Under the pieces are notes generated by a model. That model saw nothing but the letters and a program-made list of their open reading frames with translations, searched no databases and was not told where the DNA came from. The translations under genes were made by a program, and so were the position numbers. From Raja brachyura (lineage: Eukaryota), in NCBI GenBank assembly GCA_963514005.1, contig OY740782.1, positions 122,636,001 to 122,700,000 of the forward strand: a DNA stretch of 64,000 bases, written 5' to 3'. Positions 1 to 64,000 of this stretch are shown here, piece by piece; position 1 is the stretch's first letter, and the number at the start of each line of letters is the position of its first letter.

Positions 1-195
1 GGGCACTGTCTGTATGGAGTTTGTACCTTCTTTTGTGTCCGCGTGGGTTTTCTCCTTGTGCCACGGTTTCCTCCAACACTACAGAAAATTGTATAATGTT
101 CCTAGTGTGTAGGATAGTGCTAATGTGGTCGCTGGTCGGCGCAGACTCGATGGGCCGAAAGGCCTGATTCCTCTCTGTTTCTCTAAAGTCTAAAG
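1..195 (+). mobile_element. HE1-like V-SINE, 3' part
   Basis: Same body as 23708-24026 (GTCTGTATGGAGTTTGTAC...GTGTGTAGGATAGTG...GGGCCGAAAGGCCTG) with a (TCTAAAG)n tail. Confidence 0.75.
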
Positions 196-3100
196 AAACT
201 CCAATGATCTGTCATGCTTAGAACTTTAGTGGAGCTGGAGTGGTGGATTTCTAAACTATAGGATGTAATTCCTATTTATACTTCAAGACTTTTTCTTTAG
301 ATATTACACAGTTTTAAAATATTTTCCACGTGAAACTGGACTATTTAAAGGGAATGGGGGAACTAGGGCCTGGTATCAGAAAGACTCAAAAGGCCCATAT
401 GATCCAATTCTGTTTCAATTTCTTATGTTCACAAAGGGAAATTCTAAGCCATTATTGAATAATTGATTTAGATGTTTGTTTAATCAAATATTTATTATCA
501 AGCCTATTTCATTTGAACATTTCATTGAAATGTTTGTTTCAAGAAGTCTACAGATCTTTGTTTGCTGTTAGAATAGTTCTTTGGGTTAGATGATTCCAAT
601 TGAAATCCAAATAAATTGAGGACTAGAGTTTCCATTAGACGAATACAATACATTTTCAGTAATCACTGGGTATGTCACTGTAATAGCAAAATACTTTTCA
701 TTACTTGATTTGAGATTGCAGCAGTTCACGAGGGAGACAGGTTTGACCCCTAGCACTATGGTATCTGCTTTCAGTGTGATTAGTGAATTTATGGGTGTAA
801 CGTAATGTGGAACATGTGTATTATTCTTTGTAGAAAAAAAACAAATTGGCATGCTACCATTGCTAGGTGGAAGAAATAGCCCTGCTAGGTGTAAGAAACG
901 GCATATTTTCCACACAGAACCTAGTAATATAGGAAGTAGAGCAGAAGTATTTTATCCATTATTGAATGAGATCATAATCAATATATATTCTAACTACATC
1001 CACCTGCCCTGGATTCATATCACACAATATTCCTGGCCTGCAAAAAATGTCCAAGCTAAGATTTAAAATTAATGACAGAATCTCATTTTTTAAGAAGTAC
1101 TTTCACCCTTTTGTCACCAGAAGTATTTCCTTACTTAGCTTAGCTTAGAGATACAATGTAGGAACATTCGACCGTATCGACTATCCTTTTGAATAGCATG
1201 GCTACAGTCTTAATGTCCCTTGTCCCAAATTCTCTCATAAATTATTCCTATTTAGTTAATTCCTTTAATAATCTTCTAACATTCCCAACAGAAAGAAATT
1301 GTGTGTGAAATCACAACAAGAAAGAACTTACAGTTGCGATTTTGATTATTAAATTAGTGTGTACTTTTATACCGTCCCGCGTATAATTTCCAGGTGCTAA
1401 TTGTTTACGTTGGACTGGGCACATTTCTGATGTTTGTTTATTGACTCAAACCTATCAGTTACTTGAGAAAATAGTTTAACAGAATAATGTTTTTATGATG
1501 CAGATTTAAATTCTAATTTCTATTGAACCAAGTTATTAGTCAAACAGGATAATTAGCTCATATGCATTATCGGCAAAAATTAGATCAGTGGTCATTATGA
1601 TTGTAGTTATTTTCACAATAGATGGAAAAGTCTGAAAATATAGTTCAATTGCTCCATAGTTGCAAAATATAGTTCAGTCGACATCAGTAAATAGCTGTAT
1701 TCAACTCATGATTGTAGGAAACATTTTGTCAGGTAATCGATTCACTAAAAATGGAAAAATGATAACTTAAACGAGAGAGATTAAAGATACAAGAATACAC
1801 GAGCTGGAACTGTCTGGATATCATTAATAAACTTTAATCTAAGGATAATTGAAATAACTAATATAATTACACCCTCAAAGTACTATAACTTTAAGGTTAA
1901 CGATTAACCATAATCATTCTCAATTGCAGTTAATGTTGATAATAATCACCACTGGGAGGAAATCTTTATCATCTTTCGTCATACTTCTTAGAAGCCAGAT
2001 TTCAGTGATTCAATTAACCTCTCATGGACTATATCAAGTCAGTGAAATGACCCTTCATGTGTGCTTCCATCTAGAATCAGTCCTTTGACAATGAGCAAAA
2101 TAATGAAATGCACATGCTGCTCAATATCAATGGCATCTATGCTGTGAAAAATACATTTTGTACAGTGTCGAAGTTACGACAGCAAATGAAATGAAATTAT
2201 CATTTGTGTGTGATTGTACATGCTCGCACGATTATGTTACAGTAAATATTGTAGTTGAAATTAAATTACCAATGTTATTCAGTAATTAGTTTCTAATGCA
2301 AATTTCAACATCTTTTCTTACAGCTTCTTTCAATCAGTTTTGTTGTGAATTAATCTGGTTTGCCTTTAAGAATGTCTTTATCTTTTTACATTGCATAATT
2401 CACTGCCCTGATTTTAGCAAATAAAGAAAACTAGTTTATCTTGTAAAACTGCTATTAAATTGTTCTAATAGGGTTTTGTATTAACATAATTGAATCCATT
2501 AAAATTAAAAATATTGATTAAAAATGGAACATAACAGCATACCAAGAATATAAAAATGTATTTTTTAGCTTCATATCATGAATATAAATTTCATTAGGAA
2601 TGTGTTGCTATTTCCTTAAAATATATATTAAACAGATATGTAATAAAATGTAAATATATATGAACTGTCGTAGGGCACAATAATCTACCTATGCAGCTGT
2701 GTGCAGCTCTTATCAATATCATCAACCATACTTAAGAATAGCAATAAGTAGTATTAGTGCAAAGTTAGCACGTTTCTCAAAGTGTCTTTGGAAATGCATT
2801 AGTGCCAGGGCAGCTACATTCTAACATAGGTTACACTTTCTGAATAACATGAGTACTTACTATGGTACCATTAACATCTATATAAAACTACAGGTTGCAC
2901 AACTTTGTTTTCTAGATCTTCTGTTAGTCTGAAGAAGGGTCGCCCATTCCTTCTCTCCAGAGATGCTGCCTATCCCGCTGAATTACTCCAGCATTTTGTG
3001 TCTATCTTCATATACCGTTACGTTATCAATTATTTTAAGAAGTTCCCTTTTCATGTCCACCCATGCCACAATAAACTTTATTTTGATTATATATAGTTAT

Positions 3101-4844
3101 AATAATCATTTCCTTTTAGGTTGACCTGTTGGCTATTCCAATGTAATTACTGCTGTCTCTATTTTGTACTTGTCCTATTCTTTGTTCCTAGCCATAGTTG
3201 ATCTTACAAAAATAAATTAGATATGTGGAAAAGTATAATTTTCGGGTGCAGTGGATCCTTGTACAAGTAGCAGAATCAATCCAGGTAATGTAATTCCTGT
3301 AACATTCATTAACATGTTTGTGCTTTATTGTCACATGTACCGAGGAATAGTGAAATTCATTTTTGCACACAGTTCAGTACGTATTACTATATAAGTGTTA
3401 CTATACATAAGCACCTTAGATTAAAGGCAAGTGTAAAGGAATAGTACAGTGAGACTGCATACAAGAATCATCAGAATTTGGTGCCATATTCAAGCCCCAC
3501 TAAATAAGTGCAGAGTTTCTTAACCGGGCCATGAAGACCCATGGTCTTGGCGGCGTAGCAGGGTCGGCCTGGCCAAGCGTAGCCATTGGTGTCTTCCACC
3601 GCTGCTCCACCACTTAGTGCAGCTGCAGGCCGCATCCAGTCCACGTGCTCGGCCCCCTGGAGCGGCGCCTGTTCCAGCCGAGCCCCAGGTTGTTACAGGG
3701 CCTCCAGCGGCCCATCACTGTCGAGGTGCACTGCACTTCCTCCTGCAGCAGGTCAGCTTACCTTGCCTCTGCCGCTACCATCTTGGATATCTTTGTGCCT
3801 TTTTCCAGTGTCTGCCACCAACTGCCTCCATCCTCGAGATGCTCACCTTCTTGCCAAACTCAGAATAAAATCCCACAAGCATCTTTGTGGCCCTTAAGTT
3901 ATGCAATGTAAATATTACATACAAACAACATATAAAAATGTATACAATTCTACTATTATAATAGTCATAATATGCATTATTTGAAATATCTTATTTCAGG
4001 CTTGTGGGGGGGAATGCAACCTTAGAATAAAGAGTTTCTGAATTGGAGGGATGGAGTGATAGAGGTAAAGGAATTTACAGTAAAAAAAACAGCACCTTAA
4101 GCCAAGCAAGCCTATACTGGCCATCGGCCACTCATTCATCCCATTTTATTTATACCTATCAACTCTCCAGCACTCACCTACACATGAGGACTAATTGCAA
4201 TGGCTAATTAATGTGCTCTGAGATGTGGGAGGAAACCCACATAGTTTTGGTTAGTAGTCAGCAGTCAAGGTCAGAATTTATTCCTGGTCTCCGGCACTGT
4301 GAGACAGCAGCTCTACTCCACAGTGCCGGCCTGAAACAAAGGATATTTAATTATTGAAATATAATAATATTGAATTTGCAATTGTGTCACATCTGGACGA
4401 ATGTGGATATGAAAATTTGATTAAACTGTGTATGACAGACAAAGGAAATCTGAAATAAAATTGGAAAACACTGGAAATATACCAGTCACAAGGAGAGAAA
4501 AAACAGTTATTGATATCTGGACTTTCTCTACCACTAAATGTATTTTTCATCTTCAGACATTGCCCACCTTAGGTTCACACTTAGCACCATGGAGTGCTAA
4601 AACCATCTACAACTTTAGCACCTTGATTATTCAGTGCTCTTTGGTCAGCTTCCTGCACCTTCCTTAGTATAAAGTGACCTGTGCTCCCAGAAACATATAC
4701 CATATTATTATGTCTTGCTTCTCCATGACGTTATGCTCCCTGACTATCGCTGAACAATGTCATCAAAGAGTTAAGAGCACCCCTTATATCAGTAGCCCCT
4801 TGCAATTCCTAATCTTGTCTCCTCATCTCTAAATTCTTGCCTTA

Positions 4845-5100
4845 TTGGGTGGTGAATCTGTGGAATTCTTTGCCACAGAAGGCTGTGGAGGCCATCAATG
4901 GATATTTTTAAGACAAAGATAGATAGATTCTTGATTACTGCGGGTGTCGGGGGTTATGGCGAGAAGGCAGGAGAATGGGGTTTGGAGGGAGAGATAGATC
5001 AGCCATGATTGAATGACAATGACATGATTCAAATGATATTGAATGACAATGACATTTGATAGGCCAAATAGCCAATTCTGTTCCTATCACTTATGACCTT
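4845..5100 (+). mobile_element. CR1 LINE 3' end fragment
   Basis: GTGGTGAATCTGTGGAATTCTTTGCCACAGAAGGCTGTGGAGGCC (VVNLWNSLPQKAVEA) followed by the CR1 3' UTR. Confidence 0.8.
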
Positions 5101-5577
5101 TTATTACCTTATGACTTTATTTCCCTCATTGTACATCACTGTTGACCTCAGTTCCTTCACCTCCACAGTAAGCCAGGGGACACAACAACATGATTAGGTT
5201 ACTCAATCCCTTGAGGCTGTCCTGCCATTTAATGAGATCACAACCACAACCTCAATTCATAAATCTGCCTTTGCTCCTATGGAAAATCTTTGACAAACAA
5301 AAATCTATCAATCTCAAATTTAATTTAAATATTGACTTGTAATCACCTTCCATTTGTGAAGGAGAGTTTTGCACTTCCACCATCCTCTGCATTTTGAGAT
5401 GTTTTCACTTCCAAAACACCTGGTCGTAATTTTTAGGTTATGCTTCCCAACATTCAGCTCATAGTCACACAGCGTGGAAACAGGCCCTTCAGCCCAACTT
5501 GCCCATGTCGACCAACACGCCCCATCTACATTAGTCCCACCTGCCTGCTTTTAGCCCATATCCCTCTAAACCTCTAA

Positions 5578-6445
5578 AAAGAACTGCAGATGCTGGTTTA
5601 TCCCAAAGTTAGACACAAAATGCTGGAATTACTCAGCAGGACAGGCAGTATCTCTGGATAAAAAGGATGGGTGATGTTTCGGGTCGGGATACTTCTTCAA
5701 ACCGATTGTAGGCAGGTGGGGTGGGGGGGGGGGGTGGGGACTGGAAGTCAGAAAAAACACAGGGTAAATAGGGGCTGGCAAAATATGAGTTCAGGCAAGT
5801 ACGTTCCCTGACAAGCTGATTGTTGTCTAGAGACGATGTGAGCCCAAGAAAGATATATGGCAGCAAACTGTGGATCTGATTAACAAACTGTTAGTGAAGA
5901 AAGGGGGAGGAAGGAAGGGGAGGGAGAGGAAGGTTTTGTAGAGGTTACCTAAAATTGGAGAATATTGTGTTCATACTGCTGGGTTGTAAGCTACCCAGGT
6001 GAAATAGGTACTGTTCCTCCAATTTGTGTGTGGTCTCACTCTGGCAATGAAGAGGATCCAGGATAGAAACACCGGTTCTGGAATAGGAAAGGGACTTATA
6101 GTTATCAATCAGTATGGGAATGGGTGCATTTTGTGTCTTGGGCCTCCTCCATCGCCAGAGTGTGCACCCCCCCCTTCTTCCACTAAAGGACCATTAATCA
6201 GTGCCATGGCTTGCAACTATATATCCCTCGTGGGCTCACACCATCTCTAGTCAACAATCAGCCTATCAGGGAATCTCCTTGTCTGAGGTCATGTGTTGCC
6301 AGCCCCCATTTGTCCTTTTTTTCATCTCGCTTCCAATCCCCTCCCCCCGCACTACAATCAGTCTGAAGAAGGGTCCTGACCAGAAACAGCACCTATTCCT
6401 TTTCTCCATAGATGCTGCCTGACCCATTGAGTTACTCCAGTAATT
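5578..6445. mobile_element. Penelope-like element relic with inverted ends
   Basis: Minus-strand remnant of the GIY-YIG C-terminus (~5945-6065, ...KLEEQ...LGSLQPS.MN...FSNFR*), flanked by oppositely oriented copies of the GATGCTG...ACTCAGC...CAGCATCT terminal repeat. Confidence 0.7.
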
Positions 6446-7419
6446 GTATTCACATCCACCACTTCCTCCGGCAGCTCATTTCATCTATGCACCAACATCA
6501 GTGTGAAAACAAATTCCCCCCAGGTCCCTTTGAAATCTTTTCCCTTTCACCTTAAACCTATGGCCTCTAGTTTTTGACTTCAGGTGGTTTTAATTTCAGA
6601 TGATGACTGTCTTCAATATTTACCTTTTCCACTTCCTTCAGACTGTTACTCTCCGATTTGTTTGGGAGAAATAATGTTTATTTGTTTTCGTCAGTTTTCA
6701 TCTCTTTACGAATCAGTTGCATTTGTTGTGGAATAGTGTGAATTTCTTAAATATTTAAATAACTAACTGGGAAAGTTCAAAGGGAAGGCAGTCAGAGGAA
6801 TGAGATAGTCAACTCTGAGACTTGGAAAGGGCTTGAGAGAAGCTGGAGAAAGACAAATATTTATAAACGAGCTAAATGAACGGTTGGGCAAATGAATGAA
6901 TGGGCACAAATTACTTTAAAGGTGAGTCCATTTGCTAATCCTTATTCTTTCATTTTAAATTGTCAATGAAGTTAGATAAATTACAAAAGTTATGATTTGC
7001 TGTGAAATTTGTAGTTGAAAGCCAATTTCTTGTTATAATGTGGCTCATGCAAATGCTGGAAATCACCTCTTGTTCCCTATCCTCTTAAATACACAGCATG
7101 TCTTTGTAATGAGGAACTAGGAACCCTTTTTATTATGTAACATGGCAATAAAATGAAAAACATTTCACAGCATAGAATGTTTAATGATTTTTTTCTTCCT
7201 TTCTTTGCTACAATTCATATCACCATTGACTTTCTGGCTGCCAAATTCCAATAAAATTTGACTTTGACAGACTATGAAGGAAAAATCTTGTGTATTGGCT
7301 ATTATTTATCCCTCAGAAGACATCAATGAAACAAATAATCAGATCATGTTTTGGGACTTGGGTGTCCTTGTACTAAAGTCAGATTTATTGCAAGAGAATT
7401 TGAATACATGAATATTCGT

Positions 7420-8960
7420 AGGGCTATACAGCATGGAAACAGGCCCTTTCCAATTTGCCCAACCAAGCAAGTCCCATTTGTCAGCGTTAGGCCCAATTCT
7501 CTTCAAACATTTTCTGCATTGCCAGCATCAATCATCTTGCTCACTTCTTCAATAAACTCAATCAAATTGATGGGATATGCTTTCCCATCCACAAAGCCAT
7601 GCTGACTATCCCTAATTAGTCTTTGCCTTTCCAAATACTGGTAGATCCTGTCTATTAGAATGCTCTCTAATAACGTACCTGCAACTGGTGTTATGTTTAT
7701 CATTTGTAGTTCACAGCTTTTCCTTGCTGCCTTTATTAAATAGAGACAAAACATTAGCCACCCTCCAGTTGCAGTATTCAAGTATTGATTTACAATTATG
7801 CAGGGCCATGGTGAGTTCATACCTGGTGTTTTGTGTACAATTTTAGTCTCCTTACCTAAAGAAGAAAATCGTTGCGATAGAAGGAGTGCAATGAAGATTC
7901 ACAATATTGTGCCAGTAGATCTGTCATATAGAATACAGAACTGTACAGCATAGGAACAAGCACTTTGGCCCATAAAGTCTGTGCTGAACATAATGCCAAG
8001 TTAACATTAAATGTCAACCTCCTTAGCTGCATGTTATCCATATCCCTCCATTCCCTGCATAGTCAAGTGCCCATCTAAAAGCCTGTTATACACAACAATA
8101 ATATCTGCAATAATCACCACCCCTGGCAACATGTTCCAGGCACCCGCCACTCTGTGCAAAAAACATTACCCATCTTTTTTAAACATTGCCCCTCTCACAT
8201 AAATATACTTGCTCATATTTGATATTTCCTTCCTTGGTAAAGGTTCTGACTATCTAGGCTATCTTCACCTCTCATAATTTATATACTTCTCCCAGGTGTC
8301 CCCCCCCCCCCCCCCCCCCCCTCCCCCATATAAAACCATCCAAGTTTGTCCAACCTCTCCTTTTAGTTAAAACCCTGGTTAACCCAGGCAGCATTTTATC
8401 AAACCTGTACCCTCTCCAAAGTCTCCACACCCTTCCTGTAGTGGGGCAACAATATGAGGAAAGGTTGAGTAGAAGGTAGACACAAAATGCTGGAGTAACC
8501 CAGCAGGTGAGGCAACATTTCTGGAGCAAAGGAATGGGCAACGTTTCGGGTCAAGACCCTTCTTCAGACTGACTGAAAGGTTGAGTAGGTTTGGCCTTCA
8601 TGCTCTAGAATTCAGAAGAAGGACAGGCGATTTTATTGAGAAATATAAAATATTAGAGAGTTAGTTAGGATTGAGGTCAATTGCATATTTCACCTACATA
8701 GGATGCATAGAAATGGAGGTCAGTCTCATAAAGGTTTCAGGCCTTTCCAAGTGAAAAGAAGGTCCATTTTTCCAATGAGAGGATGGTATAATTTTGAAGT
8801 TCTCTACCTCTGAGGTTTGCGAAAGCTTTGTCATTGATTTCCCAATTTTGAGAAATTGTTGGATACGGAGGGAGAACAGAAATATTAAAGTTGATGTTGA
8901 AATTTGGGTTCATGAGGCTGAATGCTTGCTCCTGCTCCAATTGCTTCTAATCTTTTGTTT
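7420..8960. mobile_element. Cluster of nested, degraded CR1 fragments with a PLE-derived insert (8474-8575)
   Basis: Minus ORF 7503-7820 contains LESIL.DRIYQYLERQRLIRDSQHGFVDGK..INLIEF (CR1 RT region); CR1 3' ends in both orientations. Confidence 0.7.
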
Positions 8961-11900
8961 TTATTTACATCTTTGCTATTTGTGGGCAGGGTTATGATAC
9001 AATGCAACAGCACTTTCACTCCAAAAATAAATTTACACTTATCAATCTGCAAAAACTCATTGGGATATCCTAAAGTCATGAAAAGTGTCATTTCAATAAA
9101 GATTTTTTTTTGCACCTTTACAGTAAAAGCCTTCATAAGATTGAATGGATGCCAATTGTTGCTCTGAGTTCACTGATGTCCAGAAATCTCATATAATTTC
9201 ATTTCAGAATTGTTGGCTTTTGTAGAAGGTAGTGAGCAAGAATATGCCATTGGGGAGGGGGAGGGAAGGTTATTGTGCATCTGGTGTGCTTGAACCAAAT
9301 CATGTCAATCTCTCTTGAGGTTTCTCAGCATGAAACGCATGTGGCCTACCAGTTCAACAATACTTCTAATTTAATTTTCTTGGCTGAAGATTTTACTGAG
9401 AAATATAAAAACTGCTGACTGTTTCATCGTTGATCTGTTAAGTAATGTGAAATAATAACATAAAGTTCTGGAAACAGTAAGCCAGGCAGCATCTGTTAGG
9501 ACGAACATGATTGTTTTAGGTTAATAAGCTTTCATTAGATTTAATGTGATTGCTTTAACCTAGGTGCTCAAGTTTATTTCTGTCACCCTCTTCCCGCCCA
9601 TTTGTGCCTACTGCTTATCAGATAATATGAGAAAAGGTAATGTATGTTTGTGCTAGGACTCCTGAGGAGACATCAAAATGGTGATAATTATTTACTGCGC
9701 CCTTGCAAGGACATATGATTAATTATCAGTCTAGATAAAGGCCCCATAGCAGAAGCGTCCATGTCGCGGGGCTAGAAACTGGAAGTATCCTGAGCTAATT
9801 CTGCTACCACCATCATCTAATGCAACAAGTGATGGCTCCCACTGATTGTCGCCGGAAGCTTGCGTCCTTTTCAGGAAGGATGATGGGAACGATGTCAACA
9901 TTTGAAACATGGTAGATGGACATGAAAGAAGAAGTCTAGATGAAGGGTCTTGACCGAAAATGCCAACCCTCCATTTCCATCCACAGATGCTGACTGACCC
10001 AGTGAGTTCCTAACACTACTTTTTTGCTTTGTTGTGCATAACTATTAACAGCTGTTGTGGGAAGTAACATACGTGAACTCAAATGCAAATTAATTTCTTG
10101 AGGTATTTTTACCTGATAGGAAAGCGACAAAATCAGTCGCTATCCAGATATAGAGTCTCGACCCGAAATGTTGTCTGGCCATTTCCCTCCACAGAAGCTG
10201 CCTGACCTGCTGAGCTGTTCTGGTAGTTTTGTTTTGGTCCTGATTCCAGCATCTGCAGTCTCTTGTGTCTCCTGACACTCGGGTAATTTATCATTTAGTA
10301 TATTATAGTCAATCCATTGTCTTGGGAAAGCTTATCGCCCGCATTAACATCCATATTCAACATCAAGCAATAATTATGACCAGAAAATAAAGTCAAGAGT
10401 CAAATTTTTATTGTCGTATGTCCCGGACGGGACAATGAAATTCTTACTTGCTGATAATTAGCAGATTTCTTTCAGTGCACAAATTTCATTTTTTTTAAGT
10501 ACACTATAAGCTACCTGTTTGGTTTACAATAGATCATAACCTGCTGCATTGTTAGGATAGTTTGCAAACTGAGAGCTATTGTGTCAATCACTTAATTATT
10601 GGATTTACGGATTTGATGGTTGTCAACCAATAAGATTGTGGTTAATTTGTTTGTTGTCAATTTGTGAAATGACAGATAATAGTCTGCCCTTGCAAGGGTG
10701 CAGTAAATAATTATCCACATTTTGATGTCTCCTCATGAGTCCTAGCACAAACATACATTATCTTGACTCGTATTAATGACAGATAATCATTTACAGCAGC
10801 CAATTATCCTACAAACTTGCATGTTTAGAAGTGGGGAGAAACTGGAGCATCCCAAGGAAACCTACATGGTCACAGAGAAAACATGTAAACTACACACAGA
10901 CAGCCCTCGAGTTCAGGATCGAACCTGGGTATCCGGCCCTGCAAGGCAGCAGCTCTACCTGTTGCAACACTGTGCTGTGTCTGATGGTGGACTATGCATT
11001 TTGGGAGAGAGGGGCTGAACCCAGATTTACGTGGCCTTGTGTGCAAGATGTGAGCCAATAAGCTTGGCAAAATAAAGTAGCAGGAAAATTGAAAATATTT
11101 TTTAAGTTACTACCACAGTTTTTAGCTGAAATAAAAATGCCTAGAGCGATATTCCGAAAAACACAAAAGAGTTTTGAATTATTTCTTTGCCAATGCACGT
11201 AAATTAAGCTTGAGGCCGCAATGTGATTTAAATATACAGTTTATCAGTGCTATTATTACCATAAGACAGCTTTATTTTCATTTTCCTATTTCTAATGTTT
11301 CATTTTAACCTACAGAGGAATTTCTGGTCTCTGCCCAAAACGTAACTAGGTGTTTGACTTAGCAGAACTGACAGCTGATGACCTCAATGTAATGTACTGG
11401 AAAAGAAAATGCATAATCCATATTTGAAAATACTTGGAATTGTTTCAAAAATTGCTTTTGTTTCATTTGAAGCATAAAGACGATCTGACCACCAACATAT
11501 TGAATGAAGCTTGTGTGGGAATGTAACAAGGGCTCCACAAAATACTTCCAATGGCTCAGAGGGTAAGTGCAGTGGATCTGGCACTAATAAAGAATGCTCA
11601 AAACTTTGTTCCAGGATTGTGCTGAACTCTGTGATTTAGAAATGGGCACCAATGGGGCTCAACAGACTGATACAGCATGTCTGGACTAAAGGGGAAATCT
11701 TGGTCTTAGTTTCTGATCATTATCCAATGACCTTGACTAAAAATGTGTATGTGGATTTCATGTGAGCTTGGGACTTGGCTGTGATGGTAAAGCAGCCAGC
11801 CAACACTCACTTTGAAAAGAAACATAGGGCTTACATTTATATTACACCTCTCATGACCTCAAGACATCTCACAACTTTCCACAGCCAAACAAGTACTTTG

Positions 11901-13047
11901 TTAAAATGGTTAGATTTAATTAATGTCTTCTTCACTGAGGTATGAGTGACTAGAGTCTGTGGAAGAGATCACAGAGTTTAAGAACCACTGGTTTGGAATA
12001 GAATACCTTCCATATTCAAACAGCGCAGTTGGAAAAGTAAGATAATGTTGCGCATGCTAAATTAGCCATGTAACGCCAAGAGCCATGGGCAGGAGGGCCC
12101 CTGTGCTGTGAGATTAAGGGAATACAATTGGTTAGGGTTGAAGAGTATAAATTCAGATTGGACAGATACCCTAAAGTTTTGCTTGATTACCCCAGGGTAG
12201 GATTTGAGAAGAAACCAAGTAGAACTTCCTATTGTAGAAAGAAGGGAGGGAATATTGTTCATATGTTTGCATACTCTATAAACACCAACAAGCATAGCTG
12301 CACCTGATGACCATTGAAACACAGGTATTATTGCCAGTATGCGAAAGAAAAAGTGAGAATTCCCCTAGAATTCATAGCCAACAAAAATATTGAAGAAACA
12401 CATTGGAGCACTGCTCTAAAACATACAGAAGCCATAGCAACTAAGGAAAACAATTTGCATTTGAATATACTTTTGTTGCTGCAGGAACACCCCAAGGAAA
12501 TAAGTACGACATAAATAGACTTGGACTAGCCAGCATGAGAGGTCAAAGTCCCTCTTCTACTTGGAATGCATTCCTGAACTGGGAGATGAGGCTATCCAGC
12601 TTATGAAATTGACTTTTGATTACCAGACAGCCTTTGATAAAATTCCCTGTTCTTTAAAGAGGTTGAAAGCTCATTAATTAATGGAAAATTGGCTAGTTAT
12701 TTGGAAAACTGGTTTAAATAGAAAGCAGAAGGTGCTGATAAATGGAAGATGTTTATTTTAGGTAGTTGGCAATGTCAAGCAGTCCTGTAGGCTTCTTTTT
12801 CCTGAATCCTTTCTATTTGTATCATGTATAAATTGTTGAATGTTGTGTTGTTATTGCAGATGCCAATTGATTTTGCAAGATGGCAACAACAGGTAAGATA
12901 TAGTCTTGTGGCATCAAGCCACATATGGTCTATAAAACCTCCTAGTGATTTCTCCTCCATATTGAGCACCACTTGTAGAAAGCATTGAGGGTAACAAGAG
13001 TTTACGCTAAGTGAGGGAATTCAATATCCATCACCAAGACTGACTTG

Positions 13048-13250
13048 TGTAGGAAAGAACTGCAGATGCTGGTTTAAATTAAAGGTAGACACATAATGCT
13101 GGAGTAACTCAGCGGGACAGGCAGCATCTCTGGAGAGACGGAATAGGTGACGTTTCTGAAGAAGGGTCTCGACCCGAACGGCCACCGATTCCTTCTCTCC
13201 AGTGATGCTGCCTGTCCCACTGAGTTACTCCAGCATTTTGTGTCTACCAC
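13048..13250. mobile_element. Fold-back non-autonomous Penelope-derived element
   Basis: Arms GGTAGACACA..TGCTGGAGTAACTCAG..CAGCATC and their reverse complement; flanked by direct repeat GACTGACTTG (13038-13047, 13251-13260). Confidence 0.75.
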
Positions 13251-13459
13251 GACTGACTTGGTAACATCACCACATACTAACTGGCTGAAGACCGAACCAC
13301 ACAGCTAATGGATTAAGCTGTAAGTAAACTGACACATGAGAAATCTACTTAACTCCATCCTTGCTAAACTACCTTTTCACTTTCTGCAGCCCACCCGTCC
13401 CTGAAGTTCTTCTCACCAAAGACCAACCACAACATTGTCATCAAAGCTGCTGACAAAGT

Positions 13460-13660
13460 TCATAAGTTCATGGCGCAGAATCAGATCATTTGGACCATCA
13501 AGTCTACTCTGACATTCAATCATGGCTCATCTATCTTTCCCTCTCAATCCCATTCTCCTGCCTTCTACCCATAACCCCTGATACCTTTGCCAATCAAGAA
13601 TGTGTCAATCTCCGTTTTAAAAATATCCATTGACTTGGCATCCACAGCCACCTGTGGCAT
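13460..13660 (-). mobile_element. CR1 3' end inserted in an older PLE RT relic
   Basis: Reverse complement of the CR1 3' UTR; the left flank encodes NIVIKAADK (PLE RT-type motif). Confidence 0.6.
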
Positions 13661-14027
13661 GGTGGTATTATTGCATTTTGGTGAACTTGCCTCAATTTCA
13701 CAGCGGCCAACCATCAACCCTCAGATACCTCCTCACACCTTCTGCTGGACCATAACCCCACAGACAAACATCAGGTTATGGTTTTTTCTACAGCTTTCAG
13801 GTGAAGCAGAAACTTACTTATGCTTTACTGTTTTTCGTATTTACAATGTAGATTCCTCTTGACTAAGGAAATGAAATGGAAATCAGGTGACTGTTTTCAG
13901 AACATCCCAATTCAATCCAAAGGGGTTAATTTTTGCTTCTGGATGCCTGACACTCTAATGCATCCCACTCACTTTCTGACCTTGGTGCCTTTAGCCTCCA
14001 ATGAAGCCTAACAAAGTCAAGGAACTC

Positions 14028-14313
14028 ACTGGTGCACAGTGGTGCCTCACAATACCAGACACTGAGGTTTGATCCTGAACCTCGGGTGCTCTCTGTGTGA
14101 GTTTGCATATTCTCCCTGTGACCACATGTGCTTCCTGTGAGTGCCACAGGTGCATCCCAAAGAAGTGCTGGTTTGTAGGTTAATTGGCCCTAATGTATAA
14201 GGAGTGGATAAGAAAGTGGGATTAAATGAAGCTAGTGTGAACAGGCGATCGATGGTGGACATGGACTCGGTGGGCCTGTTTACAAGCTGTATCTCCAAAA
14301 CCAAAACCTAAAA
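14028..14313 (+). mobile_element. HE1-like V-SINE (diverged)
   Basis: tRNA-like head GGTGCACAGTGG...GGTTTGATCC, conserved core TTTGTAGGTTAATTGGC, CR1-type tail. Confidence 0.7.
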
Positions 14314-14860
14314 CTCATCTTTTTTCTCATTGTCCTTGGAGCTGAATATTAAAATTTCCAGTTTGTGTCAGGACTTACCAGATCTGATGTAAGATCATCT
14401 CAAAGCAACTTCCAATATTCTCTTTTATTTCAGATTTCCAGTAACTATTGTATTCAGTATCTCACAGTTCCAGCAGGTTGGTTTACTTTCTCTCCCATTG
14501 CCCTCATTCATCCTCTGCAATTTACACTAATTCAGATTGACCAGCTTTGATTAACTATCATTCATTTCTTTTCCTTAAACAGACACAAGAGCAATTGTTG
14601 TCACCTGGACAACCATGGCTTTCACTACATAATGAACACTCCTTGAATTGAGGTTTTCGCTCCACAACTCTGCAATTTCAAACATGCTTGTTTTCTCACT
14701 TCTTCCATTCTGATAAAAAATTATTGATTTGCGGCATTAATTCAGTTTCATAATGCACACACTGCCTGATCTGCAGAGATGTCTCTGGCTTTTTCTGTTT
14801 TTATTTCCATTCCAGCATCTTGAGTTATTCCATTCCAGCATCTTGACTTTTAGTTATTAC

Positions 14861-15170
14861 TTTAGTTTAGTTTAGAAATACAGCGCTGAAACTGGCCCTT
14901 CGGCCCACTGAGTACACGCTAACCAGTGATCCCCATACACTAGCACCATCCTACAGACCAGGGACAGTTTACAATTTTTACTGAAGCCAAATTAATGTAC
15001 AAACCTCTACATCTTTGGAGTGTGGGAAAGAAACTGGAGCAACCGGAGAAAACCCACGTGACCACGGGGAGAACATACAAACTCCATACAGACAGCACCC
15101 AGTCAGGATCGAACCCGCGTCTCTGGCACTGTAAGGCAGCAACTCTACCGCTGCACCACCATGTCGCCCC
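14861..15170 (-). mobile_element. HE1-like V-SINE, full length
   Basis: Minus strand: GGGGCGACATGGTGGTGCAGCGGTAGAGTTGCTGCC (A box)...GGTTCGATCC (B box)...(CTAAA)n tail. Confidence 0.85.
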
Positions 15171-15680
15171 AAACTGGTTAAGATGGGATCAACTATTTGT
15201 CGAAAGACATTTCTCGTCTTGTTATATGAAACTACCACTGTGCCCAGTCAGATAGATTCAGAACAGATCCACTGACTTAAGGATGAATGCCCACAAGGCA
15301 CTGTGAGCCTCTTGGATGGTACACAGTTCTGGCTCATCATTGCCCTCAGTTCACCATTTTACCATCATTCCAGTGAACCAAATATCATTCTCAGGCAATC
15401 ATAGAACAGCATAGCCAGGAGGAGCACCAGGGAGATCTTGAACTGAGCTGCCAGCTTAACACAGTCACAACCTAGAGTTCACAGCAGGAGCAGCATTCTA
15501 TAAACAAAGTTAATTGATCCAACAACCAGTGGACAGGATGAAAGCCCTGCAATAGTAAATTGCAGTGGATAATTAATCAAAAATAGGAAGAGGTGTTCTA
15601 CTGGGTCCCAATGTTCAGTGGAAGTGAATGATGCCATGCAGTCCTTCATCATTGTCCCTCATTTTATCATGGGTATAATA

Positions 15681-16722
15681 TAGGTATGTTACAAAACTTA
15701 CCTTCAGCGGCGCTGCAGTTCTGTCACTGCCCGTGTGCACGACTTTGGCGCCTTTGAGAGTGGGGCGGGCTTAAAGTGCTGTTTTCTCCAGACTATTCAA
15801 ATCGATGTTTGTCAGACTGTTTAGATGCTGAAGAGAAATCGCTCCGACATTTGTTTTATGAAGTTATTTTTAAACTGTGCTGGATAATTTAATTGCGAGA
15901 GTAAATTAAAAATCATCTTCTAAAGCTGTGAACGCCGACAACGGGATGGATTTCACGTATGGGACAAAGCAAGGTACCGGTTTATTTTTACATTAAAAAG
16001 TGCATCTTAGGATGCCTTTAATCAAAATTTCATGTTGCGAAAAGGTGACTTAGAAAAGCTACGAACCGGCAGTATTTTTCCTGCCGATATGGGGTTTAAA
16101 TTCACCGTAACCGCAACGTTCCAAACCATCGTGTTCCACAAAATCCCACTCGCAAGATGATTTAAATGGCCATTAATTTACGGGAATTAAACACTAAATT
16201 CCTTCCATTTGGCCTATAAATTCATGACAATGAGATTTAAAACTCATGTTATATTGTGAATTCTTGTGTGACTGTTATTTGGACACTTAGGCTATTTAAA
16301 AATGCTAACCTTTCCTTAAGAAATGGATAGATGTTTAGATCTAGTAATTGAATTTTGTAATTAGCTACAATTAGGTAACTAACTAATTATATGCTTTAAT
16401 TTCAGGTCATCCAAGTAAGATTGTTTCATATTTGTTTCAGAATGCTTCAATCTATAATAACTGAAATTTTCATTCAGTTCTCTTAATTTTTCAGAAAGTT
16501 ATGGGCTTTTGACTGTCCTTGATCATAGCTTTTGAGTTAAGTCAATGGAAAAGCAAAAGGGAACAAGATGCTATTTTCCGAGTATGAAAATGGCAGTAAC
16601 TTTTTTTATACTGAAGATATGAAAGTGAATTGGGTGTCAAATTAAACATCTTTTTATCCTTTATCTGATGGGATAAATTGCAGGCTTGATTTTTAAAATC
16701 TCAAAATGTTGTAACATTGCTA
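15681..16722. mobile_element. Non-autonomous DNA transposon (hAT-like termini)
   Basis: Termini TAGGTATGTTACAA...TTGTAACATTGCTA (imperfect TIR), flanked by TATAATA direct repeat (15674-15680, 16723-16729); no long ORF. Confidence 0.6.
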
Positions 16723-17794
16723 TATAATAGGTAAAGTTCTGATCTAACAGCACTGTAGGAGTATCTCCACCACACACGTTGCACTGGTTCAAGCAAACAG
16801 CTCACCTCAGCCTTCTCCAGTGCAATTAGAAATGGGATATACACACACATTTGGCTGCATCACACATACTTACTGTGGGGTCAAATTTGCAATCAGAGTC
16901 TGTGCTCCCTGTATGATTTCCCCCAGGTGGACCTTGTGCAGAAGTATTGGTCTAATCCTTTGTGGTGAGGTTCTGCATTTCACCGCAACTCATGCAGTAA
17001 ACAAACTTCATGAAGGGCCTCCAAAGGAAGCCCTTCCCAAAAGAGGAATAAAAACTGACTGCAGGCTAAAGTCACATACCTCAGCCAGAAATGAGCTGGA
17101 AAAGTCAAAAATTGGTGCCGGGAAAATTAATTTTTCCCATTTTCTTTGCACCACAATTGTGTTGTTTTAGCCTTGATCGCCATTATGGAACCTATTGAAA
17201 ACACTGAGTTGGTGAAGTTCGATGTTAAAAGTTCATTCTTATGGATTTCGCCTGTTTGTGTGCTGTACAATTCTATGAATCAACAATTCAGTTGCATGTG
17301 CCACAAATTAACAGAAGCTGTTGTATTTAGGCTGGTCTTGTATGAAACTTGCCATGTGCCAAACAAGACCAGCCTAAATACACAGCTTCTGACAATTTGT
17401 GGCGCCTCTTCCATACGTATTTCTGCTGCCTCATGATGTTTTGTAGGGATCTAATTGGTGGAGCCAGGGGATATGGGGAGAAGGCAGGAACAGGGTACTG
17501 ATTGGGGAAGATCAGCCATGATCACATTAAATGGCGGTGCTGGCTCAAAGGGCCAAATGGCCTACTCCTGCACCTATTGTCTATTGTCTATTGGCGCTCT
17601 GTGCACATGTACGAAACACAATTTAATCCAATTGTTAGACAACGATATCCAGATCTGTAATTCTGTCAAAAATGAATTGGATAAACATACAAATTGAAAT
17701 GGCATTATTGGGGCAAGTTCAGTCCAATCAGTAACTTTAGAAAAATGGTGGCTGTCGAGTATTAAATAATGCTAATGGGTGTCCTTGTAGCACA

Positions 17795-18548
17795 GCTTTG
17801 CAGTGTGAACTGCGAAGCGGATGCTAGGTGGTTGCAGGGTGATTTGGACAGGTTGGTGAGTGGGCAGATGCATGGCAGATGCAGTATAATGTGATAAATA
17901 TGAAGTTATCCACTTTGGCGGCAAGAACAAGGAGACACATTATTATCTCAATGGTGTCAGATTAGGAAAAAGGGAAGTGCAACGAGACCTGGATGCTCTT
18001 GTACACCAGTCACTGAAAGTAAACATGCTGGTACAGCAGGCAGTGAAGAAAGCTAATGGCACGTTGGCCTTAATAGTGAGAGGATTTGAGTATAGAAGTA
18101 AAGATGTCCTTCTGCAGTTGTACAGGGCCCAGGTGCGACCACATTTGGAGACTGGTTGTGTATTCACTGGAATTTAGAAGGATGAGAGAGGATCTTATGG
18201 AAACATATACAATTATTAAAAGACTGGACAAGCCAGTCTTTAAAACTGAGATGAGAAAAAGACTTTTAAAAGACTTTAAAACTGAGATGAGAAAAAACCT
18301 TTTCACCCAGAGAATTGTGAATTAGTGGAATTTTCTGCCACAGAAGACAGTGGAGGCCAATTAACAGGATGAATTTAAAAGAGAGGTAGAGCTCTTGGGG
18401 CTAGCAAAATCAAGGGGTATTGGGAGAAGGCAGGCACAGGTTATTGATTGTGGATGATCTGCCATGATCGCAATGAATGGTGGTGCTGGCTCGAAGGGCC
18501 GAATGGCTTCCAGCTGCACATATTTTCTATTTTTCTATGTTTCTATGT
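17795..18548 (+). mobile_element. CR1 LINE ORF2 C-terminal fragment with 3' UTR
   Basis: LQGDLDRL..W, QRDL.ALVHQSLKV..QQAVKKANG.LA.I.RGFEYRSKDVLLQLYRA.VRPHLE, RMREDLMETY; (TTTCTATG)n tail. Confidence 0.88.
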
Positions 18549-18804
18549 ATGGACACTGGAAAGACAAGTCATTGTTACAAAGTAGAGTAATAATTTAAAA
18601 CCATTAAATATAGGTAAATATATGATAAATTGTTAAATGTATTGTTTCAAGAATCATCATTGTCATGCACTTTGTTTATTATTTTGATAATTTATACATT
18701 TGTGACAATATTTGCAATAAACTGCTTAATGAACACGACAGAGCATTAAATACAATTAGAAACTATACAAATAATTGAAAATAATACTTTACTTGATTGA
18801 GATA

Positions 18805-18840
18805 TATTAAAAAAACACACTACCATAAAAAGCTTTTATT
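18805..18840 (-). terminator. Probable mkx polyadenylation signal (AATAAA at 18840-18835) with downstream GU/U-rich element
   Basis: Minus strand reads AATAAAAGCTTTTTATGGTAGTGTGTTTTTTT: canonical hexamer followed by a GU/U-rich tract, ~2.6 kb after the stop codon. Confidence 0.6.
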
Positions 18841-20149
18841 TTAAAGCAGCTTTCTTTTATACAGGCCAAAAGCAGGTCAGTTATCTGTTTTACACTTCAG
18901 GGCATATTACAATTTGCAAAAAAGATACAAAAATATGTACAAATATTATCCCAAAATACATTATGTTCATTGCACAAAGAAGAGGGCATGGTTCAGAATG
19001 AAGTTACACTGGATGGCCCTAAAATATTACATTGGATTTTTTACATTTCAAAATAGGAAATGTGTTTTAAAAATCATATAAAATTATTTCCTTTGATATG
19101 TTATTAATTTGGAATCGTTTGGTGCCTGAATATCAGAAAAAGTTAATGTTGGGATTGTAATGGAACATTGGCTCCTTGCTAATTATATCACAAAGAAAGC
19201 TTGAAAAGTTAGATTTGTTTAGGTTAGTTTATTTCATTGTCACCTGTTCCAAGGTGGAGTGAAAAGCTTTTTTGTTGCATGCTATCCAGTCAGCGACAAG
19301 ACTATACACATACAATCTCTTCAAACACATTTTCCACCAGCTGCCAATATGTGCTGAGGTAGGTTGAAGAGATGTAAGACTACTTTCTCATTTCATATCT
19401 TACACCTAAACAAGTTCTCAACCCATTCCATCTGACCACCACACTGACAATATTACCAGCATGCTTCAAAGACCAATATAGCATAAACAGAGAGAATTCA
19501 AATTCCCACAGCAACACGGGGGATTTAAAACAAGAGAATCATAAAACAACGTAAAGACTGAGGTAATTGGGATACATGGGTGTTATGCATGTAACTTAGG
19601 CGTGTCTATCAACCTTTGACTTCAAGTGAATTATAATGGTTCCACTCCTAGTTTATCTAGATATTTCATGGTTCGCATGCAGATTCAAATTAAAATTGTA
19701 CTATAAGGCTCAACAGGAAGCAGAAATTTTCTTTGAAAAGAATTAAAACTATGCTCTATGAGAATTGCATTTTTATTTCCAGTTATTTATTTCAGCATGT
19801 AACATTAAACATTGAAAATCTTCCACAACTGCATGTTCTTGCACGTGCATGAATGATAGATGGCTTGAAACTCCAATTTTTATATTTGAAAGGAATATTT
19901 GCTGTGAATTCACCTCAGTTTTTAGACTTTGATTATGTTCACCAATATCTTCAGTTACATCACTTTGGTTAATATTTGATTAATTAGATCAGCATGAAAT
20001 TTGGCTGTAAATATGCAAGCCACCACCTTGGAAAAAATTCCACCCTAACGTTGTAGATTGTGTGTTAAACTTCCTGAACGGTGGAAGTAATAATGAGCCT
20101 TCTATTTCTTTATGTTTTTAAGTCCATTGTGCTTGGGTTGTTAAAAAAA

Positions 20150-20620
20150 AGTTTAAGGCAGAGATTGACAGATTTCAGGGGTTGACAGGGTATCAGGGGT
20201 TGTTAGTAAGGGTGTCAGGGGGTTTAGTTTGGAGATATAGCGCAGAAACAGGACCTTCGGTCCAACGGGTCTGCACCGACCAGCGATCCCTGCACATTGA
20301 CACCATCCTACACACACTAGAGGCAATTTTACATTTATGCCAAGCCAATTAACCTACAGACCTGCACGGCTTTGTAGTGTGGGAGGAAACCGAAGATCTC
20401 GAGAAAACCCATGCAGCTCACGCGGACAGTGTACAAGCTCCTTACAGACAGCACCCGTAGTCGGGATCGAACCTGGGTCTCTGGCGCTGTAAGGAAGCAA
20501 CTCTACCATGGCACCACCATCATGGGGAGAAGGCAGAAGAAAGGGGTTGAGATGGAAAGATAGATCAGCCATGACTTGATGGGCCAAATGGCCTTATTCT
20601 ACTCCTAGAACTTATGTCAA
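20150..20620. mobile_element. HE1-like V-SINE (20222-20520, minus) nested in a CR1 3' fragment (plus), inside the mkx 3' UTR
   Basis: The SINE head and tail interrupt CR1 GGTGTCAGGGG|...|ATGGGGAGAAGGCAG. Confidence 0.8.
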
Positions 20621-21407
20621 TTGATTCTTTTATATTTTAATTAGGAATATGCTCATCATGGAAAGTGATTGTTTGAGCATGTCTTAAATATGGAATCTTC
20701 CAGCTTAATATTGGCTAATAATTTGGCACAAGTGAATCCTGAGTGCAATAGGTAGCTGCTTATAATTAGATCACAGTTTAGATCTGTATGACTTGCCAGT
20801 TCTCATGTGCTTTTAACATGTTCTCTGAGGCAAAGCAATATCAACAGAGTACAATCAAAATAAAGTGACATGCCAAAACAATCCCAATGTTTTTTTTTCA
20901 GGACCACAATGTACATTCCTCTGTTGTCGACTTTTTGCTTTGTTTGTCAAAATTGAGCTTTACAATATGGAACTGATCTTGTTATACAAAAGTACAATTT
21001 CACTGCGATAGAAATGCTTCAGTGTGCAACTTGTAGCTTATTGATATATTATTTATATTACTTTATATTCATGCCGACAACATCAACATGAGATGTCAAA
21101 GATTAATTTGAGTAATATAAAATAAGTTAATACTTTTATAGAAATTGTACCATTTTAACAATTTACAGTCAGTTCTTGATTTTAAAAAAAAAAAAGCTGG
21201 CCAACAACAGCAGAAATGTGTGCAATTACAAAGTTTTAAAACTGCTGCAAGATCCTAAATATATTAATAAACATAAGATTAGATCAAAAAAGATTTATTC
21301 TAAACTGGCCTCAAGAGCCAGGAGTCAGCATTTGATTGCAGCACTTTTATAATATACATGCATGGAATCCTTTTGCTTCTGAAAAGTCTTGTTACATAAA
21401 CCTTTTT

Positions 21408-21594
21408 TTAAAATGGTTTACACGGTGAAATTTTCAAAGTCTTTATTTCGGAAATATGCGAAGACTTCTGAATGATACAGCTGGTTGTTCCTTGTATTTT
21501 CCCTTTAGCCTGTGCCAGATTTGTTAAGGCCATGGCAGCGTTAATTTCCTTCCAGTAGGTTTCATCTTTGGAAGTTTCTTTATTCTTCGAATAA
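21408..21594 (-). CDS. mkx: MKX last coding exon (YSKNKETSKDETYWKEINAAMALTNLAQAKGKIQGTTSCIIQKSSHISEIKTLKISPCKPF*), 187 nt
   Basis: Acceptor TATTTTCTTAAAG|T; conserved YWKEINAAMALTNLAQ and TTSCIIQKSSHI motifs; TAA at 21410-21408. Not in the ORF track because it has no suitable start codon. Confidence 0.95.
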
Positions 21595-21677
21595 CTTTAA
21601 GAAAATAGCAAGTGGAGTTTAGTCCTCAAGTTCGCAACTTTCAGTTCTACAAGTAGAATTTTCTGAAATGCACTAAC

Positions 21678-21711
21678 CTGGTTAATCGGTTCGGTCCCTG
21701 TTCCACTGTTT
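21678..21711 (-). CDS. mkx: MKX coding exon 5, 34-nt microexon (ETVEQGPNRLTS)
   Basis: Acceptor TTTTGTTATCAG|AA, donor CCAG|GTTAGT; 34 nt bridges phase 1 to phase 2 exactly as the frame requires. Confidence 0.88.
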
Positions 21712-23707
21712 CTGATAACAAAAGAGAAAAAAGTTATTCTCTTGCTCTTGCAAAGATTCCCTCAGAAGCTATCAGATAGAATATGCTAATATTTGAACAG
21801 CCATTTGTACCAATAAAAGATAAAACAGATTTTAAGGCAGTTATCCTCTTTCCTCGTTCAATTCATTTGTAGTGTTGACCATTCCACTAGAGGGGCATTT
21901 TGCCCTGCAAAGATACTTCTATGTTGCACAAAGTGTGCTCTAAGCCAAATATTCTGATGATTACGGTAAATGTGGAGATTTGAAATAGATTTTCTTTGGC
22001 CCTGTTCTCTCTTCTTCTGAAAGAAAGTATATTTGAAAAGAGTGATTGAGTCATATTCTATCACTCTTTTCAAAACTTATTTTTACTGAGATACCACTGG
22101 TCACAAAGTCATAAAAACATAAGGATTTATGCATGCTTGCCAACATGACTTGCTGATTGTGCATAAACATTGGTATTACAGTGGGATATTTTTGCTTTTC
22201 TGTGACATGCATGAAATGTGGATCCAATGCCAGATGATCCATGGGTTGGTCTGTAATCCCACAGATATGCTATATTATGACAGACTACCCAACAAATCTG
22301 ACTCATACTGCTGCCTGAATAGGAAAATAGAGCTCTGCATATCAACATCCAGTTGCCAGTTAGACAGAACGGTTAACAAGCCAAAAACACAGTCAGCTTT
22401 CTGCTTACATTAATCATAGAATACAGTAGGAGGCCAATTGGCTCATCATGCCTGCGCTGGCTCTTCAAAAGGGCAATCCATTGAGTCCTAATCTCCTGCT
22501 CTCTCCTAATATTCTGCAAGTTTCAAGTTCTTATTCAACTTTCTGTTATGTACACTTCCATCATCCTTGCAAGTGGTGCACTCCAATGCATTAATATCAT
22601 TAGCAAAATGAAGTTTGAAAAGTTCCCGAGTGATTAGTCTGAGTCCGAGGAATTTCTTAAAGTATATATTACAGTGAACATTTTAAAATTGCAGTGATAA
22701 AGAGCGAAAATTTTGACTCCTACTTGTGCACAGGCAAAATAGTTTCAGATTACATACTAAATTTGTTTTGAGTAATTTACAGGAATTATACCACATACTT
22801 TACATCAAATAATGCCAACCCCAATCTACATCAACGGAGGCAGCCTATTTGTTATGCAGAAGATGAGTATAGGATTTACACATTCATTTTCTTTCCTTGA
22901 AAGATGATTTATGTGGCCCTGCTGAAACCCAATGGAAAATATGCACGTGAAGGTATATATGTGCACTGCTTGAATATAACTCCTTCTGTTCCCATGAAGG
23001 ATATTTTCTGATTATTTTTCTATATATTATGTAATAATACTTGTCAACTAGGTAGATGTCTCATAGTCATTTCGGGAAGGAATAAAGTAACCTCAGAATA
23101 GATTGGAACATATAATTATTATTATGATATCAGAGGCTCTAAATAGCCTATTGCTGCTGGACAGAAATCTGACCTTAAATGTTATGATCTTGATACCAGA
23201 GAACTAGAGGGAACTGGGAACAGATGGAATAGAATTAGTTTCTTAACTCCTTAATCATTCAACCACAAATCATCAAGTGTTTGCAATTATGTCTGCAATA
23301 ATGCTGATGAAATATGTGGTTGTTGTGGGTTAAATATTGTGGAACAATTTGGATCAAATATTTGCACAGATTTATTGGTATCTTGTTTTTAACATCAGTC
23401 AGGGGTATATAAGGCAATTTCATATGGATGGATTTAGACTATTTACTCTGGTTTCGTGGTTTCTGCAACACAGGAGGCAGCGTTTCAGTCATTGGATCCA
23501 GGTTACTGCGCCAAAGTGCATTCCCAGCAATCCACTTCTTTTCACTCAGTAACGTATTCTCTTTTACATGGCCATCAGTTCCCATTTGTTGATTTTGCCA
23601 CTTAACTGTTAACTGTTATGCCACCTTAATCGTTAAAAACATGAAATTGAACAAAGGAGTGCTCTAAACAGTGTTAGAATGGTTTACATGAAGAATCATT
23701 CAATTAA

Positions 23708-24026
23708 AGGGTGACATGGTGACACAGCGGTGGAGTTGCTGCCTTATAGTGCCAGAGATTTGGTTACAATCCTAACTATGAGTGCTTGTCTGTATGGAGT
23801 TTGTACATTCTCCCAGTGACCTGCGTGGGTTTTCTCCGAGATCTTTGGTTTCCTCACACACTCTAAAGACATACAGGTTTGTAGGTTAATTGGCTTGGTA
23901 TTAATGTAAATTGTCCCTAGTGTGTGTAGGATAGTTATAGTGTGTGTTCGGATCGCTGGCTGATGTGGACTCGGTGGGCTGAAGGGCCTGTTTCCCCACT
24001 GTATCTCCAAACTAAACTAAACTAAA
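23708..24026 (+). mobile_element. HE1-like V-SINE, full length
   Basis: GGGTGACATGGTGACACAGCGGTGGAGTTGCTGCC head, V-domain core, (AACTA)n tail. Confidence 0.85.
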
Positions 24027-24499
24027 AGGGGAGCTCCATGAAGAGCACCCATTTGCCACGTCACTGGGACAGATGTCAGACCTACAAGGAATACACCCTA
24101 CGGCTACCATGACTCACCATGAAAGGAAGGAATTAACAGGGCAGAGGGTGAGCTGTACATAGTATACATCTGTGGGTGCTTATATGTGCCCTGATTGAGT
24201 CCTGTGCTGTGAGCGAACCAATGCCACTGGGAAGTAGAAGATGATCAATGACGCAGAGATTGCAGCATGTAATATGGTAAAATCATATTACTGCAAAATA
24301 TTTGCATTGACGCTAAAACCAATGGATCCACTTTCTAAATACTTCTGGTTACTTATGGAACATAGTCTCTTGAATATGTCCTGCAATTTAATGCGATTGT
24401 GGTTTATCTATGATCTTTCTCCTTGAATGCATTTTTATTCCATATACCCTAGCAACTCTAATTAATAAAAATCCGCAAATTTCAAATTTAAAACTAGGT

Positions 24500-25770
24500 T
24501 TTTTCAACCATTGAAAATAATTTATCTCTCCCAATCTCTTGAGACATATATCCCTGACTTCCACATCCAAACACTTTTGGGAGAAAAAGCGCTTCCTGGA
24601 CATATCAGGAGTATAATCGATCCAATAATGATATTTACTTTAGAAACCTGGTTCACTCTTACCAGACAATTTAAACTGAATAAACAACAAAAAGTTTTAA
24701 GATGGATAGCTTTGGATAATGAATTTAAACTAGGGATGTATGACTCAACATTTAAAGAGTGGATGAAGAAAGGAATGACTGCATTTTGTACCGTTATTGA
24801 AAATGGAGACCTAAGAAGTTTTCAAGATTTGAAGGATAGATTTGCACTTCAGAACCAAGACCTGTTTAGATACCTCCAACTGAGAGATTATTACAATAAA
24901 AAAGTAAAAAGGGAGGCACTAGAAGAAAAGAATCCAGTGATAGAAGTGATAGTGCGTATCATTAAGGATTATTTCTAAACTTTATCATAGTTTAATGGAA
25001 TGCCAAGCTAAAACTACATTTTATGTAAAATTTAAGTGGGAAAAGGAATTGAACATCACAATCTCAGAAGAAGAATGACATCATATGTGTGTAACACGAC
25101 AGACATGCACTAATTCACAAAATTGGAGAGAATTTAATTGGAAAAATTTGATTTGTTTCTTTATTACGCCTAACATAAAAAACAAGCAAATTCTAAGGCA
25201 GCAAACATGCTGGAGGCAATGTGGTCAACCAGACGCAAATCATGTACATATCTTCTGGAGTTGCCCAAAAATAGAACCCTTTTGGGACAGAGTGAATTCA
25301 GAATTAACGGAGGTATTAGGATATACAGACTGCAAGAAGTGTTCCATTTTATACCTGGGAACACACAGCTGGCAGAAAGACCATTACAAGAAACTGGCTT
25401 GGAGCGGACACACCCAGACTTAGACAATGGTTAGACATAGTACAGGAAATATTTGTCATGGAGAAAATGACATATTCACTAAGAGTGAAAGAAGACGAGT
25501 TTAATAGAAAATGGGAAAAATAGATTAGGATTATAGATTATAGATTATAGAAATAAAGACATCAACACTGTATAATTTTATAGACAATAATGTAAGTTGT
25601 TGGAAAATGTTTTAATATGAAAATAGTTCTGTACACTGCATCATTAATTGTAAACTGAACCCCCCGCTACACTGTTGTATGTTTCACTGTAATGTTGTAT
25701 GTTTCATTGTTATATTTGTGTTTTATTTGTGTATACATAAAAGCAATAAAAACTAAAGTGTAAAAAAAAA
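24500..25770 (+). mobile_element. 5'-truncated L1/Tx1-type LINE (ORF2 C-terminus, zinc knuckle, 3' UTR, polyA)
   Basis: ORFs with FKEWMKKG...LRSFQDLKDRFAL.NQDLFRYLQLRDY and CWRQCGQPDANHVHIFWSCPKI..FW (CCHC zf-RVT); AATAAA at ~25745, A-tail 25762-25770; stops and frameshifts present. Confidence 0.85.
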
Positions 25771-26611
25771 GAATTTATCTTTATCTACTATCAGCTTTCA
25801 ATAATATTTTAAATCTTTTAATCAAATGATCCCCTAACTGTCTAAACTGCTGTGAATTTACTATATTCTGCTTACTTTCTCCTCATAATTTATACTCTGG
25901 AGTCCATGAATGATTCAAATGAATCGAATCTGCTCTCTAGACTATTAAATACTTTATTCGACTTTCAGCCTGGAAAATACACCCCATTGGAAGAAATATA
26001 TGTGTTTTGCATTGTATTATGTTCCTCTCCTAGTAAAATAGCATGCTGAAAATGAGTAACACAATTGCAAACGTTTCTGCCAATATATTAATTGTCTTGA
26101 GACACACTTTAAGCTTGTCTATGATGAAAATATTATGCTATAGTATTGCACTGGCATAGGTCCCAAATGCTAACATATACTGAACTAAAATACTGTACAT
26201 CCTTTTATTCAGTGTGAGTAATACTTATCGTGAACCATTCTCGTGAATTCCTGAAGTTTTGTTGTTTTATATTGCACCAATAAAATGAAATACAATAATT
26301 GATGAATGGAATTGTTTTTTCTAATTTCCTTTCACTTTGACATCAACCACCTCTGAATGTGTCGGAAGGAACTGCAATTACACCAAAGATAGACACAAAA
26401 TGCTCGAGTATCTCAGCGGGACATACAGTATTTCTGGAGAGAAGGAACGCTTAATGCGGTGTACCTCATATCTGATACAGGAAACCTCCTTCCACACTAC
26501 CAGAATAATATGATGCAATTCAGGATGAGCAAGCAACCATGCCAGCACGCTATTTCCATTTCACATCCACTAGTCACATAGCTGCAATGAATGTCACGGA
26601 CAACTTAGATA

Positions 26612-27258
26612 CGTAAAAACGTAGAAAATAGGTGCTGGAGGAGGCCATTTGGCCCTTCGAGCAAGCACTGGCATTCATTGTGATCATGGCTGATCATCCA
26701 CAATCAATAACCCGTGCCTACCTTCTCCCCATATCCCTTGATTCTGCTTGCCCATCAGAATGGCAGGCAATGTGGAGTGGTGCAAGGGATACTGATTGTG
26801 GATGATCAGCCATGATCACAATGAATGGTAGTGATCACACTATTTTCGCAGTTCACACTGCCACCAGGCTTTGTGTTATCTGCGAATTTGCTAGTGTTAC
26901 TTTTAATCCCATCATCTAAATCATATATATTGTAAATAGTTGCAGCCCCAGCACCGAGCCTTGCCTGCCATTCTGACAGGGACCCGTTTATTCGTACTCT
27001 TTGTTTCCTGTCTGCCAACCAATTCCCTATCCATGTCAATACCCTATCCCCAATACCACGTGCTCTAATTTTGCCCACTAATCTCCTGTGTGGGACCTTA
27101 TCAAAGGCTTTCTGAAAGTCCAGATACACTACATCCACTGGCTCTTCTTCATCTATTTTACTTGTCACATCCTCACAAAATTCCAGAAGATTAGTCAAGC
27201 AGGATTTCCCCTTCATAAATCCATGCCGACTTGGTCCAATCCTTTTACTGCTATCCAA
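26612..27258 (-). mobile_element. CR1 LINE RT fragment and rearranged 3' ends
   Basis: HGFMKGKSCLTNLLEF, VDVVYLDFQKAFDKVPHRRL, WIGNWLADRKQRV, KFADNT. Confidence 0.9.
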
Positions 27259-28950
27259 GTAAGAACTTAATTCTTACTGGAGTTAAATTATATCTTCTAC
27301 TTTAAATCCACTGGAAATGAGTTAGTGGCTATCTTTCTGTTTAGGACTGTTAGCAGCCCTCAGAGAGAGGACAGTGGTCTGGACTGAATTCAAACCAAGT
27401 TCCAGATGTAAAGGAACAATGTTCCAAGCCATTACACCTTTCCATGTTGTGCTATTTACATCAAAGGTCACGTGCACTTGTGAAATTACCCTTTCAGCAA
27501 ATTTTTGATTGGTGTCCTTATTAGAAATACTTTAAGCCTAGAAATAACGATGGGAATTATAGTATGTAAACATCCAATGTGCTTCACTTTCCCATTGCCT
27601 ATGACTTCATACTGATATATACTATATTTATAAAAAGAATTGCAGAAATAATGTACAAAAAGCTTTAAAATCAGTATTCTAATAACACCACAAAAAGAAG
27701 AATGCATAAGTGGAACCAGATTACAGCAATTTTAAAGTCATTATCTGTTTAGTCCGATCAGGCAGCACTGGCATCAAAAAAATGTTTTCCAGTCTGGCTC
27801 TGATCTCCACAGCTGCGTCCACAGTACGTTTTCTAACTGTCTACGTTAATCGACATCTCATGTGCACACACACCAGCAGCCAAATGTATTGTACACATTT
27901 TAAACAGAACTAAGTTTGGATAAAATTATTAGCAATAATTTTTGTTTCCCTTTAACAACTATTGAATGGTCCAACAGTGATAAAAACAATATATGACTGG
28001 GCGATCTGGTTATGGAGGAATCCTTTTTGATACTTTACATTTTTCAGAATTCAACATAACAGGCCAAGTTAATTCTTGGACATTGCCATGTTTTCAGAAT
28101 GTTCTCTAAATTAATAGCTATTTTCCCCCAATTCTTATGCTGTAAAGCCAAACATTAATTAAATCAGCATAACTTGATAATTCACTCAAGGCCAATGATT
28201 TTTCAAAAGGCAGAATGTATTGTAATGATTGATCTACAGTTCCAATACAGATCACATTCATGTGGAATGATATGGCATTGGATTATCTTGTGCACAAAGT
28301 TTGTCAAACAACATTGAACAAAACTGTTCAAAATACACATCTTCTTTGTATTAGTTAAATGTTTCAAAATTACTCACAAACAAATATGGAAGTCTGTCAT
28401 ATTGGTCATCTGGGGCAGACTTATTTTTTCAAATATCCACTTTCATCTTTATTTAATTGATAGCAATTTTTGTTTTTAAGTCTATGAAAGCCAAACACTG
28501 CCTGAGTGAGTCAACACAGTACAATAATTAAATCCAGGCAGTTTTTGATCAAAGGGTCCTATTCAGTCCTGGTAGTGAGATGTGATTATCATTAAATAAA
28601 CCCATTCAAAGATGTTGCAAGGAGAACTGATGCTCAGCACGTGCATGTAGATGCAACATCTGAGTGAACTGTGACCAGGTTTCAAAGTGCTTACATTTGT
28701 ATATTTCAGAATCAGAGTGCCAGCAATAGCAATAATGAGAGATGTGAGTCATCCACAAGGAATCAAAGACTCCTGCACATATTTACATACTTACACATAT
28801 TTACATGCACACACACATTTGCATACACATCTTATCCTCCGGTTAATAGCCTCCACGCTGAGTTCACATCGTCCTGGTGATAGGAGAATCACCAGTGTTC
28901 AGCCATTCGCACTAAACTAAATCCAGAAATTTGAGTCAAATCCCCCCCCC

Positions 28951-28973
28951 CACACACACACACACACACACAC
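28951..28973. repeat. (CA)n microsatellite preceded by a C-run
   Basis: Direct read. Confidence 0.95.
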
Positions 28974-30777
28974 GCCCTCCTACATGTTATTTTCACACGC
29001 AAGCTCATATTGGTCCAGGTGGGTGTCACTGAAAGACGGCCATATGTTTGGGGCGCCTTCATTGTTAACAGAATCCCAATTAAACTGTGGTTTCTATTTT
29101 ACTTGGCAATAAAAGATTGTGTTAGCAAGACCTAGTTACACAATGTCAAAATTAATTAAATGAATTTTAGGAAGTTATGGTCCAGTAGAATTACAAAATC
29201 GTTAGCTAATAGATAATTAGCAGCAGCAATAAATAAGTATGTGCCATGCCTACCGGGAACATCTGCTGCCAATGTGCTGGCTCTTGGATCAGTTACACAT
29301 TGCATTTGTCAGTGGAAAAAATGACTAATCAAGAAATTGCAATCTTACAAGGGAAAATAAAGTATTTAATTCGGTCCTGTAACAAACCTTTCATGGTTAA
29401 GGAACACTGTGAGGTCAATTATGCTAAATAATTTCATTTTTTTAGCATTAATTTAGCATTAAGCTGTCCATGATAGTTAATTTCCTAACTATGCCATTTT
29501 AGAAAACATCTAAATTTTATTTAACTGGACAAGTGAAATTATAATTATGAGATATTGTCAATCTTTACATTCACTATGTAAACTGTAACGGTCTTCACTA
29601 AATATGTCAGAAATAAATATTCATTAAGTTAGTATAATATAGACTGACAGAAGCAGTGTGAAACTAATGTAGAAAGTCGAAAATGGGAGAAGACAATTTT
29701 GGAACAAATTTAGGGCATATAGTATTCTTTAGTCATGTGAATTGGAAATGGAGGGCCTCTCTCTGTCTTGCACCTGAAAAATGAACATGTGTTCATTGAC
29801 AAGCCAAGTATAATAGTAAGACCCTGTAAGAAATATTGCCTTTACTTTATTTCTCTGAATGGTTCTTTGACTTTTGCTCATGTGGCTAGCAGCCAAATGG
29901 TACAAAAATGAGGAAATTTAACAAATAAGCGAAATAGATACCGAAGTGCAGAGTAGGGGAATTCCTAACATAGAGTATACATTAATGCATGATTTGGCTA
30001 AGAAGAAAAAAAACTATTGAATGCAATGGAATTCTGCTGCCTAGAATTCCAGTGACATTCATGCAGGCCCTCATAAAAGATCTTCAATTTTCCATTTAAA
30101 AAATGCTGAGAAATATCCAATTCTGCCTTTATCCTCCATATGGCCAAATACTTGTTCTCAGGATCTTAATTCTTGATGAGCTATCTGATCCGGGAGCAGA
30201 GCTTCATTTTTAGGTGGAATTATGGATAACTACAGAAATGAAAGCCAAAGGTAATATTTTCCTTGGGGGAAGAACCAATGGGAATAATTCTGTCAGCCTT
30301 TGGTTTGTTAAAATATATTGAGACCACATCACCCTCAAAATCTGGAGGTGAACCAAATGCAATATATATGTAACCAGATTGACATAAACTTTAAAACTTC
30401 TGATGCAAGCTTACTAAACTTTATTTTAAACTTTCTTAATAATTAGTAGGATGCTTTTAGGAAAGTCAATTTCAGTCATTGCAAAACCAATGCATTATTT
30501 TATTTTAGAACATAGCTTTGTGGTAATTACATCAGTGTATTGGTAATCCACAAAATCAGGACAATTCAGAAAACATGATCTTACCTGGTCTGACCTATGC
30601 GTAATTCCATAATGGTTGGCTTCTTATTGCTTTCAATTATCGCAAACCAATGCCAGTGGTTTATACAATTGTTCCACCCCCATCTTCTCAGGCCAATTAA
30701 GAATTATAAATTCTAACTAACCAGGTGTACCCATGTCACTTCAATTAATTTTTATAAAAAACAGGTAGCTGTATAAA

Positions 30778-30950
30778 TACATAGAAACATAGCAAAATAG
30801 ATGCAAAAGTTGGCCATTTGGCCCTTCGAGCCAACATTGCCATTCAATATGATCATGGTTGATCATCTAAAATCAGTACCTCATTCCTGCTTTTTCCCCA
30901 TATCCCTTAATTCCTTCAGCTCTAAGAGCTAAATCTAACTCTCTCTTGAA
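30778..30950 (-). mobile_element. CR1 3' end fragment
   Basis: (CATAGAAA)n tail and GGCCATTTGGCCCTTCGAG stem-loop, reverse orientation. Confidence 0.8.
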
Positions 30951-33271
30951 ATACCAGCTGTACCAAACAAGTCAACCAACAATTTCAAATCAGTGCCCCA
31001 AGTTTGACGGAAAAATTATTGTCCATTATCTAATATTTGAGTAATTGAAAAAAAGTTGATAATTATCATTAGTGGAAGAAATTTTGGGTGTTAACTTGGG
31101 CATGCTGGCTGCAATATTGTTTAAACCATTGACATTGATATGTTGCACAAATGCAAGGCTTGGAGATTTTATGATGTTCAATAGATTCTATTAGTGTTGC
31201 ATTTGCTAATGAGTCAATAGCTATGTCTGCATTGTCAAGGTTCAAGAAATTCAAGTTTAACTCTTACCTTTATAGGTTGCGTATTATGTCAGGGCTCTGT
31301 GAGAGGGATTGCTCTCTCCAGTAGTAGGAGATAAAAGATGATGTTGCCAGGCATCTATATTTTGACTCTGACAAAGCGAGGCTGAGGAAAGGTGTGTAAC
31401 AAAAATTCAAGTGAGATCAAAGAACATGAACCTCACTGAGAGTATGTTTAAATTGAACATTTAACAGTAAAGTTGAAAGAGAAATATTTTGTAGCCAGTA
31501 AAGAGATGGCTCACAACATTGGTGGAAAAATTCCCCCAGATGTGTGTATCCTAATCACTAAGGAGTTTGTCCTAATTTCCAAGGAGAATACACTGAAGAA
31601 GACCTTGGCAGTCTATCATTGTTATGGTTTAGTGTCAGCCTCCATTTTCATGTAAAAATACACTAGTGATGCAATTGTTTCCTACTATAGCGTTTGGAAG
31701 ATTGAGAACAGGTGTCAACCATCCAAGATCTTTATTGAAGGTTAAAACTGCCTTATGGGAATAAGAAATTAAGGAGGTCTCCAAGGCCTGCAATATATCT
31801 TGAGTAAAATTTAGTTACTTTTAAGGAATTGAAAATTAATGTTAATGTGTTATTTTAAGATGTAATGGTGGATAATCATTTGAATAATGTCCCTAATTTT
31901 GGGCGCACCTTAAACAAATCTGATATAGGATAGAGCTCCAGCAAAGCTTGTCAAATGTCAGAAGAATTTTGTGAGCTGTCATTTTGTTTAATACCTGATA
32001 GAGAGATCTAGCAGTATTGGGAAACAATTGATTCAATTGAAAGCATTGGCTGGGGATTAAAGTTTGGTTGCAATAGAAAAGCCAGTTTTCAATTGACTTA
32101 AGAGGAAGAGCAAATTGATTTTGCAAAGAATTACAGAGTATGGATGGATCATCTTGGTATAAAAATGTGCCTGTGTTTCTCAACATGTGCCAACTCTCTT
32201 TAAGATGCAAACACATTTCTAAACTGTTCATTGGTGAAATGTACATCTTCTGTCATTCATTAAAAACATATGCTGTGCAGGATGAGGGCTTACTTCTTTA
32301 TTGAAGGCTTTTGGTACTATTCTTCTGAGACCAAAGTTGGCTTCTTAATGGGTGGACATTTACTTTAAGTTTTTCATTGTATTAATGCACTGTTGCCCAT
32401 GTATTATGTTATGTTTTGCTTGGTGATCCCCCATCACTTGCATTTACAGTTTTATTTCCTCTAAATCTTTGCATTGTTTCTGGGTGATGTGGCTTCAATA
32501 TTGCTCCTTCTAAGAGGTGAGCCTGCAAAACCTAAATTTAATCAAAATCCTGGAAATTTGTAGCTTAAATGAAATAAACACCCTGATACAATAGCACACA
32601 GATTGGATCTTCACAAGGCTCGCAATCAGGTATAACAAATTTCACATTGTTCTTCATTCTTTGTTTTACTTTGACCACTATTTTCTCAGTCAGACACCTA
32701 TAATCCTTGATCAATGTATCAAAAGAAATTCCAGTTTCTTTTGGCCCTATTTATTTAACCAGAAGCATTAATAAGTAATCAGACCATGTACATTCTTTCC
32801 TCCAAGTTCTAATTTCATAAAATCTACCCAAACCCAAGCTGGAACTCTAGATTCCTGGAGTGAGATTTAGACTAACTCCCAAATTCTACACCCAACAGAA
32901 TTCAATAGTAAGGAATGTCAGGGAGGATTTTTTCTCTTCTTGACGTTGAGGTGATAAAACTTATTTTCCATTCCTCATCACAACGGACCTGACTTTCCCG
33001 TAATACTGGCTGTGCAAAATGTGCACCAGATAGATATTAATTCATTCCACGCCTTGACTTCATGGGACTCTGAATTCAACTTTACTCTCAAGGTAATTTC
33101 TTCTTATGTATTGCAATTGGCGGGTGTTACCTCCCTACAGTGGATAGAATTTTCTCCCTTTCACCAGGATAACCAACATTTGTGGCTTACCTAGATGACT
33201 TTCATTCATCCTATTTCAGCCTGGCCACAAACTTTAAAATCTTTAAGCTTTAAGCTTTAAAATCTCCATGA

Positions 33272-33800
33272 AAGTAAGTAAGTAAGTATGTTTATTGGCC
33301 AAGTATTCACATGTAAGGAATTTGCCTTGGTGCTCCGCCCACAAGTAACAACATGACATACAGTGACAGTTACGAATGACTCAGAAAACACTAAACATTA
33401 ATAATAATAAAACATTAATGATAAAGCACCATTGATACAAAATACCAGATCAAAGGGTGGCTACAGATTTTTGGCTGTTGAGTAGAGCAACTACTCGTGG
33501 AAAAAAATTGTTTTTATGTCTGGCTGTGGCAGCTTTGACAATCCGGAGTCGCCTTCCAGAGGGAAGTGATTCAAAGAGTTTGTGGCCAGGCTGAGAGGGG
33601 TCAGAGATGATCTTGCCCGCTCGCTTCCTGGCCCTTGCAGTGTACAGTTCATCAATGGAGGGAAGGTGGCAGCCAATAACCTTCTCTGCTGATCGGACGA
33701 TTCGCTGCAGCCTCCAGGTGTTGTGCTTGGTGGCTGAGCCAAGCCAGACCATGATGGAGAAGGTGAGAACAGACTCTATGATGGCCGTATAGAATTGGTA
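33272..33800 (-). mobile_element. Rex1/Babar-type LINE 3' fragment
   Basis: FYTAIIESVLTFSIMVW.GSA...LQRIVRSAEKVIGC.LPSIDELY..RARKRAGKIISDPS.PGHKLFE.LPSGRRLR...NFFP; (TTAC)n tail. Confidence 0.88.
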
Positions 33801-34879
33801 CGGAGGTAAAAGTGGAAATAGCTTTTCCTCCATTAGTTCAGTTTATTCAAATGTTAAGTGTTTAGATCATGTAAATAGAAATCTCCCAGATCTGAACATC
33901 AATGTGTTTTTATTGTTGGCTGGACAAAGATATAAACATTATAGTTGCCCTAGTAGTCCGGATGGAAGTGGTGAACCAGACACACTCCCACCTTCTCAGT
34001 TGGATATTGTATAAGGAGAGGAATGGACTAGGAGGTAATTCCACATGGTTTATTAATCTGCTAGAACTGCCTATGTTTACAAGTGAAGGATAATCACATT
34101 GATGAGCAAGAATTTAACAGCAAAGGAGAAAAAGGGGAAACAATGAAAAATTAAAAAATGTTGTAAAAAATTTCAAATACGACATAACGAGGACAAGAGT
34201 CTTGAATCAGCTTGCAGAATATAGATCTGGCAGACATACAGACATGCAATCCTTAGTAAGTATATTAATTTTAAGTTTGGGGAATGTGGGCTTAGTTACA
34301 TTTCATAGGTTAAGTGTCCAGGAAAACAGTGGTGAAATTCAGTCATTTTGTTTGGCAGAAGAACTTTGCGAAGCACAAAAGATTTTTCAAATATTCTAAA
34401 AGTCTATTCCACAAATCTACATGTAATCCCCACACTAATATAGCATCCAATTCAATTTTTTTTGAAAAATGATGTGCTGCAGACACCGTTTGGAAGTCCA
34501 CAAATAGGTGTTATTGATCCAAATTTCATGCTTTCGCATTTATGATATTTGCTGAAAGTCATTAGCTGGTTTATCCAAGCAAGCTGTTTGGACATATAAT
34601 ATATTGCGTATATTGCGTAGTTTCTGTTATTAATCACACACAATTACTCAGTTACCACATTTGAACTTTTACCATCAATAAGGATGTTAACCATTAAATG
34701 CAATGTGCATCTTGACTTGATACTCTCAGCAATATCTAGTTATGCTAATTTACAAGCAGAATATGCACATCTCAAACTATTTCACACAAAAGAAACTGTT
34801 CAAGGTGGTCACTTTGCCAGATAGTCAATGTCAGAAAGAAAGAAATGTGTTATCATTCTCAATCAAAGACGTTCATGGT

Positions 34880-36130
34880 GTCAAGTCAAGTCAAGTCAAC
34901 TTTATTTGTCACATACACATACAAGATGTGCAGTGAAATGAAAGTGGCAATGCCTGAGGACTGTGAAAAACAACAGAACAACAGAACAGAATAAATCAGA
35001 ACCAGTATTTACATTTTTAAAAAAAAGTCACAACAGTAAAATTAGAGTTTACAGTCCTAATTGCCTGTGGAAAGAAATTCCATCTCATCCTCTGTTTTTG
35101 CAGCGTGACAGCGGAGGCGCTTGCCTGATCGTAGCAGCCGGAACAGTCCGTTGCTGGGGTGGTAGGGGTCCCTCATTATGTTGCTGGCTCTGGATCTGCA
35201 CCTCCTGGTATATAGGTCCTGCAGGGGGTGGGGTGTAGTTCCCATGGTGCGTTCGGTCGAATGCATTACTCTCTGCAGAACCTTCCTGTCCTGGGCAGAG
35301 CTGTTCCCAAACCAGGTTGAGATGTTACCAGACAAGATGCTTTCTACAGCCCCAGAGTAGAAGCACTGAAGGATTCTCAGGGAGACTCTGAATTTCCTCA
35401 GCTGCCTGAGATGGTAAAGGTGCTGCCTTGCCTAACTCACCAATGTGGCAGTGTGGGTTGTCCATGAGATCCTCTGTGATGTGGACTCCCAGGTATTTAA
35501 AGCTGCTCACCCTATCCACAGTAGTCTTATTTATCTCCAGTGGCATGTACGTCCTCGGATCTAAAGTCCACAATCAGCTCCTTAGTTTTTGTGACATTTG
35601 AGAGGAGGCTGTTGCCCTGACACCAGAATGCTAGATCAGCCACCTCCTCCCGGTAGGCCTTCTAAACGTTATCGGAGGTCAGGCCCACCACCACAGTGTC
35701 ATCAGCAAACTAGATGATGGAGTTGGAGCTGAACCTGGCCACACAGTCATGTGTGTACAGGGAGTACAGTAGGGGGCTAAGGACACAACCCTGGGGGGAT
35801 TCTGTGTTCAGGGTGAGAGGGTTGGAGGTATGTCTCCCCATCTTGACCACCTGGGGCCTGCCAGGGAGAAAGTCCAGGACCCAGGCACACAGGGGAGTGT
35901 TCAGTCCCAGTTCCTGCAGCTTCTCAGCAAGTCTGGTGGGGACTATCGTATTGGAAGCTGAACTGAAATCAATGAACAGCATCCTCACTTAGCCCCCCTT
36001 CTGGCTGTCAAGGTAAGAGAGAGTGGTGTGCAGAACCTGGGAGACCGCATCATCCATGGATCTGTTCGGATGGTATGTGAACTGCAGCGGATCCATGGTG
36101 CAAGGGAGGAAAGCGCAGATGTGGTTCAGA
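34880..36130 (-). mobile_element. Rex1/Babar-type LINE, RT domain to 3' end, degraded
   Basis: [36 protein letters not shown]...[59 protein letters not shown]; (CTTGA)n tail at 34881. Confidence 0.9.
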
Positions 36131-36470
36131 TGTGTTTAACTGTCAATGTGGTATCTTTTAAAAAGCAGCCATTATTTTAACGTTGAAAGCATAACAGCCA
36201 ATTTATGTACAACATGGCAATGACCATATTGTTTAAAAACATGATGCTGATTAAGCAATACATTTTGGCTGGAAAATTGACTAAAACCCATGGTAGACCA
36301 AAATGCTGCAGAAACTCAGCGGGTGAGGCAGCATCTACGGATCAAAGGAAATTGGCAATGTTTTGGGCTGAAACCCTTCTTCAGCCAGATGTGAGGGTGG
36401 GGGGGGGGGGGGTTATGCTATAGGTTATCTTCCTTTTGTCGGGCATGGTGATCTCAGGAACAGTGATTTC

Positions 36471-36934
36471 TTTTTTTTTAAATATTTATTTTATTAGAAG
36501 CAATTGTACAAAGAGAAAGTAGTCGACATAACAGTTGTACAATCTTCGTACTGCTTCAATTTATGCTAACATTTGCTAACATTTGCTAACTGCTAACATT
36601 TTATAAACTAATAACTAAATCGGAAAAAAGGAATAAGGAAAAAAGGGAAAGAAGAAAAGGAAAAGAAAAGAAAGAATTTCGAGAAAGACAAGAAAAAGAA
36701 AAAAGAAAAATCCCAGAACCAACGAAGTAGTGAAAGAAGCGGAGATATATCCCACTACCCTTCCATACGCCCGCTCACCCAACCCTAGCGTCGATTTTGA
36801 GTTTGTGTTCAACCATTATGTTGTTGAAGAAATTCAATAAAAGGAGACCATATTTTGGAAAATTGATCTGGTTTGTCAGTCAAGACAAGCCTTATTTTTT
36901 GTAGATGTAGTGTTTCTGTCATTTCTGTGATAAG
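36471..36934 (-). mobile_element. 5'-truncated L1 3' end with target-site duplication
   Basis: Poly-T at 36471; minus-strand ...KPDQFSKIWSPFIEFLQQHNG* (L1 ORF2 end); TSD AGTGATTTC at 36462-36470 and 36935-36943. Confidence 0.8.
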
Positions 36935-36999
36935 AGTGATTTCAAATAAATAATGAAATGTCTGGAAAAAGTGGAAAACTCAATCCTAATCGAGGGAAT

Positions 37000-37250
37000 T
37001 AGTTCATAAGTTCATAAATTCTTGAAGCAAAATGAGGCCATTCAGTCCATCAAATCTACTCTGCCATTCAATCAAGGCTGATCTATCTTTCACTCTCAAC
37101 CCCATTGATAAGATCATGATCATAGGTGATAGGAGTTGAATCAGACCATTCGGCCCATCATGCCTACCCCACCATTCAATCATAGCTGATCTATCTTTCA
37201 CTCTCAACCCCTTTCTACTGCCTTTGCCCCGTGACACCCTTACTAATCAA
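37000..37250 (-). mobile_element. Two tandem CR1-type 3' end fragments
   Basis: Repeated CCATTCAATCA..GCTGATCTATCTTTCACTCTCAACCCC. Confidence 0.7.
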
Positions 37251-39084
37251 GAAAATTTCTAATTAAAAGTTACTAATCAAGAGTTTTGAAGGCTGTTCCC
37301 TCTCGGGGGATGAGTCAACCAGCAATGTGATGCCAACAGTGACTTTTATATTAACAGAGGGCCAGAAATGCCCTGGAATTTAGCTACGCCCAATGTTCCC
37401 CATTCCCCCAACTTATCTGCTCCAGAAAGTGGAGGCCAGTCATTGATGGCCTTCAGATGGTTCCACAGCTGAGCACAATGGCCCAGGATAATAGCAAGGC
37501 CTGGGTGATGAGAAAGGGTGATGTGGGCAGGCCTGAATGAGGCCTGTCCACAACTCTCCGGAAGCCATGGCACCAGCAAAGCCCCATCCCAACAGCACCA
37601 TTTACTAAAGCTGGTTTTTTTTTAAAGAGTTTTTTTAAAGTTTAAACTTTGTCAAAGTTTTTCAGTGTTTCTAAATTTCACTTCCTTTCAAACATAACTA
37701 AAAATCATTTAAAAAAACAACCAATGACTACAGAAAATTAAATGTTATTAAAGAAACATAAAATTCAACAGAAAAATAACTTTAAAAGACTTTAAAATAA
37801 TCATAAACAAAAACAAATAAATAAGTAAAAATCATAAATAAAAAACACAAATAATAAATATAAATAACTAACCAAACCATTCCTTTCTTCCCTATAACTG
37901 CCTATATGTGATTATATGCAACCCAATTAAAGAGCTCAGGACTAATTAACCTTTGTGCCATGCTCTCTTTCTCTCTCAGGGGATCAATCATTCTGGCCGA
38001 AGACCCAAAGAGAAAAGTTAACAGTAATCAATGCTCAGAGAAACAATGACCTGATACAATCTGGATCTGAAAGCAGATCCCCAAGTGGCAGCACACAGCC
38101 AGAAAACTGCCAGTGGGGCCAGCCCAGTAGGTTCAGGACTTCTGCATTTGCATTAGAGTCCCGAGACTCACCGGCACTTACAATGAGGAATACAGGCAGT
38201 TCTCTGCAAAACTGTTGGCAAAACATAGCAGAATCTGGGCCAGTCAATTAGAAGCTGAAACCCAAATAAAATATGTTTTTGAATATTAATATTTTAGGTG
38301 TGTAATGTAAACCTCTGTATGTTTATTTAAAATTTCTTGCAGGAAAAAAAACACTTGTAAAAGCTTGCTTTGTATTCATTGTTTCATTTTATTGGCTGTA
38401 TCATTTCACATAAAACGCAGTATATTAGCCTAGTTAAAAACAGCCTATTTTGTTTGCTTTATTGTTGCAATAGAAATAAAAATCAGCAAATTAATGGGCA
38501 TTTGGGCTAATATTTTATGTTTACAGCATCAGCAATGCCCGAAATTGCCTGAGGTAGGTAACACTGTAGTGTAGTTAGATCTCACTACTCAATTCTCCAA
38601 TATTTTCAGCAGATTCATCTAAATATATGGTCTTCCTAAACTGTAAGACGAAAAGGCAACCAACATCAAGATCTGGACCACTGGCCTAAAATCAAGATTA
38701 CTATAAACTTCAGTAATACCATGTGGTTTCATAAGTTAGCAAAATAAAAACAAAGAGATTAATTTGTATTCATGTGTAGGAAGGAACTGCAGATGCTGGT
38801 TTACCTGAAGATAGACACAAAATGCTAGAGTAATTCAGCAGGTCGGGCAGCATCTCTGAGGAGACGGAATGGGTGATGTTCCGGGTCAGAACCCTTCCTG
38901 AGATGAGAGTCAGGGGAGCGGGAGACTAGAGGTATGTGGAAGAGTATGGTATGAAAATGACAGATCAAAGTAAAAAAATGATCAAGGAAACGTAGAATGG
39001 ATTATTTTTAGATAAGGTGACAATGAGGCATGCAATCAGCAAAATGAATCAGGAGAACAGTAAAACTAATTAGAGAACTAAAAG

Positions 39085-39563
39085 TCCTGGGATGTCAGGA
39101 CTTTCATATGAAGAAAGACTGGATAGACTCGGCTTGTACTCGCTATATAGATTTTAGAAGATTGAGGGGGGATCTTATAGAAATTTACAAAATTCTTAAG
39201 CGGTTGGACAGGCTAGATGCAGGAAGATTGTTCCCGATGTGGGGGAAGCCCAGAACAAGGGGTCACAGTTTAAGGATAAGGAAGAAATCTTTTAGGACCG
39301 AGATGAGAAAAATATTTTTCACACAGAGAGTGGTGAATCTCTGGAATTCTCTGCCACAGAAGGTAGTTGAGGCCAGTTCGTTGGCTATATTTAAGAGGGA
39401 GTTAGATGTGACCCTTGTGGCTAAAGGGATCAGGGGGTATGGAGAGAAGGCAGGTAAGGGATACTGAGTTGGATGATCAGCCATGATCATATTGAATGGC
39501 GGTGCAGGCTCGAAGGGCCGAATGGCCTACTCCTGCACCTATTTTCTATGTTTCTATGTTTCT
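39085..39563 (+). mobile_element. Young CR1 3' fragment
   Basis: RRLRGDLIEIYKILKRLDRLDAGRLFP...TRGHSLRI...FRTEMRK.FFTQRVVNLWNSLPQKVVEA; (TTTCTATG)n tail. Confidence 0.9.
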
Positions 39564-39564
39564 A

Positions 39565-39886
39565 AAAGCCCTGTTCCACGATACGAGTTCATTCCAAGAG
39601 CTCTCCCGAGTTTTAAAAAAATCAAACTCGTGGTAAGCACGGAGAATGAACCTAGCGGGTACGTCGAAGCTCAGGGACGTCTCTTAGCGCTAACGGCAGG
39701 TACTCAGGAAGACTAGCTAATGGCAAGTAAGCGCGGGAAGACTCGTGAAGATTTTTCAACATGATGAATAATGTCCACGAGAGCCCCGAGTACCGACGAG
39801 TGGCCATTACTGTAAATCTCCGAGTTCGAATCAGGGCAAACTTGAGAGAACTCTTGGAATGAACTCGTACCGTGGGACAGGGCTTT
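39565..39886. mobile_element. MITE with ~47-bp TIRs (Harbinger-like termini)
   Basis: AGCCCTGTTCCACGATACGAGTTCATTCCAAGAGCTCTCCCGAGTTT versus the reverse complement of the right end (5 mismatches); flanked by TA/TWA; CpG-rich interior. Confidence 0.85.
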
Positions 39887-40010
39887 TAGGTGGTGAGGCA
39901 TGGAGTGAGAGGGAAAGCAAGTGTTACTTGAAGTTAGAGAAATCAACAGCCAAGGACAGAATGGTCAGTAGGGGAATGGGAGAGGGAGTTAAAGAGCTTA
40001 GCCAAAGGCA

Positions 40011-40178
40011 GCTAAACACTTTAATTCCCCCTCCCATTCCCAAACTGACTGTTCTGTCTTGCACCTCCTCCACTGTCAGTGTGAGGCCCAATGCAAATTG
40101 GAGGAACAGCACCTCATATTTCGCTTGGGCTGCTTACAATCCAGTGGTATGCATATTGATTTATCTAACTTCCAGTAA
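40011..40178 (+). mobile_element. Penelope-like element GIY-YIG endonuclease C-terminal remnant
   Basis: Translates AKHFNSPSHSQTDCSVLHLLHCQCEAQCKLEEQHLIFRLGCLQSSGMHIDLSNFQ*; HF...H and E...I..L....GMN are typical of the PLE endonuclease tail; an inverted partial copy lies at 39890-40010. Confidence 0.75.
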
Positions 40179-40859
40179 CCCTTGCTTTTTCTCTCTCCTG
40201 CCTGTCCCACTTAATTTGTATTCATGGAGTTTTCTGCCACTTTATACTAATTTGGATTCTGATACCATTTAATGTATTAATCAGACATGCACTGGAAAAG
40301 TACAGTTATCTGCAAAGTTGCAAAGACTCCCTCAGAGGGCAAATAAGTAAGTGAGCAGACTGGTATGACATTGAGCCATGTGGACTGTAGACGTTTCAGC
40401 TTTGGACATGGGTCTGTGCAGCCTTAGCTGAGTTTGAGCTGGGAATCATTTTTGCTGATGTGCCTTGGGCTTCTGGACTTGTATAAGGAGAAAATAAATC
40501 AACTTCACTTCTAGTGGCTGTTTGCATTCCAGGGACTCACCCAACAAATTGTTTATAGAACAGGGACATTGTTGAATTTGTCTCCATTGTCCACGTATAT
40601 GGAACAGTAAACCAACAGTCAACTGTTTAGATTCGCAAGTGGTCACTCGGATGGAAAAGCAGAGAATTCCATTGCTCCTGGATGTATGGACACCTGGAAC
40701 TACGGCACTAGATGATTGAGGAACTGAGAACTAGCGATTATAAATTGAATAAATGCCACAAACCCAAGGAGAAGGTGGTGGGGAGAGTATTATAGTCCTC
40801 TCTCCCACTCCCTTTGAGCACCGGCGTCCAGAAGGCCTGTGAACTTACATTATTTTGTA

Positions 40860-41062
40860 ATAACAAGGAACTACAGATGTTGGTTTATACCAAAGGAACA
40901 CACAAAATGCTGGAGTAACTGAGCTGGCCAGGCAGCATATCTGGAAAACATGGATAAGTGATGTTTCAGTTCAGGAAGAAGGGTTATGACCCAAAACATA
41001 ACGTATCCATGTTCTGCAGAGGTGCTGCCTGAACCACTCAGTTACTCCAGCACTTTGTGTCT
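40860..41062. mobile_element. Fold-back PLE-derived element (diverged)
   Basis: Same architecture as 13048-13250. Confidence 0.7.
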
Positions 41063-42771
41063 TTCTTTTATATCTTTATACTGATTTAAAAACAGTTCAA
41101 ATTTTCTCTATTTAAATTGTTCGGTATTTATGTATACAATAAAATACTCTTAAGAGTTAAAAAATACCTCTTCAGGCCATCCCCAAGCATTTAACAGCCA
41201 ATTAAATATTTTGAAATGTAGTTACCTGATAGACTCATAGAAATTTACAGCATGGAAACAAGCGTGTTGTCACACTGAGTCTGTACCAACCATCAGCTAC
41301 CTATTTAGTCTAATCCCACTTTTCATTTTGCGCAAATCTTCATCAATTCCCCTCAAATTCCACCACTACATTCCTACACATTAAAGGCAATTTGCAGTTG
41401 CAAATTAACCTACCAACCTGCCTGTCTTTGGGATGAAGGAGGTAACTCAAACACCCAGTGGAAATTCGTGCAAACTCCACATGGACAGCACCCGAGATCA
41501 GGATTGTAGCCAGCTCTCTGGTGCTGTCAAGCTCCAATTTGTTCTTTTGTGCTGCCCAATTACAAGAAATCCCAGTCTTTGAAATACATTTATCTTACAG
41601 AAAGTTCTCAAAACTAGTAATGTGACTGAGATATAAATATGAGTCAGAAAGTAGTATTATAAAATAAGTAACACATTTTGCAAGAATAACCAGCCACAAG
41701 GTTTGATTATCAATTCAATGAATATCCAGTATATTTTACAATCAGAATTCATTTAGGAAATGTTATTTAATTCATCGTCAAAATGGGAGAAAACTGGAAA
41801 CCTCTGTTGTCTACTCTGTTGGATACTGTTTGTGGTGTAATTTATGTCATGGCATATGTTCAAATATTTGTTTCTGTCAAAATTATACATCAGTTAAATA
41901 TAATTTATTATAGTTTTCTGTGCTTGCTAAAAGCCTTGCATTGAGTATTTAATTGCTTAAGTGTACAATGAAGGTTTCTTGTACAGAGGTTTGATGAATA
42001 GTAATTTAAAAAAAATGTATTTACAGCCCTATTTAAAGGCACTCATTACAGTCAGTCTTATAAATCAAGCCTGCTTGCAGTCAACAGTTGCAGCAGTCCT
42101 GTGCTGACTTTTTATGGAGGTTTCAACCACTCGTGTACTTTAACCAGAAATGAATAATTTTCCAGCTACTGTATTAATTTAGCTATAAGCATATTTTGAT
42201 GTTATTTTAAGGAAGTGTTAAGCTGTAATTTGCCTCAATATTCCACAGTTATGATGAATGCAAGTATTTGAAAAAATTGCATAAGTACCCTGGAAACATA
42301 AATAATGTCTGGCTGGGTTCATGAATTAAAACTTTTATGTGCCCAATACTCCAGTTCTGTTTAAAGGGAACTCATACATTTCCTGTGGGCAGAAACTTCC
42401 TGCTTCAAGTACTTCCTCCACATTTTTCTAGTCTATCATTATTGACTACTTGAATACATTTTTACTCCAGACTAATTAAACATTGACTAGAAAACTCAAT
42501 GAAAAAATATCAGACCTTAACTTTAGCTCCTTACTAAGAATGTCAAAAATATTCTTACTTTCAAACCAAATACCACAGATGATTGCCCAGGGCTACATTA
42601 TTACAAGTATCATGATCCTGGAGAATAACTATATTTTCATGGCTTTCTACCCAGCTAAGAGAGTGAATACAACAGGATTTTTTGGTTCACAATCATATCA
42701 GCAGAACTGACAAAGTGACCAAAGTGACCTATTCTTCAAAAGAAAATTATCTGTGCCAGTTTAGCAAGTCA

Positions 42772-42920
42772 ACATAGAAACATAGAAACATAGAAAATGG
42801 GTGCAGGAGGAGGCCATTCGGTCCTTCGAGCATTCATTGTGATCATAGCTGATAACCAGGCTGATAACCCGTGCCTGCCTTCTCCCCATATCCCTTGATT
42901 CCACTAGCCCCTATAGCTCA
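42772..42920 (-). mobile_element. CR1 3' end fragment
   Basis: (ACATAGAA)n tail and CR1 3' UTR. Confidence 0.8.
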
Positions 42921-43772
42921 ACGAGAGCACTACAGAAGTACACACAATATTACTGGGTCACAGTAGGCCTCTTCAGTCATGCTATGATTATATTCTTCTT
43001 TGGGTTCATGTCTGATATTTTTGAGTGTACTTTTGCATGCTACTGTGGGGGAATTAAACGTAAACATGCTTACTATGAGGAATAGTTTATTCTCTCTAAC
43101 ATGACTCCCTCCACCCATAATTTGCTCCAGAAGTTTAAATCCTCTTCTGGCAACATTTTATGGATGCAAATAGTCCTTGTTCTTAGTTGCCACTGTCCGT
43201 GCATAAACCCAGATAGACAACGTACGGTATCTAGGTGTCCACTTTAGAAAAACAGCTGGGAAGTCTATCCAGTAGCATGTTCCATTAATTAAAACGCTGA
43301 GCTTTAGGCTATAGTGAAGCTGGTCACTGGGCTGATTTCATTGCTAAACTCTTCCATAAAGATAATTGTATTAAAAAATAATTTTCTAAATTGTTCGCCA
43401 GGAAACATTGCCCTAAGCTTTCAAGGATTATGTGTATGAAGATTAAGGAAATCTGAAAAAAAAACTTGGGAGAAGTAATTGGAATCTATTGAGTTGTTTT
43501 AAAACTCAGAATGCTGCCTAATATAATTTACTGAAAAAAACATAACATTTTTTCTCCGTTTGGTCGGCATATGACTCAACTCCCACAACACTTGTTTGAC
43601 TAGTGACTATCCTCAGCAGAGGTCAGGCAAGTGATCAACTTATGTAAAACAGCTATGTTAAGTCAAAGTGCACTATCCTGGAATGTCATTGTCACCGTCT
43701 CATGGCATAAAATGAGTAACAAATGTAGTTTTGCCCGCATTAAATCATTAAAAAAAAATACAAAACCCTTAC

Positions 43773-44102
43773 CAGTACGATACACAAAGTTCCCGTCTGC
43801 TTCAGATGATGATGGCGAAGCTAATTCTTCTTCATATTCATTTGAGCTGAAGGAGCCGGAATGGTTTCTTTTCCTGTCGGCAGCTTTCATAGCTGCGTTT
43901 GATGCCATGACATGCCTTAACGAGTCATTTAAGTAACGATGTAACAAGCTACTTTTGTATTTTGGTGGGGACACATAATCTTCATTGATAATTGTGCCTG
44001 CCCTACCAACTGCCTTCAGAATGGGACTTTCCTTTTTAATCGCAGCCTGAAGGGGTTTGTGGAATTCGCCAACTGCAGGGTTCCTTGCTGGATGTTCTGC
44101 AT
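43773..44102 (-). CDS. mkx: MKX coding exon 4 (DAEHPARN...EDYVSPPKYKSSLLHRYLNDSLRHVM...RNHSGSFSSNEYEEELASPSSSEADGNFVYRT), 330 nt
   Basis: Acceptor ATCGTAG|AT, donor ACTG|GTAAGG; open frame in phase 1/1; contains two conserved Mohawk C-terminal motifs. Confidence 0.95.
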
Positions 44103-44689
44103 CTACGATTTATAAGATAGAGCATATATGGAAAAAAATAATAATAATCTGTTCCTAGGTTCATGAAATAAATAAATGCATTTTATTATAGGATTCTTGG
44201 CTTTATAAACATTGGCAGAGAATACAAAATCCAAGTACGTTGTTATTTACCTCTACATATTACAGATTTAAACCATAAACGAGTGTTGTGTTCTGTCTGG
44301 GCACCACACTTTAAAAAGAGCCCAGAGGAGATTTATTAGAGAGGATGGATTAGAAAATTCAATTAGACAGGTGAAGGTTGTTCTCCGCAAAGCAATTAAG
44401 ATGAAGGAAGGAATCAGTGAAAGGGTTCACCTCAAGAATAGCCATAATAAAGTACTGCTGTAATGCTGCAATGATGTGCCTGGAAAAACTATAGCAAGTA
44501 CGAGGTGGATTGTTCTGTTCCAAGTGCTTATGACATTTAAACATTCATGACACTTGAAATTAAATTATTTTGACTGACGGGATGGATATTCAGAGGGCAC
44601 AAATATAATTTGGGAAGAGAGGAAGAGAAATTTGTTTATGGATCAACATTATCTGATTAGAATGCACTGTCTGAAAGAATGGTGGAAAC

Positions 44690-44987
44690 ATTGGCGTAGC
44701 GGTCGAATTGCTGCCTTAGAGTGCCAGAGACCCTGGTTCAATCCAGATTGTTTATATGGAGTTCGTACGTTTTCACTGTGAACGTGTGGGATTTCCCTGG
44801 GTGCTCCGGTTTCCTCCCACATTCCAATGACGTGCAGGTTTGTAGGTTAATTGGCTTTCGTATAAATTATAAATTGGCCCTAGTGTGTAGGATAGTGTTA
44901 GTGTACGGGGTTGAGTGCTGGTCGGCATGGACTTAGTGGGCTGAAGGGCCTGTTTCCGCATTGTATCTCTAAAGTCTAAAGTCTAAA
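44690..44987 (+). mobile_element. HE1-like V-SINE
   Basis: TGGCGTAGCGGTCG..TTGCTGCC...GGTTCAATCC head, V core, (TCTAAAG)n tail. Confidence 0.85.
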
Positions 44988-47900
44988 ACGTTATTTCTTA
45001 TTAATTTATGGGGTTGTGCGTTGCTGGTAATCCTAGCATTTGTTATTCATCCATAAATATCTTGTCAACTGACGTTCAGAGGGAAGTTGTTGTATTCAGG
45101 CCCAACAACAATGAAGCAATGGAATGGTATGTTTCAAACTTGGAGTAAGGAAGGATGGGACATAACTTACATCCTTCTCCCTGGCCCACTTTCCCAATTA
45201 CTTTTATGTCTTCAGAAAGTGTAAAAGCACCCAGGCCCTCTTTTAATTCACTGATAAACTGAAAAGTTTAGGATAAAGTACAAGATTCTGCATTACCTAC
45301 CCTCCCCCAAGCCACTGCCCACCACCCCCAAAATGACGTATTGACTTCTGCTATATGTTCTTTGTTTGTTACTAAATACTCAACTCATGCTGATCTTATG
45401 GGTCCTAGATTTGTGTTGGAACTTCCTGATTGGCAGCTCACTGAATACTTCTGAAAATAAAAATGCACCACGTGCCTTGGTTTCACTCATTTATCCTTAG
45501 TGTTACAACTTCAAACAACTCGAACAGCTTTGTCAAATATGATGTTCAAGAAGGAACTGCAGATGCTGGAAAATCAAAGGTAGACAAAAGTGCTGGAGAA
45601 ACTCAACGGGTGTGGCAGCATCAATGGAGCGAAGGAAATAGGCAACTTTTCGGGCCGAAACCTTTCTTCAGATATGATACCCCTTTCTTATTTGTGTGGT
45701 CCTTTTGCAAAATGCATCATATTATCTCTAATTCTATATCCTGGATTAGTAATGAATTAGCCACCAAATCTAAATGAGTAGTTAATTAGTCATACCAAAT
45801 TATTAATATTAATTTCTTCACATTTCTCTCTCTCTCATTAGACACTTGGTTTACCACTGTTCCCAAACAAGGTACAGATATGCAAATACAAAGTGTTCAA
45901 TGTCTACAATTTCTTTACTATAATTACTACTGTCTCTGCCTCTTGGGAACATATCCTTATTTTGGCTAATCTCAAGTTTTTAAATATCTGTAAAACCTTT
46001 TAAAATCTGTTTTTATGTCTCTTGCTAGTTTACACTCATGCTCTAAGTCCTTTGGCTTACTGCTTTTTTGGCAACCTTCTAAGCCTATTCCTATAATTTA
46101 AAGTTATCTTTAACATCTCTTGCACTAATCACTAATCAGACCACTAAGTTTGCACTTTCCCTGGTGTTTTTTTATTTGTTAAGGGAATTTATATTTTTTA
46201 TGTTATGAATTATTCTTTCATTCCTTGCCTTTATTTAACTAGTTTTTTTAATCTTGTTTCCCAATCCACCATGGTCATTTCGGCGTTTGCTTTGCTCAGA
46301 TTTTTTTTAAAACTATTTTTTGCCATGATTAAATCACCTTCAAATGAACTATAAAATTCTATCATATTATGATCACACTTCTGCAGAGGCTCCTGTTAAT
46401 TGATCTGGTCTCACAATACAATATTACACGTAAAATAGCCTGTTCAATGGCACATCTATATGTGTAATTATCTTAAATGATTTATATAAACTCCTTTTTA
46501 ATAAACTCATTTTACATATGTTTTATATAAACTTTTCCCAAACCTATTAGAAGATCCATGTCCTTTAACACTATCATCACTTTGAAGAGGACCAAACACT
46601 TCACTACACCAGTGCTTTCTTAGCATCTCCAAAACAATATAGAGAACGTCATTTGGTTGCTTTAATCAATCCTTTATTGTCCAGGATATTTCTTTCACTA
46701 CTTTTTCCTATTTCATCCATTGTCTGAAAGTTATCTTTGGTTAAATATTAATTCCCAGTCAGTCTCAATCACATCACTTTTATTAGATCAAAACTGTATA
46801 TTTTGGTGTAAAAGACCATCTATTTTATTATGTACGCTCCATGTACTGTTAGTATAAAGTTGCTAGACCTAACCCCTACATAATCCCAGTAGCTAATGCT
46901 ATACCCTTTTCTTGTTCTTAATCTAATAGTTCAAGGGTCTCCAATGAGGTACATAGTAGCTGTGGACTACTCTCTAATTATTAGTAAGATGGTTCAATTG
47001 CCTGATAACAGGCAACTTCCCTAACTGATGCACAAATCAGATGATTGTTACCTGTAAGATTATTTCGACTGTGTATCTTTAAACTCTTCTGCATAAACGT
47101 TTTCCTTTTTCTTCCCATGCTGTTTGTTTCAAAATGGACCGTCACTAGACTGGATCCCACTTTCACTTGATATGCAAAGTTCTCTTCCAGCCACAGGCTT
47201 AACCCATAATATTTTCTTTCTCAACTAAAATCCATGTTGTGTGGAATTTTTCTTTACAAAATCTTTAGATATGCAATCTGACCCCTGCACAGAAGTCTAA
47301 AATTTATATACTTTAGACTTAGGGAGAGGTCTTTGTTAGGTCACCTCTATTAATTATGCACATATAATATTAGCATTATGTTCCAGTCAAGATAAATGTA
47401 ATACACACATGTTGGTGAAGTTGAAAACACGTTCATTTATATTTTGTTACCTCAAGGAAGCACTTTCTCCAGCAGAAATTACTTATTCAAATGTCCTGTC
47501 ATAGAAATGCATTAATTTTATTTTGAATATTCTGTATTTATAGTTTAACATATCCATGGAAACATCTGCATTGAATGCCAATGGATATCTCTACACTCAC
47601 TTTACACTTCTTAGTCTGGATTAAGGTTCATAATTACAAATGTTGTGCTTTAATTCTATTTTGTATATATTTAGCATAAGGGATTGTTATTGGAGCAAGT
47701 AAATCATGACATTGGCAGATCACTGAATCAGAAAATTATTAATTTACTTGTATGGGTTAAGATTCCTTTAAACATATAAGAAGGCAGTGCTGCATTTGAA
47801 CTTTTCCATGTAATTAAACTGAGAGAAACAGTGGGGAGAGGTTAAGAATAGCAGAAGCATGGGGCTCCAGAAATAATTGTAGCTATACCTCAAAGGTACA

Positions 47901-49856
47901 CCCCAAAGGTTGTCTGACTTAAATTCCTGCTTATGCCTTGACGATTGTGATGAGTTGCGCTTCACTGCTAATGTTCTGCACAGACTTATTGTAGAATGTT
48001 GAAGAGCAGCTGCAGCAGTTCTGTGTTTCTGCCAACTTTTATTCTCCTGTTCCAATCAACAACACTGACTAACAGCCTGGCCATCTCTCCTGGCATCAAG
48101 TAGGCCACCTCATTGATCTATTGATTTCACAATCCAAAGCCAGGGGCAGCATTTTTTTTATCATGATTACCATTGTTATTATCTTTCACTTAAGAATTGA
48201 TGGTAACACATCATATATCAACCAGTCCTGCCACAGTTTCCATTGGTTTTTCGATCCAATGGTCAATTAACCACTTTGCAAAAGGCAGAATCATCAGAAG
48301 AAAGTGAACAGCATCAGATTTGTTGGCAGCCACCTATTTAGTGAGGGCCTTGGAAAAATGTGTCTATATTTGTGATATTATAAATTTGTCACCTTTATTT
48401 CACATGAGTGAGAACACAAGAGTGCAAAGATGTAGGAGCGGGAGTAGGCCACCAGACTCAACAAGCCTGGCACACCAGTCAATATGCTCATGGCTCATCA
48501 ATGCTGGCCTCACCTCATCTGTGCTAGATCCCCCATAACCATTAATTCCTCAATCGTTCAAATATTTATCTATCTACACTTCAAATATATTGATTCACCT
48601 TGCTTCCATCAACTTCAAGAGCAGAGAGTTCCAGAAAGTCACTACCCTCTGAGAGGTGCACTCTCTGCACATGTTTAAACAACGGCCCCATTATTTTTCA
48701 ATCTTCACTTCTTCACCTCAAATTATCCCTTTGACTCTTCCACTCATGAAAGCATCTCAACTTCCAGCCTGTAAAGTGCTCCGCACCTGGCTTCAGTCTC
48801 TAAGAGTTGGAAAATATTGCTCAACTTGGGAAAGATAACCAAGGGAAAGGGGAAAAGATTAATCTTACAACTGAAAAAGTATATTGATATGATTCAAATA
48901 ATGGATATAAACCTAATGGACAGGACATGATATAATCCTACCTGTTTAATCATGCTGGTTCACAGGAGAGCATAATAAAAGTTCTGCACTTGATTGTGAA
49001 TAGTAACAGCATTCCCAATGTGCCATCATCATAGATGTTTCAAGATGCTAAAGACCTATAGTTGCTAAGAAATATCAGGACAAGTTTGCTTCCAGGATTT
49101 CAATTACTGCACAAAAGCAGTAGAGGATCTCAACAGAAATAGTAATTGTGGAACTATAAGCAGGCACCAATCTTTCATGTTTTTATCCATGAATTGTTAT
49201 CATTCCTATCAACAATTCATTCATCCTTACGACACATAATTAAATTAATTTTTATTTTCCAAGTGTTCTCACAAAGAAAATCACAATTTTCGTTTGGTTG
49301 ACCTTAAGCAAAAACAAAATCAAACAATAAGTTTCTTAAGTTTGAGTCATGATCAAAGGTCTGCTAACCTTTTTATTCGACTCAGTTAGTGGCATGTTCT
49401 CACCCACTTTCTTACTAAATTTCAGGAAAGCTTAGTGAAAAACAAATTTCTGTTTGATTTGATGCTTTACAGTTTATTTTCTTTGTGTGACTGCTCTTTC
49501 AAAGCATGTATCTTAAAGATTTTTAATTATAACACTCTGCCTTAAGCATATATTCAATATTAACAACATGTGACTTTTTATTACATACGTTCAAAATAAA
49601 GGAACCTATAGATCAGCAGCCAAAAATGCCCCAGACACATTTAAAAATTCACTTGAGTTTAAATGCACATCAAGACATGTAGCACTTTGGCCTCATATTT
49701 TTACTTTCCCTTCAGAGAACACAGCTCTTGTTGGACAGAAGATTGACTCCTGTATCCATAAATAACAGAACATTCTGTAATAAGGCAGTGCCAAATAATA
49801 ATAAGACATGTTGCAAAAGAATATAGAACTCAAAGGACTTTGTTCATTTCCCATAC

Positions 49857-50010
49857 CTTCCGAACATGTGTCATCACTGCTAATGCTGAGTCGTTCTGCG
49901 TTGCCCTGTACGTACTTGTTGTATAACTTTATTCGTAAGGCCCAGCTCAAATCTGGTTGTCTAACAGTATTCTTCAGGCGACGCCTAGCATTTGCAAACC
50001 AGTTGGAAAC
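49857..50010 (-). CDS. mkx: MKX coding exon 3, homeodomain helix 3 and downstream (VSNWFANARRRLKNTVRQPDLSWALRIKLYNKYVQGNAERLSISSDDTCSE), 154 nt
   Basis: Acceptor TTTCTAATAG|G, donor GAAG|GTATGG; WFANARRRLK is the Iroquois/Mohawk-type recognition helix. Confidence 0.97.
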
Positions 50011-52569
50011 CTATTAGAAAAAGTATATATATTTAAAGTAAATGGCTATTTGGCAAAAAGATTTCCAAAAATCTCTGTTACAAAAATTGTCATCTACAAG
50101 CCCAATTTTTTTCTTCTCGATATTTACGTAAATGAAATGCAATTATTTTGCCTACAGCTTCCTTAAAACATAAGTTTTCCATCTGAAGCTAAACATAAGG
50201 AACAAAACAACATTAACCATTACGCTGCAGCAGTGGTCCAATGTAATAGCATGGTTTCAGAATACATTTCAACAACTTTCTTCACAAGGGCGTTTCACCT
50301 CTCAACTGCGCACTTTATTTCATGTGCTCTTTATTTATTGCCTTTGCTCCACAATGAAATGGTTAAAATAAGTGAGTGGAGCAAAACAGATAAGATTTCA
50401 TGGCACCATATGTTGGTGCTCTGAGGCTTTTTTCCTTGGCTGCTTGTTGCACCCAGAATTTGCTTTGTGCTCCACGCAGATAGTACAGTAGAACGTGGCA
50501 GGGAAGGCTTCATGCTGATTGTGGTCACTGGGGGAGCAAGTAAGTTCACCTAGCCAATAATATGCACTGTCTTGCCAATTGGAAGAAGTTCTGAGCTAAA
50601 AAAATAAAGCAAATCTGGGACCTCGCTGTAGCTGTTGTGAATTCAGTACTGCAAGATTCTTTACAAGTGACAAGAAACTAAAATTTTATTGCAAATTGGT
50701 GGCTCAAGGTACATTAATTTCGTAATTTTTGAAATGCAAAATGCAAATACGAAATCGTAACTTTGATGTAATTAAATATGGTCAGAAATAATGCAAGTCT
50801 CGTTTAAGGACGAGGCAGCAATTTGACATAAAGAATTAATAAAAATATTGAAAATAACAGCACTACCTTAGGATCGAGTTAAAACAAAATATGGGCAATA
50901 TATATCTGTCTGGCATAATGTATTAGTAAGTTGTAAGTCTGATTAATTTTACTGCATTGATATTGTGCCAAATCCATGTGGCATCAAAAACTGTAGTTAA
51001 TAGTTACTGATCTGATTTCAACCAAAAACAATATTAATACAAGGCACCACCTGTGTTAATCATAGTCAGTGGCGGATGATTTTTTTACTAAGAGGAGGTG
51101 AAACAAAATATGGCCATGTGGAAATTACACAACTCAATCCGGTCTGGGCCTTCACAATTATTACAAGTAATAAAACATGCAAGTAATATCCTGTAATGTG
51201 GGATCAAGAAATGTAAAATTAGCAAAAAGAAATGTAATCATGAAGGTGCCTAAATGGGTTTGGTTTTAATTGTCAGCTGTCAAAAGACAAGGAATGGAAA
51301 ATTCAGTTGGGAGGCTTGGGTTGGCTATGTAAAGCAGTAAAGCAAAGGTGATTAGCCCTCATAGAAACCTCTCTTCAAGAAAAGTGAACACAGGTGGCTG
51401 AGAAGACTCGGCATTAGTTCGTTGTGAATACTTTATGTTTCGCGCCGGATTGCTCAGCCGCTGTGCGTATGTACACCGGATTTTGGATGTGTATTGATGT
51501 GACATTGTGGGGGGGGGGGTGGGGGGGGATAATGTGGGAACACTGCGTCGTGTTATTCCAAGCCACCAATTTCAAGGCAATTGTGCTTTAAATATCCTTA
51601 TTTTTCTTTGACCGAATGCTTCAAAAACGTATTTTGGAGATTGACACGCGTGTAGGATTGCATTAAAGGATAAATTAGTGGAAATATCTACAGCGACAGT
51701 TACGAGGTTATTATTTCATTGCTGAACATTATATTTCATCTATGACTTTTCTCCGTTATAGCAGGTACCCACAGCGGGTTTCTGTATTTAGCTTTGTCTG
51801 TTTTGATTCCGTGCCTTTACAGGAACTTTGCCTTTGCATGTTTTATTGCCACGAGCCCTTCATGAGCTGTGTAAATAAATTGTCAATAAACTGGAATAAC
51901 AACCATCGCCCCTCTTTGAATTCGCCCTAAGCCGCTTGATTCTGGTTTCTGATGATTTATCTACATTGAAATATGATTTGCTCGCCAATTCTCCGCCAAA
52001 TTTGCAGAGGCAGGTGCGCTGGGCGGCGGCGTTGAAGTAAGATGGGATGGGGTGGGTAATTGCTGGTGCCGGGAATCGATCGAGTCGATCGATCGAATGG
52101 GACGAAAATGAGCAGAGTTACAAACTGCAGGACCACCTTTCATTGAGGCACGGGAGTATTTCACTCGATTATTCAGCCGGGGAATCAACTAAGCAGTGGA
52201 GGAACAGATTCACTCCTAAAATACAAGTGTCCAGAATCCCTTCCTTCTTCCACCAAAAATAAGATTTGGTTTGTTCTTTTTTACTCATTAACACAAGGTG
52301 TTGCTTTTGCATTATTAATATTATACGATGCTGCCTTAACCTCGAATAGCGTGTAAGCCCCTCCAGGGAAACCGCATCTCCCATCAACTAGCTGTTACTG
52401 ATGGAAGTGTCTGCACTAAGAGAAGATATAAAGCGGATGGGACGACGTTTGCTTTCAAGCAATCGTCTCATATTCCAAGTCAATGCGAGCAAACCGAGAG
52501 AATAAGTAATATGACATTGCAATCAAAAAGCAAGTTTCAAACCATGTTCAAAAGATAGAACAAAAATGA

Positions 52570-52885
52570 TTGGGTGACGTTTCGGGTCGAAACCCTTCTT
52601 CAGACTGAAGTAGTTAGATAGAGCTCTTAAAGACAGTGGAGTCAGGGGACATGGGGGAAGGCAGAAACGGGGGTACTAATTGTGGATGATCAGCCATGAT
52701 CACATTGATTGGCGGTGCTAGCTCGAAGGGGCGAATGGCCTACTCCTACACCTATTGTCTATTGACTATGGTCGAACCGAAACGTTACCCATTCCTTCTC
52801 CCCAGAGATGCTGCATGTCCCGCTGAGTTACTACAGCAATCTGTGTATCTTCGGTTTAAACCAGCATCTGCAGTTCCTTCCTACG
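52570..52885. mobile_element. PLE-derived fold-back element interrupted by a CR1 3' end (52612-52768)
   Basis: Left arm GGGTGACGTTTCGGGTCGAAACCCTTCTTCAG; right arm CCGAAACGTTACCCATTCC...CAGCATCTGCAGTTCCTTCC. Confidence 0.75.
52576..52603 (-). ncRNA. Candidate minimal hammerhead ribozyme motif (PLE-associated)
   Basis: Minus strand CUGAAGA-A-GGGU(UUCG)ACCC-GAAA-CG-UC: catalytic boxes, 4-bp stem II with UUCG loop, palindromic ACGU stem III, GUC cleavage triplet; stem I is weak. Confidence 0.5.
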
Positions 52886-54357
52886 CCTAGAAATGTGTCA
52901 GTGGTTCTTGCTCAAGGTGTGGTTTGAAAGCTGACAACTAACTTCACGAATTAGAGAGTCGTTGGTTGAAAGGAGGATTAGGGTTAGGAAGGATGTGAAT
53001 GGAATTCAAACTTCGGAACTTGGGACCTTGGTTCCCGCCTTTGTCGATGCAAACTAAACCAATCCGATCGAAACTAATGCAACCCAAGGCTATTGTTTTA
53101 AGCTTGCGCTTTTTAAAAGTAGACAATGTTTATCATGAAATGGTGCATTGTCACAGATAATTGGAGAACGTACACAGCATAGTGTATTGGTGTAATATCC
53201 TTTATAAATCCATGGGGGGGGGGGGGGGGGGGGGGTATTAGCGGATTCAAGGCAATGGGATTGATGCAGGAAATAGCGTTGAAGTCAACGGTCTGCGTGA
53301 TGTTGACGAGGGGCCCGGGAGGCCGAATTGCTTCCCCGGGTCAGCGTTGTTGAGTTAAGCTGTTCTTATATTTGTGCAACCGGAAATACATTTACTTAAT
53401 GGTCATATTCAGATAAACTTTAGTGGCACGATAAAACTTTCTATGGACTGGATGGAATCTCTCCACAAAGAAAGGTAACGAAAAAGATCTGCCGTCTTGG
53501 AGCCATGTTTCTGCACAACAATATCCAGTTTGTTCAACGCGTTTCCGTACAACGCTGTAGCTGGTATTATTCAGCACCTGAATTGCAGTTGGAGAGAACA
53601 TGTTACAAGCATTTATTATCTTAACGGGAACATTCTCTGCTGTAATCCCCACGGCAAATGTACAGTAACAAAGGGGTCGTTTCAGAATGATATTCTGTAC
53701 TAAAATAAGAGTAATCATAGTAAATTGGCCGCTTGAAACGCGGAATAATCGTATTATCCGTAAAGAGTTTAACAAAATCACATTAAATAGTAATGATGGT
53801 CAGATTACGGGGGATGGAAATAACAGGACTTTAAGCAAATCCCTAAACATGGTTTAATTCAAAGCAAATTAGTGGGTCGCGAATTATTTGTTGTCTGCTT
53901 CTCTCCCCTCTTGCTATTCATATTTTAGAATTATATTCAATATTCATGATTTCCTGTAAATACCCGAACAAAAACAGCAAAAATATAAACTGACCAGAAC
54001 TTATTACATTAGGAGGTTGTAGTCAGCATAAGGAATTGTTCGAATAAAGTAGTTCAGGATTAATTTGCATTCTATTACGTTGAATTCTAACCGTGAAGCT
54101 GCCAGATACAGATTCAGCCTGGATTTCGCCTGTATCTGGATTGAGTAATCGTTTTTCATTTATTTAACTCTGTGAGTGAAACTGTCGCTGGAGATCAAAC
54201 AATTACTTCTTAACCACCTACATTCTGGAAATAGTTTGGTTTGGTTAAATGGGATCATATATGAACACTAAAAATAAACACAAAATACTGGAGTCAACAC
54301 AATATTTTCACTGTTCCTCGGTACACGTGACAATAAACTAAACTGAACTGAACTGAA

Positions 54358-57330
54358 CGAACTCAGCGGGTCAGGCAGCATCTCTGGGGAAAAGGAATCG
54401 GATGGAGTGCGTTCATCAGTCTGATTAAGCGTCTCAACCCGAAACGTCACCTATTCCTTTTCTCCAATGATGCTGCCCGTCCAGCCGAGTTACTCCAGCA
54501 TTTTGTGTCTATCTTCGGTGTAAACCACAATCTGCAGTTCCTTCTTACACACATGTGAGCACTAGTTAGAGTATTCCAACTTCTTGTGGGATAGTATGTC
54601 CAACAAAACCACGTCTCTACACTAAGAGTTTACATTGAGATTCAAAATTAATGTCTAATGTCCCTGTCTTAAAAATAATAACAATTGAATGATTTATCCA
54701 AGACAAGGATTCGCACTTAAAAATTGGGGAGAGTTGGCTGGGGTGGTTAACTTCCGAACTGCCCGTGCATTATGGTCATGTAGTCTCGGAGTTGCAGTCG
54801 CCGTCCAACAATGCGCCACTTTCCGCGCACAGCTCCCAGAAGTGCCACTATTTAACTTTGATCCTTTATTTAACATGCAGTATATCTTTGGGCGAAGCGG
54901 GGGTAGGCGAGGATAGGAGCTATTGACATTGGGCAAACGCATGATAAACTCAGACTTCCCATGTGATAAAGGTGACAAACTGAAACACCTTTTCTTCTGT
55001 AGTCGCGTGATTTCGGTAGTTATTATCTTATGTTTTTTTTCTTTATTGTGCATTATCTGTGCGTATTGTGTGCACGGGTACATTAAGCTGCTGCAAGTAA
55101 GATTTTAATTGTTCCGGTGTCAGTATATGTGATAATTGAATACTCTTGAATGGGTGATTCTGGGAGAAATTAAGGGCAGAAATGTCGATGAGAATCTGTA
55201 GTGGAGAGAGAAAGAAAGGGCCTTACTTGTACCAGGGTCATCTGGGATCCAAGGGCCAACAGAATCTTTTCCGTTTTGGTCGGGTAGGGGTTGTCTCGGT
55301 GTTTATAGAGCCATTGTTTCAAGGGTCGAGCCATATCCTGAAGAGCTTGTCGTTTGTGCCTAACTTTTCCGCCGCCCTGCCGAGAGCTGCAAGCAACGCA
55401 GAATAACAAATGAGAAATCGTCAGTCACCACTAAACAGACAAAAGTAGGACCCTGCTGAAGGCAACCAAAGCAACGAGTCAACTGATAACGGAAGCATTT
55501 TATATGCTGCACCAAGATAAAGTCTCACACAAAGCGCACCTCCCGCACTATGCCCCGCACATCATTCGTGTACATTGAATAGACCATGCTCGGCAAATTA
55601 GCAACACGCGTTGCAATCCACCGCGCGTGTGCATTGCACGCCTAGATTGTGCATTGTACAATACCCCCACAATATTCAGTTATTACTCATCACATAAATG
55701 TAAAGAACAGCAATTGTGATAATAGTACCTTGACAAAAAAAAATGCTGGAGTAACTCAGCGGACCAAGTTCGGCAGACTGAAGAAGGGTCTCGAACCGAA
55801 ACTAGACCCGAACCTATTCCTCTTCTCCAGAGATGCTGCCTGACCCGCTGAGTAACTCCAGCATTTTGTCTATCTTAGGTGTAAGCCAACACCCACAGTT
55901 CCTTCCTGCACATTATTCCTTCTTAAATGTTATTCCCTTGTCATGTACATAAATGTTATTCTCATCATGTATCTTTTCACTGCAAGTGGATCGAATGTAA
56001 TCATGTATTGGCTTTCTGCTGACTGGTTAGCACGAAACAAAAGGCTTTTCACTTTTCAGCTCGGTACATGTGACAATAAACTAAACAGAACTAAATTGAA
56101 ATTGAAATAAACTTTATGATAGAACCGCCTGGAGACATGTTTGAGGTGTGACCGCACATCGGTGAGATGTGCGTGTATGCGTCAGATAGGTTGTGTGTGT
56201 TGGGGGATGGGGAAAGTTGGAGGATGTTTCAAGCCCATCAGCTTTAATCGGGTCACTTCCACGTGAAACTGTATTTAGAATTCCCAGGTGTCTGTCCTGC
56301 TGAGTATTTCCAGCGTTTTCTGATTTGTTCCAGATTTCCAGCATTTGTAGTTTCTTGTTTGCTTTTCTATTAATCATTATGTGTCAAAGTAAGGTGCTGG
56401 ATCAACCATCAGAAATAGCCAATTGATAGCCAGCCATCCATCCACATAAATTCAAATCTCACATTATGTAAAGAAAATACTAACAGAACTTTCTTCTTTA
56501 ATCAAACTTGAGCCAATTCCCCCGATGAAGGCGCCTGTCGGACCTGACGGGAAAAATCCAAATCACCACAGCAATACATTCTCGCTTTAAATTAGAAAAT
56601 AGACTTAAACCGAACCCATTTATTGTTACGTAGAAACAAGGAATTGCAGATGCTGGTTTACAATAAAGATACAACGTGCTGGAGTGACTCAGAGGGTCAG
56701 AAGTCTGAGGAAGGGTCCCGACCCGAAGCGCCATCTATCCATGTGCTCCAGAGATGTTGCATGGTCCGCCGTAACTTCAGCACTTTGTGTCCATTTTATC
56801 GTCAGGAAGTTTGGTTTTTCTCTAATGATTTCGTACAGATTTAAAAAATGGGATTGGATGAACCCAAAATGCGCATCGTTTAATGAAAATAAATAGAACG
56901 GTAGATGCTGAGGATCTAAAAGAAATGTCTCAGCCGGAAGACAGACATTCAGCGGAGACTCTTTTAACTTTTGCTTGAAGGGTCACTGAAATTAGTATTA
57001 GTACCTCTACACGTCGTGGGTTCATGGCGCTTGTTGCAATCTATGACAATAGACTAATCCAAGTACATTCGTTGGAGGCGAAGTGTTTGTGAGGTTTCTC
57101 ACGGAATGACGAGGCTCAGTGGAAATGGGACTATCCCTGTCTTTTGGACGGTGCAGAACGATGCCAGGCCTAGGCATAACTCGGCTTCTGTCATTGTGTT
57201 TAAAGAAAGAAGGTAGGGTTTCAACCGGAAACATCACCTACTCCTTATCTCCAGAGATGCTGCCTGACCCGTTCAGTTATTTTGTGTCCATCTTCGGTGT
57301 AAACCAGCATCTGCAGTTCATCCCTACACA
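54358..57330. mobile_element. Several short PLE-derived copies in mkx introns (54358-54552, 55735-55912, 56628-56792, 57205-57330)
   Basis: Each carries GATGCTGCC...GAGTTACTCCAGCATTTTGTGTC and/or a CTGANGAAGGGTC..GACCCGAA variant; the span also includes coding exon 2. Confidence 0.7.
55227..55386 (-). CDS. mkx: MKX coding exon 2, N-terminal part of TALE homeodomain ([53 protein letters not shown]), 160 nt
   Basis: Acceptor TTGCTTGCAG|C, donor CAA|GTAAGG; TALE PYP motif; phase matches both flanking exons. Confidence 0.97.
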
Positions 57331-58844
57331 TTTGTTTTTGAAATTTGTGTTATATGTACAATGCATTTCACAACTTCAGGACATGTTAAAGTCGGTGTAG
57401 TTTTAGTGCACGCGACAATAATACACAAAATTGAAAAAAAACTAAATAAACATGTGAAATAAAATTTGCGTTTTGATAAAGGCACTGACATGGTCGCAGA
57501 CAGACATTTCCGTGTGTCGTTGAATGAGAAGTAAACGCCATCTCTAGGTCAATGCAATTGGGACGTAGATGCTGGAATGTTTCATTACGCGTGGTGCATT
57601 TATATGAATGTATGCGTATGAGATCGGCAAGGAGATTTGTTCAGTGTGAAGAGTCCGCCGCTGCTGGGGAAATGTGAGTGTATTCGAGACGACACCTGTA
57701 GATGTCGCTGCGAATCGTTGGGCCTGATGTTCAGTTGCTGCTGATCCTGGCCCTGATGGTTCCTCTGACGAAACATGTCCCTTTGAACATAGCCAGACTG
57801 TCGCGCCGTTACTAAACTTGCGCACTGCAACATATGCGACCCAAAACCACTGTCATCACATACGATATGTGTATCGTAATATTGCATAAGTAACGCGGGT
57901 AACTCTAACAGTGGATTTCTACATGCTTTTGACATTAACGTTAAGAGAATGAACTGTGCTATAAAACCAAAATAATATTCAAATTCTCCCGGAATCCATA
58001 ATGACGACCCTATAATAAAAACAGCAGGTAATTTTGATTTGATATGTTTTTTCGTTGGAACTGAAATATATATTACACAGATATAACAAAAATATTGCCA
58101 GATAACATTTATTTGCAAGCTTGTGTATGTTTATATAATATTTCACCGTACTTAAATTGTTTAAAGATTTTACAATACCACGTAGGGAAAGATGTTTACG
58201 TTTGTGGTCGACCACTGTGGAAAAGCTACACCAGCTAAATACATTCGAGCAGTTAAAATGTCAATGTTGGTTGAATTCTATTTTATTCCCCTTCTTTGCC
58301 TTATTTATGCAATGAGGCGTGAGCACTATTTTACGCGTCCAGTTCGGTGAGCTTTTAAATGAAAGGTACAACGTGGTTGACTATATACGTTTAGTTAGTT
58401 AGAATATAACAATTTCTAATAGTTCACATTCTTAAATTGATATGTCACCTCTGGTCTGTTCAGAATATTGTAATCATTTCCCCAAGCAGATAGTTTCACA
58501 CAGTTCACACTGAAGCAGTAAATTTGAAAAAAAAATTAAAAGGTTTCAAATGTCGTGCATTGGTTTACCCAAGTATAACAAGATAGTGTGCACATCTTGT
58601 TCTAGTTTCTCTACACGGTGAACGCGTTACTTTTTAGTTTGGGGAAGCGGGTGCCGTTGCACATGCCAAGATACATACAAAAACACGAACACCTCTCCGC
58701 CAATGTCGGTTTGCCCAAAGCCTATTTACAAGTGCAAGAGTGTCGTTCAGGTTCGCTCAGTCTATGTCCGCTTCCGCTAACACTTCTGCAGCCCGTCAAA
58801 TGTAATAATTTAATACAGATCTTATATTGTGAAGATGGTCGTAC

Positions 58845-59023
58845 CCTGACCTCCTGTGCCGCAGACCGCGTTGACTTCTGCTAGACGGGCTGTCCGGCAT
58901 CATTAGCTCCCGGTGCTGTTCCTCCATCACTTCGATGTACGTTCTGCTGTTCCTCTCCACCTCATTTGCCTTTTCTTCGAAAAGAACCTGGTTGGCAAAT
59001 TTATTGAAAACGATGGTGTTCAT
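58845..59023 (-). CDS. mkx: MKX coding exon 1 (MNTIVFNKFANQVLFEE...GLRHRRSG), 179 nt, ends phase 2
   Basis: ATG at 59023-59021 (context AAAAAGATGA); donor GG|GTACGA at 58844. The upstream acceptor TTTTTTGCCTTCAG| puts the exon start at ~59087, which implies an upstream non-coding exon. Confidence 0.93.
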
Positions 59024-59999
59024 CTTTTTGCACGCTCCGGGGCCACCGTCTGTTCTGTATAATGAATGGAAGGCCGACCCTGCTTCACTGAAGGCAAAAA
59101 AAAAATCAAAACAGATCATAGGTTAACATCAAACTCAAGGGGCGCAGTCCGGCATGTAAATGAAGACAAAGTACACTCTATGCACAAAGGAAGGGGTCGG
59201 CAGGTTTCTAGGGATAGAATGAAACACGGGTGAAAGGCCTTGCTGTTCATTATCGCCGGCAGATAAGAGTTGGTTTTCACACTCCGCCTTGTTTACAAAC
59301 CTCAAAATAGCGAACATAGATTTACAGATGAAACCGTTTACTGAGGAATTGCGTCTCGTTAATCGGCCTGATTTTCGCCCACTGAGTTTAGTACGCAAGG
59401 ATTAAATTGTTATCTCATCCAAATAGGAACCATTGATATAATTATCCCCAGCCCAATGCAAACTGGGGGGGGGGGGGGGGGGTGCGGTGCGAGCAACCTC
59501 AGTAAACGCATGTGACAAGTTAACTGAAGCCACTTGTTAGAACAACTCGGAGACACTAGAGGTTGCAGATGGTGAAATGTTGAGTAAAACACAGAATGAT
59601 TGATGAACTCAACGGGTCAACGCCGTCTATTCATGTTGCTCCCCAAATGCTGCCTGACTCGTTGAGTTCCTTCACCAAGTTGTGTATTTTGTTAGAACAA
59701 TGTTGAGGAAGATTTACATCCCGCCTATTTTGTTCTCTTTATCACAACAGATACACAGAGGGGTAAAAACTTGACTAGGGAGGGAAAAAAAGCAACTGAG
59801 TGTCCAGGGGTTTGAAGTGAAAAGTTTGGTCTCCGTCTATCTGCCACTGGCACATTTGAAGGACAACGCGAGCCTTGTAAACGTAGCAATAGAAACGCTA
59901 GTAATGATTAATGTTTCTTACGTTTGTGTTAGAACTGAACGCGGGGTTGACTTGGACAGAGCTTCCATTCAGAACGGATGATTAGATAAGAACATCTGG

Positions 60000-61100
60000 A
60001 CGAGGTTGAGGAGTATCACACACAAAGCGCACGGGCCACCGAGGTTGTGGGGAGAGTTTGCAATGTCCCCCAGTGTAGGCAGTGGATTGTAAGTACACAC
60101 CCCCTCTCCCCCCCCCCCCGGTTAGTTCCCAGACAGAGAGATGGTCCGACACGTGTCTCCTCCGCGAAGATTAGATAATGGTCCCGTTGTTTCGCAGCCT
60201 ATATTTTACCCGAGTCCCCCCCCCCCCCGCCCCCCGCCCCCCGCTGGTTACCCGCGCCCCCGTTTCACCCGAATTCGCTTTTGCCAGCTGATTTTTCTGT
60301 TCAGAATGGGGGTTGGATGGGCCAGCACTACGGGGATCCTTCCGGGTTGAAGGATTTAAAGCTTGTGTGTTATGGAGTAGTCTACGACTAATCTGTTACT
60401 AATCTTTAGCCCGCAGGCGGTCCCGCTGATCAGCCAGCCGGACCGAGAACTCCCCGTGAACATTCGCCAGCGCCGGGTCCGGGATCCAGCCAACAATTTG
60501 CCTTCGTCTCGTCCGTTACCACAACCAACCACCCACAACCACCGCCAGTCCCTGCCCAGACCCACTTTGCAAAATACAACATGTTCCCGAAGTGTTTTCT
60601 AAAATCCCCATCACATTCTGCAGAGAACAAGCATAGCGCCGAGGTAGTCGTGCACACTTACACTCCCAATCAATACTACCAAACAAAGCAGAAACGCGTT
60701 GACTTCACCTGGCTCTGGTTGGAAAGACCCGATCACAGCAGTAAAGCGATAAGAGCGAGAAGTAATCCAGCTCCTGTGTGCGCCACCATTCCCATTTCAC
60801 ATCGCTGTCAGTCAGACTGATCTGAAACCGCACGAACCACGCTCGCCTCTCTTCTATTTACCCTGATGATGGCCCTACCCCAGAACCTGAATAAACAGCG
60901 TCGCTCATGTTTCCCAGCCGCGCTGCCTAGTCTGCGAACATAGACTGAATGCGTTATCCATGTTCCAGGGCAGTGCAGCGAGAGGCTGGCGCTGCCTGCT
61001 TTACACCATCCTGTTCTGCCGCTCCTAAATATAGCGCGCTTATTTCACTTCCAGCAATAACATTTCCGTTATAAATAAAGTGACCTGGTGCATTTTCGCT
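60000..61100 (-). promoter_or_regulatory. CpG/GC-rich promoter and probable non-coding first exon of mkx
   Basis: High GC and CpG density just upstream of the first coding exon; candidate donors on the minus strand at 60708 (CAG|GTGAAG) and 60661 (GTAAGT); CTAAATATAG (MEF2 consensus, TATA-like) at 61025-61034. Confidence 0.55.
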
Positions 61101-61709
61101 TTATTTTTCTCTTAACAAGTGTATCACTGATAATATTTTAATCGGTGACTTGAAATGTTCAATAATATTTTCAAAGAAAAGCGCGAGGAATTACTCATTT
61201 GGTAGGTAATTGTTTACAATGCTTACAATTATGTTATTCTGTCTTTTTAGGCTTGCCACATTATAAACTTCCCGTAAATTCACATTTCCATCGATAGTTC
61301 TATTTTACTGACATGCTTATATTACTTTGTCCGATTTAAGCAACCCCACTGCATCTTTTTTTTTCCAAATATAAAAGATAAACTATATATTTGCGGAAAA
61401 GTAATGTTGATTATAAGAATGCACTGAAGTGCACACGCAGAATTTCGTTTCTATCCCTCCCCCCCCCCCCCCCCATTTAATCATTCAGCATGCACTATAC
61501 AGGTAGACCGGGATCTCCCAGACATGGTGAATTACCGGACTTTATTTCGATTAGATCGATTCTCTTGCTAGAAGATTGATTGCTGGAAAATAGGACTATC
61601 AGAGGAACTCCTGGCTTTCTGCGACATTTATAATCTACAGGAAGACACACGAATAAATCAGCAACCTGTTAGCTGGACCCGTTTCTGAGTTGATTCCAAT
61701 TTTTGATTA

Positions 61710-61898
61710 AGGAACAGCATCCATAATATATATTTTCGAAATCGATACATTTGATCAGTTGATCAAATGTATCGATTTCGAAATTATATATGAAGGATGC
61801 TGTTCTTGAAATATCACGCTACCGTTATATCCCGTTTGGTGAAGTATGCAGTGTTGCATTCTTCACAAAACGGGATATAACGGTAGCGTGATATCTCA
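61710..61898. repeat. Two adjacent long palindromes (hairpin 1: 61710-61807; hairpin 2: 61807-61898)
   Basis: Hairpin 1 has ~48-bp arms around a GT loop with a perfect 24-bp core. Hairpin 2 has 40-bp arms (61811-61850 / 61855-61894) with 2 mismatches and a GTGT loop. Confidence 0.95.
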
Positions 61899-63073
61899 CA
61901 TATTAATTAAAATACTCTTTTAATACTATCGAGCAAGCTAAATATTATACCAAGCCAGGCATAGTATAGCACAGTTCTATGAAACGGGATCATATTTTAA
62001 CATTACACAAGGTGAATAAATTATATTAGTTACCGCTGAAGACTACATTAAGGTAACCCATGATTACAATCTCCACGCTGAAAAGTGACCAGAACCTGGA
62101 GTTAATTCCAGTCCCCTTTATTGGCTTGTGTTGACAGTCCCGGTGGCACGACCGAAAATAATGCGATGAACACTCCTAATTCACCAAGTGTTGGCTGCAA
62201 GAGTTAATGTCACCTTTTCCTTTTACGGGTTGTTATTTAACTGGATTCGCCCTGTTGTCAAAACGATGGACGAATAAATGATGGAGTTTCCTGTGGGGCT
62301 GGGGTCTGTACACTGCTCGACACAGCCTGTCAGCAACTCAGTGGAATAATTGTAAACACAAGTGCGACACAAACTGTGTTAGAAGCGTTAGAAATAAAAA
62401 CAGAAACATTGTAATTATACATGGTCGATCTTTGACAAAACAAATGACATTTCTAATCTCCATCCCTTTTGCACTCATAACGCTGGGAACTAAAGTTTTT
62501 CGTAAACTTGATTATCTGAACCGTTTCAAAATCTGAAAGTTTAAACATCCCAGTAAAACATTGCGATTGTGTACATTAAGCAAAGGGATGAATCAAATCA
62601 AATACCAGACTCGCTGTGTATTTTACAGATATCTGGTCGTTTTCTGACATCAGGCCCTCGCTGATTCCCTTCAGCGGTGTTTCACTGTATCTGCCGCTTT
62701 ATTCGTCCGTTTTGTACGGTCTCACAACCTCTCGTGGCCGCTGTCGGTGAATTGTGTGAAACTTCTAACCACGGACACTAAACACAACCGCAGGACGCGC
62801 TCGTTGCAACCTATTCGAATTCAGTTTCTCGTTTCCAGCCCTCGTTTTATTGTGTTAATCTCGACTAATATTAGCACGAAGAATGGAGATGGACGCGATT
62901 CACGCGAATGTACTGCTTGACGCGTACTTTTATGAATGACCCGCAAAATAACCCTTCATCACAGAGTTTTTACCTTCAGTTAAAGCAGAGTGAAAGATAA
63001 TTTGAGGAACCTATATTAATTTGTTGAGACAAGGGTCTCATCGCGCCTGCTAGAGGGTATCGAGGCTTTGTAA

Positions 63074-63076
<3 letters not shown>

Positions 63077-63106
<30 letters not shown>
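63077..63106. repeat. (TA)n microsatellite
   Basis: Direct read. Confidence 0.95.
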
Positions 63107-63109
<3 letters not shown>

Positions 63110-64000
63110 CTAATATATATATTAGCTTCTGTCCAATACTTTTCATTACCAAGGGTTTCTAATTAAGTGGATATCATAGAACATGAAAACTTTCCATGTT
63201 GTCTCTAGGTATGACATTCGGACTCCGCGCTCAGATAAAATAGATGTCACGTAAGCAAGCCGTCCCCAAGCCGCGCAACTTGGCGTGTAGGAATCTCTGA
63301 GTGAACAGGATGGAGTGCGAACTGTGGTCTGAACTGGAAGTTGGGCAATGTTTGCGGTTGAATTCCATTCGGTTTAACTCAATTTGGTTGTGTTTCAACA
63401 ACAAAAAAAACATGCATCAATTAAATGCCAATAGTGTTTGTTTTACGGACTAATTAACCATAATCAGAGAGCTAAATGAAAACCTGTCTGGCTCGTCGCG
63501 AGCAATTTATCGGCTGCGCTCACGGAAAATGGCAAAGCCGCCTTGGTTATGTGCGCAAAATTAAACCCCCAGCACGAACTCGGGTAGGTGAAACCGCGCT
63601 GTATTTATACCGACGGCTCTCTTTTGCGTGCAGTGGAAGGTTTTTAGTGCTGTTGTTAACAACATGAATGGCATTTTCTCCATAGCCTCATCCGCCAGGA
63701 TACAATATTTGTTTCACTCACAAACATGAACGCGATCGTGCGCGCCACCGATCCTTTTGCAGCCACGACGTTTAGAAATAAACGGCAGGACTTATTAAAA
63801 CTCATAACGTTCTATAGATTTATTGGATAGGCAGCGAGGCTATTTGGTGCAGAAATGTTCGACATGGAAGCTCCTGATAAGATGACACAAACAAATAATA
63901 TTTGTAATCCTAAACCTTCAGTGATAAACGGTCTGGGATGAAGAGAGCAAGGTGTATTGAGATGGATTACTGTAATAGACAAGACTTATCACACATGTTG

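What the first reader, a model, noticed from the sequence alone, without database searches (positions are those of the whole stretch)
52570..52610. Minimal hammerhead ribozyme motif carried by the dominant short repeat, sense to mkx pre-mRNA
Seen: the minus (mkx-sense) strand reads CAGU-CUGAAGA-A-GGGU-UUCG-ACCC-GAAA-CG-UC-ACCCA. This gives the CUGANGA box, one extra A, a GC-rich stem II with UUCG tetraloop, the GAAA box, a self-complementary ACGU stem III and a GUC cleavage triplet. Intact or decayed versions occur at ~5673, 6363, 8540, 9937, 13156, 36357, 38875, 40975, 45645, 54421, 55778 and 56705. Established: Penelope-like retroelements carry minimal type I hammerheads with a palindromic stem III that cleave as dimers. 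Inference: this genome may hold a very large family of hammerhead-bearing non-autonomous PLE derivatives (retrozyme-like), many inside introns where they could affect pre-mRNA. Stem I is only ~2 bp here, so this copy may be inactive.
Basis: partly seen in the sequence, partly recalled or inferred. Interest (0 to 1): 0.75.

Follow-up and report, generated by a model that had tools for sequence, protein, structure and literature searches.

The report
Skate Penelope-element minimal hammerhead relic
The flagged 37 bases are a real minimal hammerhead-ribozyme motif at the end of a very abundant Penelope-like jumping gene in a skate genome, a known arrangement, and this copy in an mkx intron is likely a dead relic that is predicted not to fold into a working ribozyme.

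Summary
The motif is there as described (core 52603-52576, minus strand) in an intron of skate mkx, and chance does not explain it. It heads a 100-135-base repeat with 25 pieces in the window. One long copy runs back into the end of a GIY-YIG endonuclease frame. Seven back-to-back pairs each carry a ~35-base tail on one arm only. These are hallmarks of Penelope-like element (PLE) terminal repeats, whose minimal hammerheads were described in 2014. Similar motifs from unrelated contigs sit behind the same endonuclease and show covarying stems, so the motif kind is a real structured RNA. This copy is one arm of such a pair; its partner is split by a LINE fragment. It has two contiguous stem I pairs, is predicted to misfold, and has an antisense arm upstream. 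Only 2 of 12 scored copies pass a strict descriptor. No tandem retrozyme array was found in the window, and no effect on mkx is supported. Less ordinary: roughly 10^5 or more copies, and 5' ends clustered at a palindrome on the ribozyme's edge. Verdict: new member of a known kind; cleavage untested.

The parts
52571..52607 (-). Minimal type I hammerhead motif. Stem I 5' side 52605-52604; CUGAAGA 52603-52597; extra A 52596; stem II with loop 52595-52584; GAAA 52583-52580; palindromic ACGU; predicted cut between 52576 and 52575
52552..52608 (-). Minus arm of a back-to-back pair: hammerhead, then an apparent internal deletion of about 45 bases, then a likeness of the family's first (tail-less) 3' end
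   Evidence: sequence read directly and compared with the family alignment; the deletion is my reading
52598..52610 (.). Palindromic junction of the pair (centre 52604), overlapping the CUGA box and the 5' side of stem I
52614..52769 (+). 3' end of a LINE (CR1 type; label recalled) inserted into stem II of the plus arm's hammerhead
   Evidence: 7 other hits in the window; one adjoins an RVT_1 frame at 26809-27273
52770..52884 (+). Rest of the plus arm: broken stem II, GAAACGTT, body and ~35-base tail
5578..6140 (-). Longest copy: end of the GIY-YIG endonuclease frame (6070-5948), ~250-base pyrimidine-rich 3' region, decayed hammerhead at 5700, body and tail
6169..6444 (+). Inverted partner of the longest copy, hammerhead at 6363, no tail
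40008..40178 (+). Second fragment of the same endonuclease end (71% identical over 52 aa to Leucoraja protein P0002); no hammerhead follows it
8470..8575 (-). Only other copy passing the strict descriptor; solo, tail-less, flanked by a 14-base direct repeat
13046..13250 (.). Back-to-back pair, tail on one arm, 10-base direct repeat at its ends
40861..41071 (.). Back-to-back pair, tail on one arm
54352..54551 (.). Back-to-back pair centred on the same palindrome, tail on one arm
55740..55916 (.). Back-to-back pair, tail on one arm
56635..56797 (.). Back-to-back pair, tail on one arm
45539..45673 (-). Solo copy sense to mkx, flanked by a 7-base direct repeat; core letters kept but the 10.1-11.1 and 15.2-16.2 pairs are broken
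55227..55388 (-). mkx exon upstream of the finding (first part of the homeobox)
49858..50010 (-). mkx exon downstream of the finding (second part of the homeobox)

Best explanation
The motif is the minimal hammerhead in the 3' terminal repeat of a Penelope-like retroelement of a skate, likely of the Neptune type, and this copy is likely a dead by-product of insertion that is predicted not to cut mkx RNA. Inferred from published work on other PLEs: the element's own reverse transcriptase-endonuclease nicks AT-rich DNA and starts copying inside uncut element RNA at either of two sites about 35 bases apart, which gives ends with or without the tail. Copying often stops or folds back at the palindrome on the hammerhead's 5' edge, leaving 100-135-base solo units and back-to-back pairs. 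In the active element the ribozyme would work only as a dimer (ACGU pairing with ACGU) and probably with help from the element's protein. Shown here: the anatomy, the link to the endonuclease, and the LINE fragment splitting the partner arm. Inferred: the copying steps, the order of events, and inactivity.
For: Endonuclease link: the frame end at 5948-6070 lies on the same strand 248 bases before a hammerhead. The related fragment at 40017-40175 is 71% identical to the C-terminus of P0002, which has a weak Pfam GIY-YIG hit (E 0.008, below cut-off), and 41% identical to the frame in L015. The frame in L124, which matches the same endonuclease, passes the Pfam GIY-YIG cut-off. Homologue P0019 and frames in L015 and L124 carry a cysteine cluster before the GIY-YIG motif, the Neptune/Nematis mark in PMC8557442. 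Ends: 3' ends fall at +92..+101 (6 of 25 pieces) and +122..+132 (11 of 25), and 7 of 7 inverted pairs have the tail on one arm only, as PMC8557442, PMC3846280 and PMC11167929 describe. Relatives found by a pattern that did not specify stem I: 76 of 104 have 3 or more stem I pairs, against a mean of 29.8 (max 39) with shuffled partners. The free stem II pair is C-G 75, U-A 27, U-G 6 and C-A 0 of 108. 27 of 108 have the same endonuclease end 84-165 bases upstream on the same strand, and 29 of 108 have an inverted self-match. Inactivity of this copy: predicted probability about 0.02 for stem II and about 0 for stem I; duplex with the upstream arm -32.3 kcal/mol; dimer target fold -6.1 against -26.5 for the best co-fold. 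Only 2 of 12 scored copies pass the descriptor.
Against: No full-length element and no PLE reverse-transcriptase frame were seen in the window, and no genome was held, so the clade rests on the endonuclease end and on homologues. Folding programs do not model hammerhead tertiary structure or protein help; the Anolis PLE hammerhead cut only with protein present. This copy keeps all 11 core letters and both palindromic stem III letters. 11 of 25 pieces begin within -8..+4 of the CUGA box, and several short units have their own direct repeats, which fits a defined short element as well as truncation. The relatives fall into related families, so the shuffle overstates significance, and my pattern fixed the core letters, so their conservation there was not tested. 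No RNA evidence was obtained either way.
Confidence: 0.85

Rival explanations
1. The 100-135-base unit is a non-autonomous element of its own. It has a defined start at the hammerhead's 5' edge, either because transcription starts there or because it is the short first product of internal priming, and it is copied by the PLE protein. It would be SINE- or retrozyme-like but not tandem.
For: 11 of 25 pieces start at -8..+4 relative to the CUGA box. Solo units at 8470-8575 and 45539-45673 and the pair 13046-13250 have 14-, 7- and 10-base direct repeats. The TCAGTCT there fits the initiator consensus (recalled, noticed after the fact). Joints 52605/52884 and 52884/55778, seen in 15-51 contigs per run, may be tail-to-hammerhead junctions.
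Against: Longer copies extend 30 to more than 200 bases upstream, one into the endonuclease. At least one of the 11 starts (38904) is probably an alignment limit. The characterised Drosophila Penelope promoter lies 46 bases before a 75-base intron that ends at helix I, so it does not start at the hammerhead. Fold-back at a palindrome explains the junctions without a new element. The joints may hide letters in between.
Confidence: 0.25
2. Intronic sense copies such as this one cut pre-mRNA, pairing with another copy in the same or another transcript, and so affect mkx or host genes in general.
For: The core is intact and sense to mkx. Copy number is very high. The flank contigs of all four runs laid (three related organisms) reach into the motif, so the insertion appears shared (table 8).
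Against: Predicted misfolding and an antisense arm 170 bases upstream. No second intact sense motif in mkx. Minimal hammerheads showed no monomer activity and low dimer activity in PMC4209133, and 8 of 9 Xenopus dimer elements did not cut. The three organisms differ by only about 1% here, so sharing says nothing about selection.
Confidence: 0.07
3. The resemblance to a hammerhead is incidental: a repeat that happens to contain CUGANGA and GAAA.
For: No Rfam hammerhead hit. Core letters are no more conserved than the body within the window. The dominant variant folds poorly.
Against: It has the published extra features: a nucleotide between 9 and 10.1, G10.1-C11.1, and a palindromic 15.2-16.2. 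It sits at the expected place behind a PLE endonuclease, and relatives covary in both stems.
Confidence: 0.03

Closest known systems
Minimal hammerheads (min-HHR) in the pseudo-LTRs of metazoan Penelope-like elements (Cervera and De la Pena 2014, PMC4209133)
   Same: Type I order, CUGANGA plus one extra nucleotide, G10.1-C11.1, palindromic 15.2-16.2 without loop III. Mostly single copies from truncated elements, with pairs on opposite strands close together.
   Different: No cartilaginous fish is in their 56-motif alignment. Contiguous stem I is 2 bp here, as in their Drosophila virilis and Culex examples, against 3-5 in most. Stem II is only 4 bp. Copy number looks far above their 4,000 (coelacanth) and 9,000 (Xenopus), though my figure counts decayed copies.
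Neptune/Nematis-type endonuclease-containing PLEs (as described in Craig et al. 2021, PMC8557442)
   Same: C-terminal GIY-YIG endonuclease followed by the terminal repeat, heavy 5' truncation, inverted copies, and a 30-40-base tail at one end. Homologues carry the cysteine linker.
   Different: The reverse transcriptase and the linker are not present in the window, so the clade was not placed on a tree.
Poseidon PAc element of Anolis (Frangieh et al. 2024, PMC11167929)
   Same: Two 3' ends a tail-length apart, downstream of the hammerhead, and copies that keep the uncut hammerhead.
   Different: PAc is of the Poseidon clade and its reading frame starts at stem II. I did not establish where the skate element's frame starts.
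Non-LTR retrozymes (PMC7229834; bioRxiv 10.64898/2026.07.22.740005)
   Same: Short, non-coding, hammerhead-bearing, and related to PLE terminal repeats; reported in one chondrichthyan genome.
   Different: They are defined by head-to-tail tandem units. None occur in this window, where copies are solo or head-to-head.

Membership tests
PLE minimal hammerhead | CUGANGA, GAAA and UH core in type I order | tested here: met
   all 11 core letters and H17 present at 52603-52576
PLE minimal hammerhead | Extra nucleotide between 9 and 10.1; G10.1-C11.1; palindromic 15.2-16.2 | tested here: met
PLE minimal hammerhead | Helix I of about 3-5 bp (2 bp in some published variants) | tested here: inconclusive
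   2 contiguous pairs plus 2-3 beyond a 2x2 mismatch; the variant at 5700 gives 3 plus more and folds correctly in a script model
PLE minimal hammerhead | Located in the terminal repeat behind a PLE frame | tested here: met
   5948-6070 endonuclease end to hammerhead at 5700; 27 of 108 relatives
PLE minimal hammerhead | Covariation of stems across families | tested here: met
   met in relatives from other organisms; inside the skate family only one-sided changes were seen
PLE minimal hammerhead | Self-cleavage as a dimer or with protein | not testable with these tools
   no experiment; no RNA run was listed
Endonuclease-containing PLE | C-terminal GIY-YIG endonuclease | tested here: met
   by homology of the last ~55 residues; the window fragments alone have no Pfam hit
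Endonuclease-containing PLE | Inverted truncated copy and optional 30-40-base tail | tested here: met
   7 of 7 pairs
Endonuclease-containing PLE | Telomerase-like reverse transcriptase in the same frame | tested here: inconclusive
   not seen in the window; only a fragment in homologue P0013, recognised from recall
Neptune/Nematis clade | CX2-5CxxC-type cysteine linker before GIY-YIG | tested here: inconclusive
   a cysteine cluster is seen in homologues P0019, L015 and L124; that part is missing from the window
Non-LTR retrozyme | Head-to-tail tandem units, each with a hammerhead | tested here: not met
   none among 44 tandem rows in the window; the rest of the genome was not tested, and joints are ambiguous
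Non-LTR retrozyme | Circular RNA expression | not testable with these tools
   no RNA holder listed

The most novel reading that the evidence does not exclude
Skates carry a hammerhead-headed 100-135-base short element at 10^5 or more copies, with a fixed start at the ribozyme's 5' edge. Its dominant lineage traded a stem I pair (TCGGT to TCAGT) for a palindrome that drives fold-back insertion, so the hammerhead region now serves as the copying boundary rather than as a cutter. A minority of intact copies may still cut in trans with help from the PLE protein.
Probability: 0.2. Interest if true: 0.55.

Novelty: new member of a known kind. Interest (0 to 1): 0.3.

Why it matters
The kind is known, so the value lies in scale and mechanism. 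Cartilaginous fish were missing from the original survey, and this family looks one to two orders of magnitude larger than the vertebrate families counted there. That makes it a large natural data set for the open question of how PLE inverted repeats and tails arise and what the hammerhead does in the cycle. The clustering of 5' ends at the hammerhead's edge, with few at the cut site, agrees with in vitro work showing that uncut RNA is the template. For mkx itself the copy is most likely irrelevant.

Tried and rejected
Whole-genome analysis was not possible: no genome is held. Rfam gave no hammerhead hit. Pfam gave nothing on the short endonuclease fragments. The exact skate majority pattern found 0 matches in metagenome contigs. 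None of these loci shares the skate repeat body (best E 0.91), so they are relatives by motif and endonuclease, not copies of the family. No RNA holder was listed, which is no evidence on expression. Core-versus-body conservation inside the window was uninformative (p=0.49), and copies were picked by similarity. No target-site repeat longer than 5 bases was found for the finding's own pair. Strand bias inside mkx could not be tested with so few copies. I considered that the CAG before the CUGA box is a splice acceptor, as in Drosophila Penelope: a pyrimidine tract precedes it, but short copies keep the AG, and it was not tested. Lunse et al. 2017 could not be read, so I cannot say whether it lists elasmobranch motifs. 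Look-ups of earlier scan notes by sequence, place and narrower words returned nothing. Motif searches for a neighbouring gene in the left part of the window found no convincing exon.

Full report
Observation. The quoted sequence is present on the minus strand: C3 at 52603, nucleotide 17 at 52576, and ACCCA after the predicted cut. Its 25-base core has 6 matches with up to 3 mismatches in the window and none in 100 shuffles. A strict minimal-hammerhead descriptor hits 52603 and 8567 only, with no hit in 200 shuffles. The host gene is mkx: an exon is 98% identical to Mohawk of the skate Amblyraja radiata, the gene spans 59968-21411 on the minus strand, and the motif lies in the intron that splits the homeobox. 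The host is therefore very likely a skate.

The repeat. BLAST with six window copies as references gives 25 pieces. Measured from C3, their 3' ends fall at +92..+101 (6 pieces) and +122..+132 (11 pieces); the other 8 end at +40 to +86 or at +115. Their 5' ends fall at -8..+4 in 11 of 25. Only 4 lie within 5 bases of the cut site (+28), and two of those are internally deleted copies. Fourteen pieces form 7 back-to-back pairs, and in all 7 only one arm carries the ~35-base tail. Three short units have direct repeats of 14, 10 and 7 bases at their ends, so they are separate insertions. Tandem Repeats Finder reports 44 rows, none with a period above 34.

Link to a Penelope-like element. The longest copy (5578-6140, minus) continues upstream through a pyrimidine-rich region into a reading-frame end at 6070-5948; a second fragment of that frame end lies at 40008-40178. 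The fragments have no Pfam hit alone. The second is 71% identical over 52 residues to the end of a Leucoraja protein with a weak GIY-YIG hit. A search of representatives gave 20 hits; the 5 I looked up are named ray, skate and whale-shark proteins, two of them host proteins ending in this sequence. Homologue P0019 shows a cysteine cluster before YIGET, the mark of Neptune and Nematis elements in PMC8557442. No PLE reverse transcriptase was seen in the window, so the clade is likely, not shown.

This copy. It is the minus arm of a pair centred on the palindrome at 52598-52610. The plus arm began with its own CUGA box at 52605, but about 156 bases of a LINE 3' end lie in its stem II (the CR1 label is recalled), and it resumes at 52770 and ends with the tail at 52884. 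The minus arm appears to have lost about 45 bases after the cut site and ends at the first 3' end. In mkx pre-mRNA the antisense of the plus arm lies upstream and can pair with the motif (-32.3 kcal/mol). Even without it, stem II has a predicted probability of about 0.02, because its GGGU prefers the ACCC after the cut site and the palindrome ties up the CUGA box. The dimer target fold scores -6.1 against -26.5 for the best co-fold. These are secondary-structure models only. Of 12 copies scored, 3 keep all 11 core letters and 2 pass the full descriptor; the other sense copy with an intact core, 45671, has broken 10.1-11.1 and 15.2-16.2 pairs. Eight of the 20 aligned rows were left out of that count because they lack part of the motif.

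Is the motif a real structured RNA? Inside the window the core is no better kept than the body (106/121 against 542/640, p=0.49), as expected for dead copies. The informative comparison is across families. My scripts read 124 loci with 132 matches and 108 distinct contexts, 104 of them with flanks on both sides. Of these 104, 76 form three or more stem I pairs, against 29.8 (maximum 39) when partners are shuffled. The sequences are related, so this is not a probability, but many different complementary combinations occur. The free stem II pair is C-G 75, U-A 27, U-G 6 and C-A 0. In 27 of 108 the same endonuclease end lies 84-165 bases upstream on the same strand, 29 of 108 have an inverted self-match, and their 3' extents are again mostly two-peaked, at about +72..+103 and +125..+148. 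The frame in L124 passes the Pfam GIY-YIG cut-off, and the skate peptide is 41% identical to the frame in L015. These relatives fold better than the skate copies (median stem II probability 0.996, against 0.017 and 0.065).

Stem I in the skate family. With native upstream sequence the usual pattern is 2 pairs, a 2x2 mismatch, then 2-3 pairs. One copy (5700) has G instead of A at position 2.3; joined in a script to the majority core, it gives stem II probability 0.77 and stem I 0.57, against 0.32 and 0.02 for the A variant. The A variant is the one that completes the palindrome. That the dominant lineage traded a pair for a palindrome is a hypothesis resting on one copy.

Abundance. Contigs of four DNA runs were laid on 46000-64000, about 290,000-340,000 contigs per run. 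The bin holding the motif has a summed depth of 230,000-870,000, against 5.5-78.5 for the unique flank contig. Scaling for the 46 repeat bases in the 601-base bin gives about 1.5-6.5 x 10^5 (my arithmetic). The tool warns that this is not a copy number, so I take only the order of magnitude. The density in the window, 25 pieces in 64 kb, points the same way.

Comparison with print. PMC4209133 (I read parts 1-2 of 4 of the text and parts 1-2 of 3 of the supplement) defines these motifs, notes opposite-strand pairs, 2-bp helix I variants and low activity, and has no cartilaginous fish among its 56 aligned motifs. PMC11167929 (parts 1-2 of 4) shows two internal start sites that explain the tail, uncut RNA as the main template, and protein-assisted cutting. 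The bioRxiv preprint 10.64898/2026.07.22.740005 (parts 1-3 of 5; supplements not seen) defines retrozymes by tandem units, finds them in one chondrichthyan and derives them from PLE repeats; its supplements may already list this family. I saw passages only of PMC8557442, PMC3846280, PMC2377424, PMC6765202, PMC6155905 and PMC7229834. Lunse et al. 2017 was seen only as cited in PMC6765202. Searches pairing hammerhead or Penelope with shark, skate, elasmobranch, cartilaginous fish or Leucoraja listed no paper whose title or abstract is about this family. Repeat databases could not be searched and may hold it. Earlier notes of this scan report the same kind in shark-like genomes; they are unchecked leads.

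Verdict. The retrozyme label fails its defining test in this window, and an effect on mkx is unlikely. It is a new member of a known kind. What remains of interest is the copy number and the clustering of 5' ends and fold-back junctions at the ribozyme's edge.

Noticed in passing
window 9728-9808 (+): HDV-like ribozyme motif: Rfam CPEB3 ribozyme scores 40.7 bits (gathering 35), E 1.9e-7. By eye it has an 8-bp P2, a 3-bp P3, a 6-bp P1 with a different sequence from the model's, and the catalytic C position kept. It lies just inside the left arm of a ~100-base inverted repeat (9623-9721 and 10677-10775) bounding a ~1.15-kb segment. Three paper searches listed no title on a CPEB3-type ribozyme in cartilaginous fish. 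Possibly more interesting than the finding itself.
   Followed up: partly
window 52614-52769 (+) and 7 other places: 3' end of a LINE (CR1 type, label recalled) with short tandem tails; here inserted into a hammerhead's stem II.
   Followed up: partly
window 39955-40058: A ~100-base inverted repeat that overlaps the start of the endonuclease fragment at 40008; it accounts for several weak Rfam microRNA hits.
   Followed up: partly
window 61712-61898: Near-duplicated ~93-base segment with a strong hairpin; below-threshold MIR2617 hit, E 0.005.
   Followed up: no
L124:3501-4468: A contig filed in a bacterial metagenome-assembled genome carries an animal-type PLE endonuclease frame and hammerhead, probably host DNA mis-binned.
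   Followed up: partly
L123:2143-2171: Hammerhead-like core match in a Treponema genome contig, with only one stem I pair and no PLE frame nearby.
   Followed up: no
proteins P0003 and P0006: Annotated host proteins of a skate and a ray (neuromedin-U receptor 1; ATP synthase subunit C3-like) end in this PLE endonuclease tail, through exonisation or gene-model error.
   Followed up: no
window 6330-6362 (+); loose ends at 52608: Upstream of the hammerhead lies a pyrimidine tract ending in CAG, like a splice acceptor; in Drosophila Penelope an intron ends at helix I.
   Followed up: partly
window 24469-25423 (+), 33450-33842 (-), 35057-35949 (-): Further decayed reading frames that look like LINE fragments; the last has weak reverse-transcriptase similarity.
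   Followed up: no

Follow-up and report, generated by a model that had tools for sequence, protein, structure and literature searches.

Two abutting palindromes upstream of mkx in Raja brachyura as a probable relic of a non-autonomous DNA transposon

The two long palindromes that lie next to each other upstream of mkx in Raja brachyura are probably a single relic, approximately 205 bp in length, of a non-autonomous DNA transposon of a MER123-like double-hairpin type, with Crypton-like mobility and a possible function as a cis-element of mkx. It is most likely that the element represents a new copy of an already known kind of ancient non-autonomous repeat. A preceding sequence-only reading had offered three explanations for the twin hairpins, namely a cruciform-forming element, a two-hairpin structured or pre-miRNA-like RNA, and the relic of a hairpin-type element. 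The last of these emerged as the most likely one on account of the two abutting, unrelated palindromes and the end repeats, whereas the RNA explanation received little support. A rough model makes cruciform extrusion plausible in energetic terms, though extrusion describes a property of the DNA and not its origin.

The first palindrome (hairpin 1, H1; 61712–61805, no strand; 30% GC) pairs positions 61712–61757 with 61760–61805, which results in 46-bp arms with 3 mismatches, a 2-nt centre (61758–61759) and a perfect core of 24 bp (61734–61757). If stretched to 61710 and 61807, it comprises 48 pairs with 4 mismatches, and the inverted-repeat and pairing analysis reproduced the initial description of this hairpin (61710–61807, arms of ~48 bp, a 2-nt loop and a perfect 24-bp core). 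The palindromes TTCGAA, ATCGAT and TGATCA, reported earlier from the core of H1, were all found there; as many 6-bp palindromes as these three occurred in 1.5% of 20,000 shuffles and in 0.8% of the 24-mers of the window, a comparison made post hoc. The second palindrome (hairpin 2, H2; 61807–61898, no strand; 41% GC) pairs 61807–61850 with 61855–61898 and possesses 44-bp arms with 3 mismatches, a 4-nt centre (61851–61854) and a perfect stretch of 27 bp (61811–61837). The claim that H2 adjoins H1, is unrelated to it in sequence and has 2 mismatches in 40 bp held for the inner 40 pairs, and the whole 44-pair arm has 3. Only one base (61806) separates the 46-pair and the 44-pair stem, and local matches between the arms of H1 and those of H2 extend over 5–6 bp only, which means that the sequences are unrelated.

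The twin hairpins are real and lie beyond chance expectation. In the window, that is, the whole stretch of 64,000 nt of DNA that was analysed, H1 and H2 contain the longest perfect inverted repeats of all those whose loop measures 40 nt or less. The longest perfect arm measures 27 bp, in comparison to 10–14 bp in all of 40 Markov-simulated 64-kb windows, and DNA folding of a 231-nt region around both hairpins yielded z = −19.3, with none of 200 shuffles being equally stable. The arms have decayed to a nearly equal extent (H1 3/46, H2 3/44; together 6/90), and the six internal mismatches are T-T, A-G, A-A, A-C, G-A and T-T. A bias of these mismatches towards transversions was considered as a signal and dismissed (5/6, P = 0.053 against a transition fraction of 0.58 between repeat copies; 14/26 in the other hairpins of the window). 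No ORF of at least 70 amino acids extends over the element, and none of the four frames tested across it gave a Pfam match.

Short direct repeats occur at both sides of the pair. According to the motif positions, a candidate left boundary is ATTAA at 61706–61710 (no strand), inside TGATTAA at 61704–61710, and a candidate right boundary is formed by two overlapping copies of ATTAA (ATTAATTAA) at 61902–61910 (no strand). These words are located 2 bases to the left of H1 and 4–12 bases to the right of H2, and by chance, TTAA would occur no more than 8 bases from the stem end on each side in ~0.4% of cases (post hoc). The bracketing by TGATTAA (61704) and TTAATTAA (61903), which had been pointed out before, is indeed present. 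Likewise, the statement that the pair lacks shared outer terminal inverted repeats (TIRs) stands, as the best inverted match between the outer ends is an AT-rich one of 9/14. The recurrence of AAACGGGAT at 61982, which had been regarded as noteworthy, is explained by chance, since at least one 9-mer shared with the element was detected in 109 of 202 control segments of 600 bp. Two unrelated palindromes that are one base apart, show equal decay and are bracketed by the same word look like one inserted unit.

A known family that probably has such an architecture is MER123, which would be about 230 bp long and consist of two consecutive long palindromes with similar end, core and junction words. 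The element probably matches this family. It was not filed as MER123 because the literature search retrieved no MER123 sequence; nor did it retrieve a length or structure of MER123, or a report of the site, and four motifs from the window had no match in the literature. In Repbase, MER123 figures among the unclassified DNA transposons and not among the Cryptons (PMC5753468, Table 5), and it is present in chicken (PMC3500645). Like MER123, a low-copy family, the element is non-coding, and a setting near a developmental gene would be expected for such a family, as all 35 human MER123 copies, or 48 of 50 by another count, are situated in conserved regions (PMC3500645). The differences are that MER123 is documented in the literature consulted for mammals and chicken and not for chondrichthyans, and that the element measures ~205 bp instead of the presumed ~230 bp. 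Related ancient families do reach chondrichthyans, as entries named Eulor12_CM appear in a published table (Table 1), the suffix CM presumably standing for Callorhinchus milii.

With regard to mobility, the element would have been moved in trans by a Crypton-like tyrosine recombinase acting on the short ATTAA end repeats. We infer this because Cryptons lack TIRs, because fungal ones carry terminal direct repeats of 4–6 bp (PMC3212892; PMC13465315) and because Eulor5 and Eulor6 proved to be Cryptons. The element resembles non-autonomous Cryptons of the Eulor5/6 type in being short and non-coding and in having no outer TIR of the DDE type; these families also have ancient copies in some lineages and younger relatives in others (PMC5753468). 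The putative ends (ATTAA at 61706–61710 and 61902–61910) are reminiscent of the fungal terminal repeats, and the lack of TIRs, as in Cryptons, applies to the element as well. On the other hand, no ORF for a tyrosine recombinase is located near the element, and the argument from ATTAA is undercut because Kojima and Jurka reported animal Cryptons to be free of terminal repeats (PMC3212892). As regards the earlier statement that Crypton-derived Eulor repeats are palindromic and end with TTAA, the Crypton class is assigned in the text consulted (PMC5753468) to Eulor5A/B and Eulor6A–E only, and a palindromic, TTAA-ended structure is not described there.

The search for relatives yielded no sequence homologue of the element within the window (self-BLAST). 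The previous statement that nothing similar occurs there applies to sequence, but not to shape, as other long hairpins exist at 13084–13248 (66-bp arms, 5 mismatches) and 40892–41068 (75-bp arms, 13 mismatches). No locus in the GTDB genomes contained the pattern of the H1 core, the only part searched there, and the whole element had no match in plasmid and phage collections. A translated frame across H1 yielded no candidate among short proteins and, among 1.84 billion representatives, one weak match to an unnamed protein of 765 amino acids (E 4.9e-5, 42% identity), which consists of six short stretches, unlike what the translation of a 200-bp copy would give. As no second copy was found in the window, among plasmids, phages and short proteins or, for the H1 core, in GTDB, the status of an interspersed repeat is a putative one.

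The main rival of the relic is a young, neutral insertion: a non-autonomous element that is, or was until recently, mobile in batoids would by chance have left a copy in the open promoter domain of mkx, where it has no effect. We consider this rather unlikely, even if the arms, which differ at 6 of 90 pairs and hence about as little as those of one copy of the abundant local repeat (5/66), fit it equally well and in this respect count against an old relic. No other copy is present in the 64 kb, in comparison to up to 17 overlapping self-matches for local families, and the low divergence could also be due to low CpG decay and arm repair. Template switching can restore the pairing of existing stems (PMC8794818), and in the element, switching from one arm to the other, together with low CpG decay, may have preserved the similarity of the arms; near-perfect arms therefore need not mean youth or selection at the RNA level. 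Standard MITEs derived from Mariner, hAT or piggyBac are comparable in that they are short, AT-rich, palindromic and non-coding, and TTAA, the target of piggyBac or Kolobok, occurs at both sides of the element. In contrast to them, the outer ends of the element do not form an inverted repeat (at best 9/14), so that the outer TIRs of a standard MITE are missing, the palindromes are internal and serial, and the window contains a single copy. As a variant of the young insertion, H1 alone might be a TTAA-targeting foldback MITE, with ends that we assume to be Kolobok-like, in which case H2 would be a separate, neighbouring element. The reading TTAA-GG...CT-TGAA places H1 two changes away from a TTAA-bounded palindrome, but the outer pairing of H1 amounts to 3/5 only.

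An origin in place, without any mobile element, would require two local template-switch mutations. A single template-switch event produces a perfect stem of 30–55 bp, and further events are possible where a hairpin already exists (PMC10710096). The arms of 44–46 bp fit this range and no homologue was found; near-perfect stems without G-U pairs are also a feature of template-switch hairpins and de novo miRNAs in that paper. The hairpins described there are single, whereas two abutting ones with very short centres are present here, and two events at a distance of one base would be needed, followed by the same amount of decay. As more than 6,000 such hairpins are reported for the primate lineage (PMC10710096), ~0.1 abutting pairs per genome are expected if the events are independent (own arithmetic with a genome size of ~3 Gb), which makes an independent origin of H1 and H2 unlikely. 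Since template switching also leaves TTAA at both ends unexplained, we regard it as an improbable source. Equally adjoining, unrelated hairpins of terminal size, with small palindromes inside the first, would result if a small linear DNA virus (presumably parvovirus-like) or plasmid had integrated with its left and right ends joined and its genes lost. This is very improbable in view of the lack of an ORF of more than 90 amino acids in 61–64 kb, of a Pfam match in the frames tested and of a phage or plasmid match. Palindromes are known trouble spots for assembly, and an artefact from fold-back reads was also taken into account. It is hardly to be expected because the arms are not identical, as they would be in fold-back chimeras, but differ by 3 mismatches per hairpin, and because two different, unrelated palindromes are involved.

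The hairpins might also function as RNA, if a promoter-upstream or antisense transcript with two hairpins were cut by Drosha or Dicer to small RNAs. Very stable RNA folds are indeed predicted on both strands (z = −15.7 on the plus and −15.1 on the minus strand for H1; −12.7 and −17.0 for H2), and upstream transcription is common in open promoter domains. Animal pri-miRNAs, however, have an imperfect stem of ~35 bp and a loop of at least 10 nt, whereas the stems here comprise 44–46 bp with centres of 2–4 nt (loops of 4 nt in the folds). In addition, only one of the six internal mismatches would be a G-U pair on the minus strand and none on the plus strand; this pattern is that of a DNA palindrome rather than of a selected RNA stem, though six mismatches are few. 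No Rfam family matched over the element at the curated gathering score: none of the 28 E-value matches in 61500–62100 reached it, four alignments being pairing-only matches to long-hairpin MIR models, and no known miRNA family was thus recovered. A canonical pre-miRNA pair is unlikely and the RNA explanation as a whole, including the earlier proposal of a pre-miRNA or structured RNA, quite improbable.

The gene next to the element had been named mkx (Mohawk), and this is corroborated by the homeobox domain Homeobox_KN and by matches to Mohawk proteins. Its coding exons were located on the minus strand between 21411 and 59968 by tblastn of six named Mohawk proteins and comprise the stretches 59968–59921 (the first 16 amino acids of an Amblyraja isoform), 59089–58847 (with the conserved start MNTIVFNK at 59023), 55388–55224, 50010–49858, 44103–43774, 21715–21680 and 21596–21411. 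The minus-strand exon at 43700–44109 matches 324 of 645 candidate proteins; among the matches listed, nearly all named proteins are Mohawk and the best one is Mohawk of Amblyraja radiata (96%). The stretch 59921–59968 (minus strand) encodes 16 residues that all recur at the N-terminus of isoform X2 of Amblyraja Mohawk and form an extension ahead of the MNTIVFNK start. The element lies upstream of both the first coding exon that could be mapped, at a distance of 1.7 kb, and the start at 59023, at 2.7 kb.

A weak candidate for the core promoter or start region of mkx is 60900–61035 (minus strand), with the TATA-like TATATTTA at 61033 and a likeness to a mouse Mkx primer. Positions 60906–60918 match part of the mouse Mkx −45 primer in 11 of 13 bases, which is not significant, as 3 such matches occur in the window in comparison to 1.14 expected; the layout of the mouse Mkx promoter used for comparison was that of PMC4836271. 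Two further attempts to relate the hairpins to rodent promoters were discarded. A likeness of the rodent −1.0 kb ChIP primer to the end of H1 (8–9 bases, by eye) is expected by chance among ~20 primers, and for the mouse Gtf2ird1 element (−519 to −373), no match to the hairpins emerged; from the inferred spacing, it would lie nearer to the gene.

The 5' end of mkx is surrounded by a domain of at least 10 kb (54001–64000, no strand) in which CpG is not depleted at an ordinary GC content. The observed/expected ratio of CpG per 500 bp amounts to 0.51–1.37 in all 20 bins of 54–64 kb, in comparison to 0.34 over positions 1–54000. Such a domain resembles the methylation valleys of developmental genes, and it is likely that this region is unmethylated in the germ line. 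The CpGs of the element had been described as symmetrically intact; they are, with a ratio of 1.76 that exceeds that of the region, but their survival is in part regional. As CpGs persist throughout the region, the argument for a retention near a developmental promoter loses weight, and CpG retention was rejected as a sign of selection.

If the element is a transposon relic, an effect on mkx as a cis-element is possible rather than probable. Any such effect would be exerted as DNA, either in an enhancer-like manner or by absorbing torsion. The AT-rich core of H1 with its 2-nt centre would be extruded as a cruciform under negative supercoiling behind an active promoter. In a rough textbook model of supercoiling with assumed constants, the 24-bp core of H1 yields a net gain at sigma −0.04 to −0.05. 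Both hairpins together are extruded only at sigma −0.05 in a 5-kb domain or at −0.06 in a 3-kb domain, again with assumed constants.

How much the element matters depends on its copy number and orthology. If the match to MER123 is true, an unclassified ancient repeat of amniotes would be extended to cartilaginous fish, and the element, with its clean ends and hardly damaged arms, would help to classify a family that is found almost wholly in conserved human DNA (MER123 35/35; PMC3500645). A young neutral insertion would be ordinary. It is improbable that the element is orthologous across jawed vertebrates with compensated arms. Just as improbable is the farthest-reaching possibility, a MER123-type insertion older than the split of sharks and bony fish. 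It would have been at Mkx, a tendon gene induced by mechanical load, for more than 400 million years, its two palindromes remaining paired through compensated sequence changes, would act there as a double-cruciform sensor or absorber of promoter supercoiling, and would reveal a Crypton-like origin of the unclassified family by its near-intact copy.

Beside the element, several other structured repeats were observed in the window. An abundant palindromic repeat family (13084–13248, 40892–41068, 54305–54551, 55744–55914, 8470–8578, 52564–52608, 45542–45673 and others) shows up to 17 overlapping self-matches and arms of 66–75 bp. At four sites it carries the loop word CTGAAGA...CGAAA, which we take to be the minimal hammerhead core of Penelope-like elements; at the Rfam gathering score, no hammerhead was detected in the window. 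At 17322–17382, two perfect 20-bp arms enclose a loop of 21 nt, and at 39955–40058, a 48-bp hairpin is interrupted by 8 mismatches. Furthermore, the plus strand at 9728–9805, ~11.6 kb beyond the stop of mkx, resembles an HDV-like ribozyme, with 40.7 bits for the Rfam model CPEB3_ribozyme (gathering score 35). The first stems fit, the 3' stem contains five non-standard pairs, and the match begins where the left arm (9623–9728) of a pair of 106-bp inverted repeats ends; the right arm is located at 10670–10775. This ribozyme-like sequence probably belongs to a mobile element.
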